From: Patescibacteria group bacterium
Lineage (GTDB): Bacteria > Patescibacteriota > Patescibacteriia > Patescibacteriales > GWC2-42-12
NCBI GenBank assembly: GCA_041653215.1
Contig: JBAZFW010000002.1
Coordinates: forward strand, 8,990-72,989
Length of the DNA stretch: 64,000 nt
Reading direction: 5' to 3'
Translations under genes and position numbers: made by a program
Notes under the pieces: generated by a model
Databases searched by the model: none
What the model saw: the letters and a program-made list of their open reading frames with translations, nothing else
Told to the model about the DNA's origin: nothing
Part shown: in pieces, positions 1-64,000 of the stretch
Numbering within the stretch: position 1 is the first letter of the stretch
Layout of the letters: each line of letters begins with the position of its first letter

Positions 1-2
1 TC

Positions 3-740
3 GGAGATTCGGACGCGATCGGGCAAAAAATAAAAATAAAAAAACAAAATTTTGAAGTAATTGGCGTTATGAAAGAAAAAGGCACGGTGGCATTACAAAA
101 TAATGATGATCAGGTTTTTATTCCGATTAAAACTATGCAAAAGTTAATCGCCGGCGTAAATCATGCTAGTATGATGAGATTAAAAGTTGATAGCCAAGAA
201 AATATGGATAAGGCGATGAGCGATGTAAAAACTACTTTACGCGAACGGCATGATATAACCGACCAAAGCGGAGCTAACGACGATTTTACGGTTAGAAGTT
301 CGGCTCAAGCCATGGATATGATAACTACGATTACTGATGCTTTAAAGTTCTTTTTAGTAGCTATCGCCGCTATGTCATTATTAGTTGGTGGTATTGGCAT
401 TATGAATATTATGTTAGTTAGCGTTACAGAAAGAACTAGGGAAATTGGTTTAAGAAAAGCGGTTGGCGCGAATAATAAAAACATCATGATTCAATTTTTA
501 ATGGAAGCGGCAACCATAACTTTAAGCGGGGGGGTTATAGGCGTTATCATTGGCAGCTTGATATCGGTTTTAATTTATGCCGTGGCTAATCTTTTAGGTT
601 ATGATTGGAGTTTATCTATTTCTATTTTTTCAATTATTTTAGCTTTAATAGTTTCAATAGGCGTTGGTTTAATTTTCGGCTTATATCCGGCGCAAAAAGC
701 TAGCAAATTGCAGCCGGTTGAAGCTTTAAGACATGAGTAA
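3..740 (+). CDS. ABC transporter permease, MacB/FtsX family (5' end cut by window edge)
   Basis: The frame is open from nt 3 (GDSDAIGQKIKIKKQNFEVIGV...) upstream of the tracked ATG at 69. This stretch aligns to FGDSDPIDKYIKIRKTKFRVIGV of the next ORF. The C-terminal FtsX module contains GGIGIMNIMLVSVTERTREIGLRKAVGA. Confidence 0.85.
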   Translation, partial: GDSDAIGQKIKIKKQNFEVIGVMKEKGTVALQNNDDQVFIPIKTMQKLIAGVNHASMMRLKVDSQENMDKAMSDVKTTLRERHDITDQSGANDDFTVRSSAQAMDMITTITDALKFFLVAIAAMSLLVGGIGIMNIMLVSVTERTREIGLRKAVGANNKNIMIQFLMEAATITLSGGVIGVIIGSLISVLIYAVANLLGYDWSLSISIFSIILALIVSIGVGLIFGLYPAQKASKLQPVEALRHE

Positions 741-751
741 TGAGAAAATTC

Positions 752-888
752 TGTCATTGCGAGCGTTAGCGAGGCAATATCACGGACTATTTATTAAGTT
801 GATAGATTGTTTTTAAAAATAACTTTTATTTTAGAAAATTGTTTGTGAGATTGCCGCGTCGCCCGATTACGGGCTCCTCGCAATGACA
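752..888. repeat. Type-I palindromic element (tgtcattgcgagc...gcaatatcac / gtgagattgc...ctcctcgcaatgaca), 137 bp
   Basis: Terminal inverted repeats plus an inner inverted repeat. About 93% identical to the copy at 4349-4484. Confidence 0.85.
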
Positions 889-906
889 AAAAATTAAATT
901 TATACT

Positions 907-2229
907 ATGAATTTTGGGCCTGTCGTAAAAATTTCTTTGCGTTCTATTAGGGGCAATAAAACCAGAACTGGCCTGACTGTTTTAGGTATAGTTATTGGTA
1001 TCGCCAGCGTTGTTATAGTATATTCGGCCGGAGAGGGAATTAGCGGTTTGGTTTATAACCAGGTTGAATCTTTTGGTGGCACTGATTTAATAGAAACAGA
1101 AGTTAAAGCGCCGACCGGTAAAAAGGGCGCGGCAGCAGAAACGCAAAGCGCTATTGCTATGGCCCAGGGAGCGGCAATAACCACTTTAACTTTAGAAGAT
1201 TATGAAGATGTGTTTAAATTGCCAAATGTTAAAAACGGTTACGCTGTTATAATCGGACAAGAGCAAGTAAATTATGCTGATCAACTAAAAAAAGCTCTTA
1301 TTTATGGCACTACCGCTAGTCTTTTAGATATTGATAAAACAGAAATTGATTATGGGCGATATTTTACTGATACTGAAGATAAATCAAACGCTCCGGTCGC
1401 TGTGCTTGGCTATAAAATAAAAGAAAAATTGTTTGGCGATTCAGATCCAATAGATAAATATATTAAAATAAGAAAAACTAAATTTCGTGTTATCGGAGTT
1501 GCTAAAGAAAGGGGAGCGGTTATGACTTTTGATTATGATAATATGATTTATGCGCCGATTAGAACTTTACAGAAAAAAGTTTTAGGTATTGATCATATAA
1601 TGTTCATGATGCATCAACTTAAAGATCCGAGTCTAGCCGATGAAACCGCCGAAGAGGCTAGGCTGGTTATACGCATTAATCATGATATTGTTTCTAAGCC
1701 TTTAGAATTTAAACCAGGCGAGCTGGTGGCTAAAGCTATAGGCGAGGGTATGACTGATACTAGCGAAGACGATTTTAGAGTTGTTACTATGCAAGAATCT
1801 TTAGATATCTTAGATACTGTGACCGGCGCTATTACTTTAATGCTACTCGCTATTGTGGCGATTTCTTTAATCGTTGGCGGAGTTGGCGTTATGAATATTA
1901 TGTATGTTATTATTACTGAGAGAACTGCCGAAATCGGTTTAAGAAAAGCGGTTGGCGCGAAATATCGGGATATTATGCTGCAATTTCTGGTTGAATCAGT
2001 AATTATAACTTTAATTGGCGCCGTGGTCGGAGTTTTAGTCGGCATAGGCGCGTCATATTTAATTTCAGTTGGCGCTAATTATTATGGCTTAGATTGGAAT
2101 TTTGTGGTTCCTCTAAAAGCTTATTATGTTTCTTTGGCTTTTGCTGTTGTGTTTGGCTTGGGCTTTGGAATTTATCCAGCTCGTAAAGCCGCTCGGCTTG
2201 ATCCAATAGAAGCGTTAAGACAAGAATAA
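907..2229 (+). CDS. ABC transporter permease, MacB/FtsX family
   Basis: N-terminal TM helix, a large extracytoplasmic domain, and a C-terminal FtsX module (GGVGVMNIMYVIITERTAEIGLRKAVGA ... YPARKAARLDPIEALRQE). Confidence 0.9.
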   Translation: MNFGPVVKISLRSIRGNKTRTGLTVLGIVIGIASVVIVYSAGEGISGLVYNQVESFGGTDLIETEVKAPTGKKGAAAETQSAIAMAQGAAITTLTLEDYEDVFKLPNVKNGYAVIIGQEQVNYADQLKKALIYGTTASLLDIDKTEIDYGRYFTDTEDKSNAPVAVLGYKIKEKLFGDSDPIDKYIKIRKTKFRVIGVAKERGAVMTFDYDNMIYAPIRTLQKKVLGIDHIMFMMHQLKDPSLADETAEEARLVIRINHDIVSKPLEFKPGELVAKAIGEGMTDTSEDDFRVVTMQESLDILDTVTGAITLMLLAIVAISLIVGGVGVMNIMYVIITERTAEIGLRKAVGAKYRDIMLQFLVESVIITLIGAVVGVLVGIGASYLISVGANYYGLDWNFVVPLKAYYVSLAFAVVFGLGFGIYPARKAARLDPIEALRQE

Positions 2230-2257
2230 TTATAGAAATTTTTAATTACCAATGATC

Positions 2258-2338
2258 AATTTTCAATGAATGATTAAATTATTTAATTTTCAATTGAAAA
2301 TTATAACATTGAAAATTGGAAATTGAGAATTGAAAATT
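2258..2338. promoter_or_regulatory. Cluster of five ATTGAAAATT / AATTTTCAAT 10-mers, including an 18-bp perfect palindrome
   Basis: Forward copies at 2293-2302, 2308-2317 and 2329-2338. Reverse copies at 2258-2267 and 2285-2294. The sequence aattttcaattgaaaatt at 2285-2302 is a perfect palindrome. The cluster lies directly upstream of the DUF4012 ORF. Confidence 0.4.
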
Positions 2339-4339
2339 AATGATATGTTCAATAAATCAAAAACAAAGTATATGAATTTTAAACAATTGCATGAGCAAGC
2401 TGATAATATTATCGGCTGTATCCCGCTCGTTAAAAAACGCCGACGTTTAAATTTTGCGTACAAAATTTTTAAATATCTTTGCTTAACGGTAGTTTTTTTA
2501 TTTTTGTTATTTTTAATTTTAGTAGCGTCGCAAATTACCGACTTAAAACAAATTTATAACCAGGCGAGTCTTGGTAAAAATAATCTTGAGCAAGCGGTTA
2601 TTTTTGCTAAGCAAAATGATTTTGAACAAGCCGCTGAATTAGCTAGGCTCGCAGAAGATAATTTTAATTTTTCAATCAATAAATTAAATAAAATAAAAAG
2701 TAATGTTTTTATAAATAATATGCCGTTCGCTTTAAGCCAGCTAAACGACGCGGAAAGTCTTTTAGTCGCCGTTCAATTTTTAAGCAAAGCGGTCGCGAGC
2801 GGAGCCGAGTTTGGTAAAAGCCTAGAAGCTATTATAACCGGAAATAAAGAATTTAATTTTTCTCAATTAACCGTTACGGAGAAACGCGAGCTACTCAAAA
2901 AAATATTTGAATCGTTACCAGAATTAAATGGCATAAAGGCAGATTTAGATTTAGCTTATATTAGTTTAGATCAAGCCGGCACTTCGGGGATTTTATTTAT
3001 TCTTAAGGATAAACTTAATCAAGCCAAGGAGCAAATAAATGAAGCTAGTTCGCTTTTAGCTAAAGCCGTGCCCTTATCCCAGATGATCCCGGCCCTAGCC
3101 GGTTATCCTGAGGAAGTAAATTATTTAGTTTTACTCCAAAATAATGACGAGTTAAGGCCAACCGGAGGATTTTTAGGCACTTACGGAGTTTTAAAAATAA
3201 AAGATGGCGATATAGTTAGTTTTGATACGCATGATATTTATCATCTTGATATGCCGGTTCAGGGTAAGATGAACGTTGAACCGCCGGAACCAATAAAAAA
3301 ATATTTGAATAATAAATGGTATTTGCGCGACGCGAATTGGTCGCCTGATTGGCCGACCGCGGCTAAAATGATTAACGGATTTTATCAAACTGAAAGCAGT
3401 TTAAATCCGGAAAATAAGGAAGTTATAAAATTTTCTGGAGTTTTAGCTATTACGCCAAAATTAATTACTGATTTTTTGAAAATAACCGGTCCGGTTACGG
3501 TCGAGGGTCAAGCTTATAACGAAAACAATTTTCAAGATTTATTGCAATATCGCGTAGAAAAAGGTTATATAAATTTAGGAGTTTCTTCTTGGCAGAGAAA
3601 AGAAGTTATTAGCGAAATATCAAAACAATTAAAAATTAAAATTTTTGATCTGCCGCCAAGCCAATGGTCGGGAATTATTAATACCGTAATTGATAATTTA
3701 TCTCAAAAGAATTTATTATTTTATTTAACCGATAGCCAATTAGAAAATATCGCGATTGAAAATGGTTGGGCTGGAGAAATAAAAAATTATTACGGCGATT
3801 ATTTTATGGTGGTTGACGCTAATTTAGCCGCTTTAAAAACCGACGCGGTTATGAATCGAAGTACAAATTATCAAGTAGTAGAAGGCTCTAACGGGTTATT
3901 TTCTAAATTAACTATTAATTACGCTCATAATGGTAAAGTTGACTGGAAAACCAGCGCTTATAAAAGTTATACTAGAGTTTATGTTCCTTTAGGCAGCCAA
4001 TTAATAAGAATTAGCGGTTATGAAAACAAAAATATAGATGTCGGCGATGAGTTAGGTAAAACTTGGTTTGGCTTTTATTTAGTCGTAGAGCCAGGAAAAA
4101 TCAGTAATATTACGCTTGAATATAAACTGCCGTCATCAGTTATGTCAAATAATAATTATAGCCTTTATATTCAGAAACAGCCTGGGAAAGAATTAGATAA
4201 TCTTTCGGTTGACTTAAGCTTTAAAAATGGTATAAAATCATATAGTCCAGCGAGCTTGTCTATGAAAAAAATAAACCCAACCAGAATGAAATGGTCAGGG
4301 GATTTAGGCATAGACAGAAGCTTTGAAATAAGATTCTAA
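2330..4339 (+). CDS. DUF4012-family membrane-anchored protein
   Basis: One N-terminal TM helix and a coiled region, then the DUF4012-type core LLQNNDELRPTGGFLGTYGVLKIKDG. Paralog of 24741-27437. The tracked start is TTG; ATG alternatives are at 2345 and 2372. Confidence 0.7.
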   Translation: MKINDMFNKSKTKYMNFKQLHEQADNIIGCIPLVKKRRRLNFAYKIFKYLCLTVVFLFLLFLILVASQITDLKQIYNQASLGKNNLEQAVIFAKQNDFEQAAELARLAEDNFNFSINKLNKIKSNVFINNMPFALSQLNDAESLLVAVQFLSKAVASGAEFGKSLEAIITGNKEFNFSQLTVTEKRELLKKIFESLPELNGIKADLDLAYISLDQAGTSGILFILKDKLNQAKEQINEASSLLAKAVPLSQMIPALAGYPEEVNYLVLLQNNDELRPTGGFLGTYGVLKIKDGDIVSFDTHDIYHLDMPVQGKMNVEPPEPIKKYLNNKWYLRDANWSPDWPTAAKMINGFYQTESSLNPENKEVIKFSGVLAITPKLITDFLKITGPVTVEGQAYNENNFQDLLQYRVEKGYINLGVSSWQRKEVISEISKQLKIKIFDLPPSQWSGIINTVIDNLSQKNLLFYLTDSQLENIAIENGWAGEIKNYYGDYFMVVDANLAALKTDAVMNRSTNYQVVEGSNGLFSKLTINYAHNGKVDWKTSAYKSYTRVYVPLGSQLIRISGYENKNIDVGDELGKTWFGFYLVVEPGKISNITLEYKLPSSVMSNNNYSLYIQKQPGKELDNLSVDLSFKNGIKSYSPASLSMKKINPTRMKWSGDLGIDRSFEIRF

Positions 4340-4348
4340 TTTTCACTT

Positions 4349-4484
4349 GTCATTGCGAGCGTTAGCGAAGCAATCTCACGGACTATTTATTAAATTTACA
4401 GATTGTTTTTAAAAATAACTTTCATTTTAGAAAAATGTTTGTGAGATTGCCGCGTCGCCTGATTACAGGCTCCTCGCAATGACA
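4349..4484. repeat. Type-I palindromic element, 136 bp
   Basis: tgtcattgcgagcgttagcgaagcaatctcac ... gtgagattgccgcgtcgcctgattacaggctcctcgcaatgaca. The tracked ATG at 4479 lies inside it. Confidence 0.85.
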
Positions 4485-4496
4485 TTATTATATATT

Positions 4497-5504
4497 ATGT
4501 TTATAAAACGGATCGGTATAGATCTAGGTACAACTTATACTTTAGTGCATTTGCCAAAAAGGGGCATTATTATTAATGAACCTAGCGTAGTGGCGATTTC
4601 TTTAATTGATAAAAAGATTTTAGCCGTAGGTAATGAAGCTAAAGACATGTTAGGCAGAACGCCTGATACTATTGTCGCGATTAAACCATTAAAAGACGGC
4701 GTCATCGCCGATTATCATACTACTGAAGCTATGCTTAGATATTTTATTAATAAAGCTTTAGGCGGTATTAGATTATTTAGACCGGAAGTTATGGTCGCCG
4801 TGCCGGCGGGGATTACTTCGACTGAACGCAGAGCGGTTATCGACGCTACCATCGCGGCCGGAGCCAGAGCGGCTTATATTATTAAAGAACCGATTGCCGC
4901 GGCTATCGGCGCTGATATTCCGATTGGTTCGGCTTCCGGACATATGATTATTGATATTGGCGGCGGCACGGCAGAAATGGCGGTAATTTCTTTAGGCGGA
5001 GTCGTTACTTCGACTTCGGTTAGGATTGGCGGTAATAAATTTGACGCGGCGATTCAGGAATTTATTAGACGAAAATATAATTTAGCCATCGGCGAAAGAA
5101 CGGCCGAAGAAATTAAAATTAAAATAGGTAGCGCCCTATATTTAGAAGATAAATTAACTATGGAGATAAGAGGCCGCGATATGATTACTGGATTACCTAG
5201 AAATATTACGGTTAATTCGGATGACGTTACCGAAGCGGTGCAAAACGAATTAGAAGCCATAATTAATGCCGCGAAAAGAGTGCTCCAGGATACTCCGCCG
5301 GAATTAGCCGCGGATATTATGGATAAAGGTATGGTTTTATCAGGTGGCAGTTCATTACTTAAAAATATTGATCAATTACTTTCACGCACAACCGATGTGC
5401 CGGCTTATGTGGCCGACGATGCTTTGCTTTGCGTTGCTAAAGGAACCGGCATTGCTTTAGAAAATTTGGACTCATATAAGAGAAGTATTTTTGCGACGAA
5501 ATAA
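4497..5504 (+). CDS. mreB: Rod shape-determining protein MreB
   Basis: Actin-fold motifs IGIDLGTTYT, DIGGGTAE and GMVLSGGSSLL. The start was moved to the ATG at 4497 (MFIKRIGIDLG) because 4479 is inside the repeat. Confidence 0.9.
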   Translation: MFIKRIGIDLGTTYTLVHLPKRGIIINEPSVVAISLIDKKILAVGNEAKDMLGRTPDTIVAIKPLKDGVIADYHTTEAMLRYFINKALGGIRLFRPEVMVAVPAGITSTERRAVIDATIAAGARAAYIIKEPIAAAIGADIPIGSASGHMIIDIGGGTAEMAVISLGGVVTSTSVRIGGNKFDAAIQEFIRRKYNLAIGERTAEEIKIKIGSALYLEDKLTMEIRGRDMITGLPRNITVNSDDVTEAVQNELEAIINAAKRVLQDTPPELAADIMDKGMVLSGGSSLLKNIDQLLSRTTDVPAYVADDALLCVAKGTGIALENLDSYKRSIFATK

Positions 5505-5509
5505 AATTG

Positions 5510-5528
5510 CCCCCTTTATTAAAGGGGG
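5510..5528 (+). terminator. GC hairpin after mreB
   Basis: ccccctttattaaaggggg forms an 8-bp stem with a 3-nt loop, 6 nt after the mreB stop. There is no clear T tract. Confidence 0.4.
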
Positions 5529-5546
5529 TTAGGAGGATTTGTATTT

Positions 5547-5627
5547 TGTCATTCCGGCCTTTGAGCCGAAGGCGAGCCGGAATCCAGAATTTTTTCTTTG
5601 TCATTCCCGCGCAGGCGGGAATCCAGG
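5547..5627. repeat. Two forward-oriented type-II half elements (tgtcatt-hairpin-ccag)
   Basis: 5547-5588 is tgtcattccggcctttgagccgaaggcgagccggaatccaga. 5599-5627 is tgtcattcccgcgcaggcgggaatccagg. Confidence 0.8.
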
Positions 5628-5643
5628 GGTAATATATAAAAAT

Positions 5644-7713
5644 ATGAAAAAAATTTACAAATCCGAAATTGAAGGTATGCAAGATTTTTGGCAAAAATTA
5701 GAAATATTGCCAGACTATTCCTGTAATACAGACGGAAAGATAAACGGAATATTATTTGAAATGAAATTAGAAATTAAATCTTATTCCGAAGTTGAAAAAC
5801 AAATAATAAGATATATTAGAGCATACAACACAATCGCAATGCCCATACCATCAAAAGCAATTGCGCTTGATATAAACCAAAGAAAATATAATTTATATAA
5901 TATTTCAACAAACAAGAACGGGGAGACATCGTTGCAAAAAATAAAAGAAGATTGTTGGGTTGATGCAACAGATTTCAAAGATTTAATAAATTCAACATTA
6001 AATCAATATTCGAAAGGCTGGATTTGTGAAGAAAGTATTGTTTCATATAACAATGAATACTGCAAGAAATATAAAAATGCTTCAAAAGAAAAGGTTAAAA
6101 TGGAGTTTATAAATCCACAAGAACTTTTTATATACTCATTTGATTGGGACGCACAATTGTCAATTGAGATGACAGATAGAGAGCAAAATAATTGGCTGAC
6201 ATTCAATATGAATATGCTTGGCTGTTCTTTGCTTAAAAAACAACTTGGAGCATATTTTACGCCTGATAAATATGTTAGAATTTCAACAAAATATTTAAAA
6301 GAATGTATTGAAAAAATCAAACAAGATGGATTTGATTATTTAATAATTGACACTTGCGCTGGAACAGGAAATTTAGAAAAGTTTTTTGAAACAGAATGGT
6401 TAGAAAGAACAATTTTAAATACTTATGATTATACGGAATGGACTACTCTAAAAGGGCTTTATGATGGAAGGGTTAAAATGATAATTCCTCATACAAGTAA
6501 GCATAGAAATGAAAAGGGGTTATTATTAGATGGGGATGCTTTGAGCAAAAAATTTAATGATTATTTACAAGATTGGATAGAAAAAAATGTTAATAGAAGT
6601 AAGTGTAAAATCATTATGTTAGAAAATCCACCTTTTGCAGAACCACAAGGAAACGCAAGCAAAGGACAAAAAACCTTTTCTGTAAAAGATATATACATAT
6701 ATCAGGAAATGGCTAAACATAAATTTGCAAAAAAGAATGCGAATAGAGACTTGGCAAATATGTTTATTTGGAAAGCATTTAATATCGTCAAAACAGATTA
6801 TTATATTCTTTACAGCCCTATTAAGTATTGGAAATCACAACATATAATAGACAAAAATTTTATAGAAGGGCATTGTTGTAATAGAGAATATTTTAATGCT
6901 AGTGAGGGTTGTATTACTCTTATATTGTGGAAAAACAAAGACAAAAAAAACAACTCTTTAAAATTAACAAACGATTTTAATGATAAAACTATAATATTAA
7001 AACAGTTTAAAAATCCAGCAGAGTTATTAGAAGATACAAAGCAAGAACCATTAGTTTATTTGTTTAATTTAAGTAATATACCCAAATCTGATAATGGAAA
7101 ATTAGTTAATAATATTGAAGCATATGCAAAATATTGCAAAACACAAAAAGCCTATAAACTTGGCGAGGACAATATTTTAAAACAATTGCCCTTGTGGGTT
7201 GCAAATTGCTATGAATACAAAAATTATACAGAAATGGATGTTATTATGAAATCTGCCGATGGTGGAACTAAATATCAAGAAGATGTAGAATTTTTGAAAA
7301 AATGTTTTATATGGTCTTGTATCACAAATAAAAATGTTTGTATTAGTAATGATAATATAGTAAATCAATTTTGTTTATATCAAAATACTAATACTGATAA
7401 AATATTAAAAAAAATGTTATTAGATATTGCGGATAAAGATTTATTGTCATCTTGGAATAAACTACTTATTAAAGTAAAAACAAAATCAGAATACCAATCT
7501 AATTATAAGTATGGTTTATATCAAATAGAAAAAGATATAAATATTGATATTGAATCAGGTAGAAAGGATAAAACTGGAAAAATGATTATGGTTAAGAAAT
7601 ATAATAATAGTGGCGATGTTGATGATTTAGTGAAACAAATTAAAAAACAATTAGCAAAATATCGAGAGGATTTTATTGAAAAAAAGTTATTTAAATATCA
7701 ATTATTGAAGTAG
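5644..7713 (+). CDS. Gamma-class N6-adenine DNA methyltransferase with N-terminal PD-ExK-like motif (candidate compact MmeI-like Type IIL/IIG restriction-modification enzyme)
   Basis: GAYFTPDKYV (motif X), LIIDTCAGTGNL (motif I) and NPPF at 6625-6636 (motif IV). The N-terminus has D30-x8-E39-M-K41 (TDGKINGILFEMK, nt 5731-5766). About 23-28% GC. The start was set at the ATG at 5644; the tracked TTG at 5539 reads through the repeats. Confidence 0.7.
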   Translation: MKKIYKSEIEGMQDFWQKLEILPDYSCNTDGKINGILFEMKLEIKSYSEVEKQIIRYIRAYNTIAMPIPSKAIALDINQRKYNLYNISTNKNGETSLQKIKEDCWVDATDFKDLINSTLNQYSKGWICEESIVSYNNEYCKKYKNASKEKVKMEFINPQELFIYSFDWDAQLSIEMTDREQNNWLTFNMNMLGCSLLKKQLGAYFTPDKYVRISTKYLKECIEKIKQDGFDYLIIDTCAGTGNLEKFFETEWLERTILNTYDYTEWTTLKGLYDGRVKMIIPHTSKHRNEKGLLLDGDALSKKFNDYLQDWIEKNVNRSKCKIIMLENPPFAEPQGNASKGQKTFSVKDIYIYQEMAKHKFAKKNANRDLANMFIWKAFNIVKTDYYILYSPIKYWKSQHIIDKNFIEGHCCNREYFNASEGCITLILWKNKDKKNNSLKLTNDFNDKTIILKQFKNPAELLEDTKQEPLVYLFNLSNIPKSDNGKLVNNIEAYAKYCKTQKAYKLGEDNILKQLPLWVANCYEYKNYTEMDVIMKSADGGTKYQEDVEFLKKCFIWSCITNKNVCISNDNIVNQFCLYQNTNTDKILKKMLLDIADKDLLSSWNKLLIKVKTKSEYQSNYKYGLYQIEKDINIDIESGRKDKTGKMIMVKKYNNSGDVDDLVKQIKKQLAKYREDFIEKKLFKYQLLK

Positions 7714-7742
7714 TAGATAATTGTAACGTTAAAATATTATCA

Positions 7743-7811
7743 CCCCTGGATTCCGGCTCGGAGGCCGGAATGACAAAAAAATTCTGGATTCCTGCTTTCG
7801 CAGGAATGACG
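7743..7811. repeat. Two reverse-oriented type-II half elements (ctgg-hairpin-aatgaca)
   Basis: 7743-7775 is cccctggattccggctcggaggccggaatgaca. 7783-7811 is tctggattcctgctttcgcaggaatgacg. Both are in inverted orientation relative to 5547-5627. Confidence 0.8.
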
Positions 7812-7819
7812 AAAAAAAA

Positions 7820-9115
7820 TTGAAATTTATGTTAATCGGCATTGACGCCTCGCGCGCCAACAGACAATTTAAAGGCGGAACAGAATGGTATTCTTATTAT
7901 TTAATAAGAGAACTGGCTAAAATTGATTCTAAAAATCAATATATTTTATATACGGATAAACCTTTGACTGGCGGTTTAGCTGATTTAACTAATGAAAATC
8001 ATTTTGCCAAGCCCGGTAAAATTGATAAACATGGCTGGCCCGCTTCGACTCGTCGATGGCGAGGCGAGCAGGAAGTTAAAAGTCCGTTTGGAAATTTTCG
8101 CGTTAAAATTTTAAAATGGCCTTTTATTTATTTTTGGACACAAATTAGATTATCTTATGAAATGTTCGTTCATCCGGCGGACATTCTTTTTGTTCCGGCC
8201 CATACTTTACCGGTTATTCATCCGAAAAAATCAATCGTTACGATTCATGACATAGGTTTTGAACGTTTCGCTAAACTTTATAGTTCGGATAAAATCGGCC
8301 CGACTTCCAGATCTATTAATTTTTTAATTAAACTGTTTACTCTTGGTAAATTACATCCTGACGTTATTAGCCATCATACTTGGTCTACTAAATATGCGCT
8401 TAAACACGCTGAAATAATTATTTCGGTTTCAGAATTTACTAAACAAGAAATGGTTGATTTTTATAAAGCTGACGCGGAAAAAATTAAAGTCGTGCATAAC
8501 GGCTTTAATAATGAACTTTACCGCCCGATTAATGACAGGGAAAAAATAAAACAAGTTTTAGATAAATATGATATTAAAACTCCTTATATTTTTTATGTCG
8601 GTCGGTTAGAAAAAAAGAAAAATACCGCTATGTTAGTTAATGCTTACGCGATTATGAGGCAAAAATATAAAGACATAAAACATAAATTAGTTTTAGTCGG
8701 TAAGTCCGGGCTTGGTTTTGATGAAGTTAAATATGTTATTAATGAATTTAATCTTGATGAAGAGGTGATTATAACCGGCTGGGTGCCGGAAGCTGATATG
8801 CCTTATATTCATAACGGCGCTGCTTTATTTGTTTTTCCTTCGCTTTACGAAGGCTTTGGCATACCGTTAGTTGAAGCTATGGCTTCGGGCGTACCGATTG
8901 CAGCTTCAAATATTGCATCCATCCCGGAAGTTGTTAAAGATTCGGCTTTGCTTTTTAATCCAAACGATAAAGAAGATATGGCGGAAAAAATGGCAAAAAT
9001 ATTATTAGATAAGCAACTAGCCGATGAATTAATTAATAGGGGATTTAAACGAGCTAAAGATTTTAGCTTAACTAAATGCGCTCAGGAAATATTAGCATTA
9101 ATAGAAAAGATGTAA
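7820..9115 (+). CDS. Glycosyltransferase family 4
   Basis: GT-B/GT4 C-terminal signature PSLYEGFGIPLVEAMASGVPIAASN. Paralog of 21339-22505. The tracked start is TTG; an in-frame ATG is at 7829. Confidence 0.85.
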   Translation: MKFMLIGIDASRANRQFKGGTEWYSYYLIRELAKIDSKNQYILYTDKPLTGGLADLTNENHFAKPGKIDKHGWPASTRRWRGEQEVKSPFGNFRVKILKWPFIYFWTQIRLSYEMFVHPADILFVPAHTLPVIHPKKSIVTIHDIGFERFAKLYSSDKIGPTSRSINFLIKLFTLGKLHPDVISHHTWSTKYALKHAEIIISVSEFTKQEMVDFYKADAEKIKVVHNGFNNELYRPINDREKIKQVLDKYDIKTPYIFYVGRLEKKKNTAMLVNAYAIMRQKYKDIKHKLVLVGKSGLGFDEVKYVINEFNLDEEVIITGWVPEADMPYIHNGAALFVFPSLYEGFGIPLVEAMASGVPIAASNIASIPEVVKDSALLFNPNDKEDMAEKMAKILLDKQLADELINRGFKRAKDFSLTKCAQEILALIEKM

Positions 9116-9138
9116 ATTTGAAAAAAACTAATAAGTTG

Positions 9139-9147
9139 TGTTATAAT
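9139..9147 (+). promoter_or_regulatory. Extended -10 promoter element TGTTATAAT
   Basis: tgttataat lies 80 nt upstream of the S8 protease ATG. The same 9-mer recurs at 24587-24595 and on the minus strand at 61746-61754. Confidence 0.4.
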
Positions 9148-9226
9148 AAAGATGTTATTTACCCCGTTAAATAGCATCTTTATTAATGGCGGGGTGAATT
9201 TTGCATTGTATTTTTATTAATGGCTT

Positions 9227-18894: not shown

Positions 18895-19437
18895 ATGATA
18901 ATTTCCATTATCGCTTATGGATTAAGCATGATTTTTTTGCTGTTTATTCTTATTTGTAGTTTTAATTTAATTTTTTCAGTTTTATCATTTGCCCCATGGG
19001 TGCCGAGCCGTAGCCGTGATTTTAAAAGAATTTTTAGATTAGCTGATTTAAAACCTGGGCAAATTTTTTATGATTTAGGCTGTGGCGATGGCAGAGTCGT
19101 GATTTATGCGGCTAATAGTTATAAAGTAAAAGCTATTGGCCTGGAAATTTCTTTACCGTTATATTTAATTTGTAAATTAAGGCGACTGTTTAACGCGAAA
19201 AGTAATATTGAGTTTAAATTTAGAAATTTATATAAAGAAAATTTAGCCGAAGCCGACGTAGTTTATTTTTTTGGCATCCCGCATGTTCTTAATGAAAAAT
19301 TTTGCTTGAAACTTAAGCAAGAGTTAAAGCCTGGCGCAAAAATTATTTCTTATTCTTTTAAGCTAAATAGCATGGAGCCAAAAATAATAGATAATCCGGG
19401 TGGTAAAGATTTGCCGATCTATTTATATGAAATATAA
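18895..19437 (+). CDS. Class I SAM-dependent methyltransferase with N-terminal TM helix
   Basis: Motif I FYDLGCGDGRVV and a post-I acidic residue (GLEIS). Confidence 0.6.
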   Translation: MIISIIAYGLSMIFLLFILICSFNLIFSVLSFAPWVPSRSRDFKRIFRLADLKPGQIFYDLGCGDGRVVIYAANSYKVKAIGLEISLPLYLICKLRRLFNAKSNIEFKFRNLYKENLAEADVVYFFGIPHVLNEKFCLKLKQELKPGAKIISYSFKLNSMEPKIIDNPGGKDLPIYLYEI

Positions 19438-21181
19438 AATTAAAAATTGGTTTAAAAAATATTGGCGCATAATTATTATAACTATAGCGGCTATCTGTTT
19501 TTTTATTGGCACAGCTAGTTTTAATTATTTTACGCAATCAGCTGATTTTGTTAAATGGCTGTCGCCGGACGAATCGGCTAATTATAATTTTACAAAACTT
19601 TACGCCCAAGAAGGCGAGCTAATGTTTTTTGAAAGATATAATATTTTAGCTCACGATATAATTCATCCTAGGAGCATTAGAAGCGATTTTGGTTATTTAA
19701 AACCGGTAAGTTTTTTAGGTATTATTTTAATCTACGGGAAAATCGCTAGTTTAACTACCTATAAAATTATACCTTATTTAACTCCGCTGTTCGCCGCTCT
19801 AGCGATTATTTTTTATTATTTATTAATTAAAGAAATTTTTGGCAAACGCAACGCTTTAATTTCAGCTTTAATTTTAAGCGTTTTCCCGCCCCTGGTTTAT
19901 TATAGCGCCCGCAGCATGTTTCATAACGTATTATTCGTTGTTTTACTTATAATCAGTCTTTATTTCGCTTGTTTATCGGTAAAAAAGAAAGAAAAATTAA
20001 CGAATACAAGTAAGGTAAAAACCGCGATGATAGATATCTTGCCGGATTTATTCGCCGGTTTAAGCGGCATTTTTTTAGGCTTAACCATCACAACTCGTTC
20101 ATCAGAATTAATTTGGTTAGCCCCGGTTTCCTTAATTATTTGGTTGTTTAATATTAAAAAGTTTGGCTTTATTAAGCCGTTGATTTTTATTGCTTGTTTA
20201 TTTTTTGCTCTTACGCCCGCTATGTATTGGAATAAAATATTATATCAATCATATTGGCGCGGCGGTTATAACGAAATGAACCAGTCTATTATAAATATCG
20301 CCGGCGCTAGCTCAAATATTTTAAAAAGCGGGGTGGTAAATTCCGAAGCGATTAAAAACAGTTTAGCAGAAATAAAAAATAATTTTTTTCATTTTGGCTG
20401 GCAGCCGTATAAAAGTTTAAAGATGCTTTACTTTTATTTTGCTAAAATGTTTTATTGGATTTTCTGGCCGGCTCTTTTTGGCTTTTTGCTTTTATTTTCA
20501 AAAATAAAAAAGTGGCGAGCTAAGCATTATGTTTATTTAATTGCTTTATTTACCGCCGCAGCGATTTTAATATCTTATTATGGCAGTTGGGATTTTCATG
20601 ATAACCCAGACCCTAAAAGCCGCACCATCGGTAATTCTTATACTCGTTATTGGCTGCCGATTTATCTAGGCGCTATTCCTTTGGCCGTTATCTTTTTAGT
20701 AAAGCTATCAAATGTACTAAAGAAAAAAATATTAATTTATAGTTTCCGTATCTTAATGATTTTATTGGTATTTTTTATTTCCATTAGATTTGTTTTAATC
20801 GGCTCCGAAGAAGGTCTAATAAAAACGGCTAAAACACAGCTAACGGTTCGCGCTGAATATGAACAAGTATTAAAATTAACTGAAAATAACAGCGTTATTG
20901 TTACTCAATATCATGACAAATTATTGTTCCCAGCCAGAAAAGTGATTGTTGGTTTATTTGACGATCCTAATATGACGAAAGAATATGCGGTTTTAGCTAA
21001 AAAATTACCAGTTTATTACTATAATTTTACTTTTCCAGAGAAAGATATTAATTATTTAAATAATAAAAAATTGCCTGAATTTAATTTAAAGATAGAGGCC
21101 GTGGAAAAAGTTACTAAATATTTTACGCTATATAGATTAGAGAATGTAGAATTACCTGTCATTGCGAGCGAAACGAAGTGA
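19427..21181 (+). CDS. GT-C fold glycosyltransferase (ArnT/PMT_2-like)
   Basis: Polytopic protein with an acidic first-loop motif SPDESANY. The start was set at the ATG at 19427 (MKYKIKNWFKKYW). The last 8 codons and the TGA stop come from the repeat at 21157. Confidence 0.5.
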   Translation: MKYKIKNWFKKYWRIIIITIAAICFFIGTASFNYFTQSADFVKWLSPDESANYNFTKLYAQEGELMFFERYNILAHDIIHPRSIRSDFGYLKPVSFLGIILIYGKIASLTTYKIIPYLTPLFAALAIIFYYLLIKEIFGKRNALISALILSVFPPLVYYSARSMFHNVLFVVLLIISLYFACLSVKKKEKLTNTSKVKTAMIDILPDLFAGLSGIFLGLTITTRSSELIWLAPVSLIIWLFNIKKFGFIKPLIFIACLFFALTPAMYWNKILYQSYWRGGYNEMNQSIINIAGASSNILKSGVVNSEAIKNSLAEIKNNFFHFGWQPYKSLKMLYFYFAKMFYWIFWPALFGFLLLFSKIKKWRAKHYVYLIALFTAAAILISYYGSWDFHDNPDPKSRTIGNSYTRYWLPIYLGAIPLAVIFLVKLSNVLKKKILIYSFRILMILLVFFISIRFVLIGSEEGLIKTAKTQLTVRAEYEQVLKLTENNSVIVTQYHDKLLFPARKVIVGLFDDPNMTKEYAVLAKKLPVYYYNFTFPEKDINYLNNKKLPEFNLKIEAVEKVTKYFTLYRLENVELPVIASETK

Positions 21182-21335
21182 AGCGAAGCAATCCCTGGTA
21201 AGCCCAGAAAAACAAAAAATTAGCAAACACTACTTTAAAATAAATTCAGACTAACTCTAGGCATTTTAAAAAATAATTAAATTTTGTGCCATCAAACCGG
21301 AGATTGCTTCGTCGCTGGCGCTTCTCGCAATGACA
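21157..21335. repeat. Type-I palindromic element, 179 bp (long spacer)
   Basis: tgtcattgcgagcgaaacgaagtgaagcgaagcaatccc ... ggagattgcttcgtcgctggcgcttctcgcaatgaca. Confidence 0.8.
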
Positions 21336-21338
21336 AAT

Positions 21339-22505
21339 ATGAATACAAAAAAAATAAATCGTATCGGCATAGACGCTCGGTTTTACGGCCCAATAGGCAA
21401 GGGGTTGGGTAGATATACCCAGGAAGTTGTTGATAACATAATAAAGCTTGATCAAAAAAATAAGTACATTATATTTTTGCGTAAAGAAAATTTTTCTGAT
21501 TTTAAATGTGATGGCGTAAGAATAAAAAAAGTATTAGCTGATATAAAGTGGTATGGTTTAAGCGAGCAAATAATTTTTCCTTTTTACATTCTTCGCGAGC
21601 GCTTAGATTTAATGCATTTTCCGCATTTTAATGTACCGATTTTTTGCCCAGTTAAATTTATCGTTACCATCCACGATTTAATTTTAATAAAATTCCCGAC
21701 TTTGCGGGCCACTACTTTAGGGCCGGTCGTTTACAAAATAAAAAATTTAGCTTATAAAATTGTGATTTCATTAGCGGTTAAGCGAGCTATGAAAATTTTA
21801 GCGGTTTCAGAATATACGAAAAAAGCTGTCGTCGAACAATTTAAAGTTGATTCTAAAAAAGTTGTTGTAACTTATGAAGGCGTAGCAAATTTGTCTGTCA
21901 TTTCGAGCGTCAGCGAGAAATCGCTTGTAGACGAAAGCCTCTCGCATAAGGGATTTCTTCCTTCGGTCGAAATGACAAAAAATTATCTTCTTTATGTCGG
22001 TAACGGTTATCCGCATAAAAATTTAGAAGGTTTAATAAAAGTTTTTTCTGAAATAAGTAAAGCTAAACCAGAATTAAAATTAGTCTTAGTCGGCAAAGAA
22101 GATTATTTTTACAGCCGATTAAAACAATACGCTAAAAATTTTTCAAACAATATTATTTTTCCTGGCTATGTCATGGATAGTAAGTTAAAGGAATTATACG
22201 CTAACGCGACTCTTTATATTTTCCCTTCTTTTTATGAAGGTTTTGGTTTGCCGCCGTTAGAAGCTATGGCGCATGGTTTAGCGGTCGTTAGTTCCGATAA
22301 AACTTGCTTACCGGAAATACTTGGCGACGCTGCTTTATATTTTAATCCCGAGGATGAAATGGATATGAAAAATAAGATTGAGCAAGGATTAGCAGATGAA
22401 AAATTACGCGAAGATTTAATAAATAGGGGATATGAACAAATCAAAAAGTATAGTTGGGTAGACTGCGCGGAAAAAACTTTAGAAGTTTATAAAAGTTGTT
22501 TATAA
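21339..22505 (+). CDS. Glycosyltransferase family 4 (carries an in-frame palindromic element)
   Basis: RIGIDARFYG at the N-terminus and PSFYEGFGLPPLEAMAHGLAVVSSD at the C-terminus. The start was moved to the ATG at 21339, just outside the upstream repeat. Confidence 0.85.
   Translation: MNTKKINRIGIDARFYGPIGKGLGRYTQEVVDNIIKLDQKNKYIIFLRKENFSDFKCDGVRIKKVLADIKWYGLSEQIIFPFYILRERLDLMHFPHFNVPIFCPVKFIVTIHDLILIKFPTLRATTLGPVVYKIKNLAYKIVISLAVKRAMKILAVSEYTKKAVVEQFKVDSKKVVVTYEGVANLSVISSVSEKSLVDESLSHKGFLPSVEMTKNYLLYVGNGYPHKNLEGLIKVFSEISKAKPELKLVLVGKEDYFYSRLKQYAKNFSNNIIFPGYVMDSKLKELYANATLYIFPSFYEGFGLPPLEAMAHGLAVVSSDKTCLPEILGDAALYFNPEDEMDMKNKIEQGLADEKLREDLINRGYEQIKKYSWVDCAEKTLEVYKSCL
21896..21977. repeat. 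Type-III palindromic element (tgtcatttcgagcg...cgaaatgaca) inside the CDS, read through in frame
   Basis: tgtcatttcgagcgtcagcgagaaatcgc ... gggatttcttccttcggtcgaaatgaca. It is translated as SVISSVSEKSLVDESLSHKGFLPSVEMT. Confidence 0.8.
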
Positions 22506-22601
22506 AGAGTTATTATTAAAAAAACGCCGTTAATTATATGGTGTTTTTTTAATTAAAATGGCTAAAATTAAATAAAAATTATTTTAAAGAATTTATTTTA
22601 T

Positions 22602-22630
22602 TTGACATAATTAATATAATGTGATATAGT
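22602..22630 (+). promoter_or_regulatory. Sigma70-type promoter (TTGACA-17-TATAGT with TG extension)
   Basis: ttgaca at 22602-22607, a 17-nt spacer ending in tga, and tatagt at 22625-22630. It lies 17 nt upstream of the ATG at 22648. Confidence 0.55.
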
Positions 22631-22647
22631 AAAACATTAGTAAAAAT

Positions 22648-23661
22648 ATGGAAATAAAGAAAATAATCATCCCAAATAAACCTCATTTGGACCCGATCGT
22701 TGCTGTTTATTTATTAAAGCAATATGGTCAAAATGTTTTTAATGGCATTAAAGATGCTGAGATTATTTTTTGGGAACATAGCCATGATCCTTCCAATGAA
22801 GAAATTGTAAAATTTAAAGAACAGGGGATTTTGTCAGTCGACGTGGGCGGCAGTATGTTTGATCATCATAATAATAATTTTGACGGTAAAAAAGAAACAG
22901 CTTCTTCTTTAGTAGCTGCTTATTTAAATATAGAAACAAATCCGGAAATTAATGCATTATTAAATTATGTCAGAGAAGATGATTTAGAGGGCTTGCATAA
23001 TCGTTATGGCGATTTGGCGTATTTAATAAAATGTTTTCACAAGCAAAATTTACCGTCGACAAAAGTTGTTGAACTAGGCCTAAGGATGATAAATTATTTT
23101 CAGACCTCGCAAATTGACTGGCATTTAAATGTTAAAAAAGAATATGAAGATAAAACAAAGATTTATAAAGTTAAAAGATTCGACAAAAAATTAAAAGTTG
23201 GCGTGGTTGAATCTGACAATTCGCAATTAGCTAATTACGGTATAACTATGGATAATTTAGCCGTGGTTGTACAAAAACATTCAAACGGCCAAGTAATGAT
23301 CTTAACTAATAAAAATCAACGCCTTAACATAAAGGAAATTGTAGCCGCCATAAGATTAAGAGAACTAGAATTAGGCGGTTATAATAAATCAATTGATCCG
23401 GCTAAATTGCAGTTTGAAGGTAAAAATTCTTTAATTCCAAATTGGTTTTATCATAAAAGTTTAAACGCTTTTTTAAACGGTTCTCATGCTTTAAATAAAG
23501 TTGAACCGACTAAAGTTAAATTTAGCGAAATTGTTTCTTTTGTTTGGAATGGTTTAAGTTCAGAACATTCAGAATATTGCGATTGCGATCAAGGCGGTTT
23601 AAGTTGCCCGTTTGTTAAATACGGTTTTAGCAAATGCAAAAGCAGAAAATTTAACAACTAA
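22648..23661 (+). CDS. MYG1/UPF0160-like metal-dependent hydrolase with Cys-rich C-terminal tail
   Basis: PHLDPIVAVYLL, VDVGGSMFDHH and REDDLEG resemble the FHxDE, VDVGG..DHH and DxxDNG motifs of MYG1-family proteins (recalled, not searched). The C-terminus is EYCDCDQGGLSCPFVKYGFSKC. Confidence 0.45.
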   Translation: MEIKKIIIPNKPHLDPIVAVYLLKQYGQNVFNGIKDAEIIFWEHSHDPSNEEIVKFKEQGILSVDVGGSMFDHHNNNFDGKKETASSLVAAYLNIETNPEINALLNYVREDDLEGLHNRYGDLAYLIKCFHKQNLPSTKVVELGLRMINYFQTSQIDWHLNVKKEYEDKTKIYKVKRFDKKLKVGVVESDNSQLANYGITMDNLAVVVQKHSNGQVMILTNKNQRLNIKEIVAAIRLRELELGGYNKSIDPAKLQFEGKNSLIPNWFYHKSLNAFLNGSHALNKVEPTKVKFSEIVSFVWNGLSSEHSEYCDCDQGGLSCPFVKYGFSKCKSRKFNN

Positions 23662-23797
23662 ATAAGGATTTAAGCAATCTTTTGTTTATTAAATTTAGTA
23701 AATAGAAGATTGCGAATAAATCGCAACGGTCTTTTAAAGAAAAGGACGCATAAGCGTCAAAAAATACAACAATAAATTATTTCGAGGAGGATTTAGG

Positions 23798-24466
23798 ATG
23801 GATAACAAGGAAAAGGTTGTTTTGAAGGCTGAAGTGCTGGCGTCGGGCAAAGGATGTCCGGTATGCGGTGGGGAAAAAACGGAAAAAGCAAAAACTTGTA
23901 GACCATGCTTGACGAACATAGGTTCCGCGGCCACCAAGGCGGTTAACGCAATTGCTGAGGTGTCTTGCGATGCTCTTTTCGCCAATGCGATGGCTAACAG
24001 CGGCGACGTGGTCAGAGGTACAGTCTGGGGTCCATTTTTGGCTAATACCAGAATCGACATAGATGCCAAGTTCACCCCAGCGAAAAATGACATCGGCGCC
24101 CACTGGCATTGTAAGAGAGGCGTGCCTGGCGGATATATGTCAATTTTTATCTTCGGTGATAACCTTAAGGCCGGTCAGGAAGTCTGCGGTTTAGCAGAGT
24201 TGAAGATAAAGCATGCGCTTATCAAAGACAAGAATGGCAAAGTAATTAATAAAAAGCTCGTGCATTATATGCGCATGCAAACAGTGGAAGGCGTCAAGTC
24301 CGACTTCCGTCTGTCGGTTCTTGAGCCACAGGAAATTGATAGATTAAGACATGATTATCTACAGGCCACTGTGGTGCGGAACGATGGCTATGATTTCGCC
24401 GTCGGTTTTCTGCCAATGAAAAACGGCAAACGCGAAGAAGATGAGAAAATTGCGGCAACCGTGTAG
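23798..24466 (+). CDS. Orphan GC-rich protein with N-terminal CxxC...CxxC zinc-ribbon-like motif
   Basis: A 222-codon open frame at about 42-55% GC. AGGAGG at 23785-23790 lies 7 nt upstream of the ATG. The N-terminus reads GCPVCGGEKTEKAKTCRPC. I recognise no family. Confidence 0.7.
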   Translation: MDNKEKVVLKAEVLASGKGCPVCGGEKTEKAKTCRPCLTNIGSAATKAVNAIAEVSCDALFANAMANSGDVVRGTVWGPFLANTRIDIDAKFTPAKNDIGAHWHCKRGVPGGYMSIFIFGDNLKAGQEVCGLAELKIKHALIKDKNGKVINKKLVHYMRMQTVEGVKSDFRLSVLEPQEIDRLRHDYLQATVVRNDGYDFAVGFLPMKNGKREEDEKIAATV

Positions 24467-24501
24467 CGCCGCGATAATTCTCTCTAAAATTTAACCTTAT
24501 A

Positions 24502-24560
24502 CAAGGGTCTAAATACAATGCAAAATAAAGCAGAAGTATTTAGGCCCTTGCTTTATTTTA
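24502..24560 (+). terminator. Intrinsic terminator of the GC-rich ORF
   Basis: A 15-bp stem (caagggtctaaatac / gtatttaggcccttg, one G-U pair) is followed by ctttatttta. An alternative 11-bp pairing exists between aaaataaagca and tgctttatttt. Confidence 0.6.
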
Positions 24561-24683
24561 AACACTTTCCAGCTTTCTATATTTTATGTTATAATAATGT
24601 TAATAAATAACTAACTGCGCCATCTATATTATTATATGGTGCATAAGTTTTTTAAATATAAATAAATTTACTATTTTTTGTTC

Positions 24684-24727
24684 GTGAGATTGCTTCGTCG
24701 CCTGGTTGCAGGCTTCTCGCAATGACA
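24684..24727. repeat. Solo right half of a type-I element
   Basis: gtgagattgcttcgtcgcctggttgcaggcttctcgcaatgaca, with no matching left half upstream. Confidence 0.75.
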
Positions 24728-24740
24728 TTTGAATAAATAA

Positions 24741-27437
24741 ATGACTTTAAATAAATTCCAAAATTTAAAAGTTAACCCTGGCGCGAAATCGTCTCGTTTT
24801 GTTATAGATTTAAAAAAAGATTTAGTGGAAAATGAAGGCGTTAAGGAGATAAAAAAGCGAAATATAGAGACAAAAATAGAGGAGAAATTAGAAAAATTAT
24901 CCGAAATTAATTATAAGGGCGTATTTAAAAAAGGTAAGAAAAAAAGCGGAGTTTATTTTTCTAGTTTAGCAAAAACGCTAAAACCTCAGGCCTTTTTATT
25001 TAATAAGAACGCTGCTTTAAAATTACCCGCGGTAAAAACTAATAATGGGTTGTTTGATCAGCTAGCGCTTATCGGCTTAGGAAAATTATTGTATATTGTT
25101 TTAAAAAATATTTTTATTTTATTCTATAAAGTTTGCTACGCAGCCGGTTGGTTAATAATGTTCATTTTAAGGTTAGTTTATTTTTCACTTTTAGCCATAA
25201 TAAAACCGTTCGCAAAAATATTATATCTTTTGTCTATTAAATTGCATTTAGCTACGAATAAGGTTTTAAGGGATGTACCGCAAAATTACCATATGAAACA
25301 GGCTGTGGCTGTTTCGGTTTTTGCGAAATTACTTCACTCTGCCAAAAAGAAAAAAACCAGCGAGCAAAGCGATGAAAAGTTTGTTTCTGATAATAAAATT
25401 ATAGAAGATTCTCAAGCCGGTTTATTAAAGCCAGTTTTAGTTTTTGCTGGGATTTTATTAGCGATAATTCTTCCGGTTAAAGCTTTTACTTATTATAAGG
25501 TTATAGATACCGCTAAAGGCAAAGTTTTGGGCGCTAGCGAGAGCGCTATGGGTGATTTAATTTCTGCCGGTCAATCGGCCTTAGGTTTAAATTTTAATCA
25601 GGCCGGACAGAGTTTTAAAAATGCTAGTAATAATTTTTTAAACGCGCAAGCTGAACTTGAAAAAATTAATGGTCTAATATTTTCTATAGCCTCGATTTTA
25701 CCTGATAAAAATATGCAATTGGCGGCGGCCAGTAAAAATATTTTACGCGCTGGCGAAGCAAGCGCTAACGCGGGAAAAAATTTGAGCTTAGCCATGGAAA
25801 GCCTTTTTAGTTATAAAGAAAATAGCACTGATAGTATTTTAGAAAATTTAAGTTTGCATGGGCATAATGCTATAAATAATTTAAACGAATTAAATGAGTC
25901 GTTAAATCAAATAAATAGCGAGGTTATCCCGGAAGATTATCAAAAACAATTTATTTTATTAAAACAAAAAGCTGATGAACTTAATCGCGGTTTAAAAGAA
26001 TTTATTGGACTAGTCGATAGCTTAGGAGATTTTTTGGGAACTAGCATGGATAAACGTTATTTATTAGTTTTTCAAAATAATTCCGAATTGCGTGCTTCAG
26101 GCGGTTTTATTGGCAGTTTTGCTTTAATAGATTTTTCTAAAGGTGAAATAAAAAATATAGAAGTGCCTGGCGGGGGCAGTTATGACACTGAGGCTGGTTT
26201 TTTAAAAAAAATAAAAGCCCCAGAAGCTTTAAGTTTAGTTAGATCTGATTGGCATTTTTGGGACGCTAACTGGTGGCCTGATTGGCCGACCTCGGCGAAA
26301 AAACTCGCTTGGTTTTACGAAAATTCTGATGGTTCAACGGTTGATGGTGTAATTAGTTTTACACCAACGGTGATTGAAAATTTATTAAAAATAATTGGCC
26401 CAATAGATCTAAGAGATAAATATGGTTTAGTTATTGACGCTGATAATTTTTGGCTGGAAACGCAAAAATTGGCCGAGCAAAAACCAGATATAACTAAAGA
26501 ACCTAAAAAGATAATTGGCGATTTAATGAATAAAATTATTGAGGAGTTGCCTAAACGATTAAACAAAGACAATTTAGTGCCTTTATTTAAAATGATTGAA
26601 GAATCGCTATCTAGTAAAAACATTTTATTTTATTTTACGGATGAAAATTTAGAAGCTAAAGTTGATGATTTAGGTTGGAGCGGCAGAATTAAAAACACGA
26701 CTGGTGATTATTTAAGCGTGGTTAATTCTAATATCGCCGGCGGTAAGAGCGATCGAAAAATTAAACAACAAATTGTCCATCAAGCCGAGGTTCAACCGGA
26801 TGGCTCAATTATTGATAATTTAATTATTAGACGCGCTCATGAAGCAGTAAATCGCGAACCATTTTCTGGCGTTAGAAACGTTAATTGGTTAAGAATCTAT
26901 GTGCCGCTTGGCTCTGAATTATTAGAAGTCGACGGCTTTAAACCGGTGGATAAAATATTTTTTGACAAAGAGATCACTGGTTTAACTAACGATCCGGAAG
27001 TTTTAGCTAGCGAAGGTCAAGCGCAAACCGACGAATCAAGCGGTACAAAAATTTATAACGAGTTTAATAAAACCGTTTTTGCTAATTGGTCGCAATTAGA
27101 CCCGGGAGAAACTATTGAAATTAAAATAAAATATAAACTACCTTTTAAACTAACCGATAAAAAACAGCCGGCCGGTCAAGAATTTACAAATCAGTTGCTT
27201 GAAAAATTTGGCTCAATTTTGAACCCAGATGAGAAAAATTTATATTCATATTCTTTGCTAGTGCAAAAACAACCAGGCATGAATTCATCGACTATAGAGA
27301 GTGAGTTAAGGCTAGGCGATAACTTTAACTCAATTTGGCAATATCCGAATAATTTAAATTCTAGTTTAAATGGCTGGTCAATAACCGAAGATTTAAATCA
27401 AGATCAAATAATGGCGATAATGGCAGAAGAAAAATAA
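24741..27437 (+). CDS. DUF4012-family membrane protein (large paralog)
   Basis: TM helices in the N-terminal third, then FQNNSELRASGGFIGSFALIDFSKGE. It is collinear with 2330-4339 (WPDWPTSAKK, LFYFTDENLE, LLVQKQPG). Confidence 0.7.
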   Translation: MTLNKFQNLKVNPGAKSSRFVIDLKKDLVENEGVKEIKKRNIETKIEEKLEKLSEINYKGVFKKGKKKSGVYFSSLAKTLKPQAFLFNKNAALKLPAVKTNNGLFDQLALIGLGKLLYIVLKNIFILFYKVCYAAGWLIMFILRLVYFSLLAIIKPFAKILYLLSIKLHLATNKVLRDVPQNYHMKQAVAVSVFAKLLHSAKKKKTSEQSDEKFVSDNKIIEDSQAGLLKPVLVFAGILLAIILPVKAFTYYKVIDTAKGKVLGASESAMGDLISAGQSALGLNFNQAGQSFKNASNNFLNAQAELEKINGLIFSIASILPDKNMQLAAASKNILRAGEASANAGKNLSLAMESLFSYKENSTDSILENLSLHGHNAINNLNELNESLNQINSEVIPEDYQKQFILLKQKADELNRGLKEFIGLVDSLGDFLGTSMDKRYLLVFQNNSELRASGGFIGSFALIDFSKGEIKNIEVPGGGSYDTEAGFLKKIKAPEALSLVRSDWHFWDANWWPDWPTSAKKLAWFYENSDGSTVDGVISFTPTVIENLLKIIGPIDLRDKYGLVIDADNFWLETQKLAEQKPDITKEPKKIIGDLMNKIIEELPKRLNKDNLVPLFKMIEESLSSKNILFYFTDENLEAKVDDLGWSGRIKNTTGDYLSVVNSNIAGGKSDRKIKQQIVHQAEVQPDGSIIDNLIIRRAHEAVNREPFSGVRNVNWLRIYVPLGSELLEVDGFKPVDKIFFDKEITGLTNDPEVLASEGQAQTDESSGTKIYNEFNKTVFANWSQLDPGETIEIKIKYKLPFKLTDKKQPAGQEFTNQLLEKFGSILNPDEKNLYSYSLLVQKQPGMNSSTIESELRLGDNFNSIWQYPNNLNSSLNGWSITEDLNQDQIMAIMAEEK

Positions 27438-27444
27438 AAGCATC

Positions 27445-27560
27445 TGTCATTGCGAGGAGGAGCGATAGCGACGACGAAGCAATCTCCGGTTCAATGGCAC
27501 ATATGCTGATTTTAACCAGAGATTGCTTCGTCGCCTGATTACAGGCTTCTCGCAATGACA
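27445..27560. repeat. Type-I palindromic element, 116 bp
   Basis: tgtcattgcgaggaggagcgatagcgacgacgaagcaatctcc ... agagattgcttcgtcgcctgattacaggcttctcgcaatgaca. Confidence 0.85.
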
Positions 27561-27591
27561 TAAAAAAATTAAAATAACTTAACATTATTAT

Positions 27592-29613
27592 ATGAAAAAC
27601 AACGAAATAAAAATAAAACAAGGTTCGTCGAGTTTATCAGAATTTGTGCAACGACCAATCGCTTCTGACGAAGAAGTAGAAGCTTTTGAGGAATATGCCG
27701 AAAATGAAGCGAAAGAAGAGGAAATAAAAGAAAGTTTAACGAGAATTTATCAAGACGATGATGGCAATAGCGTTGATGTAAAAAAAATGATAATTAAGCA
27801 AAAACGCGGCTTACTCTTTAACTTATTTACATTTTTAGTTGTTTTATTTGTTTTTGCTGGCGCAATTTACGGCGCTTATAACTATATTTATTTAAAAATT
27901 ATTAATAGTAAATTATCGGCCACGCTTGAATTTGAAGCTAAAAAGGAAGTGGTGGCTGGTGAAGAATTTTATTATAACTTAAATTACAAAAATGAAGATA
28001 AGGTTAGTTTCGGAAAAATTGAAATAAAAGTTCAGTACCCAGATAATTTTATATTTTTAAGCAGCGAACCAGCACCGACTAAAAATAACAATATTTGGGA
28101 AATAGCTAATCTTGATTCCCATCGCAGCGATGCTATACGCATAAAAGGTAAATTAGCCGGACCGCTAGACTCAAATAATATTATTTTAGCTGACATGGTA
28201 TATACGCCGCAAAATTTTTCTAGTGAATTTAAAAAATCAGCTAGTTTTGAAACGAAAATAAATGACACTGGGCTTGATTTTTCATTTACCAATTCTTCAA
28301 GCGCCGTAGTTAATGAAACTAATGAAATTATAGTAAAATTTAAACCTAAAACTGAAAATTATATTGATAATTTCCGTTTGAATATTGAATATCCTGAAGA
28401 AGTAGAAATAATTAATACTGAATCAACTAGCCAGGCTAGCGCTCAAACAGCTTCAAGTTCACCCGCCGGGCAAGTAAATCCTCCGGTCGGTTTAATAATA
28501 GCTTCAAGCAACCAAAACACTTGGCTTTTAAGCAACTTTAATAAGGACGGCAATGAATTTAAAATTAAATTTAAAATTAAAGAAAAAAAACAGCCAAACC
28601 TTAATATTAAGTTAAAATTTGAATTACCGGAACAAACTTCTGATTCATCAGGCGAGCAGGCGAATTTACCAATAAAATATCATTCTTTTTATGAAAAAGA
28701 TTTTATTTACGATGTGATTAAGGGAGATTTAAATATAAATTTAATAATTAATGGCTCAGCGCTTGATCAAGGCACAGATTTCGGGAAAACTTTAAATTAC
28801 TCAATTAATTATGCCAATAAGGGAGACGCCGCCATGAAAGATGTTATATTAATGGTGATTTTAGAGAGCGATTTTCTGGATTGGCAAACTTTAAGCGATC
28901 AAAGTAAAGGAGCGTTAAGCGGCAATACTATTAGTTGGAGTAAGCAAGAGATTCCAGCTTTAGCTGAACTAGCTAGTGGCGCTGAAGGCGTGATTGATTT
29001 CTCAATAAAATTAAAGAACCAATCTGATATTGATTTGAGTAAAGTCTATCAAGTTAAAAGCTATGTGCAATATAGTATTGAGGGTAAAAGCGTTTCAGCC
29101 GACAGCCAAAGCAACACTATAATTAATAAAATCAACAGCGATTTAAATTTATCGGAACAAGTAAGATATTTTAATGATGATAATATTGCGGTTGGTTCAG
29201 GGCCTTTACCGCCTAAAGTTGGTCAAAGCACTAGTTTAAAAGTTTATTGGTCAATCAATAATAATTTACATGAATTAAATGATTTACAAGTTAGAGTAAC
29301 CTTACCGGCTAATGTAAGATGGGACAATAAAAATAGAACGTCTTATGGATCATTAAATTATGATAGCCAAACCAATCAAGTTATCTGGCAACTAGGCCGT
29401 TTACCGACTACGGTTTATAAAGCTGACGCCGAATTTAATGTAAGCGTTAATCCGGCCGAATCTGACAGAAATAAAATTATGATAATTTTACCCGGAACTA
29501 ATATAACTGCCATAGATACTGAAACCGGCGTGCAAATTAATAAAACCTTAAAAGCTAAAACTACTAAACTAGAAGATGATAATATGGCCAGTGGCGATGG
29601 CATTATAGAATAA
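27592..29613 (+). CDS. Membrane-anchored surface protein with DUF11/CARDB-like beta-sandwich repeats
   Basis: An acidic N-terminus and one TM helix, then repeated modules resembling the conserved-repeat-domain pattern (LNYSINYANKGDAAMKDVILMVIL; YNLNYKNEDKVSFGKIEIKVQYP). Confidence 0.4.
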   Translation: MKNNEIKIKQGSSSLSEFVQRPIASDEEVEAFEEYAENEAKEEEIKESLTRIYQDDDGNSVDVKKMIIKQKRGLLFNLFTFLVVLFVFAGAIYGAYNYIYLKIINSKLSATLEFEAKKEVVAGEEFYYNLNYKNEDKVSFGKIEIKVQYPDNFIFLSSEPAPTKNNNIWEIANLDSHRSDAIRIKGKLAGPLDSNNIILADMVYTPQNFSSEFKKSASFETKINDTGLDFSFTNSSSAVVNETNEIIVKFKPKTENYIDNFRLNIEYPEEVEIINTESTSQASAQTASSSPAGQVNPPVGLIIASSNQNTWLLSNFNKDGNEFKIKFKIKEKKQPNLNIKLKFELPEQTSDSSGEQANLPIKYHSFYEKDFIYDVIKGDLNINLIINGSALDQGTDFGKTLNYSINYANKGDAAMKDVILMVILESDFLDWQTLSDQSKGALSGNTISWSKQEIPALAELASGAEGVIDFSIKLKNQSDIDLSKVYQVKSYVQYSIEGKSVSADSQSNTIINKINSDLNLSEQVRYFNDDNIAVGSGPLPPKVGQSTSLKVYWSINNNLHELNDLQVRVTLPANVRWDNKNRTSYGSLNYDSQTNQVIWQLGRLPTTVYKADAEFNVSVNPAESDRNKIMIILPGTNITAIDTETGVQINKTLKAKTTKLEDDNMASGDGIIE

Positions 29614-29626
29614 AGTTGATTTGAGT

Positions 29627-30823
29627 ATGTTTAAAATAGTAAAAAAATCTAAAATTTCTAAGGCTAGGCTTGGCATTATACAAACTCCACACGGTAAAAT
29701 TGAGACACCTGTTTTTATGCCAGACGCTACCAGGGGAGTAATAAAACATTTAAGCGTCCAAGATTTAAATAATCTGGGTTTAGAATGTTTAGTAGCTAAT
29801 ACTTTCCATTTATTTTTACGCCCGGGCACTAAATTAATTAAAAAAACTAACGGCTTACATAATTTTATAAATTGGCAAAAACCGATTTTAACCGATAGCG
29901 GCGGCTACCAGGTTTTTTCTTTAATTCATAAACCCCCGCACCTGCAAGCAAGTGCGGGGGCAAATTCTACGTCTAAATATAGGTGTGGGGGTGAAAACGG
30001 CTCGCAAGGTTTAATTAATGATAATGGAGCGATTTTTAAATCTCCGCTTGATGGCGCTAAATTAAAAATGACGCCTGAGCTATCCATTAAAACGCAGTTT
30101 GAATTAGGAGTTGATATGATAGTTTGCTTTGATGATTGTCCGCCTAATAGTTATAGCGATAAAATGATAACTATTGCGGTTGAACGAACGATAAAATGGG
30201 CGACCCGATGCAGGCGTGAATACGATAAGCAAGTTAAATTATTAAAAAATAAAAAAAATAAACCATTATTATTTGCTGTTATCCAGGGCGGCGATAATTT
30301 AAAATTAAGAAAACGGTGCGCTAGAGAACTTAATAAAATTGGTTTTGATGGTTTTGGTTTCGGCGCAAGACATATTGATGAATCTGGAAACTTTTTGACC
30401 GAAGCTTTAGAATATACAGCCGAGCAAATCCCGGAAAATAAATTACGTTTTGGTTTAGGTATTGGTACGCCTGAAGATATTTTAAAATCCATTAAATTAG
30501 GTTGGGATATGTTTGATTGCGTCATTCCAACAAGAGAAGGCAGGCATGGCAAACTTTTTTTAAAAAAAGGATCAATAAGTAAAAATAATAATAAATTTTA
30601 TAGTGCTATAAATATTACTAATGCTAAATTCATTAAAGATTTTTCGCCAATTAACAAAAATAGTAAATTAGTTGAATTACGACAATATTCTAAAGCTTAC
30701 CTTAATTACTTATTTAAAATTAACGAACCGCTAGCCTTAAGGTTGGCCAGCTTGAATAATCTTGAATTTTATCTTAATATTATAAGTGAAGTTAAGGGTT
30801 TAATTAAACAAAATAAAATTTAA
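29627..30823 (+). CDS. tgt: tRNA-guanine transglycosylase family protein (divergent, no Zn site)
   Basis: TPVFMPDAT, ANTFHLFLRPG, LTDSGGYQVFS, FDDC and WDMFDCVIPTR match Tgt. The CxCxxC...H ligands and GGLAVGE are not conserved (see findings). The start was set at the ATG at 29627. Confidence 0.7.
   Translation: MFKIVKKSKISKARLGIIQTPHGKIETPVFMPDATRGVIKHLSVQDLNNLGLECLVANTFHLFLRPGTKLIKKTNGLHNFINWQKPILTDSGGYQVFSLIHKPPHLQASAGANSTSKYRCGGENGSQGLINDNGAIFKSPLDGAKLKMTPELSIKTQFELGVDMIVCFDDCPPNSYSDKMITIAVERTIKWATRCRREYDKQVKLLKNKKNKPLLFAVIQGGDNLKLRKRCARELNKIGFDGFGFGARHIDESGNFLTEALEYTAEQIPENKLRFGLGIGTPEDILKSIKLGWDMFDCVIPTREGRHGKLFLKKGSISKNNNKFYSAINITNAKFIKDFSPINKNSKLVELRQYSKAYLNYLFKINEPLALRLASLNNLEFYLNIISEVKGLIKQNKI
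29932..29992. repeat. Composite GC-rich hairpin element inside the tgt CDS
   Basis: acccccgcacc (29932-29942), gtgcggggg (29952-29960) and ggtgtgggggt (29982-29992). The last 11-mer is identical to the right arm at 15382-15392. Confidence 0.75.
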
Positions 30824-30892
30824 TATAAAATAATTTAATTTACAAATTAAACTAATTAAATTAAAAGAGGATTTAATTAGGTACAAACATCT

Positions 30893-33307
30893 ATGGAAGA
30901 AAAAAAGATTGTTTCCAAACATCAAATAGCGACTACTAAAAGTTTGGACTTTATTATTGTCGGTACGATTTTTTTAGTGTTTTTTCTCTGCCCATTATTT
31001 TTTACCGGTATGGTAGCTCAAAATATTGGCTTTGAAAAAATAATGTTGTTTTATTTCCTAGTCTTATTAGGCGCGGTTGCCTGGGTGACTAAGGCTGTCG
31101 TTGTGGGCGAACTTAACATTAAAAGAACGCCGCTTGATTGGCCGATTGTCGGTCTTTTAATTATTTTCATTACTTCTACTGTTTTATCAATTAGTCAAAA
31201 AGATAGTTTATTGGGGACTTACGGCAATCAATCAAGAAGTTTAGCCGCTATTTTAATCTTCGTGCTCTTTTATTATTTAGTAATAAATAATATTGATCAA
31301 AAAAGAATTAAATTATTATTTTGGGGAATAATCGGTTCTACATCCCTAATAACAATTTTTTCCCTTTTACAGCTTTTCGAGAAATTTATTCTACCGATAG
31401 CTTCTACTAAGGGCGCTAGTTTTAATCCTTTAGGGTCTTTATCCGGCTTAACTATGTATTTAGCTATGACTTTGCCAATATTAGTAATTGGCATGGCGCA
31501 ACTAGCGGAAATTCACCCCGGCTTAACAAATAAAGTCGTTAAGATAGCTATAAAAGTATTTTTAGGCGTAATAATTTTATTGTCATTATTAGTTCTAACA
31601 CTTCTTAACGGTTTTACATTTTGGCCGGCGGCTATTGTTGGTATAGTTATTGTTCTAATGTTTTTGCTTTCAAAGATTATAAAAATTTCCAACTCAAACA
31701 TTGTAATACCTGTCGCCACTTTCTTACTCTTAATAATTCTTCTGGTTTTAGGGAATTTTAATATAATGAGTTTAAATTTACCGGTTGAAGTAAGTTTATC
31801 TAGACAAATTTCTTTTAACATCGCTAAAGCCAGCCTAAAGGATAACCCGCTCTTAGGCTCAGGTCCATCAACTTTTTATTATAGTTTTGATAAATACAAA
31901 AGCGCTGACTTTAACGCTTCGCCTTTATGGAGCACAAAATTTAATAACGCTTCAGGTTATTTATTTGAAATAGCGGCCACGGTCGGCAGTTTAGGCGTTT
32001 TAGCAATCATAATTATAGCTTTAGTCGCTTTATCAATTTGTTTCTTAACTTTAATTAAAGTGCAAAAAAATGATACTCAATCAATTCTCTTATCGTTGTT
32101 CTCAAGTTTCATTATGGTTATCATTTTTGGTTTATTGTTCTCAATTGATAATTCGCTAATTTTAATTTCAACTTTAATTGCGATTTTAGCTGTATCAATG
32201 GCAATTGTTAATTACCCGGAGAAATTTAAAACTTTAAATTTATCATTTAGAGCCTCTCCTAAATATGCTTTAGCCCTAGCCGCTATTTTCTTAAGTTTAA
32301 GCGCCGGTGTAGTTATTCTGTTTACTATGGGATTAAAAATGTATTTAGCGGATTTTTATGTTATGCAATCGGTTAATGCTTCCGACATTAACCAAAAAAT
32401 AGAAAAAATTAATAAAGCTATTACTTTAGCGCCTTACCAAGATATTTATTATATAAATTTAGCTAACTACTATATGGCCTTAGCTAACCAGGAAGCCACC
32501 GGCGCTAAAAATCAAACTATAATAGAAAATAGCTTAGCTTCAGCGATTGATATGGGTAAAAAAGCTTTAGCTTTATCACCTAATAGCACTAGCAACACTG
32601 AATCTATGGCCTTAATTTATGAAAATGCTTCTTTTTATGTTCAGGGAGCGCTAGAATGGGCAGAAAATTTATATAATAAATCCATAGAATTATCACCTGA
32701 TAGCCCAACGCCTTATCTAAGAATGGCTTTAATAAATATGGCGCGAGCCAATGCGGAAAAGGATAAAACTCAACAAGAATATTATATAAATGAAGCCATT
32801 AAAAAATACGATTTAGCTTTAACTAAAAAGGCTGACTTAAGCGCGGCTAATTATGGTAAAGGCATAGCTTATGAAAAGTTAAATAACATAGAGGGAGCTA
32901 TAGAAGAATTAAAAAAAGCGGTTATTTCGACTAATGAAAATATTGACTATCGATTTGAATTAGGCAGGCTTTATTTTAATCGTGGCGCGGCTAACCCTGG
33001 TATAGCTCAAACTGCTCCAGAAAATATAACTGAAGGCAACGAAGCTAACCAAGATTTAAGCGTTTCCGGCCAAGCTGGTGGCACCATAAAGAAAAATGAT
33101 GACATAGCAACTGCCGAACAGTTATTTTTAAGCATTTTGCAAGCTAATCCGAATCATGCTAACGCTCTTTACAGCTTAGCTATGATTTATCAGAAAACCG
33201 GAGAAACTGATAATGCAAAAGCGGTTGTTAAACAATTATTAACCGTAGTGGCCTCAGATCAGGCGTCGGTTGATATTGTTCAAAAACAATTTCCTGGATT
33301 ATATTAA
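30893..33307 (+). CDS. Polytopic membrane protein (O-antigen ligase/polymerase-like) with C-terminal TPR repeats
   Basis: About 12 TM helices followed by about 300 aa of TPR-like repeats (YYMALANQ, ALSPNS, ELSPDSPTPYL, NYGKGIAYEKLNNIEGAIEELKKA, LYSLAMIYQKTGETDNA). Confidence 0.5.
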   Translation: MEEKKIVSKHQIATTKSLDFIIVGTIFLVFFLCPLFFTGMVAQNIGFEKIMLFYFLVLLGAVAWVTKAVVVGELNIKRTPLDWPIVGLLIIFITSTVLSISQKDSLLGTYGNQSRSLAAILIFVLFYYLVINNIDQKRIKLLFWGIIGSTSLITIFSLLQLFEKFILPIASTKGASFNPLGSLSGLTMYLAMTLPILVIGMAQLAEIHPGLTNKVVKIAIKVFLGVIILLSLLVLTLLNGFTFWPAAIVGIVIVLMFLLSKIIKISNSNIVIPVATFLLLIILLVLGNFNIMSLNLPVEVSLSRQISFNIAKASLKDNPLLGSGPSTFYYSFDKYKSADFNASPLWSTKFNNASGYLFEIAATVGSLGVLAIIIIALVALSICFLTLIKVQKNDTQSILLSLFSSFIMVIIFGLLFSIDNSLILISTLIAILAVSMAIVNYPEKFKTLNLSFRASPKYALALAAIFLSLSAGVVILFTMGLKMYLADFYVMQSVNASDINQKIEKINKAITLAPYQDIYYINLANYYMALANQEATGAKNQTIIENSLASAIDMGKKALALSPNSTSNTESMALIYENASFYVQGALEWAENLYNKSIELSPDSPTPYLRMALINMARANAEKDKTQQEYYINEAIKKYDLALTKKADLSAANYGKGIAYEKLNNIEGAIEELKKAVISTNENIDYRFELGRLYFNRGAANPGIAQTAPENITEGNEANQDLSVSGQAGGTIKKNDDIATAEQLFLSILQANPNHANALYSLAMIYQKTGETDNAKAVVKQLLTVVASDQASVDIVQKQFPGLY

Positions 33308-33402
33308 TTAGACAAAAAACTATAAAAAGCTGGACTTCACGGTTCAGCTTTTTTTATTTTTTGAATTTGCTTTTTTGTTTTTTTTATACTATAAATTAAG
33401 TT

Positions 33403-34491
33403 ATGGTTAAAATAAAAACTAATAAAAAATTAAAAATTGCTGTAGCAATGTCTGGCGGAGTTGATTCATCGGTTGCGGCGAAACTATTAAAAGATCAAGG
33501 GCATGAAGTCATTGGTATTTTTTTGCATTTTTGGAAAGAACCAGGCGATAATGGCAATTTTGAGAATAAATGCTGTTCGGCTGAAGCTTTATTAGACGCT
33601 CGTAGAGTAGCGACTAAAATTGGCATACCGCTTTATACTTTAAATTTTGCAAAAACATTTAAGAAGCAAATAGTCAATAATTTTTTGGATGAATATAAAA
33701 AAGGTAAAACGCCTAACCCTTGCGTTAGATGTAATAAATTAGTTAAACTTGGCTTTTTAATAAAGCAAGCTAAAAAATTAGGTTTTGATTTTGTGGCTTC
33801 AGGACATTATGTTAGTTTAAAAGAAAAAAACAAAAAATTTATTATGCAGGCGGCTAAAGATAAAACTAAAGATCAGTCATACTTTCTATATACTTTTAAT
33901 CAAAAAGAATTGGCTCATCTATTATTTCCTTTAGGCGGCTACACTAAAAAACAAGTTAGACAATTAGCAAAAAAATTTAAATTACCAGTGGCTGAAAAAA
34001 AGGAAAGCCAGGAAATTTGTTTTATCCCAGACAAAAATCATAATGAATTTCTAAAAAGACATTTAAAATTAAAACCGGGTAAAATTAAAACCATAGATGG
34101 AAAAGTTGTTGGTTCACATCTTGGCTTACCGTTTTATACAATCGGGCAAAGAAAGGGGATAGAAATTGGCGGTACCGGACCTTATTATGCGGCTAAAATG
34201 GATTATAAAAAAAATATTTTATACGTTGTTAGCGACGGTAATGATAAAATTTTATATAGCGACAAGCTAATCGCTAAAAATGTAAATTGGCTTTTAGATG
34301 ATAAGCTGAAATTTCCGCTAAACTGCCAGGCGGTAATACGTTATCGACATAAACCAGTAGAGTGCGTTGTTACGAAAAATAAAGTTAATTATCAAGTTAA
34401 ATTTAAAGAGGCTCAAAGAGCTATCACGCCCGGACAAAGCGTGGTATTCTATAAGAAAGACGAGGTGTTGGGCGGGGGGATTATAATTTAA
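33403..34491 (+). CDS. mnmA: tRNA-specific 2-thiouridylase MnmA
   Basis: PP-loop VAMSGGVDSSVAA, the catalytic Cys context NPCVRCN, SGHY and KDQSYFL. Confidence 0.9.
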   Translation: MVKIKTNKKLKIAVAMSGGVDSSVAAKLLKDQGHEVIGIFLHFWKEPGDNGNFENKCCSAEALLDARRVATKIGIPLYTLNFAKTFKKQIVNNFLDEYKKGKTPNPCVRCNKLVKLGFLIKQAKKLGFDFVASGHYVSLKEKNKKFIMQAAKDKTKDQSYFLYTFNQKELAHLLFPLGGYTKKQVRQLAKKFKLPVAEKKESQEICFIPDKNHNEFLKRHLKLKPGKIKTIDGKVVGSHLGLPFYTIGQRKGIEIGGTGPYYAAKMDYKKNILYVVSDGNDKILYSDKLIAKNVNWLLDDKLKFPLNCQAVIRYRHKPVECVVTKNKVNYQVKFKEAQRAITPGQSVVFYKKDEVLGGGIII

Positions 34492-34492
34492 C

Positions 34493-34521
34493 TTGACGAA
34501 AAATAAAATTAATAATATAGT
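34493..34521 (+). promoter_or_regulatory. Sigma70-type promoter TTGACG-17-TATAGT
   Basis: ttgacg at 34493-34498, a 17-nt spacer and tatagt at 34516-34521. It is upstream of the response regulator gene. Confidence 0.5.
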
Positions 34522-34584
34522 TATTTGTTCTTTACAGTGTAACAAAAAATAAAAATAAATTATTTTTTTGGGGGGTGGGGCAAA

Positions 34585-34980
34585 ATGAAAAAAATTATTT
34601 TGGCTGTCGATGATGACAGAAATGATCGAGAATTATTGAAGCTATATTTGGAATATTCTTTTAAAAAATGCCCATCCCTAGAAAAAAATATGCCTTTCAT
34701 TAGAATAGCAAAAGACGGGGAAGACGCATGGGATATTCTAACTAAAGAAAAAGTTACACCAAATGTAATGATAGTTGACTATAAGATGACGGGAATGAAT
34801 GGGGTTGAATTAATAAAAAAGACTAAGGGCGAGCTTGGAATTAATCCAATATTCGTAATTTGCAGCGATCATTCTTTGGCTGAAACTGAAGCAAGAGAAG
34901 CAAACTGCATGTTTGTAAAAAAAGGGGAAAGGGAAAAATTCCGACAACTAACCGAAAAAATTAGATTATTTATTCCCTAA
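34585..34980 (+). CDS. Stand-alone response-regulator receiver domain (CheY-like)
   Basis: ILAVDDD acidic pocket, phospho-acceptor context MIVDYKMTGMNG, and 131 aa with no output domain. It is preceded by the G-rich ggggggtgggg 4 nt upstream of the ATG. Confidence 0.75.
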   Translation: MKKIILAVDDDRNDRELLKLYLEYSFKKCPSLEKNMPFIRIAKDGEDAWDILTKEKVTPNVMIVDYKMTGMNGVELIKKTKGELGINPIFVICSDHSLAETEAREANCMFVKKGEREKFRQLTEKIRLFIP

Positions 34981-35002
34981 CCGCGAACAAATGTGTTATC
35001 TT

Positions 35003-35031
35003 AAGCGCTTAGTAATTTAAGCGCTTTTTTT
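35003..35031 (+). terminator. Intrinsic terminator
   Basis: aagcgctt-agtaattt-aagcgctt followed by ttttt. Confidence 0.6.
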
Positions 35032-35033
35032 AT

Positions 35034-35062
35034 TTGCCAAAATTAAACATTTTTTATATACT
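35034..35062 (+). promoter_or_regulatory. Sigma70-type promoter TTGCCA-17-TATACT
   Basis: ttgcca at 35034-35039 and tatact at 35057-35062. Only 9 nt separate the -10 from the alaS ATG at 35072. Confidence 0.5.
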
Positions 35063-35071
35063 GAAAACATT

Positions 35072-36955
35072 ATGACTTCTAACGAATTACGAAAAAAATA
35101 TTTAGATTTTTTTAAAGAGCATGGGCATGCAATTATCCCAAGCGCTTCTTTAATTCCTGATAATGATCCTACGGTTTTATTTACTACTGCCGGTATGCAT
35201 CCGCTTGTGCCATATTTAATGGGTGAAAAACATCCGTCCGGAGCTCGTTTAACTGATGTGCAAAAATGCATCCGTACTTCAGATATTGATGAAGTTGGCG
35301 ATTCAACGCACCATACTTTTTTTGAAATGCTTGGTAATTGGTCGTTAGGCGATTATTTTAAAGAAGAAGCTATAAAGATGAGCTGGGAATTTTTAACTTC
35401 ACCTAAGTGGCTTAATCTTGATAAAAACAGATTAGCGGTTTCGGTCTTTACTGGAGATGACGATGCGCCGTTTGACCAGGAAGCTTTTGATATTTGGAAA
35501 AAATTAGGTATGTCAGAAGAACGCATTGCAAAACTACCTAAAAAAAATAATTGGTGGGGACCAGCCGGAATAACTGGGCCATGCGGTCCGGACACGGAAA
35601 TGTTTTATTGGGTAGGCGATCCTGAAAAAGTGCCAACCAGTTTTAATGACGATAACCCGCTATGGGTAGAAATTTGGAATGACGTCTTTATGCAGTATAA
35701 TAAAACGACAGACGGAACCTACGAACCATTAAAACAAAAAAATGTTGATACTGGCATGGGCATGGAAAGAGTTCTAGCGGCACTTAACGGTTTTGATGAT
35801 AATTATAAAACTGAATTATTCAAAAATTTAATTTTTAGAATAGAAAATTTATCTGGCAAAAATTATGACGATTCGCCAGAAATAAAAAAAGCTATGCGCA
35901 TTATCGCCGATCATCTAAAGGCCGCGACGTTTATTATGGGCGATGATAAGGGAATTGGCCCGTCTAACACTGACCGAGGCTATATTGTCCGCCGTTTAAT
36001 CAGACGCGCCATAAGATATGGCCGCCAATTAGGCATTACTGAATCACCATGGACTAAAGAAATTGCTAAAATTGTTGCTCATGATTACGCTCTTGTTTAT
36101 CCTGAACTACAAAAAAATATAAATAGAGTGATTGAACAATTTAAAGAAGAAGAAATAAAATTTGGGAAAACATTAGAGCAGGGTTTAAAAGAATTTGAAA
36201 AGATGAAACCTAAATTTACTGCTGTTAGTCCTTTCGCAAAAACTGGAATAATAGAATATGGCTGGAGTGGTAATAAATTATTTAATTTATATGCGACCTA
36301 CGGATTTCCAATAGAATTAAGCATTGAGGAAATAAAAAAATTATATAGAGATTTTAAAACTGAAAAAGGTATTACAATTCCAATTGTAGAATTACCAAAA
36401 GAAGACGAAGAAAGACTAACTCGTGAATTTCATATATCTTTAGAAAAACATCAAGACCTTTCCCGCACAGCTTCAGCCGGAATGTTTAAAGGTGGATTGG
36501 CTGATGCAAGCGAGGCTACGATTAAATATCATACAGCCGCCCATTTATTACTCGCTTCTTTAAGAAAAGTTTTAGGCGATCATGTTGTCCAAAAAGGAAG
36601 TAATATTACGGCCGAACGTTTACGCTTTGATTTCGCGCATCAAGAAAAAATGACCGATGAAGAAAAGAAAAAAGTTGAAGATATGGTAAACCAGGCGATA
36701 AAAGATAAATTAAATGTCAGCTGCGAAGAAATGACACTTGATGAAGCCAGAGAAAAGGGCGCTCATGGTATTTTTGATGCTAAATATGGAGAAAAAGTAA
36801 ATATTTATACAATCGGCGATGAAAAATTATATTTCAGTAAAGAAATTTGTGGCGGTCCACATGTTAAAAATACTGCAGAATTAGGACAATTTAAAATACA
36901 AAAGGAAGAAAGTTCAAGCTCAGGGGTAAGAAGAATTAAGGCAATTTTACAATAA
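35072..36955 (+). CDS. alaS: Alanine--tRNA ligase, short form lacking the C-Ala domain
   Basis: FTTAGMHP, WGPAGITGPCGPDTEMFY, EIWNDVFMQYN, PSNTDRGYIVRRLIRRA, and the editing-site motifs HTAAHLL and CGGPHV. It ends about 30 aa after CGGPHV (627 aa). Confidence 0.9.
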   Translation: MTSNELRKKYLDFFKEHGHAIIPSASLIPDNDPTVLFTTAGMHPLVPYLMGEKHPSGARLTDVQKCIRTSDIDEVGDSTHHTFFEMLGNWSLGDYFKEEAIKMSWEFLTSPKWLNLDKNRLAVSVFTGDDDAPFDQEAFDIWKKLGMSEERIAKLPKKNNWWGPAGITGPCGPDTEMFYWVGDPEKVPTSFNDDNPLWVEIWNDVFMQYNKTTDGTYEPLKQKNVDTGMGMERVLAALNGFDDNYKTELFKNLIFRIENLSGKNYDDSPEIKKAMRIIADHLKAATFIMGDDKGIGPSNTDRGYIVRRLIRRAIRYGRQLGITESPWTKEIAKIVAHDYALVYPELQKNINRVIEQFKEEEIKFGKTLEQGLKEFEKMKPKFTAVSPFAKTGIIEYGWSGNKLFNLYATYGFPIELSIEEIKKLYRDFKTEKGITIPIVELPKEDEERLTREFHISLEKHQDLSRTASAGMFKGGLADASEATIKYHTAAHLLLASLRKVLGDHVVQKGSNITAERLRFDFAHQEKMTDEEKKKVEDMVNQAIKDKLNVSCEEMTLDEAREKGAHGIFDAKYGEKVNIYTIGDEKLYFSKEICGGPHVKNTAELGQFKIQKEESSSSGVRRIKAILQ

Positions 36956-37021
36956 AATTTAGCTAATATTAAATTAAATATTGAAAAAAATCACTAAATT
37001 TAATTTTAAGGCGGATAACTC

Positions 37022-37050
37022 TTGACAGCTACATAAATAAACTATATAAT
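37022..37050 (+). promoter_or_regulatory. Consensus sigma70 promoter TTGACA-17-TATAAT
   Basis: ttgaca at 37022-37027 and tataat at 37045-37050. It heads the infA-rpmJ-rpsM-rpsK-rpsD-rpoA-rplQ cluster. Confidence 0.6.
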
Positions 37051-37145
37051 TATTTTACAGTAAATAAACAGTAAATAAAGTTTTGGCATCTCGCCTCGGG
37101 CGAGTAATTTTTTGCCAAAGCTATTTTTGTTTTAAAACGTATTTA

Positions 37146-37385
37146 ATGCAAGAACAAAGCAACAAAACAATTAGTTCTAAAGATTTTATTGAAATGCAAG
37201 GCGAGGTAGTAGAATTAATGCCGGCCGCCAGTTTTAAAGTTATGCTGGAAAACGGCCATGAAATTTTGACGCATCTTTCCGGTAAAATGAGAATGAATAA
37301 AATTAGACTTTTACCAGGAGACAAAGTTAAAGTTCAAATCAGCCCTTACGATTTAACTAAAGGCAGAATAACTTATAGACTCTAA
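37146..37385 (+). CDS. infA: Translation initiation factor IF-1
   Basis: [63 protein letters not shown]. The start was set at the ATG at 37146; the tracked TTG extension covers a leader hairpin. Confidence 0.9.
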
Positions 37386-37405
37386 AGAATAATATAAATT
37401 ACTAT

Positions 37406-37519
37406 ATGAAAGTAAGAAGCAGCGTAAAAAAAATTTGTAAAGATTGTAAAATAATTAGACGCAACGGTCGAGTATGCGTTATTTGTAAGACTCCAAAACA
37501 TAAACAGAGACAAGGTTAA
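37406..37519 (+). CDS. rpmJ: 50S ribosomal protein L36
   Basis: Not in the ORF track (37 aa). It translates as [37 protein letters not shown] with the CxxC...CxxxxH zinc motif. Confidence 0.9.
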
Positions 37520-37537
37520 TTTTAATAATTTCATTTT

Positions 37538-37930
37538 ATGTCTATAAGAATTGCTGGCGTAACTATACCAAACGAAAAAAGAGTTGAAATTGCTTTAACT
37601 TATATTTATGGCATTGGTAATTCAAAATCCAAAGCCATTTTAAAATTGGCAAAAATTGACCCTAATATTAGAGTTAAAGATTTAGACGATGAACAGGCTA
37701 ATAAATTAAGAAGTTTGATTGAAAAATATAATAAAGTTGAAGGCGATTTAAAACGCGACGTTTTTGCTAATATAAAAAGATTAAAAGAAATAAATAGTTA
37801 TCGCGGCTCAAGGCACGCGAAAGGTTTACCATGTAGAGGCCAGCGAACTAAAACTAATAACCGCACAGTCCGCGGTAATGTTAGAAAAACCGCTACTTCT
37901 GGTAAAAAACCAGCCGCGCAAAAAACTTAA
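37538..37930 (+). CDS. rpsM: 30S ribosomal protein S13
   Basis: [32 protein letters not shown]...[21 protein letters not shown]. Confidence 0.95.
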
Positions 37931-37958
37931 AAATTAGACTAAAAGAACGCTATTATAT

Positions 37959-38516
37959 ATGACAGAAGAAAAAAAACAACAAGATGCAGAAGTAAAAGAG
38001 GAAGAAAAAATACAATCCATAACTGAAATGGATGAGCCGATTGTTAACACCGGCAATCCTTTAAATATGGCCGAAGAATTGCCAGAAGAAATTAGAAAAA
38101 AATTAGAAAAAAGTAAAGAAGATAGAAAAACCAACAAGAAAAAAGGACGAAAAAAGAAAGTTGATAAAAAGGTTCCGGTAGGCGTCGCTCACGTTAAAGC
38201 GACTTATAACAATACAATCGTTGCTTTATCAGATTTAAGCGGCAATATTATATCATGGGCTTCGGCTGGTATGGCTGGTTTTAAGGGGCCGAAAAAATCA
38301 ACTCCTTATGCAGCTCAAATAATTACTAGAATCGCCGTGGAAAAAGCTAAAGAATTCGGTTTAGGCGAAGTAAGCGTTATGGTAAAAGGCGTAGGTACCG
38401 GCCGCGAATCAGCGATCAGAGCTTTAAATGCTAATGGTTTAATTATTACTTCAATTAAAGATATCACACCTATACCTCATAATGGTTGTAGGCCTAAAAA
38501 ACCAAGAAGAGTATAA
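37959..38516 (+). CDS. rpsK: 30S ribosomal protein S11 with ~55-aa charged N-terminal extension
   Basis: The core [46 protein letters not shown] is preceded by an E/K-rich extension. Confidence 0.9.
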
Positions 38517-38527
38517 AATAAATAAAT

Positions 38528-39157
38528 ATGGCAAAATACATAGGAGCAAAATGCAAATTATGCCGCAGAGAAGGCGATAAATTAATGTTAAAAGGGGAAA
38601 GATGTTCAACGGCAAAATGCGCGATAGTTAAAAGAAACTATCCGCCAGGTCTTCATGGTCCAAAAGGACGAGCCAGACAAAGCGGTTATAATATGCAATT
38701 AAGAGAAAAGCAAAAAGCTAAGAGAATTTATAATCTAATGGAAAAGCAATTTGCTTTAAGTTTTACTAGAGCGATCAAGCAAAAAGGTGAGGCCGGAGAA
38801 AATTTAATGAAAATATTAGAAACTAGGTTAGATAATGTTATTTATCGTTTAGGCTTTGCCGCTTCAAGAGCAGAAGCCAGAGTTTTAACTAACCATGGCC
38901 ATTTTACGGTTAATGATATTAAAGTAAATATTCCTTCATTTAACGTAAAGACCGGCGATATTATAAAAATTAAAAAGGCTAGTCGCAACAATAAAAAATT
39001 CGCAAATTTATCAGAAAAACTTAAAAAAGTAGAAATTCCTGGCTGGCTTAATCTTGATATAAAAGATTTAAGCGCTAAAGTCTTAGGCCAACCAACTAAA
39101 GAAAATTTTGAATCAAAAATCAATAGTCAAATGATCGTTGAATTCTATTCTAAATAA
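38528..39157 (+). CDS. rpsD: 30S ribosomal protein S4
   Basis: MAKYIGAKCKLCRREGDKLMLKGERC plus an S4 RNA-binding domain (RLDNVIYRLGFAASRAEARVLTNHGHFTVN). Confidence 0.95.
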   Translation: MAKYIGAKCKLCRREGDKLMLKGERCSTAKCAIVKRNYPPGLHGPKGRARQSGYNMQLREKQKAKRIYNLMEKQFALSFTRAIKQKGEAGENLMKILETRLDNVIYRLGFAASRAEARVLTNHGHFTVNDIKVNIPSFNVKTGDIIKIKKASRNNKKFANLSEKLKKVEIPGWLNLDIKDLSAKVLGQPTKENFESKINSQMIVEFYSK

Positions 39158-39178
39158 TAATATTTTAAAATAAACAAT

Positions 39179-39994
39179 ATGGAAAAAATAGCCTTGCCTC
39201 AAAAAATAGAATTTGTTAAAGGTTCGGGAGCGAACAATAAACAAGTTATTATTGAGCCATGTTATCCAGGTTATGGCGCGACTATCGGCAACGCTTTAAG
39301 GAGAGTATTGTTATCTTCTTTGCCCGGAGCCGCTGTTGTTGGCGTAAAAATTAAAGACGCTAACCACGAGTTTATGACTTTGCCTCATGTTAAGGAAGAT
39401 ATTTTAGAACTTGTTTTAAATTTAAAAAAATTGCGCTTGAAGGTTTTTAGCGATGAAATCGTAAGAATTGAACTTGATGCTAGGGGAGAAAAAGAAGTTA
39501 AAGCTTCCGATATAAAGAAAAGTAGTTTAGTTGAAATAGCTAATCCTGATTTAATTTTAGGTCATATTACCGATATGGCCGGTAGCCTAAGTATGGAAAT
39601 TTTCGTTTCTCAGGGCTCAGGTTATGTAACGGTTGAAAGTAGAGAAGGCGCTAAAAATGAAATCGGCTATATTGAAATGGATTCAATTTTTTCTCCGGTT
39701 TTAGCGGTTGGCGTAAATATCGAAAATGTTCGTATCGGAAAAATGACAAACTGGGATAAATTAGTTCTAGATTTAACCACTGATGGTACCATAGCTCCCG
39801 AAGAAGCTTTTTATAAATCAGTTGATATTTTAATAGACCAATTTAATGCTTTAGTTAAAAAAACTGATAAAAAAGAAGATGTGGAAACTAAAACTGAAAA
39901 AACCGAAGCTGAAGCTGAAGAGGTTGAGGAAGAAGTAGAAGAAGCTGATGAAGATAAAAAATCTAAAAAAAGAGGCAGACCGAAAAAAAGTTAA
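39179..39994 (+). CDS. rpoA: DNA-directed RNA polymerase alpha subunit, NTD only, with acidic/AT-hook tail
   Basis: The NTD motif is GYGATIGNALRRVLLSSLPGAAV. After about aa 226 there is only an E/K-rich tail ending KKRGRPKKS. I see no alpha-CTD-like helix-hairpin-helix sequence. Confidence 0.9.
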   Translation: MEKIALPQKIEFVKGSGANNKQVIIEPCYPGYGATIGNALRRVLLSSLPGAAVVGVKIKDANHEFMTLPHVKEDILELVLNLKKLRLKVFSDEIVRIELDARGEKEVKASDIKKSSLVEIANPDLILGHITDMAGSLSMEIFVSQGSGYVTVESREGAKNEIGYIEMDSIFSPVLAVGVNIENVRIGKMTNWDKLVLDLTTDGTIAPEEAFYKSVDILIDQFNALVKKTDKKEDVETKTEKTEAEAEEVEEEVEEADEDKKSKKRGRPKKS

Positions 39995-40013
39995 ATTGTA
40001 AATAAATTTTTAT

Positions 40014-40364
40014 ATGAGACATAGAGTAAAAGGAAAAAAATTAGATAGAAAAAAAGCGCCGAGAGAAGCGATGTTAAAAAATTTAGCTTCAAGTATTATT
40101 ATTTATGAAAAAGTTAAAACTACCGAAGCTAAGGCTAAAGCGGTAAAACCGTTGCTTGAAAAAGTTATTACTACGGCGATAAAGGGCGATTTAGCGAGCC
40201 GACGCGAATTAATAAAAATTCTACCGCAAAAAATGGCGATAAAAAAAGTTATGGAAATTTTAGCCGTTAGATATAAGGCGAGACATGGCGGTTATTCAAG
40301 AATTGTAAAATTAGGCAAAAGAATTGGCGATAACGCGAGCGTGGTACAAATTGAATTAGTCTAA
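40014..40364 (+). CDS. rplQ: 50S ribosomal protein L17
   Basis: MRHRVKGKKLDRKKAPREAMLKNLASSII...GGYSRIVKLGKRIGDNA. Confidence 0.95.
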   Translation: MRHRVKGKKLDRKKAPREAMLKNLASSIIIYEKVKTTEAKAKAVKPLLEKVITTAIKGDLASRRELIKILPQKMAIKKVMEILAVRYKARHGGYSRIVKLGKRIGDNASVVQIELV

Positions 40365-40380
40365 AACTTTTTAAAATACT

Positions 40381-40728
40381 ATGATAAAAATAGAAAGAAA
40401 ACTTCATAAAATTGACGCCAAAGATAAATCTATTGGTAGATTAGCTACGCAAATAGCTTTAATTTTACGAGGCAAAAATAAAGCTGAGTATTTACCTTAT
40501 TTAGATATGGGCGATATGGTTCAAGTAGTAAATATAGATAAAATTAAATTTACCGGTAAAAAAATCGAACAAAAAAAGTATTATAAATATTCCGGTTACC
40601 CAGGCGGTTTAAAAACTAAGAAAATAATTGATTTAAAACCGGCCGATGTTTTAAAAAGAGCGGTTAGAGATATGCTACCGCCAACTAAACATAGAGTAAA
40701 CATGCTAAAAAGATTAATCATAAATTAA
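40381..40728 (+). CDS. rplM: 50S ribosomal protein L13 (short, 115 aa)
   Basis: IDAKDKSIGRLATQIALILRGKNKAEYLPYLDMGDMVQVVN...YSGYPGGLK. Confidence 0.9.
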   Translation: MIKIERKLHKIDAKDKSIGRLATQIALILRGKNKAEYLPYLDMGDMVQVVNIDKIKFTGKKIEQKKYYKYSGYPGGLKTKKIIDLKPADVLKRAVRDMLPPTKHRVNMLKRLIIN

Positions 40729-40729
40729 T

Positions 40730-41149
40730 ATGACAGCAACAGAAGCTACAAAATTTAAAGGAAAATTTACTAACACAATCGGCCGAAGAAAAACTTCAAC
40801 CGCTCGAGTTAGACTTTATAAAAATGGCGAGGGCTTAATTATTGTTAACGGGATGGAAGCTAATAAATATTTTTCAGAAGAAGACTTATTTTCAATCATT
40901 AATCAGCCGTTAAAATTAGCTGGCCTAACTAAAGATTTTAATATATCAATTAATATCGCTGGCGGTGGTAAAAAGGGCCAAGCCGAAGCCGTGCGGCATG
41001 GTATCGCTCGCGCCTTACTCGAGCTTAACCCTGAATTAAGGGCCTCATTTAAGGTAAAGGGTTGGATTATGCGCGATGCCAGAAAAAAAGAAAGAAAGAA
41101 GCCAGGTTTAAAGAAAGCTCGCCGAGCGCCACAATGGGCCAAGAGATAA
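40730..41149 (+). CDS. rpsI: 30S ribosomal protein S9
   Basis: GRRKTSTARVRLYKNGEG...GGGKKGQAEAVRHGIARAL...RDARKKERKKPGLKKARRAPQWAKR. Confidence 0.95.
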   Translation: MTATEATKFKGKFTNTIGRRKTSTARVRLYKNGEGLIIVNGMEANKYFSEEDLFSIINQPLKLAGLTKDFNISINIAGGGKKGQAEAVRHGIARALLELNPELRASFKVKGWIMRDARKKERKKPGLKKARRAPQWAKR

Positions 41150-41173
41150 AATTATTATAGATACTATATTAAT

Positions 41174-41206
41174 AAAACTCCGAAAATCATCGGAGTTTTA
41201 TTTTTT
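41174..41206 (+). terminator. Intrinsic terminator after rpsI
   Basis: aaaactccg-aaaatcat-cggagtttt followed by a T run. Confidence 0.7.
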
Positions 41207-41238
41207 ATTAAAAATAAGCTATAATATACACATAATTT

Positions 41239-42684
41239 ATGACTGAAAAAATTACTAATATTGCTAAAAATACTTCTTATTTTACTTTAGCCTTAGTGCT
41301 ACAAAAAATAATATCTTTTACTTATTTTGTTTTAATAGCTCGCGCTATCGGTCCAGCCGATTTAGGTAAATATTATTTTGCGATTTCTTTTACTTCTATC
41401 TTCGGGATTTTTATTGATATCGGTCAATCCAATGTTTTAACTAGGGAAGTGGCTAAACATCCGAATGATACCGGGAAACTCCTTAGCTCTGTTTTTTTAA
41501 TGAAACTACCCCTAGCCGTAGTCTCAATGTTGGCGGTTTTTGGTATTATTCATTTCTCTTCTTATCCGGAAATAACTCGCCAATTAGTTTATCTTTCAAT
41601 GTTTTGTATGGCTCTAGACTCTTTTACTTTAACATTTTTTGCGGTCAGCCGAGGTTTTCATAACTTAAAATATGAAAGCATTTCCTCAATTATTTTTCAA
41701 TTAATCGTTTTTATTGTGGTTTTAGCTGTTTTAAAATTTAACCTGGGATTGGTTTGGTTGATGATGTCTTTAGTTTTAGCCAGCCTATATAATTTTATCT
41801 TCTCATTTTACATTTTAAAAAAGAAATGGGGGCTTAAAATTAATTGGCGGCCAGACAAGATGTTAATAAAAAATATATTACTGCTATCTTTACCTTTCGC
41901 CGTTTACGCAATTTTCCAAAGAGTCTATATGTATCTTGATTCAGTTTTATTATCATTTTTGGCCGGCGATCATCAGGTCGGGGTTTATCAGATTCCTTTT
42001 AAAATTATTTTTGCTTTGCAGTTTTTACCCTTAGCTTTTGTAGCTTCGCTTTTCCCAGCCTTAAGTTCTTATTGGCATAATAACCGCGAACAACTTTCCA
42101 TTACTTTCGAGCGCGCCATGAATTATTTAATTATTATTTCATTGCCGGTTTCGGTCGGCGGCATAATTTTAGCTGATAAAATAATTGTTATTTTTAAAAG
42201 CGGTTTTTCGGACGCGATTTTACCTTTGCAAATAACTATGGCTGCGGCTATTTTTATGTTTTTAAATTTTCCGGTTGGCTCTTTATTAAATGCTTGCGAT
42301 CGTCAGAACAGAAATACTATAAATATGGGTTTAACTCTAGTCGCGAGCGTTATTCTAAACTTAATTTTAATACCTCGTTATCAAGCGGTAGGCGCTAGCT
42401 TAACCGCGCTATTAACTAATTTATTTATGTTTGTTTTAGGCATGATAGTAGTGCCGCAAATTTCTAAATATGACTATAAAAAAATAATAATCATGCTATT
42501 TAAATCTCTCTTGGCGGTAGCGATTATGGGTTTAGTCGGTTATTATTTAAAAAATCAGATAAATCTTATTTTAACGATTTTATTGGCCGGCGTTAGCTAT
42601 TTTATCGCTTTATATATTTTTAAAGGTTTTAATAAAGCCGATATTGTAAGTATTTATCAATCTTTTAGCAAAAATAAAGCATGA
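41239..42684 (+). CDS. Polysaccharide/oligosaccharide flippase (Wzx, MOP superfamily)
   Basis: 481 aa with about 12-14 TM helices. The N-terminus KNTSYFTLALVLQKIISFTYFVLIARAIGPADLGKYYFAISF is typical of Polysacc_synt proteins. Confidence 0.7.
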   Translation: MTEKITNIAKNTSYFTLALVLQKIISFTYFVLIARAIGPADLGKYYFAISFTSIFGIFIDIGQSNVLTREVAKHPNDTGKLLSSVFLMKLPLAVVSMLAVFGIIHFSSYPEITRQLVYLSMFCMALDSFTLTFFAVSRGFHNLKYESISSIIFQLIVFIVVLAVLKFNLGLVWLMMSLVLASLYNFIFSFYILKKKWGLKINWRPDKMLIKNILLLSLPFAVYAIFQRVYMYLDSVLLSFLAGDHQVGVYQIPFKIIFALQFLPLAFVASLFPALSSYWHNNREQLSITFERAMNYLIIISLPVSVGGIILADKIIVIFKSGFSDAILPLQITMAAAIFMFLNFPVGSLLNACDRQNRNTINMGLTLVASVILNLILIPRYQAVGASLTALLTNLFMFVLGMIVVPQISKYDYKKIIIMLFKSLLAVAIMGLVGYYLKNQINLILTILLAGVSYFIALYIFKGFNKADIVSIYQSFSKNKA

Positions 42685-43745
42685 AAACTCTACTTTTTAC
42701 ATTAGAATATCCGCCTTTCCATGGTGGCGTGGCTAATTACTATAGTAATTTAGTTAAATATTGGCCTAAGCCTAATGAAATTTTTGTACTTAGCAATAGC
42801 GACAATCGTTTAATTAATGGAAAATTTCCATTGTTAAAATGGCTGCCAGCATTTTTTTCTTTGCGCAAAAAAATAAAACAAGAAAAAATTGATCATATTT
42901 TAGTCGGTCAAATTTTACCCTTAGGCACGGTTGCATTAATTTATTCAAAATTTTATAAAATAAAATATTCTGTTTTTCTTCATGGTATGGACTTTTCTTG
43001 GGCCGTTAAAAGCCCAAGAAAAAAATGGCTAACCGGAAAAATTCTAAAAAACGCTGATAAAATAATTTGCGTTAATAGTTATGTGGCAGATTTAGCCAGA
43101 CAAACTTTTTCGGGGATAAAACATAAAATTATTGTGGTTAACCCAGGCATAAACACCAACGCCGAAAATAATGCGCAACAAATTATACAATTAAAAGAAA
43201 AATATCATTTAGAAAATAAAATGGTTTTATTATCCGTCGGCAGGTTAGTTAAACGTAAAGGTTTTGATGTGGTAGTTGATTGTTTGCCAAAAACATTAGA
43301 GAAAATCCCTAATTTAATTTATGTGATGATTGGCGATGGGCCTGAATTAAAAAATTATCAATCAAAAAATAATGTTTTGATTATTAACAATGCATCCGAC
43401 CAAGAAAGAGATTTATGGTATAATATTTGTGACATTTTCATTATGCCATCAAGAAATATCAACGGAGATTTTGAAGGTTTCGGCATTGTTTATTTAGAGG
43501 CTAACTTAGCGGGCAAACCGGTAATCGCTGGCAAAAGCGGAGGGATTAGCGATGCCGTAATTGATGGTTTAAATGGTTTATTGGTCGACCCTTTAAGTTC
43601 AGATCAAATTATCTCGACTATTATTAAGCTAGCCCAAGATCAATCTTTAAGGCAAAAATTAGGCGCGCAGGGGAAGGCGCGCGCAATTAATGATTTTAAT
43701 TGGCCTAAACAAACTAACAAAATATATAATTTTCTTATTTTATGA
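42681..43745 (+). CDS. Glycosyltransferase family 4
   Basis: FEGFGIVYLEANLAGKPVIAGKSGGISDAV. The start overlaps the upstream stop (ATGA). Confidence 0.85.
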   Translation: MKTLLFTLEYPPFHGGVANYYSNLVKYWPKPNEIFVLSNSDNRLINGKFPLLKWLPAFFSLRKKIKQEKIDHILVGQILPLGTVALIYSKFYKIKYSVFLHGMDFSWAVKSPRKKWLTGKILKNADKIICVNSYVADLARQTFSGIKHKIIVVNPGINTNAENNAQQIIQLKEKYHLENKMVLLSVGRLVKRKGFDVVVDCLPKTLEKIPNLIYVMIGDGPELKNYQSKNNVLIINNASDQERDLWYNICDIFIMPSRNINGDFEGFGIVYLEANLAGKPVIAGKSGGISDAVIDGLNGLLVDPLSSDQIISTIIKLAQDQSLRQKLGAQGKARAINDFNWPKQTNKIYNFLIL

Positions 43746-44434
43746 TAAGCATTATCATCCCTGTCTACAATCAAGCCGAGCATTTAGCTAATTGTTTAGC
43801 TAGCATTAAAAAGCAAACTTACGATAATTATGAAATTATTATAATTAACGACGGCTCAACGGATAATATTATAAAAATAATTGAAAAGTTTAAAAAGATT
43901 TTCGGCTTAAAATTATCTTATTTTGATCAAGAAAATAGGGGAGCTAATGCGGCCAGAAACAGGGGCGCTAAACTAGCTAAAGGAGAGTATATAATTTTTT
44001 GCGATGCTGACGTTGTTATGGAATCGACTATGCTTGAGTTAATGTTAAAAACTTTAAAAGATAACCCTAACGCTAGTTTTTGTTATTCATCTTTTTTTTG
44101 GGGCAATAAAAAATTTAAACTCTGGCTTTATGATGCCTCAAGGCTTAAACAAATGCCATGCATTAACATTAACTCTTTAATAAAAAAAGGGCATTTCCCC
44201 GGCTTTGATGAAACTTTAAAAAAATTTCAAGAGTGGGATCTTTGGCTTACCATGCTTAGAGAAAATCATACTGGCGTTTGGGTTAATAAAACATTATATA
44301 AAGTTGCCGTCGGTGGCACGCAAACTATGAGTAATTGGCTGCCGTCTTTCGTTTATAAATTATTTCCCTTTTTGCCAGCAGTAAAAAAATATAACCAAGC
44401 CATGGACATAATTAAAAAAAAGCATAACTTATAA
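43742..44434 (+). CDS. Glycosyltransferase family 2
   Basis: ISIIIPVYNQAEHL, IIINDGSTD and FCDADV (DxD). Confidence 0.85.
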   Translation: MISIIIPVYNQAEHLANCLASIKKQTYDNYEIIIINDGSTDNIIKIIEKFKKIFGLKLSYFDQENRGANAARNRGAKLAKGEYIIFCDADVVMESTMLELMLKTLKDNPNASFCYSSFFWGNKKFKLWLYDASRLKQMPCININSLIKKGHFPGFDETLKKFQEWDLWLTMLRENHTGVWVNKTLYKVAVGGTQTMSNWLPSFVYKLFPFLPAVKKYNQAMDIIKKKHNL

Positions 44435-44437
44435 ATC

Positions 44438-45937
44438 ATGCTTAACCGATTAACAAATAATAAAATTCTTAGAAATACATTTTTATTTATAATTTTAGCC
44501 GAAGCGCTATCGTTTTTAGGTTACTATTATCAAATAATTAATTCTATTGCATTTTTTGCTATAGTAATTTTAGTTTTAATTTTATCATTATATCGCTTAG
44601 AATATGGTTTATTTATTCTTTTAGCCGAACTTTTAATCGGCTCTTTCGGTTATTTGTTTTATTTTGAAACCGGCGGTTTAAAAATTTCTATACGCATCGC
44701 GCTTTGGCTAATTATTATGTCAGTTTGGTTAGCTAAAGAAACTATTAAATTTATAAAAACTAAAAAGATAGAGTTAAATTTCTTCCGCTCATCTTATTTA
44801 TTTTATTTTTTAGCTTTATGTATTTTTATCTTTTTTGGGATGATAAACGGATTTTTAAAAAATAACTCCCTGAATAATATATTTTTTGATTCTAATAACT
44901 GGCTTTATTTTTTATTAGTTCTCCCAATCTTTTCAGTTCTAAAAACTGATGATAATTTAAAAACTGTTAAACAAATATTTTTAGTATCTATAAGTTGGCT
45001 TAGCATAAAAACGATTATTTTAGCCTATATTTTTTCACATAGCTTTAATTTCTTTATTTTAGATCTTTATCTCTGGGTGCGCCGTAGCGGAGTAGGGGAA
45101 ATAACTCAAGTTATTCCGGGTTTTAGCCGAATATTTATGCAATCTCATATTTTTGTTTTAATAGGATTTTTTATCTTACTATTTTATTTATTAAAAAATT
45201 TAAAAGAAAAATCCGTTGCTTTAAATAAGGCGAATTTTAGTTTGATCGGATTTAGCTCTTTACTTTTATCAACTATTATAATTAGTTTTTCCAGAAGTTT
45301 TTGGCTAGGGTTGGTGGCTGGAGCAATATTTGTCTTGTTTGTAGCTATTATAAAATTTAAAATCGATTTTAAAAAATTTATTGTTTTTAATTCGATGGTC
45401 GCGCTAACTATTATTTTAAGTTTATTTTTAACTCTATTAATTATAAAATTTCCTTACCCAAAAACGGCAGGTAATTTTGACGCTGCGAATTTACTGGGTG
45501 AAAGAGCCACTCAAATTACTAATGAAGCTGGCGCTTCTTCAAGGTGGCAACTACTGCCTGAGCTATGGCAAAAAATTAAAACCGCGCCGATTTTGGGGCG
45601 AGGCTTCGGCGCCACTGTAACTTATAAAAGTAATGACCCCAGAGTTTTAGCGACGAATTACGGAGGTGAATATACAACTTATGCTTTTGAATGGGGTTGG
45701 CTTGATGTTTGGTTAAAAATAGGAATTTTAGGTTTATTAGTATATCTAATTTTACTTGCTAAAATTATTTTTGATAGTTTAAAAATTAATTCTTATTTTT
45801 CCTTATCGCTCGCCACTGGTTTAATTTTAATATTGGCAGTTAACATGTTTAGCCCATACGCCAATCATCCCTTAGGTATAGGCTATTTAATAATAGCGGC
45901 GGTAATGATGGAAAATTTAAAAACACCCTTGCGCTAA
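44438..45937 (+). CDS. O-antigen ligase/polymerase-like membrane protein
   Basis: 499 aa, polytopic. The Wzy_C-like segment is IISFSRSFWLGLVAGAIF, followed by a periplasmic loop containing RWQLLPELWQKIKTAPILGRGFG. Confidence 0.6.
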   Translation: MLNRLTNNKILRNTFLFIILAEALSFLGYYYQIINSIAFFAIVILVLILSLYRLEYGLFILLAELLIGSFGYLFYFETGGLKISIRIALWLIIMSVWLAKETIKFIKTKKIELNFFRSSYLFYFLALCIFIFFGMINGFLKNNSLNNIFFDSNNWLYFLLVLPIFSVLKTDDNLKTVKQIFLVSISWLSIKTIILAYIFSHSFNFFILDLYLWVRRSGVGEITQVIPGFSRIFMQSHIFVLIGFFILLFYLLKNLKEKSVALNKANFSLIGFSSLLLSTIIISFSRSFWLGLVAGAIFVLFVAIIKFKIDFKKFIVFNSMVALTIILSLFLTLLIIKFPYPKTAGNFDAANLLGERATQITNEAGASSRWQLLPELWQKIKTAPILGRGFGATVTYKSNDPRVLATNYGGEYTTYAFEWGWLDVWLKIGILGLLVYLILLAKIIFDSLKINSYFSLSLATGLILILAVNMFSPYANHPLGIGYLIIAAVMMENLKTPLR

Positions 45938-46021
45938 TTTTAAATATCCTGTATATTATAGATTATGTAAATTTAATAAATCTTCGCGACTTTTTAAAAA
46001 CGCGACGATAAATAAAAAATT

Positions 46022-46480
46022 ATGCCTGATCAAATTATCTCCCAAGAAGGCTATGATAAATTAAAAAAAGAACTTGACGATAGAATTAATATTAAAAGAT
46101 TGGAAATCGCTAGCCGTATTGAAACTGCTAAAGAACTCGGCGATTTAAGCGAAAATGCCGAATATGCCGAAGCTAAAGATGAACAAGCTTTTAACGACGG
46201 GAGAATAGGCGAGTTAACGGCTTTATTAAAAAATGTTACAGTAGTACAAAATAATGGCGATAAGCATAAAATTGGCATGGGCTCAAAAGTAACCGCCGTG
46301 GCCGAAGGTAAAACCAAGGAATTCACAATTGTAAGTTTTAATGAAGCTAACCCGACTGAGGGTAAAATTTCTAATGAATCTCCTTTAGGCGTAGCTTTTA
46401 TCGGAAAAAAGAAAGGTGAGAAAATAACGGTTACTACCCCTCGCGGCAACATAATTTACGAAATTTTAAGCGTTAAATAA
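46022..46480 (+). CDS. greA: Transcription elongation factor GreA
   Basis: An N-terminal coiled coil with GDLSENAEYAEAKDEQ, and a C-terminal FKBP-like domain ISNESPLGVAFIGKKKGE. Confidence 0.9.
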   Translation: MPDQIISQEGYDKLKKELDDRINIKRLEIASRIETAKELGDLSENAEYAEAKDEQAFNDGRIGELTALLKNVTVVQNNGDKHKIGMGSKVTAVAEGKTKEFTIVSFNEANPTEGKISNESPLGVAFIGKKKGEKITVTTPRGNIIYEILSVK

Positions 46481-46510
46481 ACCCATACACCAAAATTTTG
46501 GTGTATGGGT
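46481..46510 (+). terminator. 12-bp-stem hairpin after greA (diverged member of the ACCCCCACACC hairpin family)
   Basis: acccatacacca-aaattt-tggtgtatgggt starts immediately after the stop codon. The arms differ from 15362-15392 at 2 positions, with compensatory changes in the partner arm. Confidence 0.6.
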
Positions 46511-46592
46511 AAAAATATAGTGCTCTAAAATAAGCTTTAAAATAAGCTTATTTTTTTATTCCCATATTTAACTTCTAAGTATGGGATAAATT

Positions 46593-46621
46593 TTGACTTT
46601 TAGCTTAAATTGGGGTAAAAT
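46593..46621 (+). promoter_or_regulatory. Sigma70-type promoter TTGACT-17-TAAAAT
   Basis: ttgact at 46593-46598 and taaaat at 46616-46621, upstream of lysS. Confidence 0.45.
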
Positions 46622-46656
46622 ATTATCATTAATCAAAAAATAAATTAAAGCATAAT

Positions 46657-48168
46657 ATGACTGAAAAAATAAACGAACGCGAAGATCGACTTAAAAAATT
46701 AGAAGAATTAAAAAAATTAAACATTAATCCTTATCCAGCAAAAACAGAAAAAAATAATACCATAAATAAAACGCTAGCTGATTTTGAAAAATTACAAAAA
46801 GACAGTACTGAATTAAAAATCGCCGGCAGATTAAGAAGCTTAAGGGCTCATGGCAATCTAACTTTTTCTAATATAGAGGATGGCAGCGGTAAAATGCAGC
46901 TAGCGTTTTCTAAAAAAGAAATTGGCGCTGATAGTTATAAAATTTTTACCAAATATATTGATATCGGTGATTTTATACAAATTTCCGGTACAGCTTTTTT
47001 AACCCACAACGGCGAAAAGAGCATTATGGTTAAAGATTGGAAAATATTAACCAAAGCTATTAGGCCTTTACCAGAAAAATGGCACGGCTTAGCCGACGAA
47101 GAAGAATCATTGAGAAAACGCTATTTAGATATTTTATTTAATGACGAAGTAAAAGAAACATTCATAAAGCGCGCTAAATTTTGGCAAGCCACTAGAGATT
47201 TTTTAATTAAACATGATTTTTTAGAAGTTGAGACTCCGGTCTTAGAAAATACTACCGGCGGCGCTGACGCTAAGCCTTTCGAAACTCACCACAACGCGCT
47301 TAATATGGATGTTTATTTAAGAATTTCCATGGGCGAATTATGGCAAAAAAGATTAATGGTAGCAGGTTTCGAAAAAACTTTTGAGATTGGCAGACAATTT
47401 AGAAATGAGGGCATGGACGCTGAGCATTTACAAGATTACACGCAAATGGAATTCTATTGGGCTTACGCCGATTATGAGGCTGGCATGAAATTGGTGGAAG
47501 AATTATTTAAATATACTGCCCAAGAAACTTTCGGCACGCTTAAATTCAAAATTAAAAATTTTGAAGTTGACTTAGGTAAAAAATGGGAACGCTATGATTA
47601 TCGAGAAACTGTAAAAAAATATACGCATATTGATATTTTAGATACTGACATAAAAAAAATTGAAGCAAAACTTAAAGAGTTAAAAGTGGAATACGATAAA
47701 AAAGGCTTTAATAAAACTCGCGCTATAGATAATTTATGGAAATATTGCCGAAAACAAATTTGCGGACCAGGCTTTTTAGTCGGCGTGCCGGTTGAAGTTT
47801 CACCGTTAGCTAAAAGAGATGAAGCGCACCCTGAATTAAGCCAAAGATTTCAAGTAATTATTGCTGGCTCGGAATTAGGTAATGGCTATAGCGAATTAAA
47901 TGACCCGCTTGATCAAGCTGAAAGATTTAAAGAACAAGTTAAATTAAGAGAAGCCGGGGATGAAGAAGCGCAAATGTTTGATCAAGAATTCGTTGAAGCT
48001 TTAGAATATGGCATGCCGCCGACCTGCGGTTTCGGTTTTAGCGAACGCGTATTTTCTTACTTGATGGATAAGCCTGGTAGAGAATGCCAAATTTTCCCGT
48101 TAATGAAACCAGTAATAAAAACAAATAAAAAAATAGATGTACACGAATTAAACAAAAAATTAATTTAA
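46657..48168 (+). CDS. lysS: Lysine--tRNA ligase (class II)
   Basis: An OB-fold anticodon-binding N-terminus and class II motifs (FLEVETPVL, FEIGRQFRNEG, GFGFSERV). Confidence 0.95.
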   Translation: MTEKINEREDRLKKLEELKKLNINPYPAKTEKNNTINKTLADFEKLQKDSTELKIAGRLRSLRAHGNLTFSNIEDGSGKMQLAFSKKEIGADSYKIFTKYIDIGDFIQISGTAFLTHNGEKSIMVKDWKILTKAIRPLPEKWHGLADEEESLRKRYLDILFNDEVKETFIKRAKFWQATRDFLIKHDFLEVETPVLENTTGGADAKPFETHHNALNMDVYLRISMGELWQKRLMVAGFEKTFEIGRQFRNEGMDAEHLQDYTQMEFYWAYADYEAGMKLVEELFKYTAQETFGTLKFKIKNFEVDLGKKWERYDYRETVKKYTHIDILDTDIKKIEAKLKELKVEYDKKGFNKTRAIDNLWKYCRKQICGPGFLVGVPVEVSPLAKRDEAHPELSQRFQVIIAGSELGNGYSELNDPLDQAERFKEQVKLREAGDEEAQMFDQEFVEALEYGMPPTCGFGFSERVFSYLMDKPGRECQIFPLMKPVIKTNKKIDVHELNKKLI

Positions 48169-48172
48169 ATTT

Positions 48173-48559
48173 ATGTTAAATAATTTATGTATTATTTTAA
48201 GTAATTGGTGTTTTTTATCTTTGATAATAATAACAATAATTTTAATTTGTATCTTTATCATTGTAAAATTATTTCAATTTAATAAAATTATAAAAATAGA
48301 TGAAAATTACAGAAAATATTCTGAAGACGGAAAAATCTTAGAACAGGGTAATCCAAGAAATATTTGGGACTATCATTTTTTTTCTGGAATCAGTAAATTG
48401 GTGCTTGGGGCAGAATGGCACAAAACAATAATTCTTATATTGCTTGTCATTTTAATTTTTCTTTATTTAAAAACCAAAGATGAGCTATTTAAAACCTTAC
48501 TAATTACTGACTTTGGTATAATTATAGGCGCGATAATAGATAAGAGTATAAAAAAATAA
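48173..48559 (+). CDS. Hypothetical small membrane protein
   Basis: 128 aa, 3 hydrophobic segments, very AT-rich, no recognisable motif. Confidence 0.4.
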   Translation: MLNNLCIILSNWCFLSLIIITIILICIFIIVKLFQFNKIIKIDENYRKYSEDGKILEQGNPRNIWDYHFFSGISKLVLGAEWHKTIILILLVILIFLYLKTKDELFKTLLITDFGIIIGAIIDKSIKK

Positions 48560-48574
48560 TAACATAACAAATTT

Positions 48575-48925
48575 ATGGACTTAGAAAAATTAGAACCAGA
48601 TTATACCTTAGAGCCAATAGATCAAAAAACATCTATACAAAAAAAATTAGACAAAATCAACGGGCTAATGCCGTCAGGCGATATTGCCTATGATGTAAAC
48701 AAATTTTTTGAAATAACGAACAGGAAAGATTTATATAAAAAAATTCACGCCGATAAAAACCCTCGCACAGTTTTAGATACGCTTAATATGATAAAAAAAG
48801 CCTGCCAAGAAATAATTAAAGATCCAGGAAATTTAACTTTTGTTAGCGAAGAAAAAAAACAAGCGGAAATCCAAGCCATTGAAAGATTAATAGATTTTTA
48901 TTCAAAAGAGTCTCCGGAAAAATAA
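48575..48925 (+). CDS. Hypothetical protein
   Basis: 116 aa open frame, tightly spaced with its neighbours. No family recognised. Confidence 0.4.
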   Translation: MDLEKLEPDYTLEPIDQKTSIQKKLDKINGLMPSGDIAYDVNKFFEITNRKDLYKKIHADKNPRTVLDTLNMIKKACQEIIKDPGNLTFVSEEKKQAEIQAIERLIDFYSKESPEK

Positions 48926-48956
48926 AAAACATTTTAAACTAACTAAATAATAAATT

Positions 48957-49301
48957 ATGCCAGAATTCTTAAAAACAGAATGGCCGGAAGGAACAACAGA
49001 CAAAAAAGGATTGAATGGTAAAAGAGAAATTATTTTGCCAGAGCCAACAAACATGAATGAATTTAGCCGTAAAAAATTATCTGAAAAAGCTAAAATTAAT
49101 CGTTCAATAACAGAAGATGAGCGAATGCCAATTAATCCTCAATTTTCTCAAAACAGAGAAAAAGTAAGATTAACTTTTTATAATGAAGATGAAAAAATAG
49201 TTACTGCTATGAATAAAAAATATCCTCGCCGCCAAGAGCAGATTGTAAAAAATAAAAGAAATGAAAGAAAGTTTGCAGAAAGACAAGATGTTGCGGCTTA
49301 A
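48957..49301 (+). CDS. Hypothetical basic protein
   Basis: 114 aa, K/R/E-rich. No family recognised. Confidence 0.4.
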   Translation: MPEFLKTEWPEGTTDKKGLNGKREIILPEPTNMNEFSRKKLSEKAKINRSITEDERMPINPQFSQNREKVRLTFYNEDEKIVTAMNKKYPRRQEQIVKNKRNERKFAERQDVAA

Positions 49302-49311
49302 AAATAAAAAT

Positions 49312-49704
49312 ATGAAAACTGTCATGGCTTTCGGCACTTTTGACATTTTACATCCTGGGCATATTAATTTTTTAAAACAAGCAAAAAAATACGGAAATTT
49401 AATCGTGGTTATAGCGCGCGACAAGACGGTTAGGGAAGTTAAGGGTAAATTGCCCAAATATGGCGAAAAAGAGCGCCTAAAAGCCATTTTAAGCCTAAAT
49501 TTAACCAACAAAACGATATTGGGTAGCTTAAGAGACAAATATATGGCTATAAAAAAATATAAACCAGACGTGATTGCTTTAGGTTATGACCAAACGCATT
49601 TTACTGAACAACTAGTAATTAAATTAAAAGAATTAGATTTGAAAACAAAAATCGTTAGATTAAAATCCTATAAACCAGAAATTTACAAATCTTCTAAATT
49701 ATGA
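49312..49704 (+). CDS. Cytidylyltransferase-family nucleotidyltransferase (RibL/TagD-like)
   Basis: FGTFDILHPGHINFLKQAKKYG (HxGH motif). The start was set at the ATG at 49312, after the upstream stop. Confidence 0.65.
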   Translation: MKTVMAFGTFDILHPGHINFLKQAKKYGNLIVVIARDKTVREVKGKLPKYGEKERLKAILSLNLTNKTILGSLRDKYMAIKKYKPDVIALGYDQTHFTEQLVIKLKELDLKTKIVRLKSYKPEIYKSSKL

Positions 49705-50144
49705 AAATAACAATTTGTGGAAGCATCAGTTCATCTGCAAAAATGATTGAGACAGCCGATGAATTAACTAATCTTGGTTACGCTTGCGAGTTGCCTTATA
49801 GCACTCGAAAAATTAAGTGCGGCGAACTTATACTTGAATCATGTTTAAAGGAAATAAAAACCAACGGCGATAAAAAATTAAGAAGAGAAGCTGATGTCGA
49901 CGTTATTAAAGAACATTTTGAATTTATTAAAAATAGCGATGCTATTTTGGTGGTAAATATAGATAAAAATGGAATAAAAAATTATATTGGCGGCAACGTT
50001 TTGATGGAAATTGGATTCGCCTATGTTTTGGAGAAAAAGATATTCTTGCTGAATCCGATTCCAGAAGTAGGATATAAAAATGAAATTATAGCCATGCAAC
50101 CAATTATTCTAAATAGTGATTTAAATAAAATTCGTAATTTTTAA
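49701..50144 (+). CDS. Nucleoside 2-deoxyribosyltransferase-like small Rossmann protein
   Basis: MKITICGSISS..., ...AILVVN... and MEIGFAYVLEKKIFLL fit the pattern of that superfamily. The assignment is weak. Its ATGA overlaps the upstream gene. Confidence 0.3.
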   Translation: MKITICGSISSSAKMIETADELTNLGYACELPYSTRKIKCGELILESCLKEIKTNGDKKLRREADVDVIKEHFEFIKNSDAILVVNIDKNGIKNYIGGNVLMEIGFAYVLEKKIFLLNPIPEVGYKNEIIAMQPIILNSDLNKIRNF

Positions 50145-50159
50145 TTTATAATTGATTAT

Positions 50160-51437
50160 ATGTTAGATATTAAATTTATCCGTGAGAACAAAGAACTTAT
50201 TAAGCAAAACAGCAAAAATCGATTATCAGGAATTGATGCTGATAATTTTTTTGAGTTAGACGAAAAACGAAGAAAATTAGAAGCTGAGATTGATGAACTC
50301 AGGGCTAAACGCAATCGCGTTTCAAAAACTAAACCTGGACCGGAAGAAATTGCCGAAATGAAAAAATTAGGAGAAAGTTTAAAAAGTTTAGAAGAAAAAC
50401 ATAATTCTGTTTATGTTAAATTTGACGAGATACTTCATCAAATTCCTAATTTAACTCATCCTGATGTGGTTGTGTGCGACGATGAGGATAATAATCCAGT
50501 TTTAGAAACTTTTGGCAAAAAAACAAAATTTAATTTTACTCCGCTTGATCATGCTGAGTTAGCTGAAAAATTAGACTTAATTGATTTTGATAGAGCTACT
50601 AAAATTAGCGGCGCTAAATTTTATTATTTAAAAAATGAGGCTGTTTTATTAGAATTGGCTTTAATTCAATACGCCCTAGATACTGCCATGAAACATGGCT
50701 ATACGCCATTTACTACGCCCGACCTAGCCAAACAAGAGGTTTTGTCAGGCTTAGGCTTTAACCCCAGAGGAGAATCTACGCAAATTTACAATATCGAAAA
50801 TACTGATTTAAGTTTAATCGGTACGGCCGAAATTACTATGGGCGGCTATCATATGAATGAAACTTTAGAGGAGAGCGAATTGCCTAAAAAATATGTGGCC
50901 GTATCGCATTGTTTCCGCACTGAAGCCGGTAGTTATTCAAAATTTTCTAAAGGCATTTTCCGCGTGCACCAATTTACTAAAATAGAAATGTTCCAATATG
51001 TTCTACCTAAACAAAGCGAAGTGGCGCATCAAGAACTTTTAAAAATTGAAAAAGAAATATTTAAAGGTTTGGAAATCCCTTTCAGAGTAATTGACCATTG
51101 CACGGCTGATTTAGGCGCGCCATCTTATCGAACGTTTGATCTTGAAGCCTGGCTACCCGGTAAACCGAATAAGCAAGGTGAAATGGGGGATTGGGCGGAA
51201 ATAACTTCAACATCAAACTGTACTGATTATCAAGCCAGAGGACTTAGCATTAAATACAAAGATAAAAATGGCGAAAAAAATTATGTTCATACTTTAAATG
51301 GCACAGCCATCGCCATAAGCCGCGCCATAATCGCCATTATGGAAAATTTTCAACAAGCCGACGGCTCAATTAAAATTCCAAAAGTTTTACGAAAGTATTT
51401 GCCGGGGAAATTAAAAATAATTAAAAAGAAAAAATAA
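50160..51437 (+). CDS. serS: Serine--tRNA ligase
   Basis: An N-terminal coiled-coil arm and class II motifs (FRTEAGS, FRVHQFTKIEMF, LNGTAIAISRAIIAIMEN). Confidence 0.95.
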   Translation: MLDIKFIRENKELIKQNSKNRLSGIDADNFFELDEKRRKLEAEIDELRAKRNRVSKTKPGPEEIAEMKKLGESLKSLEEKHNSVYVKFDEILHQIPNLTHPDVVVCDDEDNNPVLETFGKKTKFNFTPLDHAELAEKLDLIDFDRATKISGAKFYYLKNEAVLLELALIQYALDTAMKHGYTPFTTPDLAKQEVLSGLGFNPRGESTQIYNIENTDLSLIGTAEITMGGYHMNETLEESELPKKYVAVSHCFRTEAGSYSKFSKGIFRVHQFTKIEMFQYVLPKQSEVAHQELLKIEKEIFKGLEIPFRVIDHCTADLGAPSYRTFDLEAWLPGKPNKQGEMGDWAEITSTSNCTDYQARGLSIKYKDKNGEKNYVHTLNGTAIAISRAIIAIMENFQQADGSIKIPKVLRKYLPGKLKIIKKKK

Positions 51438-51441
51438 TATC

Positions 51442-52155
51442 ATGTTAAAACCGCAACTTGTTATTTTACCTGGTTGGGATGGTACGAAAAAAACTTGGGA
51501 AAATTTTATAAACTTAGCGCAAAAAGATTTTGAAATATACTGCCTTGAATTACCATGTTTCGGCGACGAGCCTTGCCCGAATGAAATTTGGGGCGTAGAA
51601 AATTACGCTGAGTTTGTTAAACAAAAAATAAAAAATTTAAATTTAATTAAACCGATAATGCTCGGTCATTCGTTCGGCGGACAAGTCGCCGTTTATTTAG
51701 CCGCGACTTCGCCAGAATTAATAAGCCAACTAATTTTAAGTGGCGCTGCGGCTATTAGGCCAAAATTAAATTTAAAAAGATTTGTTTTTGGCTCATTAGC
51801 TAAAATTGGAAAAATATTTTTCAGCTTACCACTAATTAAAAATTTAGGCGCGCCGGCAAGAAAATTATTATATAAATTAGCTGATTCGCCAGATTTTGGA
51901 CAAATTTCTGGTATAAAAAGAGAAATATGCAAAAAAGTTGTCCGCCAAGATTTAACAGAAAATCTAAAAAAAATTAAAACCCCAACTTTAGTTGTCTGGG
52001 GCGATTTAGATAGCTATGTACCGCTTTCGTTGGGTAAAAAGATAGCCGCTCTAATTCCGGGTTCTCGTTTAGAAATTGTTTCTGGCGGTAAACATGGTTT
52101 ACATTTACAAATGCCGGAAAAATTATACGATATAGTTAAAAATTTTTTAGAATAA
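51442..52155 (+). CDS. Alpha/beta-fold hydrolase
   Basis: Nucleophile elbow MLGHSFGG, with D and H in the late region (GDLDSYV, GKHGLHLQ). Confidence 0.75.
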   Translation: MLKPQLVILPGWDGTKKTWENFINLAQKDFEIYCLELPCFGDEPCPNEIWGVENYAEFVKQKIKNLNLIKPIMLGHSFGGQVAVYLAATSPELISQLILSGAAAIRPKLNLKRFVFGSLAKIGKIFFSLPLIKNLGAPARKLLYKLADSPDFGQISGIKREICKKVVRQDLTENLKKIKTPTLVVWGDLDSYVPLSLGKKIAALIPGSRLEIVSGGKHGLHLQMPEKLYDIVKNFLE

Positions 52156-52165
52156 TCATCTTATC

Positions 52166-52247
52166 TGTCATTCCGGCCTTGAGCCGGAATCCAGATTAAG
52201 GCGGTAATAACTTGTTTCTGGATTGCGGGTCGGAGCCCGCAATGACA
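52166..52247. repeat. Complete type-II element (82 bp)
   Basis: tgtcattccggccttgagccggaatccaga, a 21-bp spacer, then tctggattgcgggtcggagcccgcaatgaca. Confidence 0.85.
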
Positions 52248-52255
52248 AAAATATC

Positions 52256-53824
52256 ATGCCCCTATATATTACAATCTTAATTCTCTGGTTTCTAAGCGCT
52301 TTGGCCGACTTCGGCCAATTTTGCTATGTCTGGCAATTTAAAGAATATCGTTTCGATCGGCTCGGCGATTATATTTCGACTCTAAGCGGAAAAAAGTTTT
52401 TTCATGGCTGGCGCGTTTTTAAACGACCCTTAGTTTATCTTATTTTATTTTTAATACTGCCGATTAATTTTAAATCTTTAAGTTACGCTATAATAACGGT
52501 TTTATTTATTGATTTAATTTATAACTTTTGGGCGATTGCTAAGCATAATTTATTACGTCCTAAATTAACTGCTAAATCAGCAATATTGATTATTTTAGGA
52601 TTACTAATTGAAGGCGCATTATTTTTTAGTTTTCTTAACTCTCCTATAATTTTTATAATTTTAGCTTTACGCTGGTTTACTTTTTCCGCTTTAGCCGCAT
52701 TAGCAAAACTACCAACCGGGTTAGCTAAATTAATTTATCTTAAAATTGCTAAAAATAAACTTTTAAAATTTAATAAACTAACCATTATCGGCGTAACCGG
52801 CAGTTATGGTAAAACTACTGTAAAAAATTTCTTAGCGCAAATGTTAAGCGAAAAATATAAAGTTATCATGACGCCGGCTAATATTAATACTGAAATCGGC
52901 ATAGCTAAATTCATTATTAAAAATAATTTTTCAAATTACGATATATTTGTCGTGGAGATGGGCACATATAAAATAGGCGAAATCGCCACTGTCTGTAAAA
53001 TGGTTAAACCTAAAATCGGTATTTTAACCGTAATTAACGAACAACATTTATCATTGCTTAAAACTATAAAAAATACGCAAACCGCTAAGTATGAACTTTT
53101 ACGCAGTTTGCCAAACGATGGTCTAGCTATAACTAATTCTGATAATGAATACTGTCGAGAATTTTTAAATGAACTTAAATGCAAAGTCGAAACATTCGGC
53201 TTAAAAAATGAATATAATCCAGATTGTTTAATTAAAAATGTTTCGGCCGATGAAAAAGGAATAAGTTTTATTGCGGAAATTAAAAATAATGCTGAATTAA
53301 AAATTTCTGCGCCGATTTTAGGCGGACATAACGCTTTAAATATTGCGCCGGTAATACTAACGAGCTTATTTTTAAATTTAAGCGCCGATGAAATTATTAA
53401 ACGTTCAAGCCAGTTACAGTTACCGCCTAAAGTACTACAAACCTATAATTATGGCAAAAGTTTAATTTTAGACGATAGTTACAATGCTAATCCCGACGGT
53501 TTTTTAGCCGCTTTGAATGTTTTAGCTAATTATAAAGAACGTAAAAAAATAGTAGTGACACGCGGCATGTTAGAACTCGGATCAGTTAGCAAAAGTTTGC
53601 ATGAAACAGTAGGTAGAGAGATTGGTAAAATCGCCGATGAATTAATAATTATTTCCGAAGATTCAGCCGTTGATTTAAAAAACGGCGCCAGCAATATAAA
53701 AATAACGATTGAAACTAACTCAGATAAACTACTGGAAATTTTTAAAAATTTAAAAAATCAAGATTGCGTTATTTTAATAGAAAATCGTCTTTCGGAAAAA
53801 ATTTATCAAGAAATAAAACATTAG
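52256..53824 (+). CDS. murF: UDP-MurNAc-tripeptide--D-Ala-D-Ala ligase (MurF) with ~180-aa N-terminal multi-TM domain
   Basis: GVTGSYGKTTVKNFLAQML, ANINTEIGIAKFI and DDSYNANPDGF. The P-loop is at aa 185-188 rather than about 110, and is preceded by 4-5 hydrophobic helices. The start was set at the ATG at 52256, outside the repeat. Confidence 0.75.
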   Translation: MPLYITILILWFLSALADFGQFCYVWQFKEYRFDRLGDYISTLSGKKFFHGWRVFKRPLVYLILFLILPINFKSLSYAIITVLFIDLIYNFWAIAKHNLLRPKLTAKSAILIILGLLIEGALFFSFLNSPIIFIILALRWFTFSALAALAKLPTGLAKLIYLKIAKNKLLKFNKLTIIGVTGSYGKTTVKNFLAQMLSEKYKVIMTPANINTEIGIAKFIIKNNFSNYDIFVVEMGTYKIGEIATVCKMVKPKIGILTVINEQHLSLLKTIKNTQTAKYELLRSLPNDGLAITNSDNEYCREFLNELKCKVETFGLKNEYNPDCLIKNVSADEKGISFIAEIKNNAELKISAPILGGHNALNIAPVILTSLFLNLSADEIIKRSSQLQLPPKVLQTYNYGKSLILDDSYNANPDGFLAALNVLANYKERKKIVVTRGMLELGSVSKSLHETVGREIGKIADELIIISEDSAVDLKNGASNIKITIETNSDKLLEIFKNLKNQDCVILIENRLSEKIYQEIKH

Positions 53825-53833
53825 AAACAAGCC

Positions 53834-53941
53834 TGTCATTGCGAGGAGCGTAGCGACGAAGCAATCTCACGGACAACAATTTTTTACCCAAACTTGCCAT
53901 TAGTGAGATTGCTTCGCTCCCGCTGGTCGCTCGCAATGACA
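53834..53941. repeat. Type-I palindromic element, 108 bp
   Basis: tgtcattgcgaggagcgtagcgacgaagcaatctcac ... gtgagattgcttcgctcccgctggtcgctcgcaatgaca. Confidence 0.85.
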
Positions 53942-53951
53942 AAATATAATT

Positions 53952-55274
53952 ATGTCAATATTCACAAAAACAATTTTTACCGGCTTTGCGCCTAACTTAA
54001 CCGGCCGCGATACGCGCTCGGCTTTAAGTTATTTATTATTGCCTTGGCGCTGGTTAAAAATTTCTTCAGGTAAATATACTGTAATGGCCGAAAAAAAATT
54101 ACGAGAATATTTTAATATAAAACATGCTTATGTTTTTGATAGCGGCCGCTCAGCTCTTTATTATGCTTTAAAGGCTTTAGGAGCAGGGGAAGGCGACGAA
54201 GTTTTAATGCAAGCTTATACTTGCGTTGTAGTAGTTAACGCTATTAAATTTACCGGGGCTAAGCCGATTTTTATTGACATCAATAATACTTTTAATATTG
54301 ACCCGGCCGATTTAGAAAAACGCATCACGCCTAAAACAAAAATTTTAATTATCCAACACACTTTCGGTCTGCCGGCAAATTTAGATTATCTTTTAGCCAT
54401 CGCCGCCAAACATAATATAAAAGTCATTGAAGATTGCGCTCACTCATTAGGCGCGCGCTACAATGGCAAACTAACCGGCACCTTCGGTCATATCGGCATG
54501 CTAAGTTTTGGCTCGGATAAAATTATTTCTTGTGTCCGCGGCGGAGCATTAATTACGAACGATAATGAGATAGGGAATAAAATTAAACAACTATCTTTAG
54601 AATTAGCTAAGCCGAAATTAGGAAAAACATTACAACATTTAATGCATTATCCAATATTCTACATCTCTAAACCTATTTATCATTTATTTATTGGTAAATT
54701 TATACTAATGTTAGCTAAAAAACTCAATGTTTTTAATAAAATAATCTATAAAAAAGAAAAAACAGGGGAGCAAGTCAATTTTTATCCGGCTAAATTAGCT
54801 AATAGCTTAGCGCATATATTATGCGAGCAAATAAATGAAATTGATGAGCTAAATGCGCATCGCCAAACTATCGCCAAATATTATAGCGAGCATCTAAGTT
54901 GCCATTCCGACTCCGAGCGAAGCGAGGAGGAGGAATCCCTTCAACCTGCCATAAAAACAGTTAAGGGATTTCTCGCTAACGCTCGAAATGACAATTCTAA
55001 TAATACTTGTGCATTTTTGCGTTATCCATTGCTAACTAAAAATCCGAAAGAACTTTTAACCTATGCTAAAAAGCAAGGGATAATTTTAGGCGATTGGTAT
55101 AGTTGCGTGATCGCGCCATGCGATAGTGAAATAAATAAAACCGGCTACCATGCCGGCGATTGTCCGAACGCTGAACGCCTAGCCGCCGAGTCAGTTAATT
55201 TACCAACTGATAGGCATATTACGGAAAAACAAGCGGAGAAAATTATAAAAATTATAAATTCATATAATAACTAG
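53952..55274 (+). CDS. DegT/DnrJ/EryC1/StrS-family PLP-dependent sugar aminotransferase (carries an in-frame palindromic element)
   Basis: SGRSALYYALKALG, IIQHTFGLPA, EDCAHSLGA and SFGSDKIISCVRGGAL (PLP lysine context). Confidence 0.8.
   Translation: MSIFTKTIFTGFAPNLTGRDTRSALSYLLLPWRWLKISSGKYTVMAEKKLREYFNIKHAYVFDSGRSALYYALKALGAGEGDEVLMQAYTCVVVVNAIKFTGAKPIFIDINNTFNIDPADLEKRITPKTKILIIQHTFGLPANLDYLLAIAAKHNIKVIEDCAHSLGARYNGKLTGTFGHIGMLSFGSDKIISCVRGGALITNDNEIGNKIKQLSLELAKPKLGKTLQHLMHYPIFYISKPIYHLFIGKFILMLAKKLNVFNKIIYKKEKTGEQVNFYPAKLANSLAHILCEQINEIDELNAHRQTIAKYYSEHLSCHSDSERSEEEESLQPAIKTVKGFLANARNDNSNNTCAFLRYPLLTKNPKELLTYAKKQGIILGDWYSCVIAPCDSEINKTGYHAGDCPNAERLAAESVNLPTDRHITEKQAEKIIKIINSYNN
54900..54992. 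repeat. Type-III palindromic element inside the CDS, read through in frame
   Basis: tgccattccgactccgagcgaagcgaggaggaggaatccc ... gggatttctcgctaacgctcgaaatgac. It is translated as CHSDSERSEEEESLQPAIKTVKGFLANARND. Confidence 0.75.
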
Positions 55275-55329
55275 TTAGGCGAAATAAGGTTCGGAAATTA
55301 AAAAATTTTAAATAAATTTTTTCAACAAT

Positions 55330-55737
55330 ATGGACTATTCTTCAATTCTGTCCGCACTAATTGGCGGCACTGTAGCAATATTTGTTAAATATTTTTTCGA
55401 CAAACGAAAAGAAGATTATTTTAATTTGAATAAAATAATGGAAGATAAATATCGCAGTTTATTAATCTTTATGGCTTGTTCTTTAGATATAAAAAAGAAA
55501 AAACATTTTACATTGAGTGAGCAATACCCCGCAGAATCTGAAAAAGAGTACCTCGAAAAAGTTAAGGAGTACTATTATCACAGCTTATTATATTCTCCAG
55601 ACGAAGTATTATTAAAATTGAAAAAATTTATTCAAGACCCTACTCAAGGAAATTATATTGAAGTGGCAAAAGCGATGAGAAAAGATTTGTGGAGGAGAAA
55701 AACCAAACTAACGGAAAAAGATATTATTATTAAATAA
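55330..55737 (+). CDS. Hypothetical protein with N-terminal TM helix
   Basis: 135 aa. The N-terminus is SSILSALIGGTVAIFVKYFF. No family recognised. Confidence 0.4.
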   Translation: MDYSSILSALIGGTVAIFVKYFFDKRKEDYFNLNKIMEDKYRSLLIFMACSLDIKKKKHFTLSEQYPAESEKEYLEKVKEYYYHSLLYSPDEVLLKLKKFIQDPTQGNYIEVAKAMRKDLWRRKTKLTEKDIIIK

Positions 55738-55762
55738 TTTCCAAGCCTTACATCGTACAACG

Positions 55763-55814
55763 CGCGATATCCGCAAGGGCTAAAGCCACATTCTAAAGAA
55801 CATCGGATATCGCG
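55763..55814. repeat. 11-bp perfect inverted repeat cgcgatatccg / cggatatcgcg with 30-nt loop
   Basis: Arms at 55763-55773 and 55804-55814. A small ggc-taaa-gcc hairpin lies inside the loop. The repeat sits between the hypothetical gene and the femAB-like gene. Confidence 0.6.
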
Positions 55815-55830
55815 AAAACGTTAATATGTT

Positions 55831-56874
55831 ATGCAAAATGATATAAATATGCAAATTATTATAAAAACAATTGAATCCCAAGTCGAATGGCGCGAAGCCG
55901 AAGCACTATTTAAACCGCATACATTCTTACAATCGTGGGAATGGAGTATATCACAAGAAGCTTTAGGCCAAAAAATTTTTCGCTTAGGAATATTTAAAGA
56001 CGATAAAATAATTGGCATGGCTTTTTTCTATTTAATAAAAGCCAGACGCGGTTCATTTCTTTTTTGTCCGCATGGTCCGATTATTGATTGGCGAGAAGCT
56101 GATTCAGTATTGCCGATTTTACTTAAATATTTAATTAAGCTTGGCAAAGAAATAAAAGCTGATTTTATACGAATTAGTCCTTTAGCCGAAAATTCAACCG
56201 CTAATCAAAAAATTGTTAAAAATTTAGGCTTTAAACCGGCACCAGTTCATATGATGCACCCGGAATTATCATGGATGATTGATTTAACGCCAGGAGAAGA
56301 AATTATCTTAAGCAACATGGAAAAACGCACGCGTTATTCCATCCGCAAAGCTGAAAAAGATGGCGTTGAAGTAATTTCTTCTACTGATCAAAACGATCTT
56401 GATAAATTTTATGAAATTTACAAACAAACTGCCGATCGCCAAGGGTTTGTGCCTTATAATAAAGAATACTTAAAAAAAGAGCTGCAATCATTTTTACAAA
56501 ATAACAAAATAAAAATTTACTTTGCTTATTATCAAAAAGAATTAATAGCTACCGCCATGATTGTTTATACTAATAATTCAGCCTTTTATCATCACGGCGC
56601 TTCTATTAGAAAATATTCCAATATTACGGCTTCAGAGTTATTACAATGGGCCGCCATAAAAGAAGCAAAACAAAGCGGCCTGTCTTATTATAATTTTTGG
56701 GGAATTGTTAACGAAAAAGAAAAAAATCATCCTTGGGCCGGATTAAGTAAGTTTAAAAAGGGCTTTGGCGGCTTCGCGGAAGAATACTTGCACGCCCAAG
56801 ATTATGTTTTGTCAAAAAAATATTGGTTAAATTATCTAATTGAAATGATAAGAAAAATTAAACGCGGATATTAA
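55831..56874 (+). CDS. FemAB-family peptidoglycan interpeptide-bridge aminoacyltransferase
   Basis: HTFLQSWEWS, a two-lobed GNAT architecture, and FYHHGAS...YNFWGI, typical of FemX/FemAB proteins. Confidence 0.75.
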   Translation: MQNDINMQIIIKTIESQVEWREAEALFKPHTFLQSWEWSISQEALGQKIFRLGIFKDDKIIGMAFFYLIKARRGSFLFCPHGPIIDWREADSVLPILLKYLIKLGKEIKADFIRISPLAENSTANQKIVKNLGFKPAPVHMMHPELSWMIDLTPGEEIILSNMEKRTRYSIRKAEKDGVEVISSTDQNDLDKFYEIYKQTADRQGFVPYNKEYLKKELQSFLQNNKIKIYFAYYQKELIATAMIVYTNNSAFYHHGASIRKYSNITASELLQWAAIKEAKQSGLSYYNFWGIVNEKEKNHPWAGLSKFKKGFGGFAEEYLHAQDYVLSKKYWLNYLIEMIRKIKRGY

Positions 56875-56876
56875 AT

Positions 56877-57764
56877 ATGATGATGTTAAATAATAGAAAC
56901 AACTTTAATAAAATCACTAGGATGGGCGGCCGTAACCGGAAGAAATTTATTTACACAAAAAAAACTTATTCTAATCCATTTTTCCGCCATAAAAATACCC
57001 GAAAGGTTGAAACCGGCCTGCTTTCTAATAAAACAAAACTTTCTATTTTCGCCACTATTATTGCGATTGCGATTTTAATTTGGCTTTTATTTTTTTCTAC
57101 GCTTTTCAAAATAAATAATATTATAGTTTCTGGTGTTAATGACAATATGGCCAAAGAAATTGAAAATATGGCGCGCGACCTAGCGGAGAACAGAATATTC
57201 GGAAAAAATAATTTGCTACTTTATAATAAAGATGACTTAAATAAAACTTTAAATGAAAAATATTATCTAAGCGATCTAACTATCAAAAGAAAATTTTTGC
57301 ATACTTTAGTTATAAATTTAAGCGAAAAGCAGCAATCGGCGGTTTGGCGTGAAGATGATCAATATTATTATATAGATGGGGAGGGGAGTATCATAAATCA
57401 AGTTGACGCTTTAAACATAAATGGCAACGATTACCCGATAATAGAAAATTTAACTGATATAAAAATAGTTGAGCGAAAAGCTAATATAAATAAAGAGGCA
57501 ATAGATTATATTTTAAATTTGTTTAATGAGTTTAAGGAAAAAAAACATAATTTTGAAATCGAAAAATTTATTGTTGATAAAGACGCCAACACGGTAAAAA
57601 TGGCGATTATGTCAGGACCAAAAATTTATTTTAATATTAAAACGTCAGTAGCTGAGCAAGCAGCTAAACTTGACTTAATAATAAAGGATAAGCTAAAAAA
57701 CGACTTTACTAGTGTAAAAGAATATATTGATTTAAGATACGCTAATAATGTTTATATAAAATAA
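56877..57764 (+). CDS. ftsQ: FtsQ/DivIB-like cell-division protein
   Basis: A basic N-terminus and a single TM helix, then a POTRA-like start (FKINNIIVSGVND). Its position downstream of mur/fem genes supports the call. Confidence 0.55.
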   Translation: MMMLNNRNNFNKITRMGGRNRKKFIYTKKTYSNPFFRHKNTRKVETGLLSNKTKLSIFATIIAIAILIWLLFFSTLFKINNIIVSGVNDNMAKEIENMARDLAENRIFGKNNLLLYNKDDLNKTLNEKYYLSDLTIKRKFLHTLVINLSEKQQSAVWREDDQYYYIDGEGSIINQVDALNINGNDYPIIENLTDIKIVERKANINKEAIDYILNLFNEFKEKKHNFEIEKFIVDKDANTVKMAIMSGPKIYFNIKTSVAEQAAKLDLIIKDKLKNDFTSVKEYIDLRYANNVYIK

Positions 57765-57832
57765 CTTGCCTACTAATATTTTGCGACACATAGACTTTTA
57801 CAACACCCATAATTATAAAAAAGGCGTTTATG

Positions 57833-57841
57833 TGCTATAAT
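57833..57841 (+). promoter_or_regulatory. Extended -10 element TGCTATAAT
   Basis: tgctataat lies in the 230-bp non-coding stretch after ftsQ. No obvious gene lies downstream except a 49-aa ORF. Confidence 0.3.
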
Positions 57842-57992
57842 GTTAAATAGAGTTAAACGAGGTGGCAAATAACTAAAAATTTAGTTCAATAATAAAAAAT
57901 AAATTTATTCTAAATAAACTCACTAAAATTTAAATCAAAAAAGGTATATACATACCAATGGGCAGTTTAAATTTTAATCCGCAAATAACCTT

Positions 57993-58142
57993 ATGCAAGG
58001 AATTTTTAAAACATTGTTTGTTTTGGGAGTAATAGTATTTTGTATAGTAGTTATTGCTTTATTTTTGCTTTTATTAAAACTAATACTATTATTTAACCCC
58101 GAAATAAATATCTTCGGCATGTTAATCCAGCCAATGCAATAA
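57993..58142 (+). CDS. Possible 49-aa hydrophobic peptide
   Basis: MQGIFKTLFVLGVIVFCIVVIALFLLLLKLILLFNPEINIFGMLIQPMQ. One TM helix and no homology evidence. Confidence 0.2.
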   Translation: MQGIFKTLFVLGVIVFCIVVIALFLLLLKLILLFNPEINIFGMLIQPMQ

Positions 58143-58167
58143 AGTTTTACTTCAAAATACTATTCAG

Positions 58168-58195
58168 GCGTCGCATAAGTTATATTGTGCGACGC
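58168..58195. other. 28-bp imperfect palindrome with 11-6-11 architecture (dif-like site or bidirectional terminator)
   Basis: gcgtcgcataa-gttata-ttgtgcgacgc lies at the point where gene orientation switches from + to -. Confidence 0.4.
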
Positions 58196-58208
58196 TATTA
58201 TATTTAGA

Positions 58209-58230
58209 AAGTATAGCTAATGCTATACTT
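58209..58230. terminator. Hairpin between convergent genes
   Basis: aagtatagc-taat-gctatactt. Confidence 0.45.
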
Positions 58231-58394
58231 CTCTTTCAACTCGTAACGTTATTAAGTTTTATTTCTCATTTAATACTTCTAAAGCTTTCTTATAAAAAGG
58301 TTTAGCAATTTTTTGCGCGTTAGATGATGAGATTCTACTAAAATAATATTTTAATTTTTTATCATTTAACCGCTTATCCCCTATTATTAATCTA

Positions 58395-58781
58395 TTATCT
58401 AAAATACTCCCCCAATATTTTATCTTTTCTAAATTTATTTATATTCCTCGTCACCTGTTTATAAAAAATCGGGTAATGAATTCTCGTTATTATTCTACCC
58501 TTAAAACGCGAACGATAAGGCATTTTCTGATGATGCGCGGCTTCATGAGCTAAAGTTTTTAAAATTGAAGAAATTTTTTTAGGCTTTCTAAATTTAGGGG
58601 TAAAAATATCAATCGTAATAAGCCCGGTCTTTAAATTTGTCCTACCGATGATAAAACCGCGCTTAGTATTAACTTGATCATCTTTTCGTCGCATCGGCCT
58701 AAATTTTAGCCTACTAAAGTCAAGTAAATTTAAAGCATGATTACAAAGATTTTGCACTTTCTGTTCAAAAAAAATTTCCAT
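58395..58781 (-). CDS. SprT-like/WLM-like zinc metallopeptidase (probably frameshifted at its 3' end)
   Basis: HExxH in TLAHEAAHH. The coding signal continues in another frame down to 58259 (see finding). Confidence 0.5.
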   Translation of the reverse strand: MEIFFEQKVQNLCNHALNLLDFSRLKFRPMRRKDDQVNTKRGFIIGRTNLKTGLITIDIFTPKFRKPKKISSILKTLAHEAAHHQKMPYRSRFKGRIITRIHYPIFYKQVTRNINKFRKDKILGEYFR

Positions 58782-58853
58782 TGTTTTATTTTAATTTTCT
58801 ATTATTTTATTAGTTTACCATTTCTTTTTCAATATCGTCAAAATAAAAAAACC

Positions 58854-58885
58854 CGAGGCTTGAATTGGCCTCGGGGATTAAATTT
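58854..58885 (-). terminator. Intrinsic terminator of the glutamine synthetase gene
   Basis: On the minus strand, cccgaggc-caattcaa-gcctcggg is followed by a T run (plus-strand A run at 58854-58861). Confidence 0.7.
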
Positions 58886-58896
58886 TATAAATTACT

Positions 58897-60327
58897 TTAT
58901 TGCTCCTCAACGTCAAATGGAAAATTTTCTACAATATCTCTGTCAGTAATCTGCGTACATTCTTTATGCCAGACAATACCGCCCAAAGTGAATAAAGAAT
59001 CAATGAGAAAATTACCAAGATACTTTCTGAGCATTTTGCTCTTATACATCAAAGTTAAGGCCTCTCCAAAATGCAAAGGTAACCTGTTTTCTTTCCCGTA
59101 GTTATAATAGCCATGTCCTTTATGCATTTCCAGAACAAGCCCTTCTTCAATGCCTGCCAACCCGGCAGCAAGATGAGCGGCGCAACTTGAATAAGGATTG
59201 CTTAAACCGTCGGCTGAACGGATTTCTGTCCTTATTTTTTTGGTTCCTTTCATGTGGCCGCGGGCAAATGCCGTCCTATCTTTCCAACCGAAAAATAAAT
59301 CCTCAGGTGCCTCTGCTTTCTTCGTAAACCGTTTAAAGGAAATAGGCGCTGGATTTGTCAATAATGTATATTCCCGGCCATATTTTAAATTGCCGGCAGT
59401 ATAGCTTCTCATGATATATGAAGCTCCATCTTTTGTACGCTTATCATAGAAAACATTGACTTGCTGATATACGCCATCGATTTCTTCCATAGCAAAAATG
59501 TTCTCATGTATATGTTTACCGCTGCCGTTGACGTTTTCGTTAAATTTCGGGATAAGCGAAAATCTATATCCATGTTTTTTCGCTACGGCATTAATAACAT
59601 ACATCATGATCACAACATTATCAGCGCTGGATAAAATATCACTGAGCTCGATATTTATCTCATATTGCAATCCTGCTACTTCGGTATGATATTTCTCTGG
59701 TTTCACGCCAAGTTTGCCCAAATATACCACAATTTCCTTTAGTATCTCGTCGCATTCGCCCGCCAAAGTTCTGAAATAATGATTATTTTTTAAATCCGCG
59801 AGATGGATTTTAGTATAATCATAATCCTTACGAACGAGAAGAAATTCAAGTTCCGGAGCAAAAGCCGCCCAAAAATTCTTGATTTTTCTTTCCGGCTGGA
59901 CTTTTTTTATGTATTTTGGCAAATTGCGTTCCATCTTTCTAACTAATTTCTTTAAAATTCCTCTGGTGCAGCCCTCAAAAGGTTTTAATGGTTCGCCTTC
60001 TTTCTCCGGCGGATAATATAAATCACATATTACCAGCGCCGTATCAGAAGTCCAGGGAATTTTTCGTAAAGTGGAAAGGTCGGGAACAAACACCATATCG
60101 CTCTCAGTTGTCATAATTATCTGGCTGAATAAAACAGACCCATCAACGCCTATATTCCGCACATCTATATCATCAGAATCGCGCGGATAATAAGCCGTTA
60201 CTTCGCGAATGTGGCCTTGCATATCAGCGCCAAGACATTTTATAAATCTTATGTTTTGATCCTTCTTTATTTCCTCAATTCTTTCTTTCGCTTGTCTTTT
60301 TCTTTCATCGCCATTACTAATAATCAT
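58897..60327 (-). CDS. glnA: Glutamine synthetase family protein
   Basis: FAPELEFLL, HTEVAGLQYEINI, NGSGKHIHENIF and RTEIRSADGLSNPY match the GS catalytic motifs. A strong SD (aaggaggaagggg) is upstream on the minus strand. Confidence 0.8.
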   Translation of the reverse strand: MIISNGDERKRQAKERIEEIKKDQNIRFIKCLGADMQGHIREVTAYYPRDSDDIDVRNIGVDGSVLFSQIIMTTESDMVFVPDLSTLRKIPWTSDTALVICDLYYPPEKEGEPLKPFEGCTRGILKKLVRKMERNLPKYIKKVQPERKIKNFWAAFAPELEFLLVRKDYDYTKIHLADLKNNHYFRTLAGECDEILKEIVVYLGKLGVKPEKYHTEVAGLQYEINIELSDILSSADNVVIMMYVINAVAKKHGYRFSLIPKFNENVNGSGKHIHENIFAMEEIDGVYQQVNVFYDKRTKDGASYIMRSYTAGNLKYGREYTLLTNPAPISFKRFTKKAEAPEDLFFGWKDRTAFARGHMKGTKKIRTEIRSADGLSNPYSSCAAHLAAGLAGIEEGLVLEMHKGHGYYNYGKENRLPLHFGEALTLMYKSKMLRKYLGNFLIDSLFTLGGIVWHKECTQITDRDIVENFPFDVEEQ

Positions 60328-60431
60328 CTCCCCTTCCTCCTTATTTTTTATATATTCTGTAATTATTTATTGTTTTCAATGACCATTTATTCTGACCCTT
60401 AATCTTACTATATATTTTAAAAAAGTAAAGC

Positions 60432-61673
60432 TTATGGCAAATACTCTAACGGATTAACCGGAATGCCGTTTAAACGAACTTCGAAGTGTAAATGCGGCCC
60501 GGTTGTGAGTGAACCGGCTCCGTTTGTGCCCGGCATACCTCCAGAAAGGCCGATAGTTTGACCTTGCACAACATATTCGTCAGGTTGTACATATATTTTA
60601 GATACATGGCCGTAAACCGTGGCTAAACCGTCGCCATGGACTATCATAATATAGCTATAGCCTTTACCAGCATTTTTAGCTATAGCGACATAGCCTGAGG
60701 CTGCGGCCCTTAAAGTACTACCTTGAGACGCTCTAATGTCAATAGCCGGATGTTCAAAAATATAACGATAAGGATAATCAGGATCATGAAAAGTGGAAGT
60801 TATAGTATTGCGCGGCACCGGCCAAATTAAACCAGCGTCATTAAATTCTAACTTTTCTCCGGAAAGTTTTGATAATTTAGCTCTCATGGCCCTCTCTAAG
60901 CTTACAATATTAGACTCGGCTTGCTGTTGTTCTTGCTTAGCTAATTTTAATAATCTTTGATATTCTCTTTCCGAAGATCTGGTCTGATCTAAAAGATATG
61001 ATTTATTGTCCTGCTCTGAAGCTAAACCAACTTTTTTATTTTCAAGATCTACTTTTAGCGCGGACAATTCTCTTTTCTTTTCAGTTAAACTTTTTTGCTG
61101 ATTCTCTAAATCTTTTTTATATTGTTTTATAGTTTCAAGGCTAGAAGCTATTTCTTTATTTATATCTTCTAAATATTTAACTTGGCTAACAAAATCATTT
61201 AAGGTGCCGTTAATCAATAATATTTCTAAAGTGGATTTATTATCTTGCTCTTGCATTAATCTAAGGACCGAGGAAATATGCTCTTTTTGTTTTAAAATTT
61301 GCTCATCCTTGGCTTTTATTTCAAGATTGACTTTATCTATTTCTAAATTAGTTCGATCAATTTCAATTTGCGCGCTTTCAATATCTAAAGCGGCTTTAGC
61401 TAAACGATTTTCTAAAATAGCTAATTGATTATTTAAACTGGCTTTTTCGCTCTGCTTTTGCTTAATCAAACCCTCATAAACAGCTTGCTGCTCTTGTATC
61501 TTCTTTATTCTATCTTGCTGAGCTTGGATATCTTTATTTATATCTTTTATTTCGTCATTTACATCAACTCCGGTTTGTCCATAAGTAAAACTAGACGAAT
61601 TTAAAAATATGCCTAAAAATAATATAGGTATGATTAACTTAATAATTTTTTTTACCCTGTTAGAAGTTCCCAT
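60432..61673 (-). CDS. M23-family murein endopeptidase with EnvC-like coiled-coil domain
   Basis: A signal/TM segment and about 250 aa of coiled coil, then HPAIDI...GHVS...GPHLHFEV. The start is probably the second ATG (61673, MGTSNRVKK...) rather than 61700. Confidence 0.85.
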   Translation of the reverse strand: MGTSNRVKKIIKLIIPILFLGIFLNSSSFTYGQTGVDVNDEIKDINKDIQAQQDRIKKIQEQQAVYEGLIKQKQSEKASLNNQLAILENRLAKAALDIESAQIEIDRTNLEIDKVNLEIKAKDEQILKQKEHISSVLRLMQEQDNKSTLEILLINGTLNDFVSQVKYLEDINKEIASSLETIKQYKKDLENQQKSLTEKKRELSALKVDLENKKVGLASEQDNKSYLLDQTRSSEREYQRLLKLAKQEQQQAESNIVSLERAMRAKLSKLSGEKLEFNDAGLIWPVPRNTITSTFHDPDYPYRYIFEHPAIDIRASQGSTLRAAASGYVAIAKNAGKGYSYIMIVHGDGLATVYGHVSKIYVQPDEYVVQGQTIGLSGGMPGTNGAGSLTTGPHLHFEVRLNGIPVNPLEYLP

Positions 61674-61745
61674 ATTAATGGTAATTACAATTTGCCCCAT
61701 TAGTTATCTTGGCCATTGAAGACTTCTAACAGGGTGAATAATGTT

Positions 61746-61754
61746 ATTATAACA
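61746..61754 (-). promoter_or_regulatory. Extended -10 element TGTTATAAT (minus strand)
   Basis: The plus-strand sequence attataaca reads tgttataat on the minus strand, about 12 nt upstream of the 5' arm of the hairpin at 61722-61734. Confidence 0.4.
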
Positions 61755-61770
61755 TTTTTTATACAATTTA

Positions 61771-61796
61771 AAAAGCGGTGCAAAAACCCGCTTTTT
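61771..61796 (-). terminator. Intrinsic terminator after gltX (A/T-flanked, potentially bidirectional)
   Basis: aaaagcgg-tgcaaaaac-ccgctttt. Confidence 0.6.
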
Positions 61797-61815
61797 AAAA
61801 CTACCGTATAATAAA

Positions 61816-63309
61816 CTATAACTTTTTTATAGCCTGATTTATTCTTTTTAAACTTTCTGGCTTGCCTAAAACTTCGGCGACTTCAAACGGTCCAGGGCTA
61901 GCCTGAAGCCCGGTTAAAGCAACGCGCGTCGGCCAAAGGTAATCCCCTACTTTTAACTCTTTTTCTTTTAAATAATCTATAATATCTTTTTCAATATTTT
62001 CTTTAAGCCAATCGCTATCAGTAATTTTTTCTAATAAATCATAAACAACTTGTAAATTTTCTTTAACCTGTTTTTCGTCTAACTTTTTCCAGATTAACAA
62101 TTTCTTTTCATAGTCTAATTCGTCCATAAAGAAAAATCTGGTTGACTCACCTATTTCTGATAATTTTTTTAACCTTTCCTGCTCTAACCCTATGGCTTTT
62201 TCTATAAAATCAATGGATTGTTTTTTATTATCTTTCGTTAACTTTAAATTTTCGCCCATAAAAGGCAAACATAATTTAGCTAATTTTTCTAACGAAATTT
62301 GCCTAATATAATAGCCATTAAAATAATCTAATTTTTCTATGTCAAAAATCGCCGGGCTAGTTCCCATGTCTTTATAATCAAAATATTCAATCATCTGTTC
62401 AAGACTTAATATTTCATCTTTTTTATCTTTCGGGGCTTTAGCCGAAGCCGACGGATGCCAACCTTGTAAAACACAGAAATTTAATAAAGCTTCTGGCAAA
62501 TAACCTTTAACGCGATAATCTTCAACCGCTACATCGCCCTGACGCTTACTTAATTTACCGCCTTCTTTATTCAAGGTTAACGGCAAATGAATAAATTTAG
62601 GCGCTTCCCAACCAAAAGATTGATATAATAAAATATTTTTAGGAAAACTAGACAACCATTCATCACCCCTTAAAACATGGCTTATTTTCATTAAATGATC
62701 ATCAACTACGTTAGCGAACTGATAAGTCGGCATGCCGTCTGATTTTATTAAAACTTGATCTTCTAAATCGGTTACTGCGAATTTAATATCGCCGCGCAGT
62801 TCGTCATGAACTATAACTTCGCCGTCTAACGGCATTTTTTGCCTAATAACAAATTTTTCTCCGGCCTTAATTCTTTTTTCAACTTCTTCTTTACTAAGTT
62901 CGCGGCAAGTTCGATCATAACGCGGCGGTTTTTTTTCGGCCTGCTGCGCTTCTCTCATTTGCGTTAATCTTTCCGCCGTGCAAAAACAATAATAAGCTAA
63001 CCCCTTTTTTAAAAGAATTTCCGTATATTCTTTATAAATTTCTATTCTTTCTGATTGAGTGTATAGCCCGAATTCTCCGCCAATATGCGGCCCTTCATCA
63101 AATTTTATACCTATCCAATCTAAAATATTGATTAGGCCCTTAACAGCGCCTTCAACTTCTCTTTTTTGATCAGTATCTTCAATTCTTAAAATTAATTTTC
63201 CGCCCAAAGTTTTAGCAATTAGATAATCAAACAAGACAGTTCTTAGACTGCCGATATGCAAAAAACCGGTTGGTGATGGAGCAAAACGTAAGCGAATATT
63301 TTTTGACAT
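61816..63309 (-). CDS. gltX: Glutamate--tRNA ligase
   Basis: RFAPSPTGFLHIGS (HIGH) and KLSKR (KMSKS). The start was set at the second ATG (63309, MSKNIRLRF). Confidence 0.95.
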   Translation of the reverse strand: MSKNIRLRFAPSPTGFLHIGSLRTVLFDYLIAKTLGGKLILRIEDTDQKREVEGAVKGLINILDWIGIKFDEGPHIGGEFGLYTQSERIEIYKEYTEILLKKGLAYYCFCTAERLTQMREAQQAEKKPPRYDRTCRELSKEEVEKRIKAGEKFVIRQKMPLDGEVIVHDELRGDIKFAVTDLEDQVLIKSDGMPTYQFANVVDDHLMKISHVLRGDEWLSSFPKNILLYQSFGWEAPKFIHLPLTLNKEGGKLSKRQGDVAVEDYRVKGYLPEALLNFCVLQGWHPSASAKAPKDKKDEILSLEQMIEYFDYKDMGTSPAIFDIEKLDYFNGYYIRQISLEKLAKLCLPFMGENLKLTKDNKKQSIDFIEKAIGLEQERLKKLSEIGESTRFFFMDELDYEKKLLIWKKLDEKQVKENLQVVYDLLEKITDSDWLKENIEKDIIDYLKEKELKVGDYLWPTRVALTGLQASPGPFEVAEVLGKPESLKRINQAIKKL

Positions 63310-63322
63310 AAACATTATATCA

Positions 63323-63379
63323 ATTGAATTAAAATTTTATGGCCGCAGGGCTTTGCCCGCTATAAAATTTTAATTCAAT
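63323..63379. repeat. Long hairpin: 18-bp perfect AT-rich inverted repeat around a GC-rich core
   Basis: Arms attgaattaaaattttat and ataaaattttaattcaat. The core gcaggg/cccgc extends the stem. Two further hairpins follow at about 63398-63416 and 63421-63448. Confidence 0.7.
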
Positions 63380-63453
63380 ACTTTATATTTTTTGTTTATC
63401 CCGCTTAGGCGGGGAAAATATTAAAAACTTTTTCTAAAAAAGTTTTTAAAGCA

Positions 63454-64000
63454 TTATTTTATCATTTCCGCAAAAATACTTTTAATTTTTTGATCATGCG
63501 ACCAGCCAATTACTCTTTTTAAAAGCACTTCGCGGCCGTTGCGATAATTTTTATTAAGTTCTTTACCGACCCTAATAATAGACTTTTCTAAATTTTTATC
63601 TTTTATCTTAGCTTGATTATATAGGTTTGATAGAAAATAGCAACGGTTAGCGCTAATAAGCGGCCTGCCTTTAGCATTAATTTTATAGCCTACCCAAGCT
63701 TTAATACTTTTCTGATTTTTCGTTAAAGACAATAAAGTGCGCCTCATACCATCAAAAACCCTAAAATTATCACCTACTTTATAAACTAAAATCGGAAAAT
63801 TATCCCTTTCTTTATGCGCGCCAAAACCGGTTTTAATAAAATCCTCTCGCATAGCTTTATTAATTTTCCAAGCCTTAGCGAAAGCTAATGGATTACGATT
63901 AAATTTTTTTATAATATACTTATCAATCACCGGCGACATACCGGTTAAATAAATTTTTTCTAACGGAATATTTTTTAGTTTCCATTGATATTTATCATCA
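63454..64000 (-). CDS. ParB/Srx-fold-like protein (5' end beyond window edge)
   Basis: The frame stays open upstream of the tracked ATG to the window end (..DDKYQWKLKNIPLEKIYLTGMSPV..). ILVYKVGDNFRVFDGMRRTLLSL resembles the ParB N-terminal DGxxR motif. Confidence 0.35.
   Translation of the reverse strand, partial: DDKYQWKLKNIPLEKIYLTGMSPVIDKYIIKKFNRNPLAFAKAWKINKAMREDFIKTGFGAHKERDNFPILVYKVGDNFRVFDGMRRTLLSLTKNQKSIKAWVGYKINAKGRPLISANRCYFLSNLYNQAKIKDKNLEKSIIRVGKELNKNYRNGREVLLKRVIGWSHDQKIKSIFAEMIK

What the first reader, a model, noticed from the sequence alone, without database searches (positions are those of the whole stretch)
5547..7811. AT-rich MmeI-like nuclease/methyltransferase gene lying between the separated arms of a palindromic element
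In intact type-II elements (52166-52247 and 12576-12649), a left arm tgtcatt-hairpin-ccaga is separated from a right arm tctgg-hairpin-aatgaca by only 13-21 bp.

Here two left arms (5547-5588, 5599-5627) and two right arms (7743-7775, 7783-7811) are in the same relative orientation but 2.1 kb apart. The interval holds a single ORF of about 23-28% GC by hand counts, clearly lower than its neighbours, inserted between mreB and a glycosyltransferase gene.

The ORF carries gamma-class N6-adenine methyltransferase motifs in the order X (GAYFTPDKYV), I (IIDTCAGTGNL), IV (NPPF). It also has an N-terminal D-x8-E-M-K motif (TDGKINGILFEMK). As far as I recall, the MmeI endonuclease motif is D-x9-E-x-K in the context ..GILLIEMK, which this resembles.

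This suggests a compact (689 aa) single-chain Type IIL/IIG restriction-modification enzyme carried as cargo of, or inserted into, a repeat element.
Basis: partly seen in the sequence, partly recalled or inferred. Interest (0 to 1): 0.7.

Follow-up and report, generated by a model that had tools for sequence, protein, structure and literature searches.

The report
Restriction gene in hairpin-flanked swap site
A horizontally acquired gene for an unannotated, unusually small one-protein restriction-modification enzyme sits between mirror-image hairpin repeats in a chromosomal slot where related ultra-small bacteria carry other restriction systems or nothing.

Summary
A 689-aa ORF (5644-7713, 26% GC against 36% in neighbouring genes) lies between two left and two right hairpin arms, downstream of mreB and upstream of a GT4 glycosyltransferase gene.

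The protein matches nothing in Pfam, NCBIfam, PADLOC or PDB sequences. A confident AlphaFold model finds BpuSI (Type IIG) and MmeI (Type IIL) as best structural matches. D30-x8-E39-x-K41 and the gamma-class N6-adenine methyltransferase motifs X, I and IV are invariant across 65 homologues. It belongs to a large unannotated family (about 700 clusters at 50% identity) found as a lone gene in defence islands.

The "cargo of the repeat element" idea is only partly right. Copies 77-95% identical occur in unrelated genomes without arms, and DNA similarity stops within 7 bp of the ORF ends.

The arms are NTS/dRS3-type repeats known from Neisseria. In relatives, the same arm-bounded mreB-GT4 slot holds an Eco47II system, an MvaI/BcnI system, a GmrSD enzyme or transposases with other genes. 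Three other relatives have neither insert nor arms.

This is a Neisseria-style "minimal mobile element" site for restriction cassettes in a Patescibacteria lineage. How cassettes enter is inferred, not shown.

The parts
4497..5504 (+). mreB, the conserved left flank of the slot
   Evidence: Pfam MreB_Mbl, E 1.9e-134. It is 95-99% identical in L006, L078, L142 and L153.
5510..5528 (.). GC-rich hairpin after mreB (CCCCCTTTATTAAAGGGGG), terminator-like
   Evidence: Only terminator-like site found in 5400-7900; the scan reports it on the minus strand, where the stem is followed by a T-rich tail. Its role for mreB (+) is assumed.
5547..5588 (+). Outer left arm L1, an NTS-like hairpin with a long loop. 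Its inner flank CCAGAATTTTTT pairs with the inner flank of R1.
   Evidence: (I3).
5599..5636 (+). Inner left arm L2 with its inner extension. TGTCATTCCCGCGCAGGCGGGAATCCAG is the canonical NTS/dRS3 repeat; GGGTAATATA is the extension.
   Evidence: One mismatch to the N. meningitidis NTS consensus, and it matches the published SRM pattern (PMC11893778). The same arm is present in L078.
5644..7713 (+). 689-aa single-chain restriction-modification enzyme of Type IIG/IIL architecture (predicted)
   Evidence: AF2 pLDDT 90.7. Foldseek gives BpuSI E 8.5e-7 and MmeI E 1.7e-6. 501 full-length homologues carry no Pfam domain.
5731..5766 (+). PD-ExK nuclease motif D30-x8-E39-x-K41
   Evidence: Invariant in 65 sequences. 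D lies at the start of beta-2 and ExK at the end of beta-3, as described for MmeI.
6247..6276 (+). Methyltransferase motif X, GAYFTPDKYV
   Evidence: A203, F205, T206 and P207 are invariant.
6343..6375 (+). Methyltransferase motif I (SAM binding), IIDTCAGTGNL
   Evidence: D236, A239 and L244 are invariant; C238, G240, T241, G242 and N243 are at least 90% conserved.
6625..6636 (+). Methyltransferase motif IV (catalytic), NPPF
   Evidence: E327, N328, P329 and P330 are invariant.
7738..7775 (-). Inner right arm R2 with inner extension TATCACCCCTGG, the mirror of L2
   Evidence: (I2, I4). Its hairpin equals the left-arm hairpin of L006.
7783..7811 (-). Outer right arm R1, an NTS-like repeat
   Evidence: Two mismatches to the NTS consensus, forming a compensating stem pair. 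It is orthologous to arm Rb of L143.
7829..9115 (+). GT4 glycosyltransferase, the conserved right flank of the slot
   Evidence: Pfam Glycos_transf_1 and Glyco_transf_4. Orthologues were used to recover the slot in relatives.
12550..12675 (.). Cargo-free nested element. A type I palindrome (GTCATTGCGAG...CTCGCAATGAC) encloses an intact type II doublet (12576-12649).
   Evidence: z -6.55. Its arm pair matches the pair that flanks the Eco47II system in L006.
52166..52247 (.). Cargo-free type II doublet (NTS-like left arm, 21-nt spacer, right arm)

Best explanation
The ORF at 5644-7713 most likely encodes a self-contained restriction-modification enzyme built like Type IIG/IIL enzymes.
- Residues 1 to about 120 form a PD-ExK nuclease (D30, E39, K41).
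- A helical connector follows (about 120-200).
- Next is a gamma-class N6-adenine methyltransferase (about 200-400; motifs X, I, IV).
- The last 290 residues or so are a probable DNA-recognition domain.

The inferred action is that it recognises a short site, methylates an adenine there to protect the host, and cuts unmethylated DNA.

The gene arrived by horizontal transfer as little more than the bare ORF. It now occupies a variable slot between mreB and a GT4 gene in a Falkowbacteria-like Patescibacteria lineage. Nested, mirror-image NTS/dRS3-type hairpin repeats bound the slot. Relatives carry other restriction systems there.

I infer turnover as at Neisseria minimal mobile elements. Taken-up DNA replaces the resident cassette by homologous recombination in the conserved flanks (mreB, GT4 and the arms). 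New cassettes first enter by illegitimate joining in the central part of the palindrome.

Shown: the anatomy, the fold, motif conservation, the foreign origin of the gene, and the different occupants of the slot. Inferred: enzyme activity and the route of insertion or exchange.
For: Enzyme.
- The AF2 model has pLDDT 90.7.
- The top Foldseek hits are BpuSI and MmeI, followed by M.BseCI, LlaGI, HsdM and M.TaqI.
- D30, E39, K41, F205-T-P207, D236, A239 and E327-N-P-P330 are invariant in 65 sequences at 41-95% identity.
- The secondary-structure order and motif placement match the MmeI description.
- Homologues are lone genes next to Thoeris, Shedu, Dnd, Gabija-like and AbiT genes.

Foreign origin.
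- GC is 0.263 against 0.361.
- 94%, 85% and 79% nucleotide identity to copies in three unrelated contexts, aligned only over window 5637-7718.

Slot.
- L006/L135/L136 carry Eco47II REase plus C5 MTase between arms.
- L153 carries N6_N4 MTase plus MvaI/BcnI REase between perfect 38-nt inverted arms inside a type I element.
- L078 has a left arm identical to the window's L2, followed by a GmrSD gene.
- L143-L152 carry an ORF similar to the candidate defence family PDC-S05 and, where the contig reaches (L143, L144), transposases, then two right arms.
- L140 has a right arm next to an unknown cargo.
- L142, L007 and L008 are empty and lack arms.
- Cargo GC is below flank GC in every occupied locus.

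Arms. They match NTS/SRM repeats (PMC11893778). The minimal mobile element concept is described in PMC3898611.
Against: - No sequence method links the protein to any known nuclease or methyltransferase family.
- The isolated N-terminal domain gives only weak fold matches; the best is E 0.0099, and putative restriction-endonuclease folds score E 0.02-0.1.
- Activity, recognition site and methylation are untested.
- No clear promoter lies upstream.
- No cargo-free copy of the inner (GGGGTAATA-type) element was found at this site, so insertion into a pre-existing doublet is not directly shown.
- Arm hairpin sequences differ between orthologous loci. That could mean the arms travel with the cargo.
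- Empty sites lack arms altogether, so arms and cargo may come and go together.
Confidence: 0.6

Rival explanations
1. The arms are the terminal inverted repeats of a non-autonomous transposon (a MITE or mobile insertion cassette). This transposon carries the restriction gene as a passenger and is moved in trans by a hairpin-recognising enzyme, such as a Y1 (IS200/RAYT-type) transposase or an Ssn-type nuclease.
For: - L153 has perfect 38-nt inverted arms.
- Arm hairpins differ between orthologous loci, as if they were replaced together with the cargo.
- Empty sites lack arms.
- A Y1_Tnp gene lies in the L143 slot.
- Short intact doublets are scattered in the genome like MITEs.
- Furuta et al. 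describe RM genes with transposon-like inverted repeats.
Against: - Every arm-cargo-arm unit recovered sits at the same mreB-GT4 site.
- None was seen elsewhere.
- There are no target-site duplications. The flanks simply continue the palindrome (TTTT-GTCATT...AATGAC-AAAA).
- Close copies of this gene elsewhere have no arms or inverted repeats.
- No Y1 transposase or GIY-YIG Ssn-like ORF was found in the 64-kb window (these are weak tests).
Confidence: 0.2
2. The four arms are independent NTS-type repeats. They accumulated in the new intergenic spaces on either side of an incoming gene, as repeat arrays do around variable genes in Neisseria. There is no structural relationship between arms and gene.
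For: - NTS repeats are known to cluster around genes in an NTS-gene-NTS layout.
- The genome carries many such repeats in intergenic regions.
- The gene does not need the arms.
Against: - The mirror symmetry extends beyond the hairpins into the inner flanks, for both the inner and outer pairs (I3 and I4).
- The same nested order recurs in relatives with other cargos, and the outer arm is orthologous between the window and L143.
- A cargo-free nested version exists at 12550-12675.
- Only half-elements flank the cargo, never whole doublets.
Confidence: 0.1
3. The protein is only an orphan DNA (or other) methyltransferase. Its N-terminal domain is a non-catalytic or DNA-binding module, so there is no restriction activity.
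For: - The isolated N-terminal domain has no significant structural match.
- Some family members lack the N-terminal 180 residues entirely, as in the nuclease-less MmeI-like group.
Against: - D30, E39 and K41 are invariant across 41-95% identity, and the spacing and strand placement match those described for MmeI.
- The weak fold hits that do appear are restriction-endonuclease-like folds (6okh region, 9y1l, 3ot2, 3ijm).
- The gene sits in defence islands and in a slot otherwise filled by restriction systems.
Confidence: 0.15

Closest known systems
MmeI family (Type IIL) and BpuSI (Type IIG) single-chain restriction-modification enzymes
   Same: - Same domain order: N-terminal PD-ExK nuclease, helical connector, gamma-class N6-adenine methyltransferase, C-terminal recognition domain.
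- They are the best structural matches.
- There is no companion methyltransferase gene.
- The family also has nuclease-less members, as the MmeI family does.
   Different: - 689 aa, against the 749-870-residue MmeI and BpuSI chains in the PDB.
- D-x8-ExK rather than D-x9-ExK.
- No detectable sequence similarity: the Pfam MmeI and N6_Mtase models and PDB sequence profiles are all silent.
- Cleavage distance, strand of methylation and recognition site are unknown.
NTS / dRS3 / Ssn-related motif (SRM) hairpin repeats of Neisseria and other bacteria (PMC11893778)
   Same: - L2 matches CGTCATTCCCGCGMAVGCGGGAATCYRG with one mismatch, and R1 with two.
- The repeats are oriented hairpins, intergenic, and arranged as NTS-gene-NTS around a variable gene.
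   Different: - The host is a Patescibacteria genome, a group that the paper does not mention.
- The repeats form nested mirror-image doublets with conserved inner extensions.
- No ssnA-like GIY-YIG gene was seen in the window (a weak test).
Neisseria minimal mobile elements (Saunders & Snyder 2002, as summarised in PMC3898611)
   Same: [quoted passage not shown] Here five different occupants, one partly seen occupant and three empty sites were found.
   Different: - This slot is sharply bounded by inverted hairpin arms.
- It is filled mostly by restriction systems.
- Exchange by homologous recombination alone is not shown.
[quoted passage not shown]
   Same: Both show a compact RM unit between inverted repeats, and replacement of one RM type by another at the same locus.
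   Different: That survey removed high-copy repeats. Here the repeats are a genome-wide hairpin family, no target duplication is seen, and the gene itself moves without the repeats.
REP doublets (REPINs/BIMEs) and RAYT loci, where a Y1 transposase gene lies between inverted REPs
   Same: Both have short oriented hairpins, inverted doublets with a short spacer, and a gene lying between inverted copies. This analogy is drawn in PMC11893778.
   Different: The gene between the arms is a restriction enzyme, not the enzyme that acts on the repeats. A Y1 transposase was seen only in one relative's slot.

Membership tests
MmeI family (Type IIL) | Sequence similarity to MmeI over the whole length (Morgan et al. 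used E < 1e-20) | tested here: not met
   No Pfam MmeI_* or N6_Mtase hit. There were no PDB-sequence hits with the single sequence or the 65-sequence profile, although MmeI 5hr4 is in the PDB. Ten distant family members also have no Pfam hit.
MmeI family (Type IIL) | N-terminal PD-ExK motif aligned with D70, E80 and K82, with D at the start of beta-2 and ExK at the end of beta-3 | tested here: inconclusive
   D30-x8-E39-x-K41 is invariant and correctly placed on the predicted strands. The spacing is one residue shorter. The domain-only fold search gives only weak nuclease-like hits.
MmeI family (Type IIL) | Cuts about 20 nt from the site and methylates one strand only | not testable with these tools
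   This needs biochemistry or a methylome.
Type IIG (nuclease and methyltransferase in one polypeptide) | One chain containing both a nuclease domain and a gamma-class N6-adenine methyltransferase domain with motif order X-I-IV | tested here: met
   The whole-chain structural matches are BpuSI and MmeI at probability 1.00. The motifs are invariant and in the order X (202-211), I (234-244), IV (328-331). Catalysis is not tested.
Type IIG (nuclease and methyltransferase in one polypeptide) | No separate methyltransferase or specificity gene is required | tested here: met
   The gene is alone between the arms here. In L001-L003 and L011-L015 no consistent partner gene is present.
NTS / dRS3 / SRM repeats | Match to the NTS consensus or SRM pattern, including the oriented 5' GTCAT and 3' ATCYRG flanks around the hairpin | tested here: met
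   L2 has 1 mismatch and R1 has 2. SRM regex gives 2 hits against 0.02 expected. The other arms are stem and loop variants.
NTS / dRS3 / SRM repeats | A cognate GIY-YIG Ssn nuclease gene in the genome, typically flanked by the repeats | tested here: inconclusive
   A motif regex over six-frame ORFs of the window and related loci found none. Only 64 kb of the genome was available and the test is crude.
Minimal mobile element (MME) | A site between two conserved genes that holds different whole-gene cassettes in different strains | tested here: met
   Between mreB and GT4 the occupants are: a IIG-like gene (window); ORF148 plus an Eco47II system (L006); an MvaI/BcnI system (L153); GmrSD (L078); ORF174 plus transposases (L143). 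L142, L007 and L008 are empty.
Minimal mobile element (MME) | Incorporated solely by homologous recombination in the flanks | not testable with these tools
   This would need population-level recombination analysis or transformation experiments.
MITE / mobile insertion cassette (non-autonomous transposon with passenger) | Terminal inverted repeats plus target-site duplication, with copies at several sites | tested here: not met
   Inverted arms are present. The flanks show no direct duplication. All cargo-bearing units are at one site. The gene occurs elsewhere without arms.

The most novel reading that the evidence does not exclude
NTS-type hairpin doublets act as a dedicated docking site for defence cassettes. 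A hairpin-specific enzyme (an Ssn-like single-strand nuclease or a Y1 transposase) opens the centre of the doublet, so that arm-less restriction genes can be inserted or swapped. This would be a cassette-exchange mechanism distinct from integrons, transposons and plain homologous recombination. Separately, the 689-aa protein would found a new, very compact family of active single-chain restriction enzymes.
Probability: 0.15. Interest if true: 0.85.

Novelty: new variant of a known kind. Interest (0 to 1): 0.55.

Why it matters
Two things follow if this holds.

First, about 700 protein clusters (at 50% identity) are currently labelled "hypothetical" and are invisible to Pfam, NCBIfam and PADLOC. 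They span Mollicutes, Firmicutes, Patescibacteria and others. They would be a new family of very small one-protein restriction-modification enzymes. That would fill a gap in defence-system annotation and give a compact scaffold for specificity engineering of the MmeI kind.

Second, NTS/dRS3 repeats were only recently tied to control of DNA uptake in Neisseria. Here they bound a restriction-cassette exchange site in ultra-small Patescibacteria. This extends that biology to a distant phylum. It also gives a concrete locus, with five different occupants and empty alleles, for testing how hairpin repeats shape gene exchange.

Tried and rejected
- **Sequence searches.** Pfam, NCBIfam, PADLOC, PHROGs and PDB-sequence searches with the single protein, and a PDB-sequence search with the 65-sequence profile, gave nothing significant. 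The weak Terminase_6C hit (E 0.0046, below cut-off) was ignored.
- **Distant members.** Ten distant family members were scanned with Pfam in the hope of a bridge to a known family; none had a hit.
- **N-terminal domain.** A fold search with the domain alone gave only weak hits.
- **Metagenome scan.** The scan for the inner arm end (GGAATCYAGGGGTRATA) returned mostly chance matches. Only 4 of 119 loci had a real arm.
- **MreB look-up.** An exact-sequence look-up of the window's MreB found no record.
- **Other proteins.** The 746-aa protein in the L143 slot is unrelated to the 689-aa family.
- **Trans-acting enzymes.** A search for Ssn-like GIY-YIG ORFs (regex) and for a Y1 transposase (tblastn) in the window found none.
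- **Flanking repeats elsewhere.** No inverted repeats flank the gene in L001-L003.
- **Phages and plasmids.** tblastn found only 27%-identical "hypothetical" genes on Limosilactobacillus plasmids and nothing in phages.
- **Integron idea, rejected.** The junctions between arms and cargo fall at different points in different loci, and whole palindromes are not regenerated on each side.
- **IS200/IS605 idea, rejected.** Those elements have end hairpins in direct, not mirror, orientation.
Full report
**What is in the sequence**

An ORF runs from ATG 5644 to the stop at 7713 (689 aa) on the + strand. It lies between mreB (4497-5504) and a GT4 glycosyltransferase gene (7829-9115). Its GC content is 0.263, against 0.361 for the flanking genes.

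The pattern GTCATTCCNGC...GGAATCCAG occurs twice upstream on the + strand (5548-5587, 5600-5626) and twice downstream on the - strand (7746-7774, 7784-7810). A fifth copy lies at 52167. No matches appear in 100 shuffles.

The symmetry goes beyond the hairpins. The inner flank of the outer pair is CCAGAATTTTTT / AAAAAATTCTGG. The inner flank of the inner pair is CCAGGGGTAATA / TATCACCCCTGG. The layout is therefore nested: L1[L2[gene]R2]R1.

Each arm folds as a single-strand hairpin. Cargo-free doublets lie at 52166-52247 and at 12576-12649. The second is itself nested inside a longer palindrome, GTCATTGCGAG...CTCGCAATGAC, at 12550-12675.

**The protein**

No sequence method recognises it. Pfam, NCBIfam, PADLOC, PHROGs and PDB sequences (single sequence or 65-sequence profile) gave nothing significant.

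It nevertheless has 501 full-length homologues of about 650-700 aa. None carries a Pfam domain and all are named "hypothetical". Named sources include Mycoplasma, Williamsoniiplasma, Clostridia and Christensenellaceae records and an Endozoicomonadaceae MAG. An exhaustive profile search finds 696 clusters at 50% identity, 193 of them with E <= 1e-30. Some of these lack the first 180 residues or so. Ten distant members also have no Pfam hit.

In a 65-sequence alignment at 41-95% identity, the following residues are invariant:
- T29, D30, E39 and K41
- A203, F205, T206 and P207 (motif X)
- D236 and A239 (motif I)
- E327, N328, P329 and P330 (motif IV)

An AlphaFold2 model is confident (pLDDT 90.7, pTM 0.84). 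Its best PDB matches, in order:
- BpuSI, Type IIG: E 8.5e-7, 558 columns
- MmeI, Type IIL: E 1.7e-6, 752 columns
- then lmo1582, M.BseCI, LlaGI, HsdM and M.TaqI

The N-terminal secondary structure is alpha-beta-beta-beta-alpha-beta-beta-beta-alpha. D30 lies at the start of strand 2 and E39-x-K41 at the end of strand 3. This is the placement reported for D70, E80 and K82 of MmeI (PMC2731913).

Modelled alone, the N-terminal 180 residues give a very confident model (pLDDT 95.6) but only weak fold matches. Several of those are restriction-endonuclease-like folds: 9y1l, 3ot2 and 3ijm, at E 0.02-0.1. I therefore treat the methyltransferase as well supported. The nuclease is probable but unproven.

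Homologues are lone genes in defence islands:
- next to ThsB-TIR, a resolvase, SduA and DndB in L011
- next to integrases, a Gabija-like OLD/UvrD pair, AbiTii and Fic in L014 and L015

This fits a self-contained defence enzyme.

**The gene does not travel with the arms**

Proteins 95%, 87% and 77% identical are encoded in three unrelated contexts:
- L001, between a MazG-like gene and an AhpC gene
- L002, in a phage/IS-like region
- L003-L005, next to a TonB-dependent receptor gene

Nucleotide identity is 94%, 85% and 79%. The aligned region is only window 5637-7718, which is the ORF plus at most 7 bp upstream and 5 bp downstream. None of these copies has arms or any other flanking inverted repeat.

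**The slot**

Orthologues of the flanking genes show what the arms do bound.

| Locus | Similarity to window | Between mreB and GT4 |
|---|---|---|
| L006 (also L135, L136) | about 91% DNA identity; MreB 99.4% | 148-aa ORF; left arm GTCATTCCGGCCTCCGAGCCGGAATCTAGGGGTAAATA; Eco47II-family endonuclease; MerR-fused C5 methyltransferase; right arm |
| L153 | GT 79% | N6_N4 methyltransferase plus MvaI/BcnI endonuclease, between arms that are perfect 38-nt inverted copies; the arms lie inside the two ends of a type I palindrome |
| L078 | MreB 95% | left arm identical to the window's L2, then a GmrSD-type gene, then the end of an IS256-like transposase gene |
| L143-L152 | GT 76% | 174-aa ORF with a weak PADLOC PDC-S05 match; in L143 also a Y1 transposase, a 746-aa unknown protein and an IS256-like transposase; then two right arms and a type I right end |
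| L140 | GT 82% | right arm beside an unknown cargo; the contig breaks there |
| L142, L007, L008 | GT 80%, 75%, 32% | short mreB-GT spacers with no insert and no arms |

The L153 layout is the cargo-bearing counterpart of window 12550-12675. In L143, the outer right arm matches the window's R1.

The inner arm extensions are shared by all occupied loci: CYAGGGGTAA(A)TA on the left and its near-complement on the right. The point at which the cargo begins differs from locus to locus. Cargo GC is lower than flank GC in every occupied locus. Several contigs break at this site, as expected for a region that varies within populations.

**What the arms are**

L2 (TGTCATTCCCGCGCAGGCGGGAATCCAG) matches the Neisseria Transformation Sequence consensus, CGTCATTCCCGCGMAVGCGGGAATCYRG, with one mismatch. 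R1 matches with two mismatches that form a compensating stem pair. The published degenerate SRM pattern hits the window twice, against 0.02 expected.

NTS repeats contain the classical dRS3 repeat (ATTCCC-N8-GGGAAT). The GIY-YIG nuclease SsnA cleaves them in single-stranded DNA, and they modulate integration of transforming DNA. They surround variable genes in an NTS-gene-NTS layout and occur in many bacteria (PMC11893778). dRS3 arrays are also proposed recombination substrates and phage integration sites (PMC3898611).

Neisseria also provides the concept that fits the slot, the minimal mobile element. This is a site between two conserved genes that holds different whole-gene cassettes in different strains, exchanged by homologous recombination. 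Furuta et al. documented RM genes between inverted repeats and allelic substitution of RM systems (PMC2853133).

**Mechanism and rivals**

My preferred reading (confidence 0.6) has three parts:
- The gene encodes an active, compact Type IIG/IIL-like enzyme.
- It was acquired as a bare ORF.
- It occupies an MME-like restriction-cassette slot whose borders are nested NTS-type repeats. Exchange goes through the conserved flanks, and first entry is by illegitimate joining in the centre of the palindrome.

The variable cargo junctions, the single chromosomal site, the lack of target duplications and the arm-less copies elsewhere all favour this over a transposon model, which I put at 0.2. That model is kept alive by four observations:
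- the perfect arms in L153
- arm sequences that differ between orthologous loci
- the absence of arms at empty sites
- a Y1 transposase in one slot

The other two rivals are less likely. Independent accumulation of four repeats (0.1) fits poorly with the mirror symmetry of the inner flanks and the conserved nesting. An orphan methyltransferase (0.15) is possible but does not explain the invariant D/ExK.

No Ssn-like gene or Y1 transposase was found in the window. These are weak tests on 64 kb only.

**Novelty**

The components are of known kinds: Type IIG/IIL architecture, NTS/dRS3 repeats and MME-type sites. Three things are new:
- a large, unannotated and very compact sequence family of such enzymes
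- canonical NTS repeats in Patescibacteria
- their arrangement as nested mirror-image borders of a slot filled mostly by restriction systems

I rate it a new variant of a known kind, with interest 0.55.

Noticed in passing
window 753-887, 4349-4483, 12550-12675, 13703-13807, 21158-21334, 27446-27559, 53835-53940: A second family of MITE-like palindromic elements, 105-177 bp long (GTCATTGCGAG...GCAATCTC...GAGATTGC...CTCGCAATGAC), fills intergenic spaces. The 12-mer pattern gave 23 matches against 1.6 expected. One copy (12550-12675) encloses a type II doublet.
   Followed up: partly
window 21897-21976, inside the glycosyltransferase ORF 21330-22505: A palindromic element (GTCATTTCGAGC...TCGAAATGAC) lies inside a coding region, and the ORF reads through it (peptide ...SVISSVSEKSLVDESLSHKGFLPSVEMTKN...). 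This resembles the in-frame Rickettsia palindromic elements.
   Followed up: no
window 24683-24726 and 54981-54992: Solitary right halves of type I elements have no obvious left partner nearby. The first precedes a second DUF4012 gene (24741-27437). The interval 22648-24466 holds genes I did not examine.
   Followed up: no
L006 3279-3307 and 3756-3784: A 148-aa ORF of unknown function is flanked by a perfect 29-nt inverted repeat. The left copy includes the last codons and stop codon of mreB, and the right copy runs into the left arm. This could reflect an inverted target duplication or an invertible segment.
   Followed up: partly
L143 455-4252: In one relative the slot holds a Y1 (IS200-type) transposase, a 746-aa protein with no Pfam or PADLOC match, and an N-terminally short IS256-like transposase. 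The end of the same transposase gene also follows the GmrSD gene in L078.
   Followed up: partly
Family of the 689-aa protein (e.g. P0129, P0166, P0169): Many family members of 450-540 aa start at about profile position 180-190. They therefore lack the putative nuclease domain, which parallels the nuclease-less MmeI-like group described in PMC2731913.
   Followed up: no
Limosilactobacillus reuteri plasmids NZ_CP054661.1 and LN906636.1 (about 9 kb): Distant homologues of the 689-aa protein (27% identity, 89% coverage) take up about a quarter of these small plasmids and are annotated as hypothetical.
   Followed up: no
L034 and L133 (metagenome contigs, GC 0.42-0.43): NTS-like hairpins are followed by the same CCAGGGGTRATA extension and, about 10 nt later, a degenerate right end without a hairpin. 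These may be short cargo-free relatives of the inner element in other organisms.
   Followed up: no
window 5437-5694, minus strand: An 85-aa ORF spans the left arms (…WIPACAGMTKKKFWIPARLRLKGRNDK…). It is the kind of spurious peptide that these repeats generate in gene calls.
   Followed up: no
L007 5875-5993: An assembly gap (a run of N) has the start of the GT gene duplicated on both sides. This is a scaffolding artefact at exactly the variable site.
   Followed up: no

What the first reader, a model, noticed from the sequence alone, without database searches (positions are those of the whole stretch)
21896..21977. Palindromic element translated in frame within a GT4 glycosyltransferase
An element of about 81-82 nt, with the family termini tgtcatttcgagcg ... 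cggtcgaaatgaca and the inner pair gagaaatcgc/gggatttctt, lies inside the 21339-22505 ORF. It does not break the frame and encodes SVISSVSEKSLVDESLSHKGFLPSVEMT.

It occupies the segment between VVTYEGV and NYLLYVGN. In the paralog 7820-9115, the corresponding segment is an unrelated 26-aa inter-domain linker. The situation is reminiscent of the Rickettsia palindromic elements that insert in frame into genes. I am not aware of this being characterised for this repeat family.
Basis: partly seen in the sequence, partly recalled or inferred. Interest (0 to 1): 0.7.

Follow-up and report, generated by a model that had tools for sequence, protein, structure and literature searches.

The report
Hairpin repeat translated within glycosyltransferase linker
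An 82-base palindromic repeat lies in frame inside a sugar-transferase gene of an uncultured Patescibacteria bacterium and replaces the hinge between the enzyme's two halves. This kind of event is known from Rickettsia, but here the repeat family is uncharacterised, and its full-length relatives carry a small GIY-YIG nuclease gene.

Summary
Window 21896-21977 is an intact 82-nt member of a palindromic repeat family with about 10 copies in the window. It is read in frame as residues 187-213 of a GT4 glycosyltransferase.

The same element lies at the same codon in five other independent assemblies (78-91% protein identity), so it is not a chimera.

It is a replacement, not a pure insertion. About 18 ancestral residues are gone, including a confidently predicted linker helix. 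The new segment is modelled as a low-confidence loop between the two Rossmann domains.

Other close orthologues, including one whose gene is 89% identical in DNA, carry unrelated GC-rich hairpin repeats at this spot. Distant orthologues keep the canonical 40-aa linker. The linker is therefore a site of in-frame repeat turnover.

The element's third codon positions are far more conserved than the rest of the gene (0.85 vs 0.55).

The family spans many phyla. In four independent Patescibacteria contexts its two ends bracket a 98-100-aa GIY-YIG nuclease gene, so the short copies look like ORF-less derivatives.

Verdict: a Rickettsia-palindromic-element-like event in a new, apparently undescribed family. 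Most likely it is tolerated selfish DNA. The mobility mechanism is inferred only.

The parts
21896..21977 (+). The in-frame palindromic element: 82 nt, T-type variant (TGTCATTTCGAG / GAGAAATC boxes). It is translated as GT4 residues 187-213.
   Evidence: Sequence. Inverted repeats. Fold z = -5.4. Same element at the same codon in L081, L082, L002, L003 and L004.
21896..21909 (+). Left terminal arm, TGTCATTTCGAGCG.
   Evidence: It pairs with 21964-21977, with one G-G mismatch.
21914..21926 (+). Left inner box, CGAGAAATCGCTT. Its variable base (A) covaries with the T of the terminal box within the same half.
   Evidence: (T/A, G/C and C/G combinations; hybrid elements such as L103).
21927..21947 (+). 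Central variable loop. This is the part that diverges between the orthologous copies.
21948..21959 (+). Right inner box, AAGGGATTTCTT.
21964..21977 (+). Right terminal arm, CGGTCGAAATGACA.
21339..22505 (+). Host gene: a GT4 (GT-B fold) glycosyltransferase of 388 aa. The EX7E motif E300-E308 is intact.
   Evidence: Pfam. More than 7,900 homologues. Invariant columns. AF2 pLDDT 89.3. Weak PimA match in the PDB.
21157..21335 (.). G-type copy of the same family (179 nt) between the PMT_2-like gene and the GT4 gene. It supplies the last 7 codons and the stop of the upstream ORF (..PVIASETK*), and a spurious ATG at 21330.
   Evidence: L081 has only a decayed remnant here.
752..888 (.). Family copy, G-type, 137 nt, intergenic.
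4348..4484 (.). Family copy, G-type, 137 nt, intergenic. Near-duplicate of 752-888.
12549..12676 (.). Family copy, G-type, with a second palindromic element (GTCATTCCGGCC.. / ..CCCGGGATGAC) nested inside it.
13702..13808 (.). Family copy, G-type, 107 nt, intergenic.
24683..24727 (.). Solo right half of a G-type element (GTGAGATTGCTTCG..CTCGCAATGACA).
27445..27560 (.). Family copy, G-type, 116 nt, intergenic. No counterpart in the relative L081, which is about 90% identical.
53834..53941 (.). Family copy, G-type, 108 nt. Its two ends align to both ends of full-length elements that carry a GIY-YIG gene (for example 37 of 39 nt at the 3' end of L215).
54900..54993 (-). Second T-type copy in the window, intergenic. 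Its right end is degenerate (..GTCGGAATGGCA).

Best explanation
The 82-nt segment is an intact, ORF-less (MITE-like) copy of a widespread family of palindromic mobile elements. The family architecture is: terminal box TGTCATTNCGAG, short loop, inner box GAGN'AATC, variable centre, then the mirror image.

In an ancestor of a small group of Falkowbacteria-like Patescibacteria, a copy came to occupy the inter-domain linker of a GT4 glycosyltransferase gene. It displaced about 18 codons, including a short linker helix. It survived for three reasons: its length keeps the frame (81 translated nt), the frame used has no stop, and the hinge between the two Rossmann domains is a solvent-exposed segment that tolerates almost any sequence.

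It is now co-transcribed and co-translated as a 27-residue, probably disordered linker, and is inherited with the gene. No benefit to the host needs to be assumed. The same linker is a tolerant site at which several unrelated hairpin repeats have been fixed in sister lineages.

Full-length relatives of the family carry a 98-100-aa GIY-YIG nuclease gene between the same ends. I infer that this nuclease supplies mobility in trans. Its breaks at element copies, followed by repair or gene conversion, could explain the replacement, the turnover of linker alleles and the unusually well-kept arms.

Shown: family membership, in-frame state, orthologous conservation, loss of the helix, loop location, and the nuclease gene lying between the element ends.

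Inferred: translation, neutrality, and any role of the nuclease.
For: Family membership.
- The arms and boxes match about 10 window copies and 128 unique copies elsewhere.
- The 81/82-nt form has the modal family size of 70-90 nt.

In frame and inherited.
- The same element lies at the same codon in WIN, L081/L082, L002, L003 and L004, all from different assemblies.
- Indels within it are multiples of 3: 24 nt in L081.

The host gene is under purifying selection and intact.
- WIN vs L002 is 76% identical over all positions but 55% at third positions.
- The EX7E motif and 69 invariant columns are kept.

Replacement of a structured segment.
- Canonical orthologues have AELSGANESVDVNAVLNKYKISRP with a confident helix at 192-198 (pLDDT about 95).
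- The window protein is coil from 178 to 215, with pLDDT below 50 at 194-210.

Tolerant site.
- Other orthologues carry CCCCC..GGGGG hairpins (PLDKGGEGGL, DKGGLRGV), SSFPR..RRESRNYP types, or a 78-aa composite insert at the same place. Their MFEs are -20 to -67 kcal/mol, against about -5 to -20 for canonical linkers.
- In the Micavibrio locus L201 a family copy lies in frame in the lipoyl/E3-binding linker of a pyruvate dehydrogenase E2.
- The window has two further in-frame hairpin insertions that are absent from the 90%-identical L081.

Read-through is easy. 82% of family copies have at least one stop-free frame, and 41% are open in the GT4 frame.

Nuclease link.
- In 4 of 4 independent Patescibacteria contexts the PF01541 ORF is bracketed by TGTCATTGCGAG..GAAGCAATCTC and GAGATTGCTTC..CTCGCAATGACA. 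The contexts are L032, the L203 group, the L213 group and L215.
- Short window copies align to both ends of these roughly 390-nt elements.
- In Bacteroidota the gene lies inside tandem arrays of T-type elements.
Against: - No target-site duplication or clean empty-site/filled-site pair was found. The insertion mechanism is therefore unknown.
- The GIY-YIG link is purely by position. No such gene lies in the window or in L081. The bracketed examples are G-type, whereas the in-frame copy is T-type.
- Third codon positions in the element are much better conserved than in the rest of the gene: 23/27 vs 0.55 (p about 1e-3; 0 of 307 sliding windows reach it). Pure neutrality does not predict this. 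It calls for gene conversion, recent spread of the linker allele, or selection on the hairpin.
- The element's distribution does not follow the gene tree. L216 is 89% identical in DNA but has a different linker. A single ancestral insertion with vertical descent is therefore not the whole story.
- Translation of the segment has not been observed.
Confidence: 0.72

Rival explanations
1. Exapted element. The hairpin itself, in the mRNA or in single-stranded DNA, is now under selection. It might pause ribosomes between the two Rossmann domains, stabilise the transcript, or act as a protein-binding site. Alternatively the encoded peptide may have become a functional linker.
For: - Third-codon-position identity inside the element is 0.78-0.85, against 0.51-0.59 in the rest of the gene, for the three deep pairs. 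No sliding window, or almost none, reaches that value.
- The arms are kept while the 21-nt centre diverges.
- 89% of stem cells remain paired across six copies. Several of the one-sided changes are G-U-compatible on the sense strand.
- The element has persisted through about 20% protein divergence.
Against: - There are no compensatory double changes in the strong stems. Both-sided changes fall in the weak central part and involve non-orthologous copies.
- Sister lineages do well with quite different sequences, or with decayed hairpins, at the same place. L216 and L020 have MFEs of about -10 to -14 kcal/mol.
- No terminator-like or promoter-like feature is associated with the element.
- Gene conversion from the other genomic copies would give the same arm conservation without any function.
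Confidence: 0.15
2. The GT4 gene is a decaying pseudogene in which a repeat happens to leave the frame open.
For: The element removes a conserved linker helix. The gene sits in a cluster with at least three other GT4 genes that might compensate.
Against: - The ORF is intact in all six assemblies.
- The substitution pattern is typical of purifying selection: third positions 55% identical against 76% overall.
- The nearly invariant residues of the orthologue family, including EX7E, are retained.
- The AF2 model of the rest of the protein is confident.
- Indels within the element preserve the frame.
Confidence: 0.05
3. Artefact or coincidence. Either this is an assembly chimera joining a repeat into the gene, or it is a native linker that only resembles the repeat.
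For: Repeats are classic sites of misassembly. Contigs carrying family members are often short.
Against: - The same junctions occur in six assemblies from different projects.
- The flanks are collinear with orthologues on both sides.
- All four boxes match a family found in isolates of several phyla.
- Distant orthologues lack any similarity to the element in this segment.
Confidence: 0.02

Closest known systems
Rickettsia palindromic elements (RPE; Ogata et al. 2000, as reviewed in PMC10969869 and PMC3184786)
   Same: Both are palindromic repeats of about 100 nt, present in many copies, mostly intergenic, with some copies fused in frame into unrelated housekeeping genes. The inserted peptide lies where the fold tolerates it. 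Presence or absence varies between related genomes.
   Different: - The host is a different phylum (Patescibacteria).
- I could not test sequence similarity to any RPE family.
- Here the element replaces an ancestral segment rather than adding to it.
- The same site carries several unrelated repeat families in sister lineages.
- This family occurs across many phyla and has full-length members that encode a GIY-YIG nuclease.
Bacterial MITEs and other small repeats found intragenically (ERIC, BOX/RUP/SPRITE, the Bordetella BRE; Delihas 2007/2011, PMC3184786)
   Same: All are short and non-coding, have terminal inverted repeats and strong secondary structure, and occasionally make in-frame fusions that extend or interrupt ORFs. 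The window copy at 21157-21335 also supplies a C-terminus and a stop codon.
   Different: MITEs are defined by a parent insertion sequence with a transposase, and usually by target-site duplications. Neither was found here. The only gene seen between the ends is a GIY-YIG nuclease, which is not a known bacterial transposase.
REP/REPIN elements and their RAYT (Y1) transposases
   Same: - Each half of the element is itself an imperfect palindrome: ATTNC-GA-GC-loop-GC-GA-GN'AAT.
- Two halves in inverted orientation form a long hairpin, as in a REPIN.
- The associated gene is single and small, and in Bacteroidota it is flanked by arrays of elements, as RAYT genes are by REPINs.
   Different: - There is no 5' GTAG motif.
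- The associated protein is GIY-YIG (PF01541), not an IS200/IS605-type Y1 transposase.
- REP families are usually species-specific. Here an exact 24-base motif is shared by many phyla.
Free-standing GIY-YIG homing endonuclease genes (the Seg and I-TevI type; from general knowledge)
   Same: A small GIY-YIG nuclease gene forms the cargo of a compact selfish element. Spread by break and repair would fit the co-conversion or replacement of flanking sequence seen here.
   Different: - These proteins are about 98 aa and consist of the catalytic domain only, without the DNA-binding extension of classical homing enzymes.
- They are framed by structured palindromic ends.
- They have abundant ORF-less derivatives.
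- No cleavage activity or target is known.

Membership tests
The TGTCATTNCGAG palindromic repeat family (unnamed) | Terminal boxes TGTCATTNCGAG / CTCGN'AATGACA in inverted orientation | tested here: met
   Positions 21896-21909 and 21964-21977, with one mismatch.
The TGTCATTNCGAG palindromic repeat family (unnamed) | Inner boxes GAGN'AATC / GATTNCTC, with N' complementary to the N of the adjacent terminal box | tested here: met
   GAGAAATC and GGATTTCT occur with TTTCGAG ends. The covariation pattern is seen.
The TGTCATTNCGAG palindromic repeat family (unnamed) | Multiple dispersed copies in the same genome | tested here: met
   About 10 copies in 64 kb, 9 vs 0.8 expected for the 13-mer.
Rickettsia palindromic elements (RPE) | Palindromic repeat inserted in frame in a protein-coding gene and compatible with the fold | tested here: met
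Rickettsia palindromic elements (RPE) | Sequence similarity to one of the described RPE families | not tested
   No RPE consensus was available in the tools. One contig labelled as a Rickettsia typhi MAG (L178) carries the T-type motif, but that is not a test.
Rickettsia palindromic elements (RPE) | Occurs in Rickettsia/Rickettsiales genomes | tested here: not met
   The named orthologues of the host gene (60-76% identical) are from Candidatus Falkowbacteria or Patescibacteria.
MITE | Short (under about 300 nt), non-coding, with terminal inverted repeats | tested here: met
MITE | Target-site duplication flanking the copies | tested here: inconclusive
   No consistent direct repeat appears at the flanks of the window copies or at sites that differ from L081. 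The intergenic flanks are too diverged to decide.
MITE | Autonomous parent element with the same ends that encodes a transposase | tested here: inconclusive
   Longer elements with the same ends exist, but their ORF is a GIY-YIG nuclease, not a recognised transposase.
REP/REPIN-RAYT | Inverted doublet of imperfect palindromes forming a long hairpin | tested here: met
   (half-element structure; hybrids with T-type and C-type halves).
REP/REPIN-RAYT | Association with an IS200/IS605-like Y1 transposase (RAYT), and a conserved 5' GTAG | tested here: not met
   The ends begin TGTCAT. The only recurrent neighbouring gene found is PF01541 GIY-YIG. No systematic search for RAYT genes was made.
GT4 / GT-B glycosyltransferase (host gene) | Glyco_transf_4 N-domain plus Glycos_transf_1 C-domain, two Rossmann-like domains, and the EX7E motif | tested here: met
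   Pfam. AF2 secondary structure. E300 and E308 are invariant.

The most novel reading that the evidence does not exclude
The element may belong to a so far undescribed class of bacterial mobile DNA. In this reading, elements of about 390 nt have structured palindromic ends that frame a minimal (about 98-aa) GIY-YIG nuclease. These would have spawned huge numbers of 70-180-nt ORF-less hairpin derivatives in at least ten phyla. In small-genome Patescibacteria, nuclease-provoked break repair at these hairpins would repeatedly rewrite surface linkers of proteins, producing cassette-like turnover of linker alleles such as that seen in this GT4. The arms would be kept intact by gene conversion or by selection.
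Probability: 0.35. Interest if true: 0.8.

Novelty: new variant of a known kind. Interest (0 to 1): 0.6.

Why it matters
- It extends the "selfish DNA inside protein-coding genes" phenomenon, best known from Rickettsia, to the Candidate Phyla Radiation. There it appears frequent: three in-frame hairpin insertions in this 64-kb window, and 29 of 35 CCCCC..GGGGG hairpins in related loci lie inside open frames.
- This affects gene calling and homology modelling in these genomes. It also affects any inference that treats linker insertions as lineage-specific adaptations.
- The GT4 orthologue series is a natural experiment. It shows that a GT-B inter-domain hinge, helix included, can be swapped for arbitrary hairpin-encoded peptides.
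- The link between this repeat family, which spans many phyla, and a minimal GIY-YIG nuclease gives a concrete, testable candidate for how such repeats move. Culturable hosts are available (Tenacibaculum, Mucilaginibacter, Thermonema, Dialister).

Tried and rejected
- Rfam at gathering thresholds on the whole window, and at E <= 10 on 21100-22050: nothing relevant.
- Literature searches found only primer coincidences and general reviews. I searched the terminal sequences, palindromic elements plus Patescibacteria/CPR, GIY-YIG plus MITE, and COG2827/YhbQ.
- phmmer with the 30-aa element peptide against 1.84 billion proteins gave one 78-aa hit. The query is too short to survey in-frame copies.
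- Exact-protein look-up of the window GT4: not on record.
- Search for target-site duplications at sites that differ between the window and L081: the intergenic flanks are too diverged. At 21157-21335, L081 has a decayed remnant rather than an empty site.
- Compensatory-change test on six copies: the stems are mostly invariant, so it says little.
- Intrinsic-terminator reading of the hairpin: no T-run and no call.
- Of four candidate intragenic copies in other phyla, only L201 (E2 acetyltransferase) is convincing. L122, L128 and L130 are open frames without recognisable protein character.
- The neighbour-joining tree of orthologues is too rough to decide between repeated insertion and recombination.
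Full report
**1. The observation**

Window 21896-21977 reads TGTCATTTCGAGCG TCAG CGAGAAATCGCTT (21 nt) AAGGGATTTCTT CCTT CGGTCGAAATGACA. Two nested inverted repeats were found independently. The terminal arms are 19 nt and 84% complementary. The inner arms are 11 nt and 91% complementary.

The RNA fold is -37.8 kcal/mol, against -20 +/- 3.3 for shuffles (z = -5.4). The terminal 13-mer with up to 2 mismatches occurs 9 times in the window, against 0.8 expected. Paired termini define about ten family copies. Most are a G-type (TGTCATTGCGAG / GAAGCAATC). The in-frame copy and 54900-54993(-) are a T-type (TGTCATTTCGAG / GAGAAATC).

The element lies in ORF 21339-22505, a GT4 glycosyltransferase (Pfam Glycos_transf_1 at 2e-38 plus Glyco_transf_4). 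It is read without a stop as residues 187-213, VISSVSEKSLVDESLSHKGFLPSVEMT.

**2. Real, and inherited**

The gene has thousands of homologues. The named ones are from Candidatus Falkowbacteria and other Patescibacteria. I fetched 80 orthologous loci from metagenomes and the contigs of the two closest proteins.

The same element lies at the same codon, after ..V-A-x-L-S, in five further contigs:
- L081/L082 (91% protein identity, from two projects)
- L002
- L004
- L003, where two extra small hairpins are nested inside it (-62 kcal/mol)

This excludes an assembly chimera.

L081 is syntenic with the window over about 22 kb at about 90% DNA identity. Its copy has 24 extra nt. WIN, L002 and L004 share the 81-nt form, which is also the modal family size.

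**3. A replacement in the inter-domain hinge**

Distant orthologues share a 40-aa linker, ANLAKGRDSLFVAKLDxxETLxxYNIxxxFLLYVGN. The nearest canonical relatives (76% identity) have AELSGANESVDVNAVLNKYKISRP. The window protein keeps only ANLS.. and ..KN. About 18 residues are gone.

AlphaFold2 gives the following.
- Canonical P0008 (pLDDT 91.7): a confident helix at 192-198 (VNAVLNK) between the last N-domain strand and the first C-domain strand.
- Window protein (pLDDT 89.3): coil from 178 to 215, with pLDDT below 50 at 194-210. The rest of the GT-B fold is confident.

The catalytic EX7E motif and the family's invariant residues are intact. Third positions diverge much faster than the whole gene (0.55 vs 0.76 identity for WIN-L002), as expected under purifying selection.

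**4. The linker is a site of repeat turnover**

Within the clade that is at least 70% identical, the same segment carries unrelated sequences, all GC-rich hairpins in a 33% GC genome:
- CCCCCC..GGGGGG types (..KTPLDKGGEGGL.., ..PPDKGGLRGV.., ..LKTPFIKGGRGDF..)
- SSFPR..RRESRNYP types
- a 78-aa composite insert that still keeps the canonical ..ILAKYNIKKP (L027-29)

Their MFEs are -20 to -67 kcal/mol, against about -5 to -20 for canonical linkers.

L216 has the same PMT_2-to-GT4 synteny and a gene 89% identical in DNA to the window's. In place of the element it has a decayed CCCCC-type hairpin (LKTPFSKDKESNF). The flanks are 90-100% identical and the linker cannot be aligned.

On a rough NJ tree the linker types are scattered among close relatives. 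So either the site has been re-occupied repeatedly, or linker alleles are exchanged by recombination. I could not decide between these.

Hairpin-encoded peptides also occur at other points of the orthologues: the N-terminus, after about residue 241, and after residue 268.

**5. In-frame hairpins are common in this lineage**

Comparing the window with L081, every indel that lies inside a gene is a multiple of 3.
- A 33-nt hairpin in a second GT4 (15360-15393, HPHTSEKGVGV) is present only in the window.
- A 63-nt hairpin insertion in tRNA-guanine transglycosylase (about 29931-29996) is present only in the window.
- A 54-nt insertion just before the first C-domain strand of that second GT4 is present only in L081.

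In the related loci, 29 of 35 CCCCC..GGGGG cores lie inside long open frames.

The TGTCATTNCGAG family behaves differently. It is mainly intergenic. Of 28 paired-end copies in 543 kb of related loci, only the orthologous GT4 copies are intragenic.

Read-through is easy for this family. 82% of 128 unique copies have a stop-free frame, and 41% are open in the frame used in GT4.

**6. Nucleotide-level conservation**

For the deep pairs the figures are:

| Pair | Third-position identity in the element | In the rest of the gene |
|---|---|---|
| WIN-L002 | 23/27 | 0.55 |
| WIN-L004 | 21/27 | 0.51 |
| L002-L004 | 21/27 | 0.54 |

Binomial p is 1e-3 to 1e-2. Of 307 sliding windows of the same size, 0, 0 and 3 respectively reach the observed value.

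The arms are kept while the 21-nt centre diverges. Changes in the strong stems are one-sided, with no compensatory pairs.

This is unexpected for a purely neutral relic. Three things could produce it: gene conversion from other copies, recent spread of the allele, or selection on the hairpin. The data do not separate them.

**7. What the family is**

The exact motif GTCATTTCGAGCGNNAGCGAGAAATC occurs in at least 120 contigs of GTDB species representatives. The organisms include Bacteroidota, Chloroflexota, Desulfobacterota, Dialister, Burkholderiales, Nitrospirota, Elusimicrobia, Micavibrio and several CPR groups. Cultured isolates are among them: Tenacibaculum, Mucilaginibacter, Thermonema, Fodinibius and Dialister.

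Elements are mostly 70-90 nt. Each half is itself an imperfect palindrome, ATTNC-GA-GC-loop-GC-GA-GN'AAT. N and N' covary within a half, and hybrids have T-type and C-type halves. The architecture therefore resembles a REPIN, an inverted doublet of REP-like hairpins.

Neither Rfam nor the paper library knows the sequence.

In Micavibrio (L201) a copy lies in frame between the lipoyl domain (residues 4-77) and the E3-binding domain (134-169) of a 2-oxoacid dehydrogenase E2. This is another inter-domain linker.

**8. A GIY-YIG nuclease between the ends**

In L032 the gene immediately after the GT4 orthologue is a 98-aa GIY-YIG protein (PF01541). It is framed by TGTCATTGCGAGC..CGAAGCAATCTCTGG and CCAGAGATTGCTTCG..CCTCGCAATGACA.

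A homologue search returned thousands of proteins of about 98 aa, mostly from Patescibacteria and often on short contigs. In every context I fetched, the ORF is bracketed in the same way, giving elements of about 390 nt. The contexts are pheS|ORF|pheT in two species, and GH1|ORF|IMPDH in a Falkowbacteria MAG.

The short window copies align to both ends of these elements. For example, 53834-53941 aligns to L215 positions 1-45 and 361-399, matching 37 of 39 nt at the 3' end. They are best read as ORF-less derivatives.

In Bacteroidota the homologous gene lies between complete T-type elements in tandem arrays.

This is positional evidence only. I found no paper that describes it.

**9. Mechanism and verdict**

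The most likely account (about 0.7) has four parts.
- A non-autonomous copy of this family came to occupy the GT4 hinge.
- It was kept because it preserves the frame, has no stop, and lies in a tolerant, exposed linker.
- It is translated as a disordered 27-aa hinge.
- The nuclease-bearing relatives provide mobility, and perhaps the breaks whose repair explains the replacement, the allele turnover and the arm homogenisation.

The rivals are exaptation of the hairpin or peptide (about 0.15), a pseudogene (about 0.05) and an artefact (about 0.02).

The event works like a Rickettsia palindromic element (PMC10969869, PMC3184786). It is not a demonstrated member of that family: the host is different, sequence similarity was not tested, and the associated gene is different. 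It fails the RAYT criterion for REPINs, and the transposase and TSD criteria for MITEs are unresolved.

I rate it a new variant of a known kind, with interest about 0.6.

Noticed in passing
window 21157-21335: A G-type copy of the same family fills the gap between the PMT_2-like gene and the GT4 gene. It provides the last 7 codons and the stop of the upstream ORF (..PVIASETK*), and an in-frame ATG (21330) that mimics a GT4 start. In L081 the two genes are 17 nt apart, and only a decayed remnant of the element's 5' end remains as the C-terminus (..PVIATTTQAIK*).
   Followed up: partly
window 15360-15393 (GT4 gene 14983-16161): A 33-nt GC-rich hairpin (CCCCCACACC..GGTGTGGGGG) is inserted in frame (HPHTSEKGVGV) in the N-domain of a second GT4. 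It is absent from the 90%-identical relative L081.
   Followed up: partly
window about 29931-29996 (TGT gene 29621-30823): A 63-nt in-frame insertion containing the hairpin CCCCCGCAC..GTGCGGGGG (..PPHLQASAGANSTSKYRCGGE..) lies in tRNA-guanine transglycosylase. It is absent from L081.
   Followed up: partly
L081 5045-5096: The reverse case. L081 has a 54-nt in-frame insertion (HPVKSQSTIGTQSVFNGV) just before the first C-domain strand (KFLFLGQ) of the second GT4, that is, at the same structural hinge. It is absent from the window.
   Followed up: partly
L001-L082 (for example L010 3668-3688, L017 3656-3716, L011 5633-5675): Small CCCCC(N3-9)GGGGG hairpins, translated as P-L-x-K-G-G-like peptides, are overwhelmingly inside long open frames: 29 of 35, of which 8 are in the GT4 linker. 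Some lie in a second loop of the same GT4 gene, and some are tandem pairs. This looks like a separate repeat family that prefers coding regions.
   Followed up: partly
L032 3037-3441; L203 650-1037; L213 649-1040; L215 640-1038: Full-length elements of about 390 nt. The family's terminal and inner boxes bracket a 98-100-aa GIY-YIG (PF01541) gene. Two different species have it between pheS and pheT.
   Followed up: yes
L113 4806-5960 (Tenacibaculum discolor DSM 18842); also L151, L107, L092, L142: Tandem arrays of complete T-type elements lie about 20 nt apart, with a GIY-YIG gene embedded in the array in L113, L151, L107 and L092. The Alistipes locus L142 has 4 copies within 1.6 kb; no GIY-YIG ORF was found there.
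   Followed up: partly
L201 1046-1117 (Micavibrio sp. UBA5703): A family copy lies in frame (VISSASEKSQNKTGDSSSQAPRND) in the flexible linker between the lipoyl and E3-binding domains of a dihydrolipoamide acyltransferase (E2).
   Followed up: yes
window 12549-12676; L125 443-604; L213 625-1100: Nested palindromic elements: a GTCATTCC..GGAATGAC-type element inside a GTCATTGCGAG element, or a GIY-YIG element inside another palindrome. This suggests insertion into existing hairpins, or simply tolerance there.
   Followed up: no
window 12534-12683 and 13688-13814 vs L081 1764-1915 and 2920-3082: The same intergenic sites are occupied by different repeats in the two genomes. The L081 versions resemble window 63308-63451 (84-87% identity), which is yet another repeat family.
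   Followed up: no
window 16158-16946 and 22506-24733: Gene-content differences from L081. A 262-aa metallophosphoesterase-like ORF is present only in the window. The segment downstream of the GT4 gene is non-homologous (2.2 kb here, 1.4 kb with a 355-aa ORF in L081).
   Followed up: no
L178 about 1840-1940: A contig labelled as a Rickettsia typhi MAG (36% GC) carries a T-type element. A possible relation between this family and the Rickettsia palindromic elements was not examined.
   Followed up: no

What the first reader, a model, noticed from the sequence alone, without database searches (positions are those of the whole stretch)
23674..24727. Self-contained GC-rich orphan gene cassette (candidate horizontal acquisition)
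Hand counts of 60-nt lines inside 23821-24240 give 42-55% G+C, against about 25-40% in the flanks. This is high enough to generate two long spurious antisense ORFs.

The 222-aa ORF has a canonical AGGAGG 7 nt upstream of its ATG, which is rare in this window. It also has its own strong intrinsic terminator (24502-24560). It starts with a CPVC-x12-CRPC zinc-ribbon-like motif, and I recognise no family.

It is bracketed by repeat debris. To the left is a weak aagcaatct...agattgc pair (23674-23713) resembling the type-I inner repeat. To the right is a solo type-I right half (24684-24727). As with the methyltransferase cassette, foreign DNA appears associated with these elements. The donor could be a higher-GC host or phage.
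Basis: partly seen in the sequence, partly recalled or inferred. Interest (0 to 1): 0.65.

Follow-up and report, generated by a model that had tools for sequence, protein, structure and literature searches.

The report
GC-rich hypervariable gene cassette, native
The GC-rich 222-codon gene is not fresh foreign DNA: it is a fast-changing, lineage-restricted gene of ultra-small (Patescibacteria) bacteria, exchanged between relatives as a cassette between two conserved hairpins, and it keeps its high GC content wherever it occurs.

Summary
The ORF at 23798-24466 has 47.8% GC (GC3 0.52) in a 33-34% GC genome and ranks 3rd of 874 ORFs. It has a rare AGGAGG ribosome-binding site and a strong terminator.

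The gene is neither an orphan nor a recent import.
- It belongs to an unnamed family (67 clusters) found only in one Patescibacteria order. No relatives were found in phages, plasmids or viral contigs.
- It nearly always follows the 337-aa gene at 22648-23661.
- The GC excess recurs in 10 of 15 loci and does not track host GC (r=0.07). Synonymous sites have turned over, so the excess is maintained, not inherited from a donor.
- Ribosomal-protein codon usage, RNA-folding scores and antisense-ORF tests exclude the simple explanations.

The CDS is hypervariable. Relatives with 97%-identical upstream protein carry a target only about 40-45% identical. The break lies just after a single-copy, ultra-conserved leader palindrome (23674-23713). 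A conserved terminator hairpin closes the unit.

The slot itself turns over within the genus: other cargo, or none.

A confident AlphaFold model shows a C4 zinc ribbon, a long helix and an OB-like barrel, with no significant structural match.

Function is inferred: a nucleic-acid-binding partner of the upstream protein.

The parts
22648..23661 (+). Upstream partner gene 'unk337' (337 aa). It is conserved, has low GC and belongs to no named family. It has DHH-like motifs and a Cys-rich tail.
   Evidence: It occurs in the same genomes as the target in the genus. It is adjacent to the target in L002, L003, L006, L009, L039, L041, L046 and L047. Identity within the genus is 75-89%. No Pfam, PDB or NCBIfam hit was found.
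23674..23713 (+). Leader palindrome with a 20-bp AU-rich stem. It is single-copy and ultra-conserved, and it marks the left edge of the variable cassette.
   Evidence: searches (I3) show compensatory changes and G.U pairs that work only on the + strand. It is 46/46 identical between the window and L006/G014 and is single-copy in the genome. The identity break against L048 lies just after it.
23710..23735 (+). Second small hairpin (TTGCGAATAAATCGCAA) plus a T-run. It is a terminator-like end of the unk337 transcript and overlaps the palindrome's 3' arm by 4 nt.
   Evidence: The scanner found it and it is conserved in congeneric orthologues.
23745..23758 (+). Third small hairpin (GACGCATAAGCGTC) in the leader.
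   Evidence: It is present with changed but still pairing sequences in the orthologues.
23785..23790 (+). Shine-Dalgarno sequence AGGAGG, 7 nt upstream of the ATG.
   Evidence: One search shows the sequence. AAGGAGG-like sequences are conserved in 12 of 13 orthologue upstreams examined, and only 2.8% of the genome's ORFs have AGGAGG upstream.
23798..24466 (+). Target CDS (222 aa). The protein has a C4 zinc ribbon (C20, C23, C34, C37), a long helix (43-67), an OB-like beta barrel (73-206) and a short charged tail. The gene is GC-rich and hypervariable.
   Evidence: ORF and family. Structure model with pLDDT 93.6. Weak OB-fold matches. Coding substitution pattern of 0.32/0.24/0.60. GC statistics.
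24502..24560 (+). Intrinsic terminator. It is a long hairpin with an inner stem followed by a T-run, and it forms the right conserved edge of the cassette.
   Evidence: Searches show the hairpin. predicts 19 pairs, 7 of them with compensatory changes, across 8 orthologues. It is single-copy in the genome.
24566..24595 (+). Promoter-like site TTTCCA-18-TATAAT with a TG extension, probably serving the DUF4012 gene.
   Evidence: It matches 10 of 12 positions in the scan. This is a consensus match only.
24684..24727 (+). Solo right arm of a dispersed palindromic intergenic repeat. It is not specific to this cassette.
   Evidence: There are 5 copies in the window, including copies at 21300 and 27519. 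The alignment shows that other copies keep the left arm GAAGCAATCTC. The repeat is absent at this site in sister genome G017.
23734..24109 (-). Two antisense ORFs of 119 and 110 aa. They are by-products of the high GC content.
   Evidence: One search lists them. Their lengths fall within the synonymous-shuffle null, and no frame is consistently open in the orthologues.
21330..22505 (+). GT4 glycosyltransferase, the left conserved flank of the variable slot.
   Evidence: Pfam match. Homology with G017 ends just after its stop codon.
24741..27437 (+). DUF4012 protein, the right conserved flank of the variable slot.
   Evidence: Pfam match. It is present in all 9 congeners tested. Homology with G017 resumes about 15 nt before its ATG.

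Best explanation
What is shown:
- The ORF at 23798-24466 is a real protein-coding gene.
- It is the downstream half of a two-gene module (the 337-aa gene plus this gene) endemic to one order of Patescibacteria.
- It sits in a cell-envelope glycosylation cluster, in a slot between GT4 and DUF4012 whose content turns over within the genus.
- The coding part is a hypervariable cassette. Divergent alleles are exchanged between relatives between two conserved, single-copy hairpins: a leader palindrome and the terminator.
- The high GC content is a property of the gene family itself. It stays at about 0.5 regardless of host GC.

What is inferred:
- The GC excess is maintained either by GC-biased gene conversion acting on the mismatch-rich, frequently recombining segment, or by selection on the mRNA.
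- The protein (N-terminal C4 zinc ribbon, long helix, OB-like barrel) binds nucleic acid. It serves as the variable recognition or regulatory partner of the conserved, enzyme-like upstream protein.
- The conserved strong SD, leader hairpins and terminator give it an insulated transcript that is efficiently translated.
For: Family and synteny:
- 15 close homologues and 67 profile-level clusters exist.
- The order PMT_2 - GT4 - unk337 - target - DUF4012 holds in every longer locus.
- The pair recurs in other families of the order (L039, L041, L046, L047).

Distribution:
- Present in 5 of 11 species of the genus and 0 of 14 genomes from other genera of the family.
- Present in 21 of 316 genomes of the order.
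- Present in 0 of 400 other genomes sampled across the phylum.
- No hit in phages, plasmids or IMG/VR.

Slot turnover:
- G017, the sister genome, carries an unrelated 279-aa ORF.
- G018 carries a 172-aa ORF and G016 carries nothing.
- G019 carries an inverted, divergent unk-like gene.

GC excess is conserved and not ancestry-driven:
- The mean excess is +0.109 over 15 loci, and r with host GC is 0.07.
- 57% of identical residues use different codons, yet GC3 stays near 0.6 along the whole CDS.
- The excess splits into +0.063 from amino-acid composition and +0.075 from synonymous choice.

Allele swapping:
- In L048/L049, unk337 is 97% identical in protein and about 90% in DNA.
- Their target is about 40-45% identical in protein.
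- The break lies directly after the palindrome.
- In L003 versus G010, nucleotide identity is 0.80-0.92 in unk337, 0.42-0.64 in the target and 0.76 in the terminator.
- Target branches are 3-5 times longer than unk337 branches.

Cis elements: SD, terminator covariation, leader hairpin covariation and conservation, both hairpins single-copy.

Fold: pLDDT 93.6 and pTM 0.87. The best matches are all OB-fold nucleic-acid binders, but they are weak.
Against: - No experiment or expression data exist.
- The OB-fold assignment rests on non-significant Foldseek matches (best E 0.027, target TM 0.35-0.49).
- The cause of the GC excess is not demonstrated. If gene conversion were simply regional, unk337 next door should also be GC-rich, but it is GC-poor.
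- Five of 15 loci show little or no excess: L020, L041, L042, L043, L046.
- The pairing with unk337 is not universal. L042 has a different upstream gene, and in L040 and L043 the upstream side lies beyond the end of the contig.
- The function of unk337 is unknown. The DHH/MYG1 lead failed profile tests.
- Very fast in-place evolution cannot be fully separated from allele replacement for the deeper comparisons.
Confidence: 0.6

Rival explanations
1. Recent horizontal acquisition of a foreign cassette from a higher-GC bacterium or a phage, possibly helped by the flanking repeat elements.
For: - The gene is a strong compositional outlier, 3rd of 874 ORFs.
- Other top GC3 outliers include two large serine recombinases.
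- The gene is absent from the sister genome G017.
- A dispersed repeat lies downstream.
Against: - Syntenic orthologues with the same GC excess occur in at least 10 independent assemblies and in other families of the order.
- The family is absent from phages, plasmids, viral contigs and the rest of the phylum.
- There is no integrase, tRNA or direct repeat at the borders.
- The right repeat is one of many intergenic copies, and the left 'repeat' is a conserved single-copy hairpin.
Confidence: 0.05
2. One ancient transfer from a very GC-rich donor into an ancestor of the order, followed by vertical descent and still-incomplete amelioration.
For: - The distribution is patchy.
- The GC excess is found mainly in one subfamily.
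- In the lowest-GC host (the window) the gene has the lowest GC (0.478) among the congeneric copies that show the excess, as partial amelioration would predict.
Against: - Synonymous sites are near saturation among close orthologues, with 57% of conserved residues recoded.
- The excess persists between loci whose flanking proteins are only 47-61% identical.
- Target GC is uncorrelated with host GC.
- No donor lineage is detectable.
Confidence: 0.12
3. The gene is native and very highly expressed, and its GC-rich codons reflect translational selection.
For: - A strong SD is conserved in a genome that mostly lacks SDs.
- The terminator is strong and conserved.
- GGAGG-preceded genes as a class have higher GC3, 0.356 versus 0.279, p=3.6e-10.
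- The gene prefers C-ending Phe, Asn and Ile codons.
Against: - Eleven ribosomal-protein genes have GC3 of 0.22-0.31, the same as the genome mean.
- The shift also favours G-ending codons (AAG, GTG, CAG, CTG) and GC at first and second codon positions. That is a general GC shift rather than use of optimal codons.
Confidence: 0.1
4. The GC richness serves a second function of the nucleic acid: a structured RNA embedded in the CDS, or a conserved overlapping antisense gene.
For: - The region 23780-24570 folds with z = -4.1, but this stretch includes the terminator.
- Long antisense ORFs exist.
Against: - Folding z-scores for the CDS alone are -1.3, -0.3 and -2.5. The control gene gives -0.7, +1.9 and -3.0.
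- There is no Rfam hit.
- Antisense ORFs fall within the synonymous-shuffle null and are not conserved in frame.
- Nucleotide identity in the CDS falls to about 0.5 between alleles.
Confidence: 0.03

Closest known systems
Replacement flexible genomic islands / hypervariable allele-swap loci. These are divergent versions of a gene at the same chromosomal site, exchanged by homologous recombination in conserved flanks, classically in cell-envelope glycosylation clusters. This comparison is from my own knowledge of the concept.
   Same: - The chromosomal position is the same in all carriers.
- The flanks are conserved while the CDS is highly divergent.
- The identity breaks are sharp.
- Relatives carry alternative unrelated cargo or an empty site.
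- The locus lies in a glycosyltransferase cluster.
   Different: - The unit is a single small cytoplasmic protein (no signal peptide is apparent in the sequence), not a surface-polysaccharide operon.
- The anchors are two short conserved hairpins.
- The variable gene carries a conserved GC excess.
OB-fold single-stranded nucleic-acid-binding proteins: bacterial and phage SSB, RPA, the MCM N-terminal domain (OB plus zinc ribbon), and T4 gp32 (a zinc-containing SSB that regulates its own mRNA).
   Same: - The top Foldseek matches in both libraries are SSB, RPA, editosome and MCM OB folds.
- A zinc-binding element sits beside a beta barrel.
- Many members have a charged or acidic C-terminal tail.
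- The gene is flanked by conserved RNA hairpins that could serve autoregulation. This last point is inference.
   Different: - No match is significant (E at least 0.027 for the confident model against PDB, at least 1e-3 for the weaker model against BFVD).
- There is no Pfam SSB hit.
- The domain order (ribbon, helix, barrel) and the extra strands at 170-206 are not those of SSB.
- The gene is hypervariable and accessory, whereas SSB is essential and conserved.
Compositionally atypical genomic islets from horizontal transfer (the classical GC-deviation criterion).
   Same: - The GC and GC3 deviation is strong.
- The phyletic distribution is patchy.
- The gene is absent from the sister genome.
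   Different: - The deviation is conserved across divergent hosts and is independent of host GC.
- There are no mobility genes.
- No external donor is detectable.
- Synteny holds across families.
Integron gene cassettes (an ORF bounded by an imperfect-palindrome attC site recognised as a folded hairpin).
   Same: A short, single-ORF, exchangeable unit is bracketed by imperfect palindromes.
   Different: - No cassette array is seen in the locus, and I noticed no integrase-like ORF there. I did not search for an integrase.
- The palindrome lies upstream of the ORF and is single-copy in the genome.
- The 3' hairpin is an ordinary terminator followed by a T-run.

Membership tests
Recently acquired horizontal-transfer islet | Composition deviates from the host genome | tested here: met
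   GC is 0.478 versus 0.341 and GC3 is 0.516 versus 0.282. The gene ranks 3rd of 874 ORFs.
Recently acquired horizontal-transfer islet | Absent from close relatives at the same site, and not shared by descent with more distant ones | tested here: not met
   The gene is absent in G016-G019. It is present and syntenic in 4 other congeners, in several metagenome relatives and in other families of the order.
Recently acquired horizontal-transfer islet | Mobility signatures at the borders (integrase, transposase, tRNA, direct repeats) | tested here: not met
   No such ORFs or direct repeats were found. The right repeat is one of many intergenic copies.
Recently acquired horizontal-transfer islet | Identifiable donor pool with matching composition | tested here: not met
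   There is no hit in phages, plasmids or IMG/VR. None of 400 other genomes sampled across the phylum has the family, which is confined to one order.
Replacement (allele-swap) flexible locus | Same chromosomal site, conserved flanks, highly divergent alleles with sharp identity breaks | tested here: met
   Against L048, flanks are 0.82-1.00 identical and the CDS about 0.5-0.6. L003 versus G010 shows the same pattern. unk337 is 75-89% identical within the genus and the target 37-71%.
Replacement (allele-swap) flexible locus | Alternative unrelated content or an empty site in other strains or species | tested here: met
   G017 has a 279-aa ORF, G018 a 172-aa ORF and G016 nothing. The alternative cargos are unrelated to the target by hhalign.
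C4 zinc ribbon | Two CxxC knuckles that are conserved family-wide | tested here: met
   C20 is invariant and C23, C34 and C37 are at least 90% conserved in 48 sequences. Weak profile matches to bL32/eL43 ribbons and Pfam DZR_2 support this.
OB-fold SSB-like nucleic-acid binders | Five-stranded OB barrel superposable on known members | tested here: inconclusive
   The model is confident (pLDDT 93.6). The best Foldseek E is only 0.027, with target TM 0.35-0.49, although the top hits are consistently OB folds.
OB-fold SSB-like nucleic-acid binders | Sequence-profile membership (Pfam SSB or PDB SSB) | tested here: not met
   There is no SSB hit in Pfam, PHROGs, NCBIfam or the PDB profile search.
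OB-fold SSB-like nucleic-acid binders | Binding of single-stranded DNA or RNA | not testable with these tools
   This needs EMSA or a similar assay with purified protein.
MYG1/DHH phosphoesterases (for the partner gene unk337) | Profile-level similarity to DHH/MYG1 families or structures | tested here: not met
   A profile of 23 sequences gave no PDB hit. Scanning each member against Pfam gave only ChrB_C, in 4 of 23. The invariant D15, D72, H74, D112 and D190 residues remain suggestive of a metal site.
Known anti-phage defence systems | Match to a PADLOC model | tested here: not met
   There are no hits for the target, unk337 or the alternative cargos.
Intrinsic terminator (24502-24560) | Stable hairpin followed by a U-run and kept by compensatory changes | tested here: met
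   The hairpin has dG of about -26 kcal/mol and a T-run in all congeners. Of 19 predicted pairs, 7 show double changes.
Rfam RNA families | Covariance-model match in 23000-25500 | tested here: not met
   There are no matches at E<=1.

The most novel reading that the evidence does not exclude
The conserved 337-aa enzyme-like protein and the hypervariable zinc-ribbon/OB-like protein form a previously undescribed two-gene conflict module in Patescibacteria, either anti-phage or anti-mobile-element defence, or a toxin/immunity-type pair.

In this reading the OB-like protein is the diversifying recognition subunit. Its coding cassette is exchanged between strains between two dedicated hairpins. GC-biased gene conversion at this recombination hotspot has driven the gene-specific GC excess.
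Probability: 0.15. Interest if true: 0.75.

Novelty: new variant of a known kind. Interest (0 to 1): 0.45.

Why it matters
It is a cautionary and instructive case for GC-based detection of foreign DNA. One of the strongest compositional outliers in this genome is not a recent import. It is a lineage-endemic gene whose GC excess is maintained while its sequence turns over and is swapped between relatives.

It defines an unnamed protein family with a confidently predicted fold (zinc ribbon, helix, OB-like barrel) that has no significant structural match. It also defines a conserved gene pair of unknown function in bacteria that are hard to study.

The hairpin-bracketed swap cassette, with a 46-nt leader palindrome identical between species, offers testable cis elements. 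It also offers a natural system for asking whether GC-biased gene conversion or mRNA-level selection shapes composition in very AT-rich, streamlined genomes.

Tried and rejected
- **Codon bias of a highly expressed gene:** rejected as the main cause. The ribosomal-protein genes on contig C38 have GC3 of 0.22-0.31.
- **Embedded structured RNA:** there is no Rfam hit. Folding z-scores for the CDS alone are no different from the neighbouring control gene. That script hit the time limit after 3 orthologues.
- **Conserved antisense gene:** rejected by the synonymous-shuffle null.
- **Contaminant contig:** rejected. All 50 contigs have GC of 0.29-0.375.
- **Phage, plasmid or viral origin:** no hits were found.
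- **MYG1/DHH identity of unk337:** Profile searches did not confirm it.
- **Alternative cargos of G017 and G018 as remote homologues of the target:** rejected by hhalign.
- **Leader palindrome or terminator as members of the dispersed repeat family:** rejected. Both are single-copy in the genome.
- **Weak PHROG/Pfam XkdN-like tail-chaperone matches (E 0.004 and 0.15):** dismissed as noise.
- **The search for related loci with the broad alignment:** it failed for lack of conserved stretches. The closer alignment found only two genome loci.
- **Fuzzy-regex genome scan:** it timed out and was replaced by blastn-short.
Full report
**1. The observation**

The region is as described.
- Sliding 200-nt windows give 0.50-0.53 GC across 23800-24200 and 0.43-0.46 up to about 24500. 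The flanks are 0.26-0.35.
- The ORF at 23798-24466 (222 aa) has GC 0.478 and GC3 0.516.
- I called 874 non-overlapping ORFs of at least 100 aa in the 1.03-Mb, 50-contig genome. Their mean GC is 0.341 (sd 0.044) and mean GC3 is 0.282 (sd 0.056). The gene ranks 3rd on both measures.
- AGGAGG lies at 23785-23790, 7 nt before the ATG. Only 24 of 867 ORFs have AGGAGG in the equivalent position.
- The terminator at 24502-24560 is a 15-bp stem with one G.U pair. It has a 19-nt loop holding a small inner stem and is followed by CTTTATTTT. The simple scanner missed it because of the loop size.
- The zinc motif reads CPVC-x10-CRPC, not x12.
- The two antisense ORFs exist.
- The inverted pair at 23674-23713 exists (I3).
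- 24684-24727 is a solo right arm of a dispersed palindromic repeat. The window holds five copies where none is expected by chance. Other copies keep the left arm.

**2. It is a real gene of an unnamed, lineage-restricted family**

- Pfam, PHROGs, NCBIfam, PADLOC and PDB sequence searches name nothing. Rfam finds nothing in 23000-25500.
- A word-indexed search found 15 homologues at 41-66% identity, all unnamed.
- A profile search over 1.84 billion representatives found 67 clusters, 41 of them at E<=1e-10.
- In a 48-sequence alignment, C20 and Y157 are invariant. Nearly invariant are P21, C23, G24, K27, C34, C37, G112, F119, G120, G126, R159, P189, G203 and F204.
- Among the six closest orthologues, differences per site at codon positions 1, 2 and 3 are 0.32, 0.24 and 0.60. 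This is the signature of a translated gene.
- Named records place the hosts in Patescibacteria/Parcubacteria.

**3. Structure**

- With 15 sequences, AlphaFold gave pLDDT 62. With 48 sequences it gave pLDDT 93.6 and pTM 0.87.
- The model shows a zinc ribbon (about residues 17-40), a long helix (43-67), a beta barrel (strands from 73 to 206) and a short tail.
- Foldseek found no significant match in the PDB for the confident model (best E 0.027). The earlier, weaker model was searched against PDB and BFVD and also gave no significant match.
- The leading hits in every search are OB-fold nucleic-acid binders: SSB, Rim1, editosome OB proteins, RPA and the MCM N-terminal domain. Target-normalised TM is 0.35-0.49.
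- I therefore call the barrel OB-like. I do not file the protein as an SSB.

**4. Genomic context: a conserved pair in a variable slot**

- Every longer locus carrying a close homologue has the order PMT_2 - GT4 - 331-337-aa unknown ('unk337') - target - DUF4012.
- The unk337-target pair recurs in other families of the order:
  - L039: PMT - unk - target - DUF4012.
  - L041: HPF - unk - target - SecA.
  - L046: PMT - unk - target - beta-CASP metallo-beta-lactamase nuclease.
  - L047: unk - target - DUF4012.
- Distribution is patchy:
  - 5 of 11 species of the genus and 0 of 14 genomes from other genera of the family.
  - 21 of 316 genomes of the order, about ten of them strong full-length matches.
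  - 0 of 400 other genomes drawn evenly from the phylum at E<=1e-8.
- unk337 has the same presence/absence pattern in the genus.
- DUF4012 and PMT are present in all congeners tested. That allows the 'empty' sites to be read:

| Genome | Content of the slot between GT4 and DUF4012 |
|---|---|
| G017 (sister genome; PMT 94% identical) | unrelated 279-aa ORF on the opposite strand, GC 0.45 |
| G018 | 172-aa ORF |
| G016 | nothing (15-nt spacer) |
| G019 | inverted, 28%-identical unk337-like gene |

- The alternative cargos are unrelated to the target.
- Homology between the window and G017 ends just after the GT4 stop and resumes about 15 nt before the DUF4012 ATG.
- Flank trees group G000 with G017 and then G019, both of which lack the pair. 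The slot has therefore turned over even within that small clade.

**5. The GC excess is a conserved property of the gene, not a scar of recent transfer**

- Across 15 loci the target has GC 0.42-0.56 (one at 0.33), while the host flanks are 0.32-0.45.
- The mean excess is +0.109, and 10 of 15 loci exceed +0.05.
- Target GC is uncorrelated with host GC (r=0.07).
- unk337 tends to be GC-poorer than its host, by 0.03 on average.
- In the window, the excess of 0.138 splits into +0.063 from amino-acid composition and +0.075 from synonymous codon choice. The synonymous GC3 excess is +0.207, rank 4 of 874.
- Among the close orthologues, 57% of identical residues are encoded by different codons. GC3 nevertheless stays at 0.53-0.67 along the whole CDS.
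- Synonymous sites have therefore largely turned over while the composition stayed high. That points to a gene-specific equilibrium rather than un-ameliorated ancestry.
- The excess also persists in loci whose flanking proteins are only 47-61% identical to the window's (L039, L040).
- No homologue exists in 50,697 phage records, 72,556 plasmids or IMG/VR.

**6. Simple explanations tested and excluded**

- Expression-linked codon bias: eleven ribosomal-protein genes on contig C38 have GC3 of 0.22-0.31. The target's shift also includes G-ending codons and first and second codon positions.
- Structured RNA in the CDS: folding z-scores are -1.3, -0.3 and -2.5 for the target.
- Overlapping antisense gene: antisense open frames fall within the synonymous-shuffle null and are not consistently open in one frame.
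- Contamination: every contig has GC of 0.29-0.375.

**7. The CDS is hypervariable and has been swapped between relatives**

- Within the genus, unk337 is 75-89% identical but the target is 37-71% identical. Target branches are 3-5 times longer.
- The decisive case is two independent contigs, L048 and L049.
  - Their unk337 is 97% identical in protein to the window's.
  - Their DNA is 0.82-1.00 identical through GT4, unk337 and the leader palindrome. Positions 23663-23712 are 100% identical.
  - Identity falls to 0.76 at 23713-23762, to 0.62 at 23763-23812, and to 0.44-0.72 through the target.
  - The encoded protein is only about 40-45% identical.
- Point mutation in place cannot produce that contrast. 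The coding segment has been replaced by a divergent allele.
- L003 versus G010 shows the right side of the trough. Nucleotide identity is 0.80-0.92 in unk337, 0.72-0.74 in the leader, 0.42-0.64 in the target and 0.76 at the terminator.

**8. Conserved cis elements bracket the variable segment**

- The unk337-target spacer is better conserved than the target CDS.
- The palindrome at 23674-23713 is present in seven congeneric loci. It shows compensatory changes and several G.U pairs that work only in the + strand RNA.
- A 46-nt stretch of the palindrome is 100% identical between the window and L006/G014, whose unk337 protein is only 79% identical. It is single-copy in the genome.
- It is followed by a small hairpin plus a T-run at 23710-23735, which is terminator-like and overlaps the palindrome by 4 nt. 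A third hairpin follows at 23745-23758 with covarying sequence, then the SD.
- An AAGGAGG-like SD is conserved in 12 of 13 orthologue upstream regions.
- The terminator hairpin is conserved in eight congeners. Seven of 19 pairs show double compensatory changes, and it is also single-copy.
The right repeat is unrelated to the cassette.

**9. Assembly**

- Indirect support is strong. The same gene order occurs in many independent assemblies.
- An independent 809-nt contig reproduces window 24152-24732 at 100% identity. That stretch covers the target's 3' half, the terminator and the repeat.
- L048 and L049 reproduce the GT4 - unk337 - leader - target junction.

**10. Interpretation**

Shown:
- This is a real gene of an order-endemic family.
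- It is paired with unk337.
- It lies in a slot that turns over.
- Its CDS is hypervariable and allele-swapped between two conserved hairpins.
- Its GC excess is conserved and independent of the host.
- The confident fold has a zinc ribbon and an OB-like barrel.

Inferred:
- The protein binds nucleic acid and acts as the variable partner of the conserved, enzyme-like unk337. The unk337 alignment has invariant D15, D72, H74, D112 and D190. A DHH/MYG1 assignment was not confirmed.
- The GC excess is maintained by one of two forces.
  - One is GC-biased gene conversion acting where recombination heteroduplexes are mismatch-rich, which would be the variable CDS only. That would explain the sharp limits and the shift at all three codon positions.
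  - The other is selection on the mRNA.
- I cannot discriminate between these two here.
- The hypervariability, alternative cargos and patchy distribution also allow a conflict-system reading (defence or immunity). PADLOC gives no support for it.

**11. Verdict**

The unit is a cassette in a variable slot and has been exchanged horizontally among relatives. It is not an orphan, not recently imported from a higher-GC donor or phage, and not tied to the dispersed repeats.
- I rate it a new variant of a known kind, an allele-swap 'replacement' locus carrying an uncharacterised protein family and an unusual maintained GC excess. Interest is moderate.

Noticed in passing
whole genome G000 (e.g. C6:42462-43058, C9:34742-35140, C19:3867-4592): ORFs preceded by GGAGG are GC3-richer as a class: n=36, mean 0.356, versus 0.279 for the rest (Mann-Whitney p=3.6e-10). 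None lies on a high-GC contig. In this genome, which mostly lacks SDs, strong-SD genes may form a distinct compositional or expression class.
   Followed up: partly
L020 (G015) 3793-4182, minus strand: In congener G015 an extra ORF of about 83 aa, with its own GGAGGAGG SD, sits between the conserved leader palindrome and a divergent target allele. That allele is 199 aa and shows no GC excess.
   Followed up: no
L050 1-228 (ERZ27247350 contig of 809 nt): This contig matches window 24152-24732 at 100%, but its first 228 nt are unrelated. It could be a natural mosaic or truncated target allele, or an assembly chimera between co-occurring strains.
   Followed up: partly
L016 (G017) 3459-4298, minus strand: The sister genome carries an unrelated, GC-rich 279-aa ORF (GC 0.45 versus 0.31-0.34) in the same slot. 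By eye, its C-terminus (GRVIWWNEANGIGAL...) resembles a cold-shock-like OB motif. It has no Pfam, NCBIfam or PADLOC hit.
   Followed up: partly
L019 (G019) 3122-4192: G019 has an inverted, 28%-identical unk337-like gene of 356 aa in the slot. It is GC-rich relative to its flanks (0.41 versus 0.31), and no target gene accompanies it.
   Followed up: no
window 22648-23661 and orthologues: unk337 is GC-poorer than its host flanks in 10 of the 11 loci where both were measured, by 0.03 on average. The module thus pairs a GC-poor gene with a GC-rich one. Four of 23 family members give weak ChrB_C (PF09828) matches.
   Followed up: partly
L040 3295-4587 and L046 7724-9013: In two distant lineages a beta-CASP metallo-beta-lactamase (RNase J/CPSF-like) gene lies next to or near the target. 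In L041 a ribosome hibernation factor gene lies next to unk337. This hints at an RNA-metabolism neighbourhood.
   Followed up: no
window 24566-24727: A near-consensus promoter-like site (TTTCCA-18-TATAAT with TG) precedes DUF4012. The solo repeat arm at 24684-24727 lies between it and the ATG, so it would sit in the DUF4012 5' UTR. The repeat is absent there in G017.
   Followed up: no
alignment A1, C-termini of target orthologues: Eight of the 15 sequences in alignment A1 end in a conserved E/A-A-C-A-G/E/A motif after an acidic stretch. The window's copy ends in AATV instead.
   Followed up: no
window 22013-23712 versus L048: The flanks shared with L048 alternate between 100%-identical tracts (22013-22212, 22613-22762, 23663-23712) and tracts at 82-96%. 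This mosaic is typical of recent homologous recombination between close strains.
   Followed up: no
G000 C12:46-1668 and C17:18711-20450: Two large serine recombinase genes are among the top GC3 outliers of the genome (0.50 and 0.49). They are candidate integrative elements elsewhere in the genome.
   Followed up: no

What the first reader, a model, noticed from the sequence alone, without database searches (positions are those of the whole stretch)
54900..54992. Second palindromic element translated in frame, inside a DegT-family aminotransferase
About 93 nt with family-type arms (tgccattccgactccgagcg.. / ..gggatttctcgctaacgctcgaaatgaca) lie inside 53952-55274 with the frame open. They encode CHSDSERSEEEESLQPAIKTVKGFLANARND, between YYSEHLS and a short N-rich stretch (NSNNT) that precedes CAFLRYPLL.

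The right arm matches the reverse complement of the type-I/III left terminus, as recorded for the 752 element (tgtcattgcgagcgttagcgag...). This is a second independent case, in an unrelated enzyme, of a repeat tolerated as coding sequence.
Basis: partly seen in the sequence, partly recalled or inferred. Interest (0 to 1): 0.65.

Follow-up and report, generated by a model that had tools for sequence, protein, structure and literature searches.

The report
Hairpin repeat translated inside sugar aminotransferase
A 94-base selfish hairpin repeat lies in reading frame in a variable loop of the only DegT-type sugar aminotransferase gene of an uncultured ultra-small (Patescibacteria) bacterium and adds 31 amino acids; this kind of event is known from Rickettsia, so it is a new example of a known kind.

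Summary
Window 54900-54993 is a full-length, partly decayed copy of a 92-94-nt double-hairpin repeat of the TGTCATT...AATGACA family. It lies in frame in the DegT gene 53952-55274 and encodes CHSDSERSEEEESLQPAIKTVKGFLANARND.

Of 117 orthologues, 115 lack the segment, including an 88%-identical one from the same metagenome. One 76%-identical orthologue carries the homologous copy at the same codon. Near-identical copies are intergenic in related genomes, so this is an insertion and not native sequence.

The insert and about 80 nt of flanks form a ~175-nt patch that groups with the distant orthologue. The rest of the gene groups with the close one. The simplest reading is one old insertion spread by homologous recombination.

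The gene is the only DegT gene in the genome, is under purifying selection (dN/dS 0.145) and keeps the conserved PLP lysine column. AlphaFold2 places the insert as a low-confidence excursion where the insert-free protein has a coil loop.

Type-I relatives of the repeat bracket small GIY-YIG nuclease genes. This links the family to the published Ssn/NTS hairpin system and, by behaviour, to Rickettsia palindromic elements.

Translation was not shown directly.

The parts
53952..55274 (+). Host gene: DegT/DnrJ/EryC1/StrS-family PLP-dependent sugar aminotransferase, 440 aa. It is the only gene of this family in the genome.
   Evidence: ORF. Pfam PF01041 1.8e-68. Closest solved relative is GDP-perosamine synthase: 3bn1 by sequence at 5e-41 and 3dr7_B by fold with TM 0.86. 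It is the single DegT locus in G000. It lies in conserved synteny with a Mur ligase and FemAB.
54900..54993 (+). In-frame 94-nt double-hairpin repeat, a MITE-like element of the TGTCATTTCGA...TCGAAATGACA subtype. Codons 54900-54992 give residues C317-D347.
   Evidence: It aligns end to end with 92-94-nt copies in relatives and with the copy in the P0003 orthologue. It is absent from 115 of 117 orthologues.
54900..54941 (+). Left arm: decayed terminus TGCCATTCCGAC, a GC-rich inner hairpin, and the inner repeat GGAGGAATCCCTT.
   Evidence: 12 of its 49 positions (with the adjoining loop) differ from the P0003 copy. Two T>C changes break outer-stem pairs. GC is 59.5%.
54942..54962 (+). AT-richer central loop of the element.
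   Evidence: Fold. It is the variable column block in the subfamily alignment.
54963..54993 (+). Right arm AAGGGATTTCTCGCTAACGCTCGAAATGACA, identical to the subfamily consensus.
   Evidence: 31/31 identical to the intergenic copies in L021 and L022. Only 2 of 45 positions in the right half differ from the P0003 copy, against 12 of 49 in the left half (Fisher p = 0.008). The same arm pattern occurs in MAGs of several phyla.
54848..55022 (+). Mosaic patch: the element plus about 50 nt of left flank and 30 nt of right flank, whose ancestry differs from the rest of the gene.
   Evidence: Informative sites in this run group the window with the P0003 orthologue. Elsewhere they group it with the P0002 orthologue, which is 91-92% identical in nucleotides.
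53834..53941 (.). Context: intergenic 108-nt type-I copy of the repeat family just upstream of the DegT start codon.
   Evidence: It is present in the window and L003. The site is empty in L022, L005 and L001.
52166..52247 (.). Context: NTS-like (TGTCATTCCGGCC...) element in the hydrolase/Mur-ligase spacer.
   Evidence: The same slot holds a TTTCGA-subtype copy in L022 and is empty in L005.
21896..21977 (.). Closest copy in the same genome: an 82-nt element in frame in a GT4 glycosyltransferase, in opposite orientation and read in another element frame.
   Evidence: (I15).

Best explanation
A non-autonomous, MITE-like double-hairpin repeat of the TGTCATT...AATGACA family inserted into the DNA that encodes a variable coil loop of a DegT-type sugar aminotransferase. 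The loop lies between the long interdomain helix (residues 297-314) and the first conserved strand of the C-terminal domain (LRYPL).

The element has no stop codon in two of its six frames. The allele that survived reads through it and gives a 31-residue, probably flexible, surface excursion in place of about 12 native loop residues. The enzyme core is untouched and the gene stays under purifying selection, so the insert is tolerated passenger DNA rather than a new functional module.

The insertion happened once, in an ancestor shared with the P0003 lineage. A ~175-nt patch carrying it was later placed by homologous recombination into the otherwise P0002-like gene of the window's lineage.

The copy is now probably immobile, because its left terminus has decayed.

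By inference from type-I relatives that bracket small GIY-YIG nuclease genes, the family is moved or maintained by Ssn-like single-strand-specific nucleases acting on the hairpin arms.

Shown here: the insertion, its family membership, the open frame, the mosaic patch, selection on the gene, and loop placement in a predicted model. Inferred: translation in vivo, retained enzyme activity, the direction of recombination, and the mobilising enzyme.
For: Insertion rather than native sequence:
- The segment is 58 and 57 aa in P0001 and P0003, and 27-46 aa in the other 115 orthologues.
- The four same-genus species genomes in which this part of the gene could be read all have the native NxxINLPWR loop.
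- A region-restricted search of 5.8 billion proteins found only this protein.

Mobile family:
- About 45 paired copies occur in the 1.03-Mb genome, most of them outside long open frames.
- An 82-nt intergenic copy in L021 is 91% identical over 66 nt, and another lies in L022.
- Copies of 92-94 nt with the same architecture occur in genomes of the same family and order.
- Filled, differently filled and empty sites occur at two neighbouring spacers.

Single event plus recombination:
- The P0003 copy has the same codon position, orientation and 94-nt subtype, and is 80/94 identical.
- The two share derived flank residues (HRQTIAKxY..., TCxFLRYP).
- Informative sites 54848-55022 group the window with P0003. 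The rest of the gene groups it with P0002.

Gene still functional:
- dN/dS is 0.145-0.164 against three orthologues.
- P0001 shares all 42 invariant columns of the 117-sequence alignment, including S185, F186, G187, D189 and K190. K190 is the PLP lysine by comparison with the DegT family.
- It is the only DegT gene in a 96%-complete genome.
- Two alleles that differ at 14 of the element's 94 positions, without indels, both keep the frame open.

Loop location:
- The AlphaFold2 model has mean pLDDT 93.8, with about 61-65 only over residues about 321-350.
- The insert-free P0002 model has a coil of about 20 residues with pLDDT 74-83 at the same place.

GIY-YIG link:
- Four of 17 GIY-YIG ORFs in the genome are bracketed by TGTCATTGCGA...TCGCAATGACA in units of 383-395 nt. 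The arms of these units are those of the ~100-nt type-I copies.
- The architecture of a hairpin repeat, a small GIY-YIG gene and a second hairpin repeat is described for Ssn/NTS in PMC11893778.

Independent assemblies: L023 is 100% identical over 2592 nt. P0003 is present in both an ENA and a JGI assembly.
Against: - There are no transcript, read-depth or proteomic data.
- The element replaces the native I-x-L-P stretch that most orthologues keep, so some loss of activity cannot be excluded.
- Half of the same-genus species genomes have no detectable orthologue, so the gene may be dispensable. That weakens the argument from it being the sole copy.
- The non-element flanks of the patch are only 67-70% identical to P0003, below the gene average of 78%. 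The donor is therefore not P0003 itself, and the direction of transfer is inferred by parsimony.
- No GIY-YIG gene was found next to a copy of this particular (TTTCGA) subtype.
- The arms do not match the published strict SRM search pattern.
- No target-site duplication could be defined.
Confidence: 0.85

Rival explanations
1. The insert, or at least its right arm, is kept because it does something. One option is that it still works as a recognition hairpin at the DNA level for an Ssn-like nuclease or for recombination. The other is that it forms a useful peptide (the KGFLANARND helix) on the enzyme.
For: - The right half is far better conserved than the left half: 2/45 against 12/49 differences between the two DegT copies (p = 0.008).
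- The right arm is 31/31 identical to intergenic copies in other genomes.
- There are no synonymous differences in its 15 codons, although gene-wide dS exceeds 1.
- AlphaFold2 draws a short helix at residues 338-345.
- NTS hairpins modulate recombination in Neisseria (PMC11893778), and here a recombination patch is centred on the element.
Against: - Missing synonymous change argues against peptide-level selection. It is equally explained by gene conversion from other family copies, which also accounts for the identity with the consensus.
- dN/dS in the element is about 0.68, close to neutral.
- pLDDT is only 61-65.
- The left terminus is decaying, so the hairpin as a whole is not maintained.
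- 115 of 117 orthologues do without the insert.
Confidence: 0.12
2. The insertion has damaged the enzyme, and the gene is a young pseudogene or a crippled allele that has not yet acquired stops.
For: - The native I-x-L-P loop stretch conserved in most orthologues is gone.
- Five of ten same-genus genomes lack a detectable orthologue, so loss is possible in this group.
- There are no expression data.
Against: - The ORF is intact.
- dN/dS is 0.145 against P0002, P0003 and P0004.
- P0001 shares every invariant column.
- The insert-bearing allele persists in two lineages whose genes have diverged to dS above 1, and the frame is kept in both.
- Natural orthologues such as P0009 and P0024 lack the I-x-L-P stretch altogether, so it is not required.
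- The model folds confidently around the insert.
Confidence: 0.07
3. The window and P0003 lineages acquired the element by two independent insertions at the same hot spot, and there was no recombination of a shared patch.
For: - The family re-uses sites. Two neighbouring spacers are filled by different element types in different relatives.
- The same DegT loop carries a different, NTS-like hairpin in frame in P0011.
- The element is more alike (85%) than its flanks (67-70%).
Against: - The two copies share the same codon boundary, orientation, 94-nt subtype and inner left-arm hairpin.
- They share derived non-element flank residues on both sides (HRQTIAK.Y and TC.FLRYP) that P0002 and P0004 lack.
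- The run of informative sites extends outside the element on both sides.
Confidence: 0.1
4. The segment is native coding sequence that only resembles the repeats, or it is an assembly artefact that joins strains at a repeat.
For: The 5' 200 nt of the gene are 98-100% identical to P0002 and the rest about 90%, so the sample does contain close strains.
Against: - The segment is absent from 115 of 117 orthologues.
- Near-identical copies are intergenic elsewhere.
- GC is 50% against 35.6%.
- A separate JGI contig is 100% identical across both junctions.
- At 94 nt the element is shorter than the 150-nt reads typical of such data, so single reads would span both junctions. The read length of these runs was not checked.
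- The P0003 allele was assembled twice independently.
Confidence: 0.02

Closest known systems
Rickettsia palindromic elements (RPEs; Ogata et al. 2000 and 2002, as summarised in PMC10969869 and PMC3184786)
   Same: - A palindromic repeat of about 100-150 nt present in many copies.
- Copies inserted in frame in unrelated housekeeping genes, with the ORF kept open.
- The inserted peptide is judged compatible with the host protein's fold.
- The exact right-arm pattern also occurs in a Rickettsia sp. MAG.
   Different: - The host is a Patescibacteria (CPR) bacterium, not Rickettsia.
- Homology to RPE-1 to RPE-10 consensus sequences was not tested, because they were not on hand.
- Here the family is tied to small GIY-YIG nuclease genes.
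- The insert is shared between two diverged lineages as a recombined patch.
Ssn single-strand DNA nucleases (GIY-YIG, cd10448) with NTS/SRM hairpin repeats (Nat Commun 2025, PMC11893778)
   Same: - The hairpin repeats start with (C/T)GTCAT.
- They occur in many copies and flank a single-domain GIY-YIG gene of about 95-100 aa on both sides. Four such units occur in this genome.
- The window's type-II arms and the P0011 insert are close to the Neisseria NTS consensus CGTCATTCCCGCG...GCGGGAATC.
   Different: - The arms of the DegT element (ATTTCGAG...) do not match the paper's strict SRM pattern.
- No GIY-YIG gene was found beside this subtype.
- In the held main text, the terms 'intragenic' and 'Patescibacteria' do not occur and 'in-frame' was not searched. 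Its supplements were not available.
- cd10448 membership and ssDNA cleavage are untested here.
Bacterial MITEs such as Correia/CREE, ERIC, BOX and RUP (reviews PMC10969869, PMC3184786)
   Same: Short, non-autonomous, with terminal inverted repeats, mostly intergenic, and occasionally fused in frame to host ORFs.
   Different: No transposase-bearing parent IS and no target-site duplication could be shown. The only gene found between the arms of full-length relatives is a GIY-YIG nuclease.
Other in-frame copies in this genome (GT4 glycosyltransferase at window 21896-21977; MtaB; a UvrD-like helicase)
   Same: The same repeat family, in frame, with peptides ending ...ARND or VEMT.
   Different: Different subtype, orientation or reading frame. 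Only the DegT case was shown here to be shared with a second lineage inside a mosaic patch.

Membership tests
DegT/DnrJ/EryC1/StrS aminotransferases (host gene) | Match to Pfam PF01041 above the curated cut-off | tested here: met
   231.9 bits against a cut-off of 19.8, E 1.8e-68.
DegT/DnrJ/EryC1/StrS aminotransferases (host gene) | Fold-type-I PLP fold with the conserved Schiff-base lysine and the PLP-binding aspartate | tested here: met
   The AlphaFold2 model (pLDDT 93.8) matches GDP-perosamine synthase 3dr7_B with TM 0.86. K190 in SFGSDK and D161 in EDCAH are invariant across 117 orthologues. Their catalytic roles are assigned from family knowledge.
Rickettsia palindromic elements (RPE) | Palindromic repeat of about 100-150 nt, multi-copy in the genome | tested here: met
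   94 nt, hairpin z = -3.9. About 45 paired family copies in 1.03 Mb.
Rickettsia palindromic elements (RPE) | In-frame insertion in a protein-coding gene at a place compatible with the fold | tested here: met
   Open frame. Insertion defined against 115 orthologues. Low-pLDDT loop in a confident model.
Rickettsia palindromic elements (RPE) | Sequence homology to one of the RPE-1 to RPE-10 consensus sequences | not tested
The only hint is an exact 27-base arm match in a Rickettsia sp. MAG.
Ssn / NTS-SRM hairpin system | The repeat matches the published SRM search pattern HGTCWYN(0-2)YYVSBRHN(0-5)WNVSBRGN(0-2)RNCYNB | tested here: not met
   No match in either strand of the DegT copy or of five related copies. 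There are 16 strict matches elsewhere in the genome. The arms do share the TGTCAT tag and the hairpin layout.
Ssn / NTS-SRM hairpin system | A small single-domain GIY-YIG gene flanked on both sides by the repeat | tested here: inconclusive
   Met for the type-I arms: four units of 383-395 nt. Not found for the TTTCGA subtype to which the DegT copy belongs.
Ssn / NTS-SRM hairpin system | The nuclease belongs to cd10448 and cuts the repeat as single-stranded DNA | not testable with these tools
   Only Pfam PF01541 could be scored (5.6e-12). There was no NCBIfam or PDB match. The biochemistry is not available.
MITE (miniature inverted-repeat transposable element) | Terminal inverted repeats | tested here: met
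   The 11-bp termini TGTCATTTCGA / TCGAAATGACA are perfect in the P0003 copy and pair at 9 of 11 positions in the window copy.
MITE (miniature inverted-repeat transposable element) | Target-site duplication and a parent IS that encodes a transposase | tested here: inconclusive
   Comparisons of filled and empty sites give no clean duplication. No transposase-bearing parent was seen, only GIY-YIG-bearing units.

The most novel reading that the evidence does not exclude
The consensus-perfect right arm inside the DegT gene may still be a working single-strand recognition hairpin for an Ssn-like GIY-YIG nuclease. Intragenic hairpins of this kind would then delimit homologous-recombination tracts in Patescibacteria, as NTS repeats do in Neisseria transformation. 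That would explain why a ~175-nt mosaic patch is centred on the element and why one arm is held at the nucleotide level while the other decays. The repeat would then be a cis-acting recombination signal that is also read as protein.
Probability: 0.12. Interest if true: 0.7.

Novelty: new member of a known kind. Interest (0 to 1): 0.42.

Why it matters
In-frame 'protein-coding palindromes' were described as a peculiarity of Rickettsia. This case, with at least three others in the same 1-Mb genome, shows the same behaviour in ultra-small Patescibacteria, with a repeat family linked to the recently described Ssn GIY-YIG nucleases.

The case adds three concrete points:
- An insert-bearing allele can persist across deep divergence and move between lineages as a short recombined patch.
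- One loop of one enzyme has taken up two different hairpin types independently.
- The two arms of a fixed copy evolve at very different rates.

In practice, such inserts inflate and distort protein annotations in CPR genomes. They also mark loops that tolerate about 30 extra residues.

Tried and rejected
- Rfam: nothing on the element. There were only sub-threshold miRNA-model hits on the upstream intergenic copy.
- Terminator or promoter role: no terminator-like site at the element.
- Strict SRM pattern from PMC11893778: no match to this subtype.
- GIY-YIG gene next to TTTCGA-subtype copies in 7 loci from other phyla and in the own genome: none found.
- Target-site duplication: filled and empty sites at two spacers differ by more than the element, so no clean duplication is seen. 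An apparent 8-bp direct repeat beside the L021 copy was not reproduced at L022.
- Region-restricted protein search for more insert-bearing alleles: it found only the query.
- Search of the P0003 record for more copies: the record is not held. The held 12 kb do contain family copies and a GIY-YIG tail.
- NCBIfam and PDB searches with the GIY-YIG protein: no hits.
- Supplements of the Ssn paper and the Ogata 2002 paper: not held.
- The idea that the element landed in a short-loop allele like P0009 (27 + 31 = 58 residues) fits arithmetically but could not be tested.
Full report
**Observation**

Window 53952-55274 (+) is an intact 440-aa ORF. It is a DegT/DnrJ/EryC1/StrS aminotransferase (Pfam PF01041, 1.8e-68).

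The stretch is a strong hairpin: -34.2 kcal/mol against -21.4 +/- 3.3 for shuffles, z = -3.9. It is GC-rich, 50% against 35.6% for the rest of the gene.

Its right arm 54963-54993 matches other copies in the genome:
- 26/27 to the reverse complement of the left arm of the copy at 21896.
- 25/27 to a copy on contig C13.
- 21/22 to the terminus of the element at window 752.

The left terminus TGCCATTCCGAC carries two T>C changes relative to TGTCATTTCGAC.

**The repeat family**

The genome is 1.03 Mb in 50 contigs, 34% GC and 96% complete. A census for paired TGTCATTGCGAG...CTCGCAATGACA termini with up to 2 mismatches found 45 elements of 75-236 nt, most about 100 nt. Only three of them lie inside long open frames, and the DegT copy makes a fourth.

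The DegT copy belongs to a subtype with this layout: TGTCATTTCGAC, a variable GC hairpin, GAGAAATCxCTTA, a loop, TTAAGGGATTTCTC, GCTAAC, GCTCGAAATGACA. Copies of 92-94 nt with the same inner left hairpin occur in genomes of the same family and order.

Near-identical copies are intergenic in related metagenome contigs. An 82-nt copy in L021 lies after an ORF that looks like ribosomal protein L11 and is 91% identical over 66 nt. Another lies in L022 in the hydrolase/Mur-ligase spacer.

At that spacer the window, L003 and L001 carry a different, NTS-like element, and L005 is empty. At the spacer just upstream of DegT, the window and L003 carry a type-I copy, while L022, L005 and L001 are empty. 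The family is therefore mobile on the time scale of these lineages.

The exact right-arm pattern (27 specified bases) also occurs in MAGs labelled Peribacteria, Gracilibacteria, Rickettsia sp., Anaerolineales, Caldilineaceae, Desulfobacterales, Alpha- and Gammaproteobacteria.

**It is an insertion**

In an alignment of 117 orthologues (54-88% identity), the segment from H303 to L360 is 27-46 residues in 115 sequences. It is 58 and 57 residues only in this protein and in P0003.

P0002 is 88% identical in protein and 91-92% in DNA. It has NSKINLPWREAELNGGA at this place. The four same-genus species genomes in which this part of the gene could be read also have the native loop.

A search restricted to residues 308-357 found no further carrier among 5.8 billion proteins. 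Synteny (seryl-tRNA synthetase, hydrolase, Mur ligase, DegT, FemAB) is conserved, so these are orthologues.

Relative to the common 39-residue form, the 31 element-encoded residues replace about 12 native residues (N-x-x-I-x-L-P-W-R...).

**Shared copy and mosaic**

P0003 is 76% identical and was assembled in both an ENA and a JGI data set. It carries the homologous copy at the same codon, in the same orientation and of the same 94-nt subtype. Its termini are perfect and it is 80/94 identical to the window copy.

Along the gene, parsimony-informative sites group the window with P0002. The exception is a continuous run from 54848 to 55022, where they group it with P0003. A smaller patch of the same kind lies at 54454-54512.

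The non-element flanks inside the patch share derived residues with P0003 (HRQTIAKxY, TCxFLRYP) but are only 67-70% identical to it. I read this as one old insertion whose allele was later moved into the window's lineage by homologous recombination from an unsampled donor.

The insert-free state is ancestral, because every other lineage has it. Independent insertion at the same codon is the weaker alternative.

A JGI contig from sample 3300014205 is 100% identical to window 54062-56653. The insert-free P0002 contig comes from the same sample. The two allele types therefore coexist in one community, in populations about 8% apart.

**State of the gene**

- Nei-Gojobori dN/dS outside the element is 0.145 (against P0002, dS 0.38), 0.145 (against P0003, dS 1.15) and 0.164 (against P0004).
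- P0001 shares all 42 invariant columns, including the SFGSDK lysine K190 and D161.
- It is the only DegT-family locus in the genome. Five of ten same-genus genomes show no orthologue, so the gene may not be essential.
- No terminator-like site lies at the hairpin, and no Rfam family matches it.

**Structure**

The AlphaFold2 model with the 117-sequence alignment has mean pLDDT 93.8 and pTM 0.93. Only residues about 321-350 are low, at about 61-65. They form an excursion after helix 297-314 and before strand 357-362.

The model matches GDP-perosamine synthase (3dr7_B: E 6e-28, TM 0.86 on the target) and other sugar aminotransferases.

The insert-free P0002 model has a coil of about 20 residues with pLDDT 74-83 at the same place. 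Natural orthologues vary there from 27 to 46 residues, and some lack the I-x-L-P stretch. The loop is therefore tolerant.

I could not measure the distance to the active site.

**Evolution of the insert**

Between the two DegT copies the element has dS 0.22, dN 0.15 and dN/dS 0.68. The peptide is therefore under little constraint.

Change is very uneven across the element:
- 12 of 49 positions differ in the left half and 2 of 45 in the right half (Fisher p = 0.008).
- There are only 4 synonymous differences where about 12 are expected at the gene-wide rate (binomial 2e-4).
- None of those falls in the right arm.
- The right arm equals the subfamily consensus, 31/31 to L021 and L022.

Peptide-level selection would not remove synonymous change. 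I favour gene conversion from other copies. A DNA-level function is the less likely alternative, and this remains unexplained.

**Frames**

The canonical element is open in two of six frames. One reads CHFD...KGFLANARND and the other VISS...VEMT. DegT uses the first. The GT4 copy at 21896 uses the second, in the opposite orientation. The two cases are therefore separate events.

**Mobilising machinery**

The genome has 17 GIY-YIG matches. Four ORFs of 97-103 aa are bracketed by TGTCATTGCGA 60-72 nt upstream of the domain and TCGCAATGACA 91-103 nt downstream of it. These give units of 383-395 nt whose arms are those of the ~100-nt type-I copies. A fifth and a sixth ORF have partial or other (C/T)GTCATT-type arms.

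PMC11893778 describes this architecture. SsnA is a 94-aa single-domain GIY-YIG (cd10448) nuclease that cuts single-stranded DNA. It is flanked by NTS/SRM hairpins (CGTCATTCCCGCGMAVGCGGGAATCYRG). The authors note an IS-like layout and enrichment in Rickettsia and Wolbachia.

The window's type-II arms are close to that consensus. The hairpin found in frame in the same DegT loop of P0011 (TGTCATTCCCGCG...GCGGGAATCCAG, encoding VIPAKACLSGRQAGIQ) is also close to it.

The arms of the DegT element do not fit the paper's strict pattern, and no GIY-YIG gene was found beside this subtype. The link for this subtype therefore rests on family resemblance only.

**Comparison with known systems, and novelty**

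In behaviour this is what Ogata and colleagues described for Rickettsia palindromic elements, as summarised in PMC10969869. In family it is nearest to the Ssn/SRM hairpins.

My literature searches found no description of such in-frame copies in Patescibacteria. Earlier notes of this scan record many similar cases, including two in this genome.

I therefore rate it as a new member of a known kind. It is a well-documented instance with three features of its own: the recombined patch, the loop hit twice independently, and the asymmetric decay of the arms.

Noticed in passing
L025 (gene 1128-2414; P0011), loop codons about 316-335: A different, NTS-like single hairpin (TGTCATTCCCGCGAAAGCC...GGCGGGAATCCAG, -25.5 kcal/mol) lies in frame in the same DegT loop of a 68%-identical orthologue. 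It encodes VIPAKACLSGRQAGIQ. This is a second, independent repeat insertion in this loop.
   Followed up: partly
L040 (G022:C1, about 297033-297125): A 92-nt copy of the same subtype is in frame in a 578-aa multi-pass membrane protein of a same-family genome (...VISTPRLAGGKSLQSEISKFKGFLAYARND...). The same ORF has a second repeat-like stretch (SWIPACAGMT...).
   Followed up: partly
Genome contig C24:7001-7101 (outside the window): A type-I copy is in frame in a 1024-aa UvrD/PcrA-like helicase ORF (...SVIASDRRERSNL...GSPRNDKIV...). The MtaB case at C1:28061-28162 is also visible (...SLRATKRSEAIS...DAPRNDNLV...).
   Followed up: partly
Window 52166-52247, against L022, L005, L001 and L003: The hydrolase/Mur-ligase spacer holds an NTS-like element in three lineages, a TTTCGA-subtype element in a fourth, and nothing in a fifth. 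The slot is re-used.
   Followed up: yes
Window 53834-53941: A type-I element separates the Mur-ligase stop from the DegT start in the window and in L003. In L022, L005 and L001 the two genes abut or overlap. The filled site has extra bases beyond the element on both sides.
   Followed up: yes
Whole genome G000 (for example C24:2616-3001, C24:10071-10464, C24:11537-11918, C2:76034-76421): There are 17 GIY-YIG matches in a 1.03-Mb genome. Four ORFs of 97-103 aa are bracketed by type-I arms in units of 383-395 nt, three of them within 10 kb on contig C24.
   Followed up: yes
Window 54454-54512: A second short run of sites in the DegT gene groups the window with P0003 rather than P0002. In addition, the first ~200 nt of the gene are 98-100% identical to P0002 against about 90% further on. 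The gene is a recombination mosaic in general.
   Followed up: partly
L011 and L014 (Rickettsia sp. MAG), L007/L008/L019 (Peribacteria), L016/L020 (Gracilibacteria), L010/L015/L018 (Chloroflexota), L009 (Desulfobacterales): The 27-base right-arm pattern is exact in genomes of very distant phyla, including a Rickettsia MAG. This raises the question whether some RPE families are homologous to this family.
   Followed up: no
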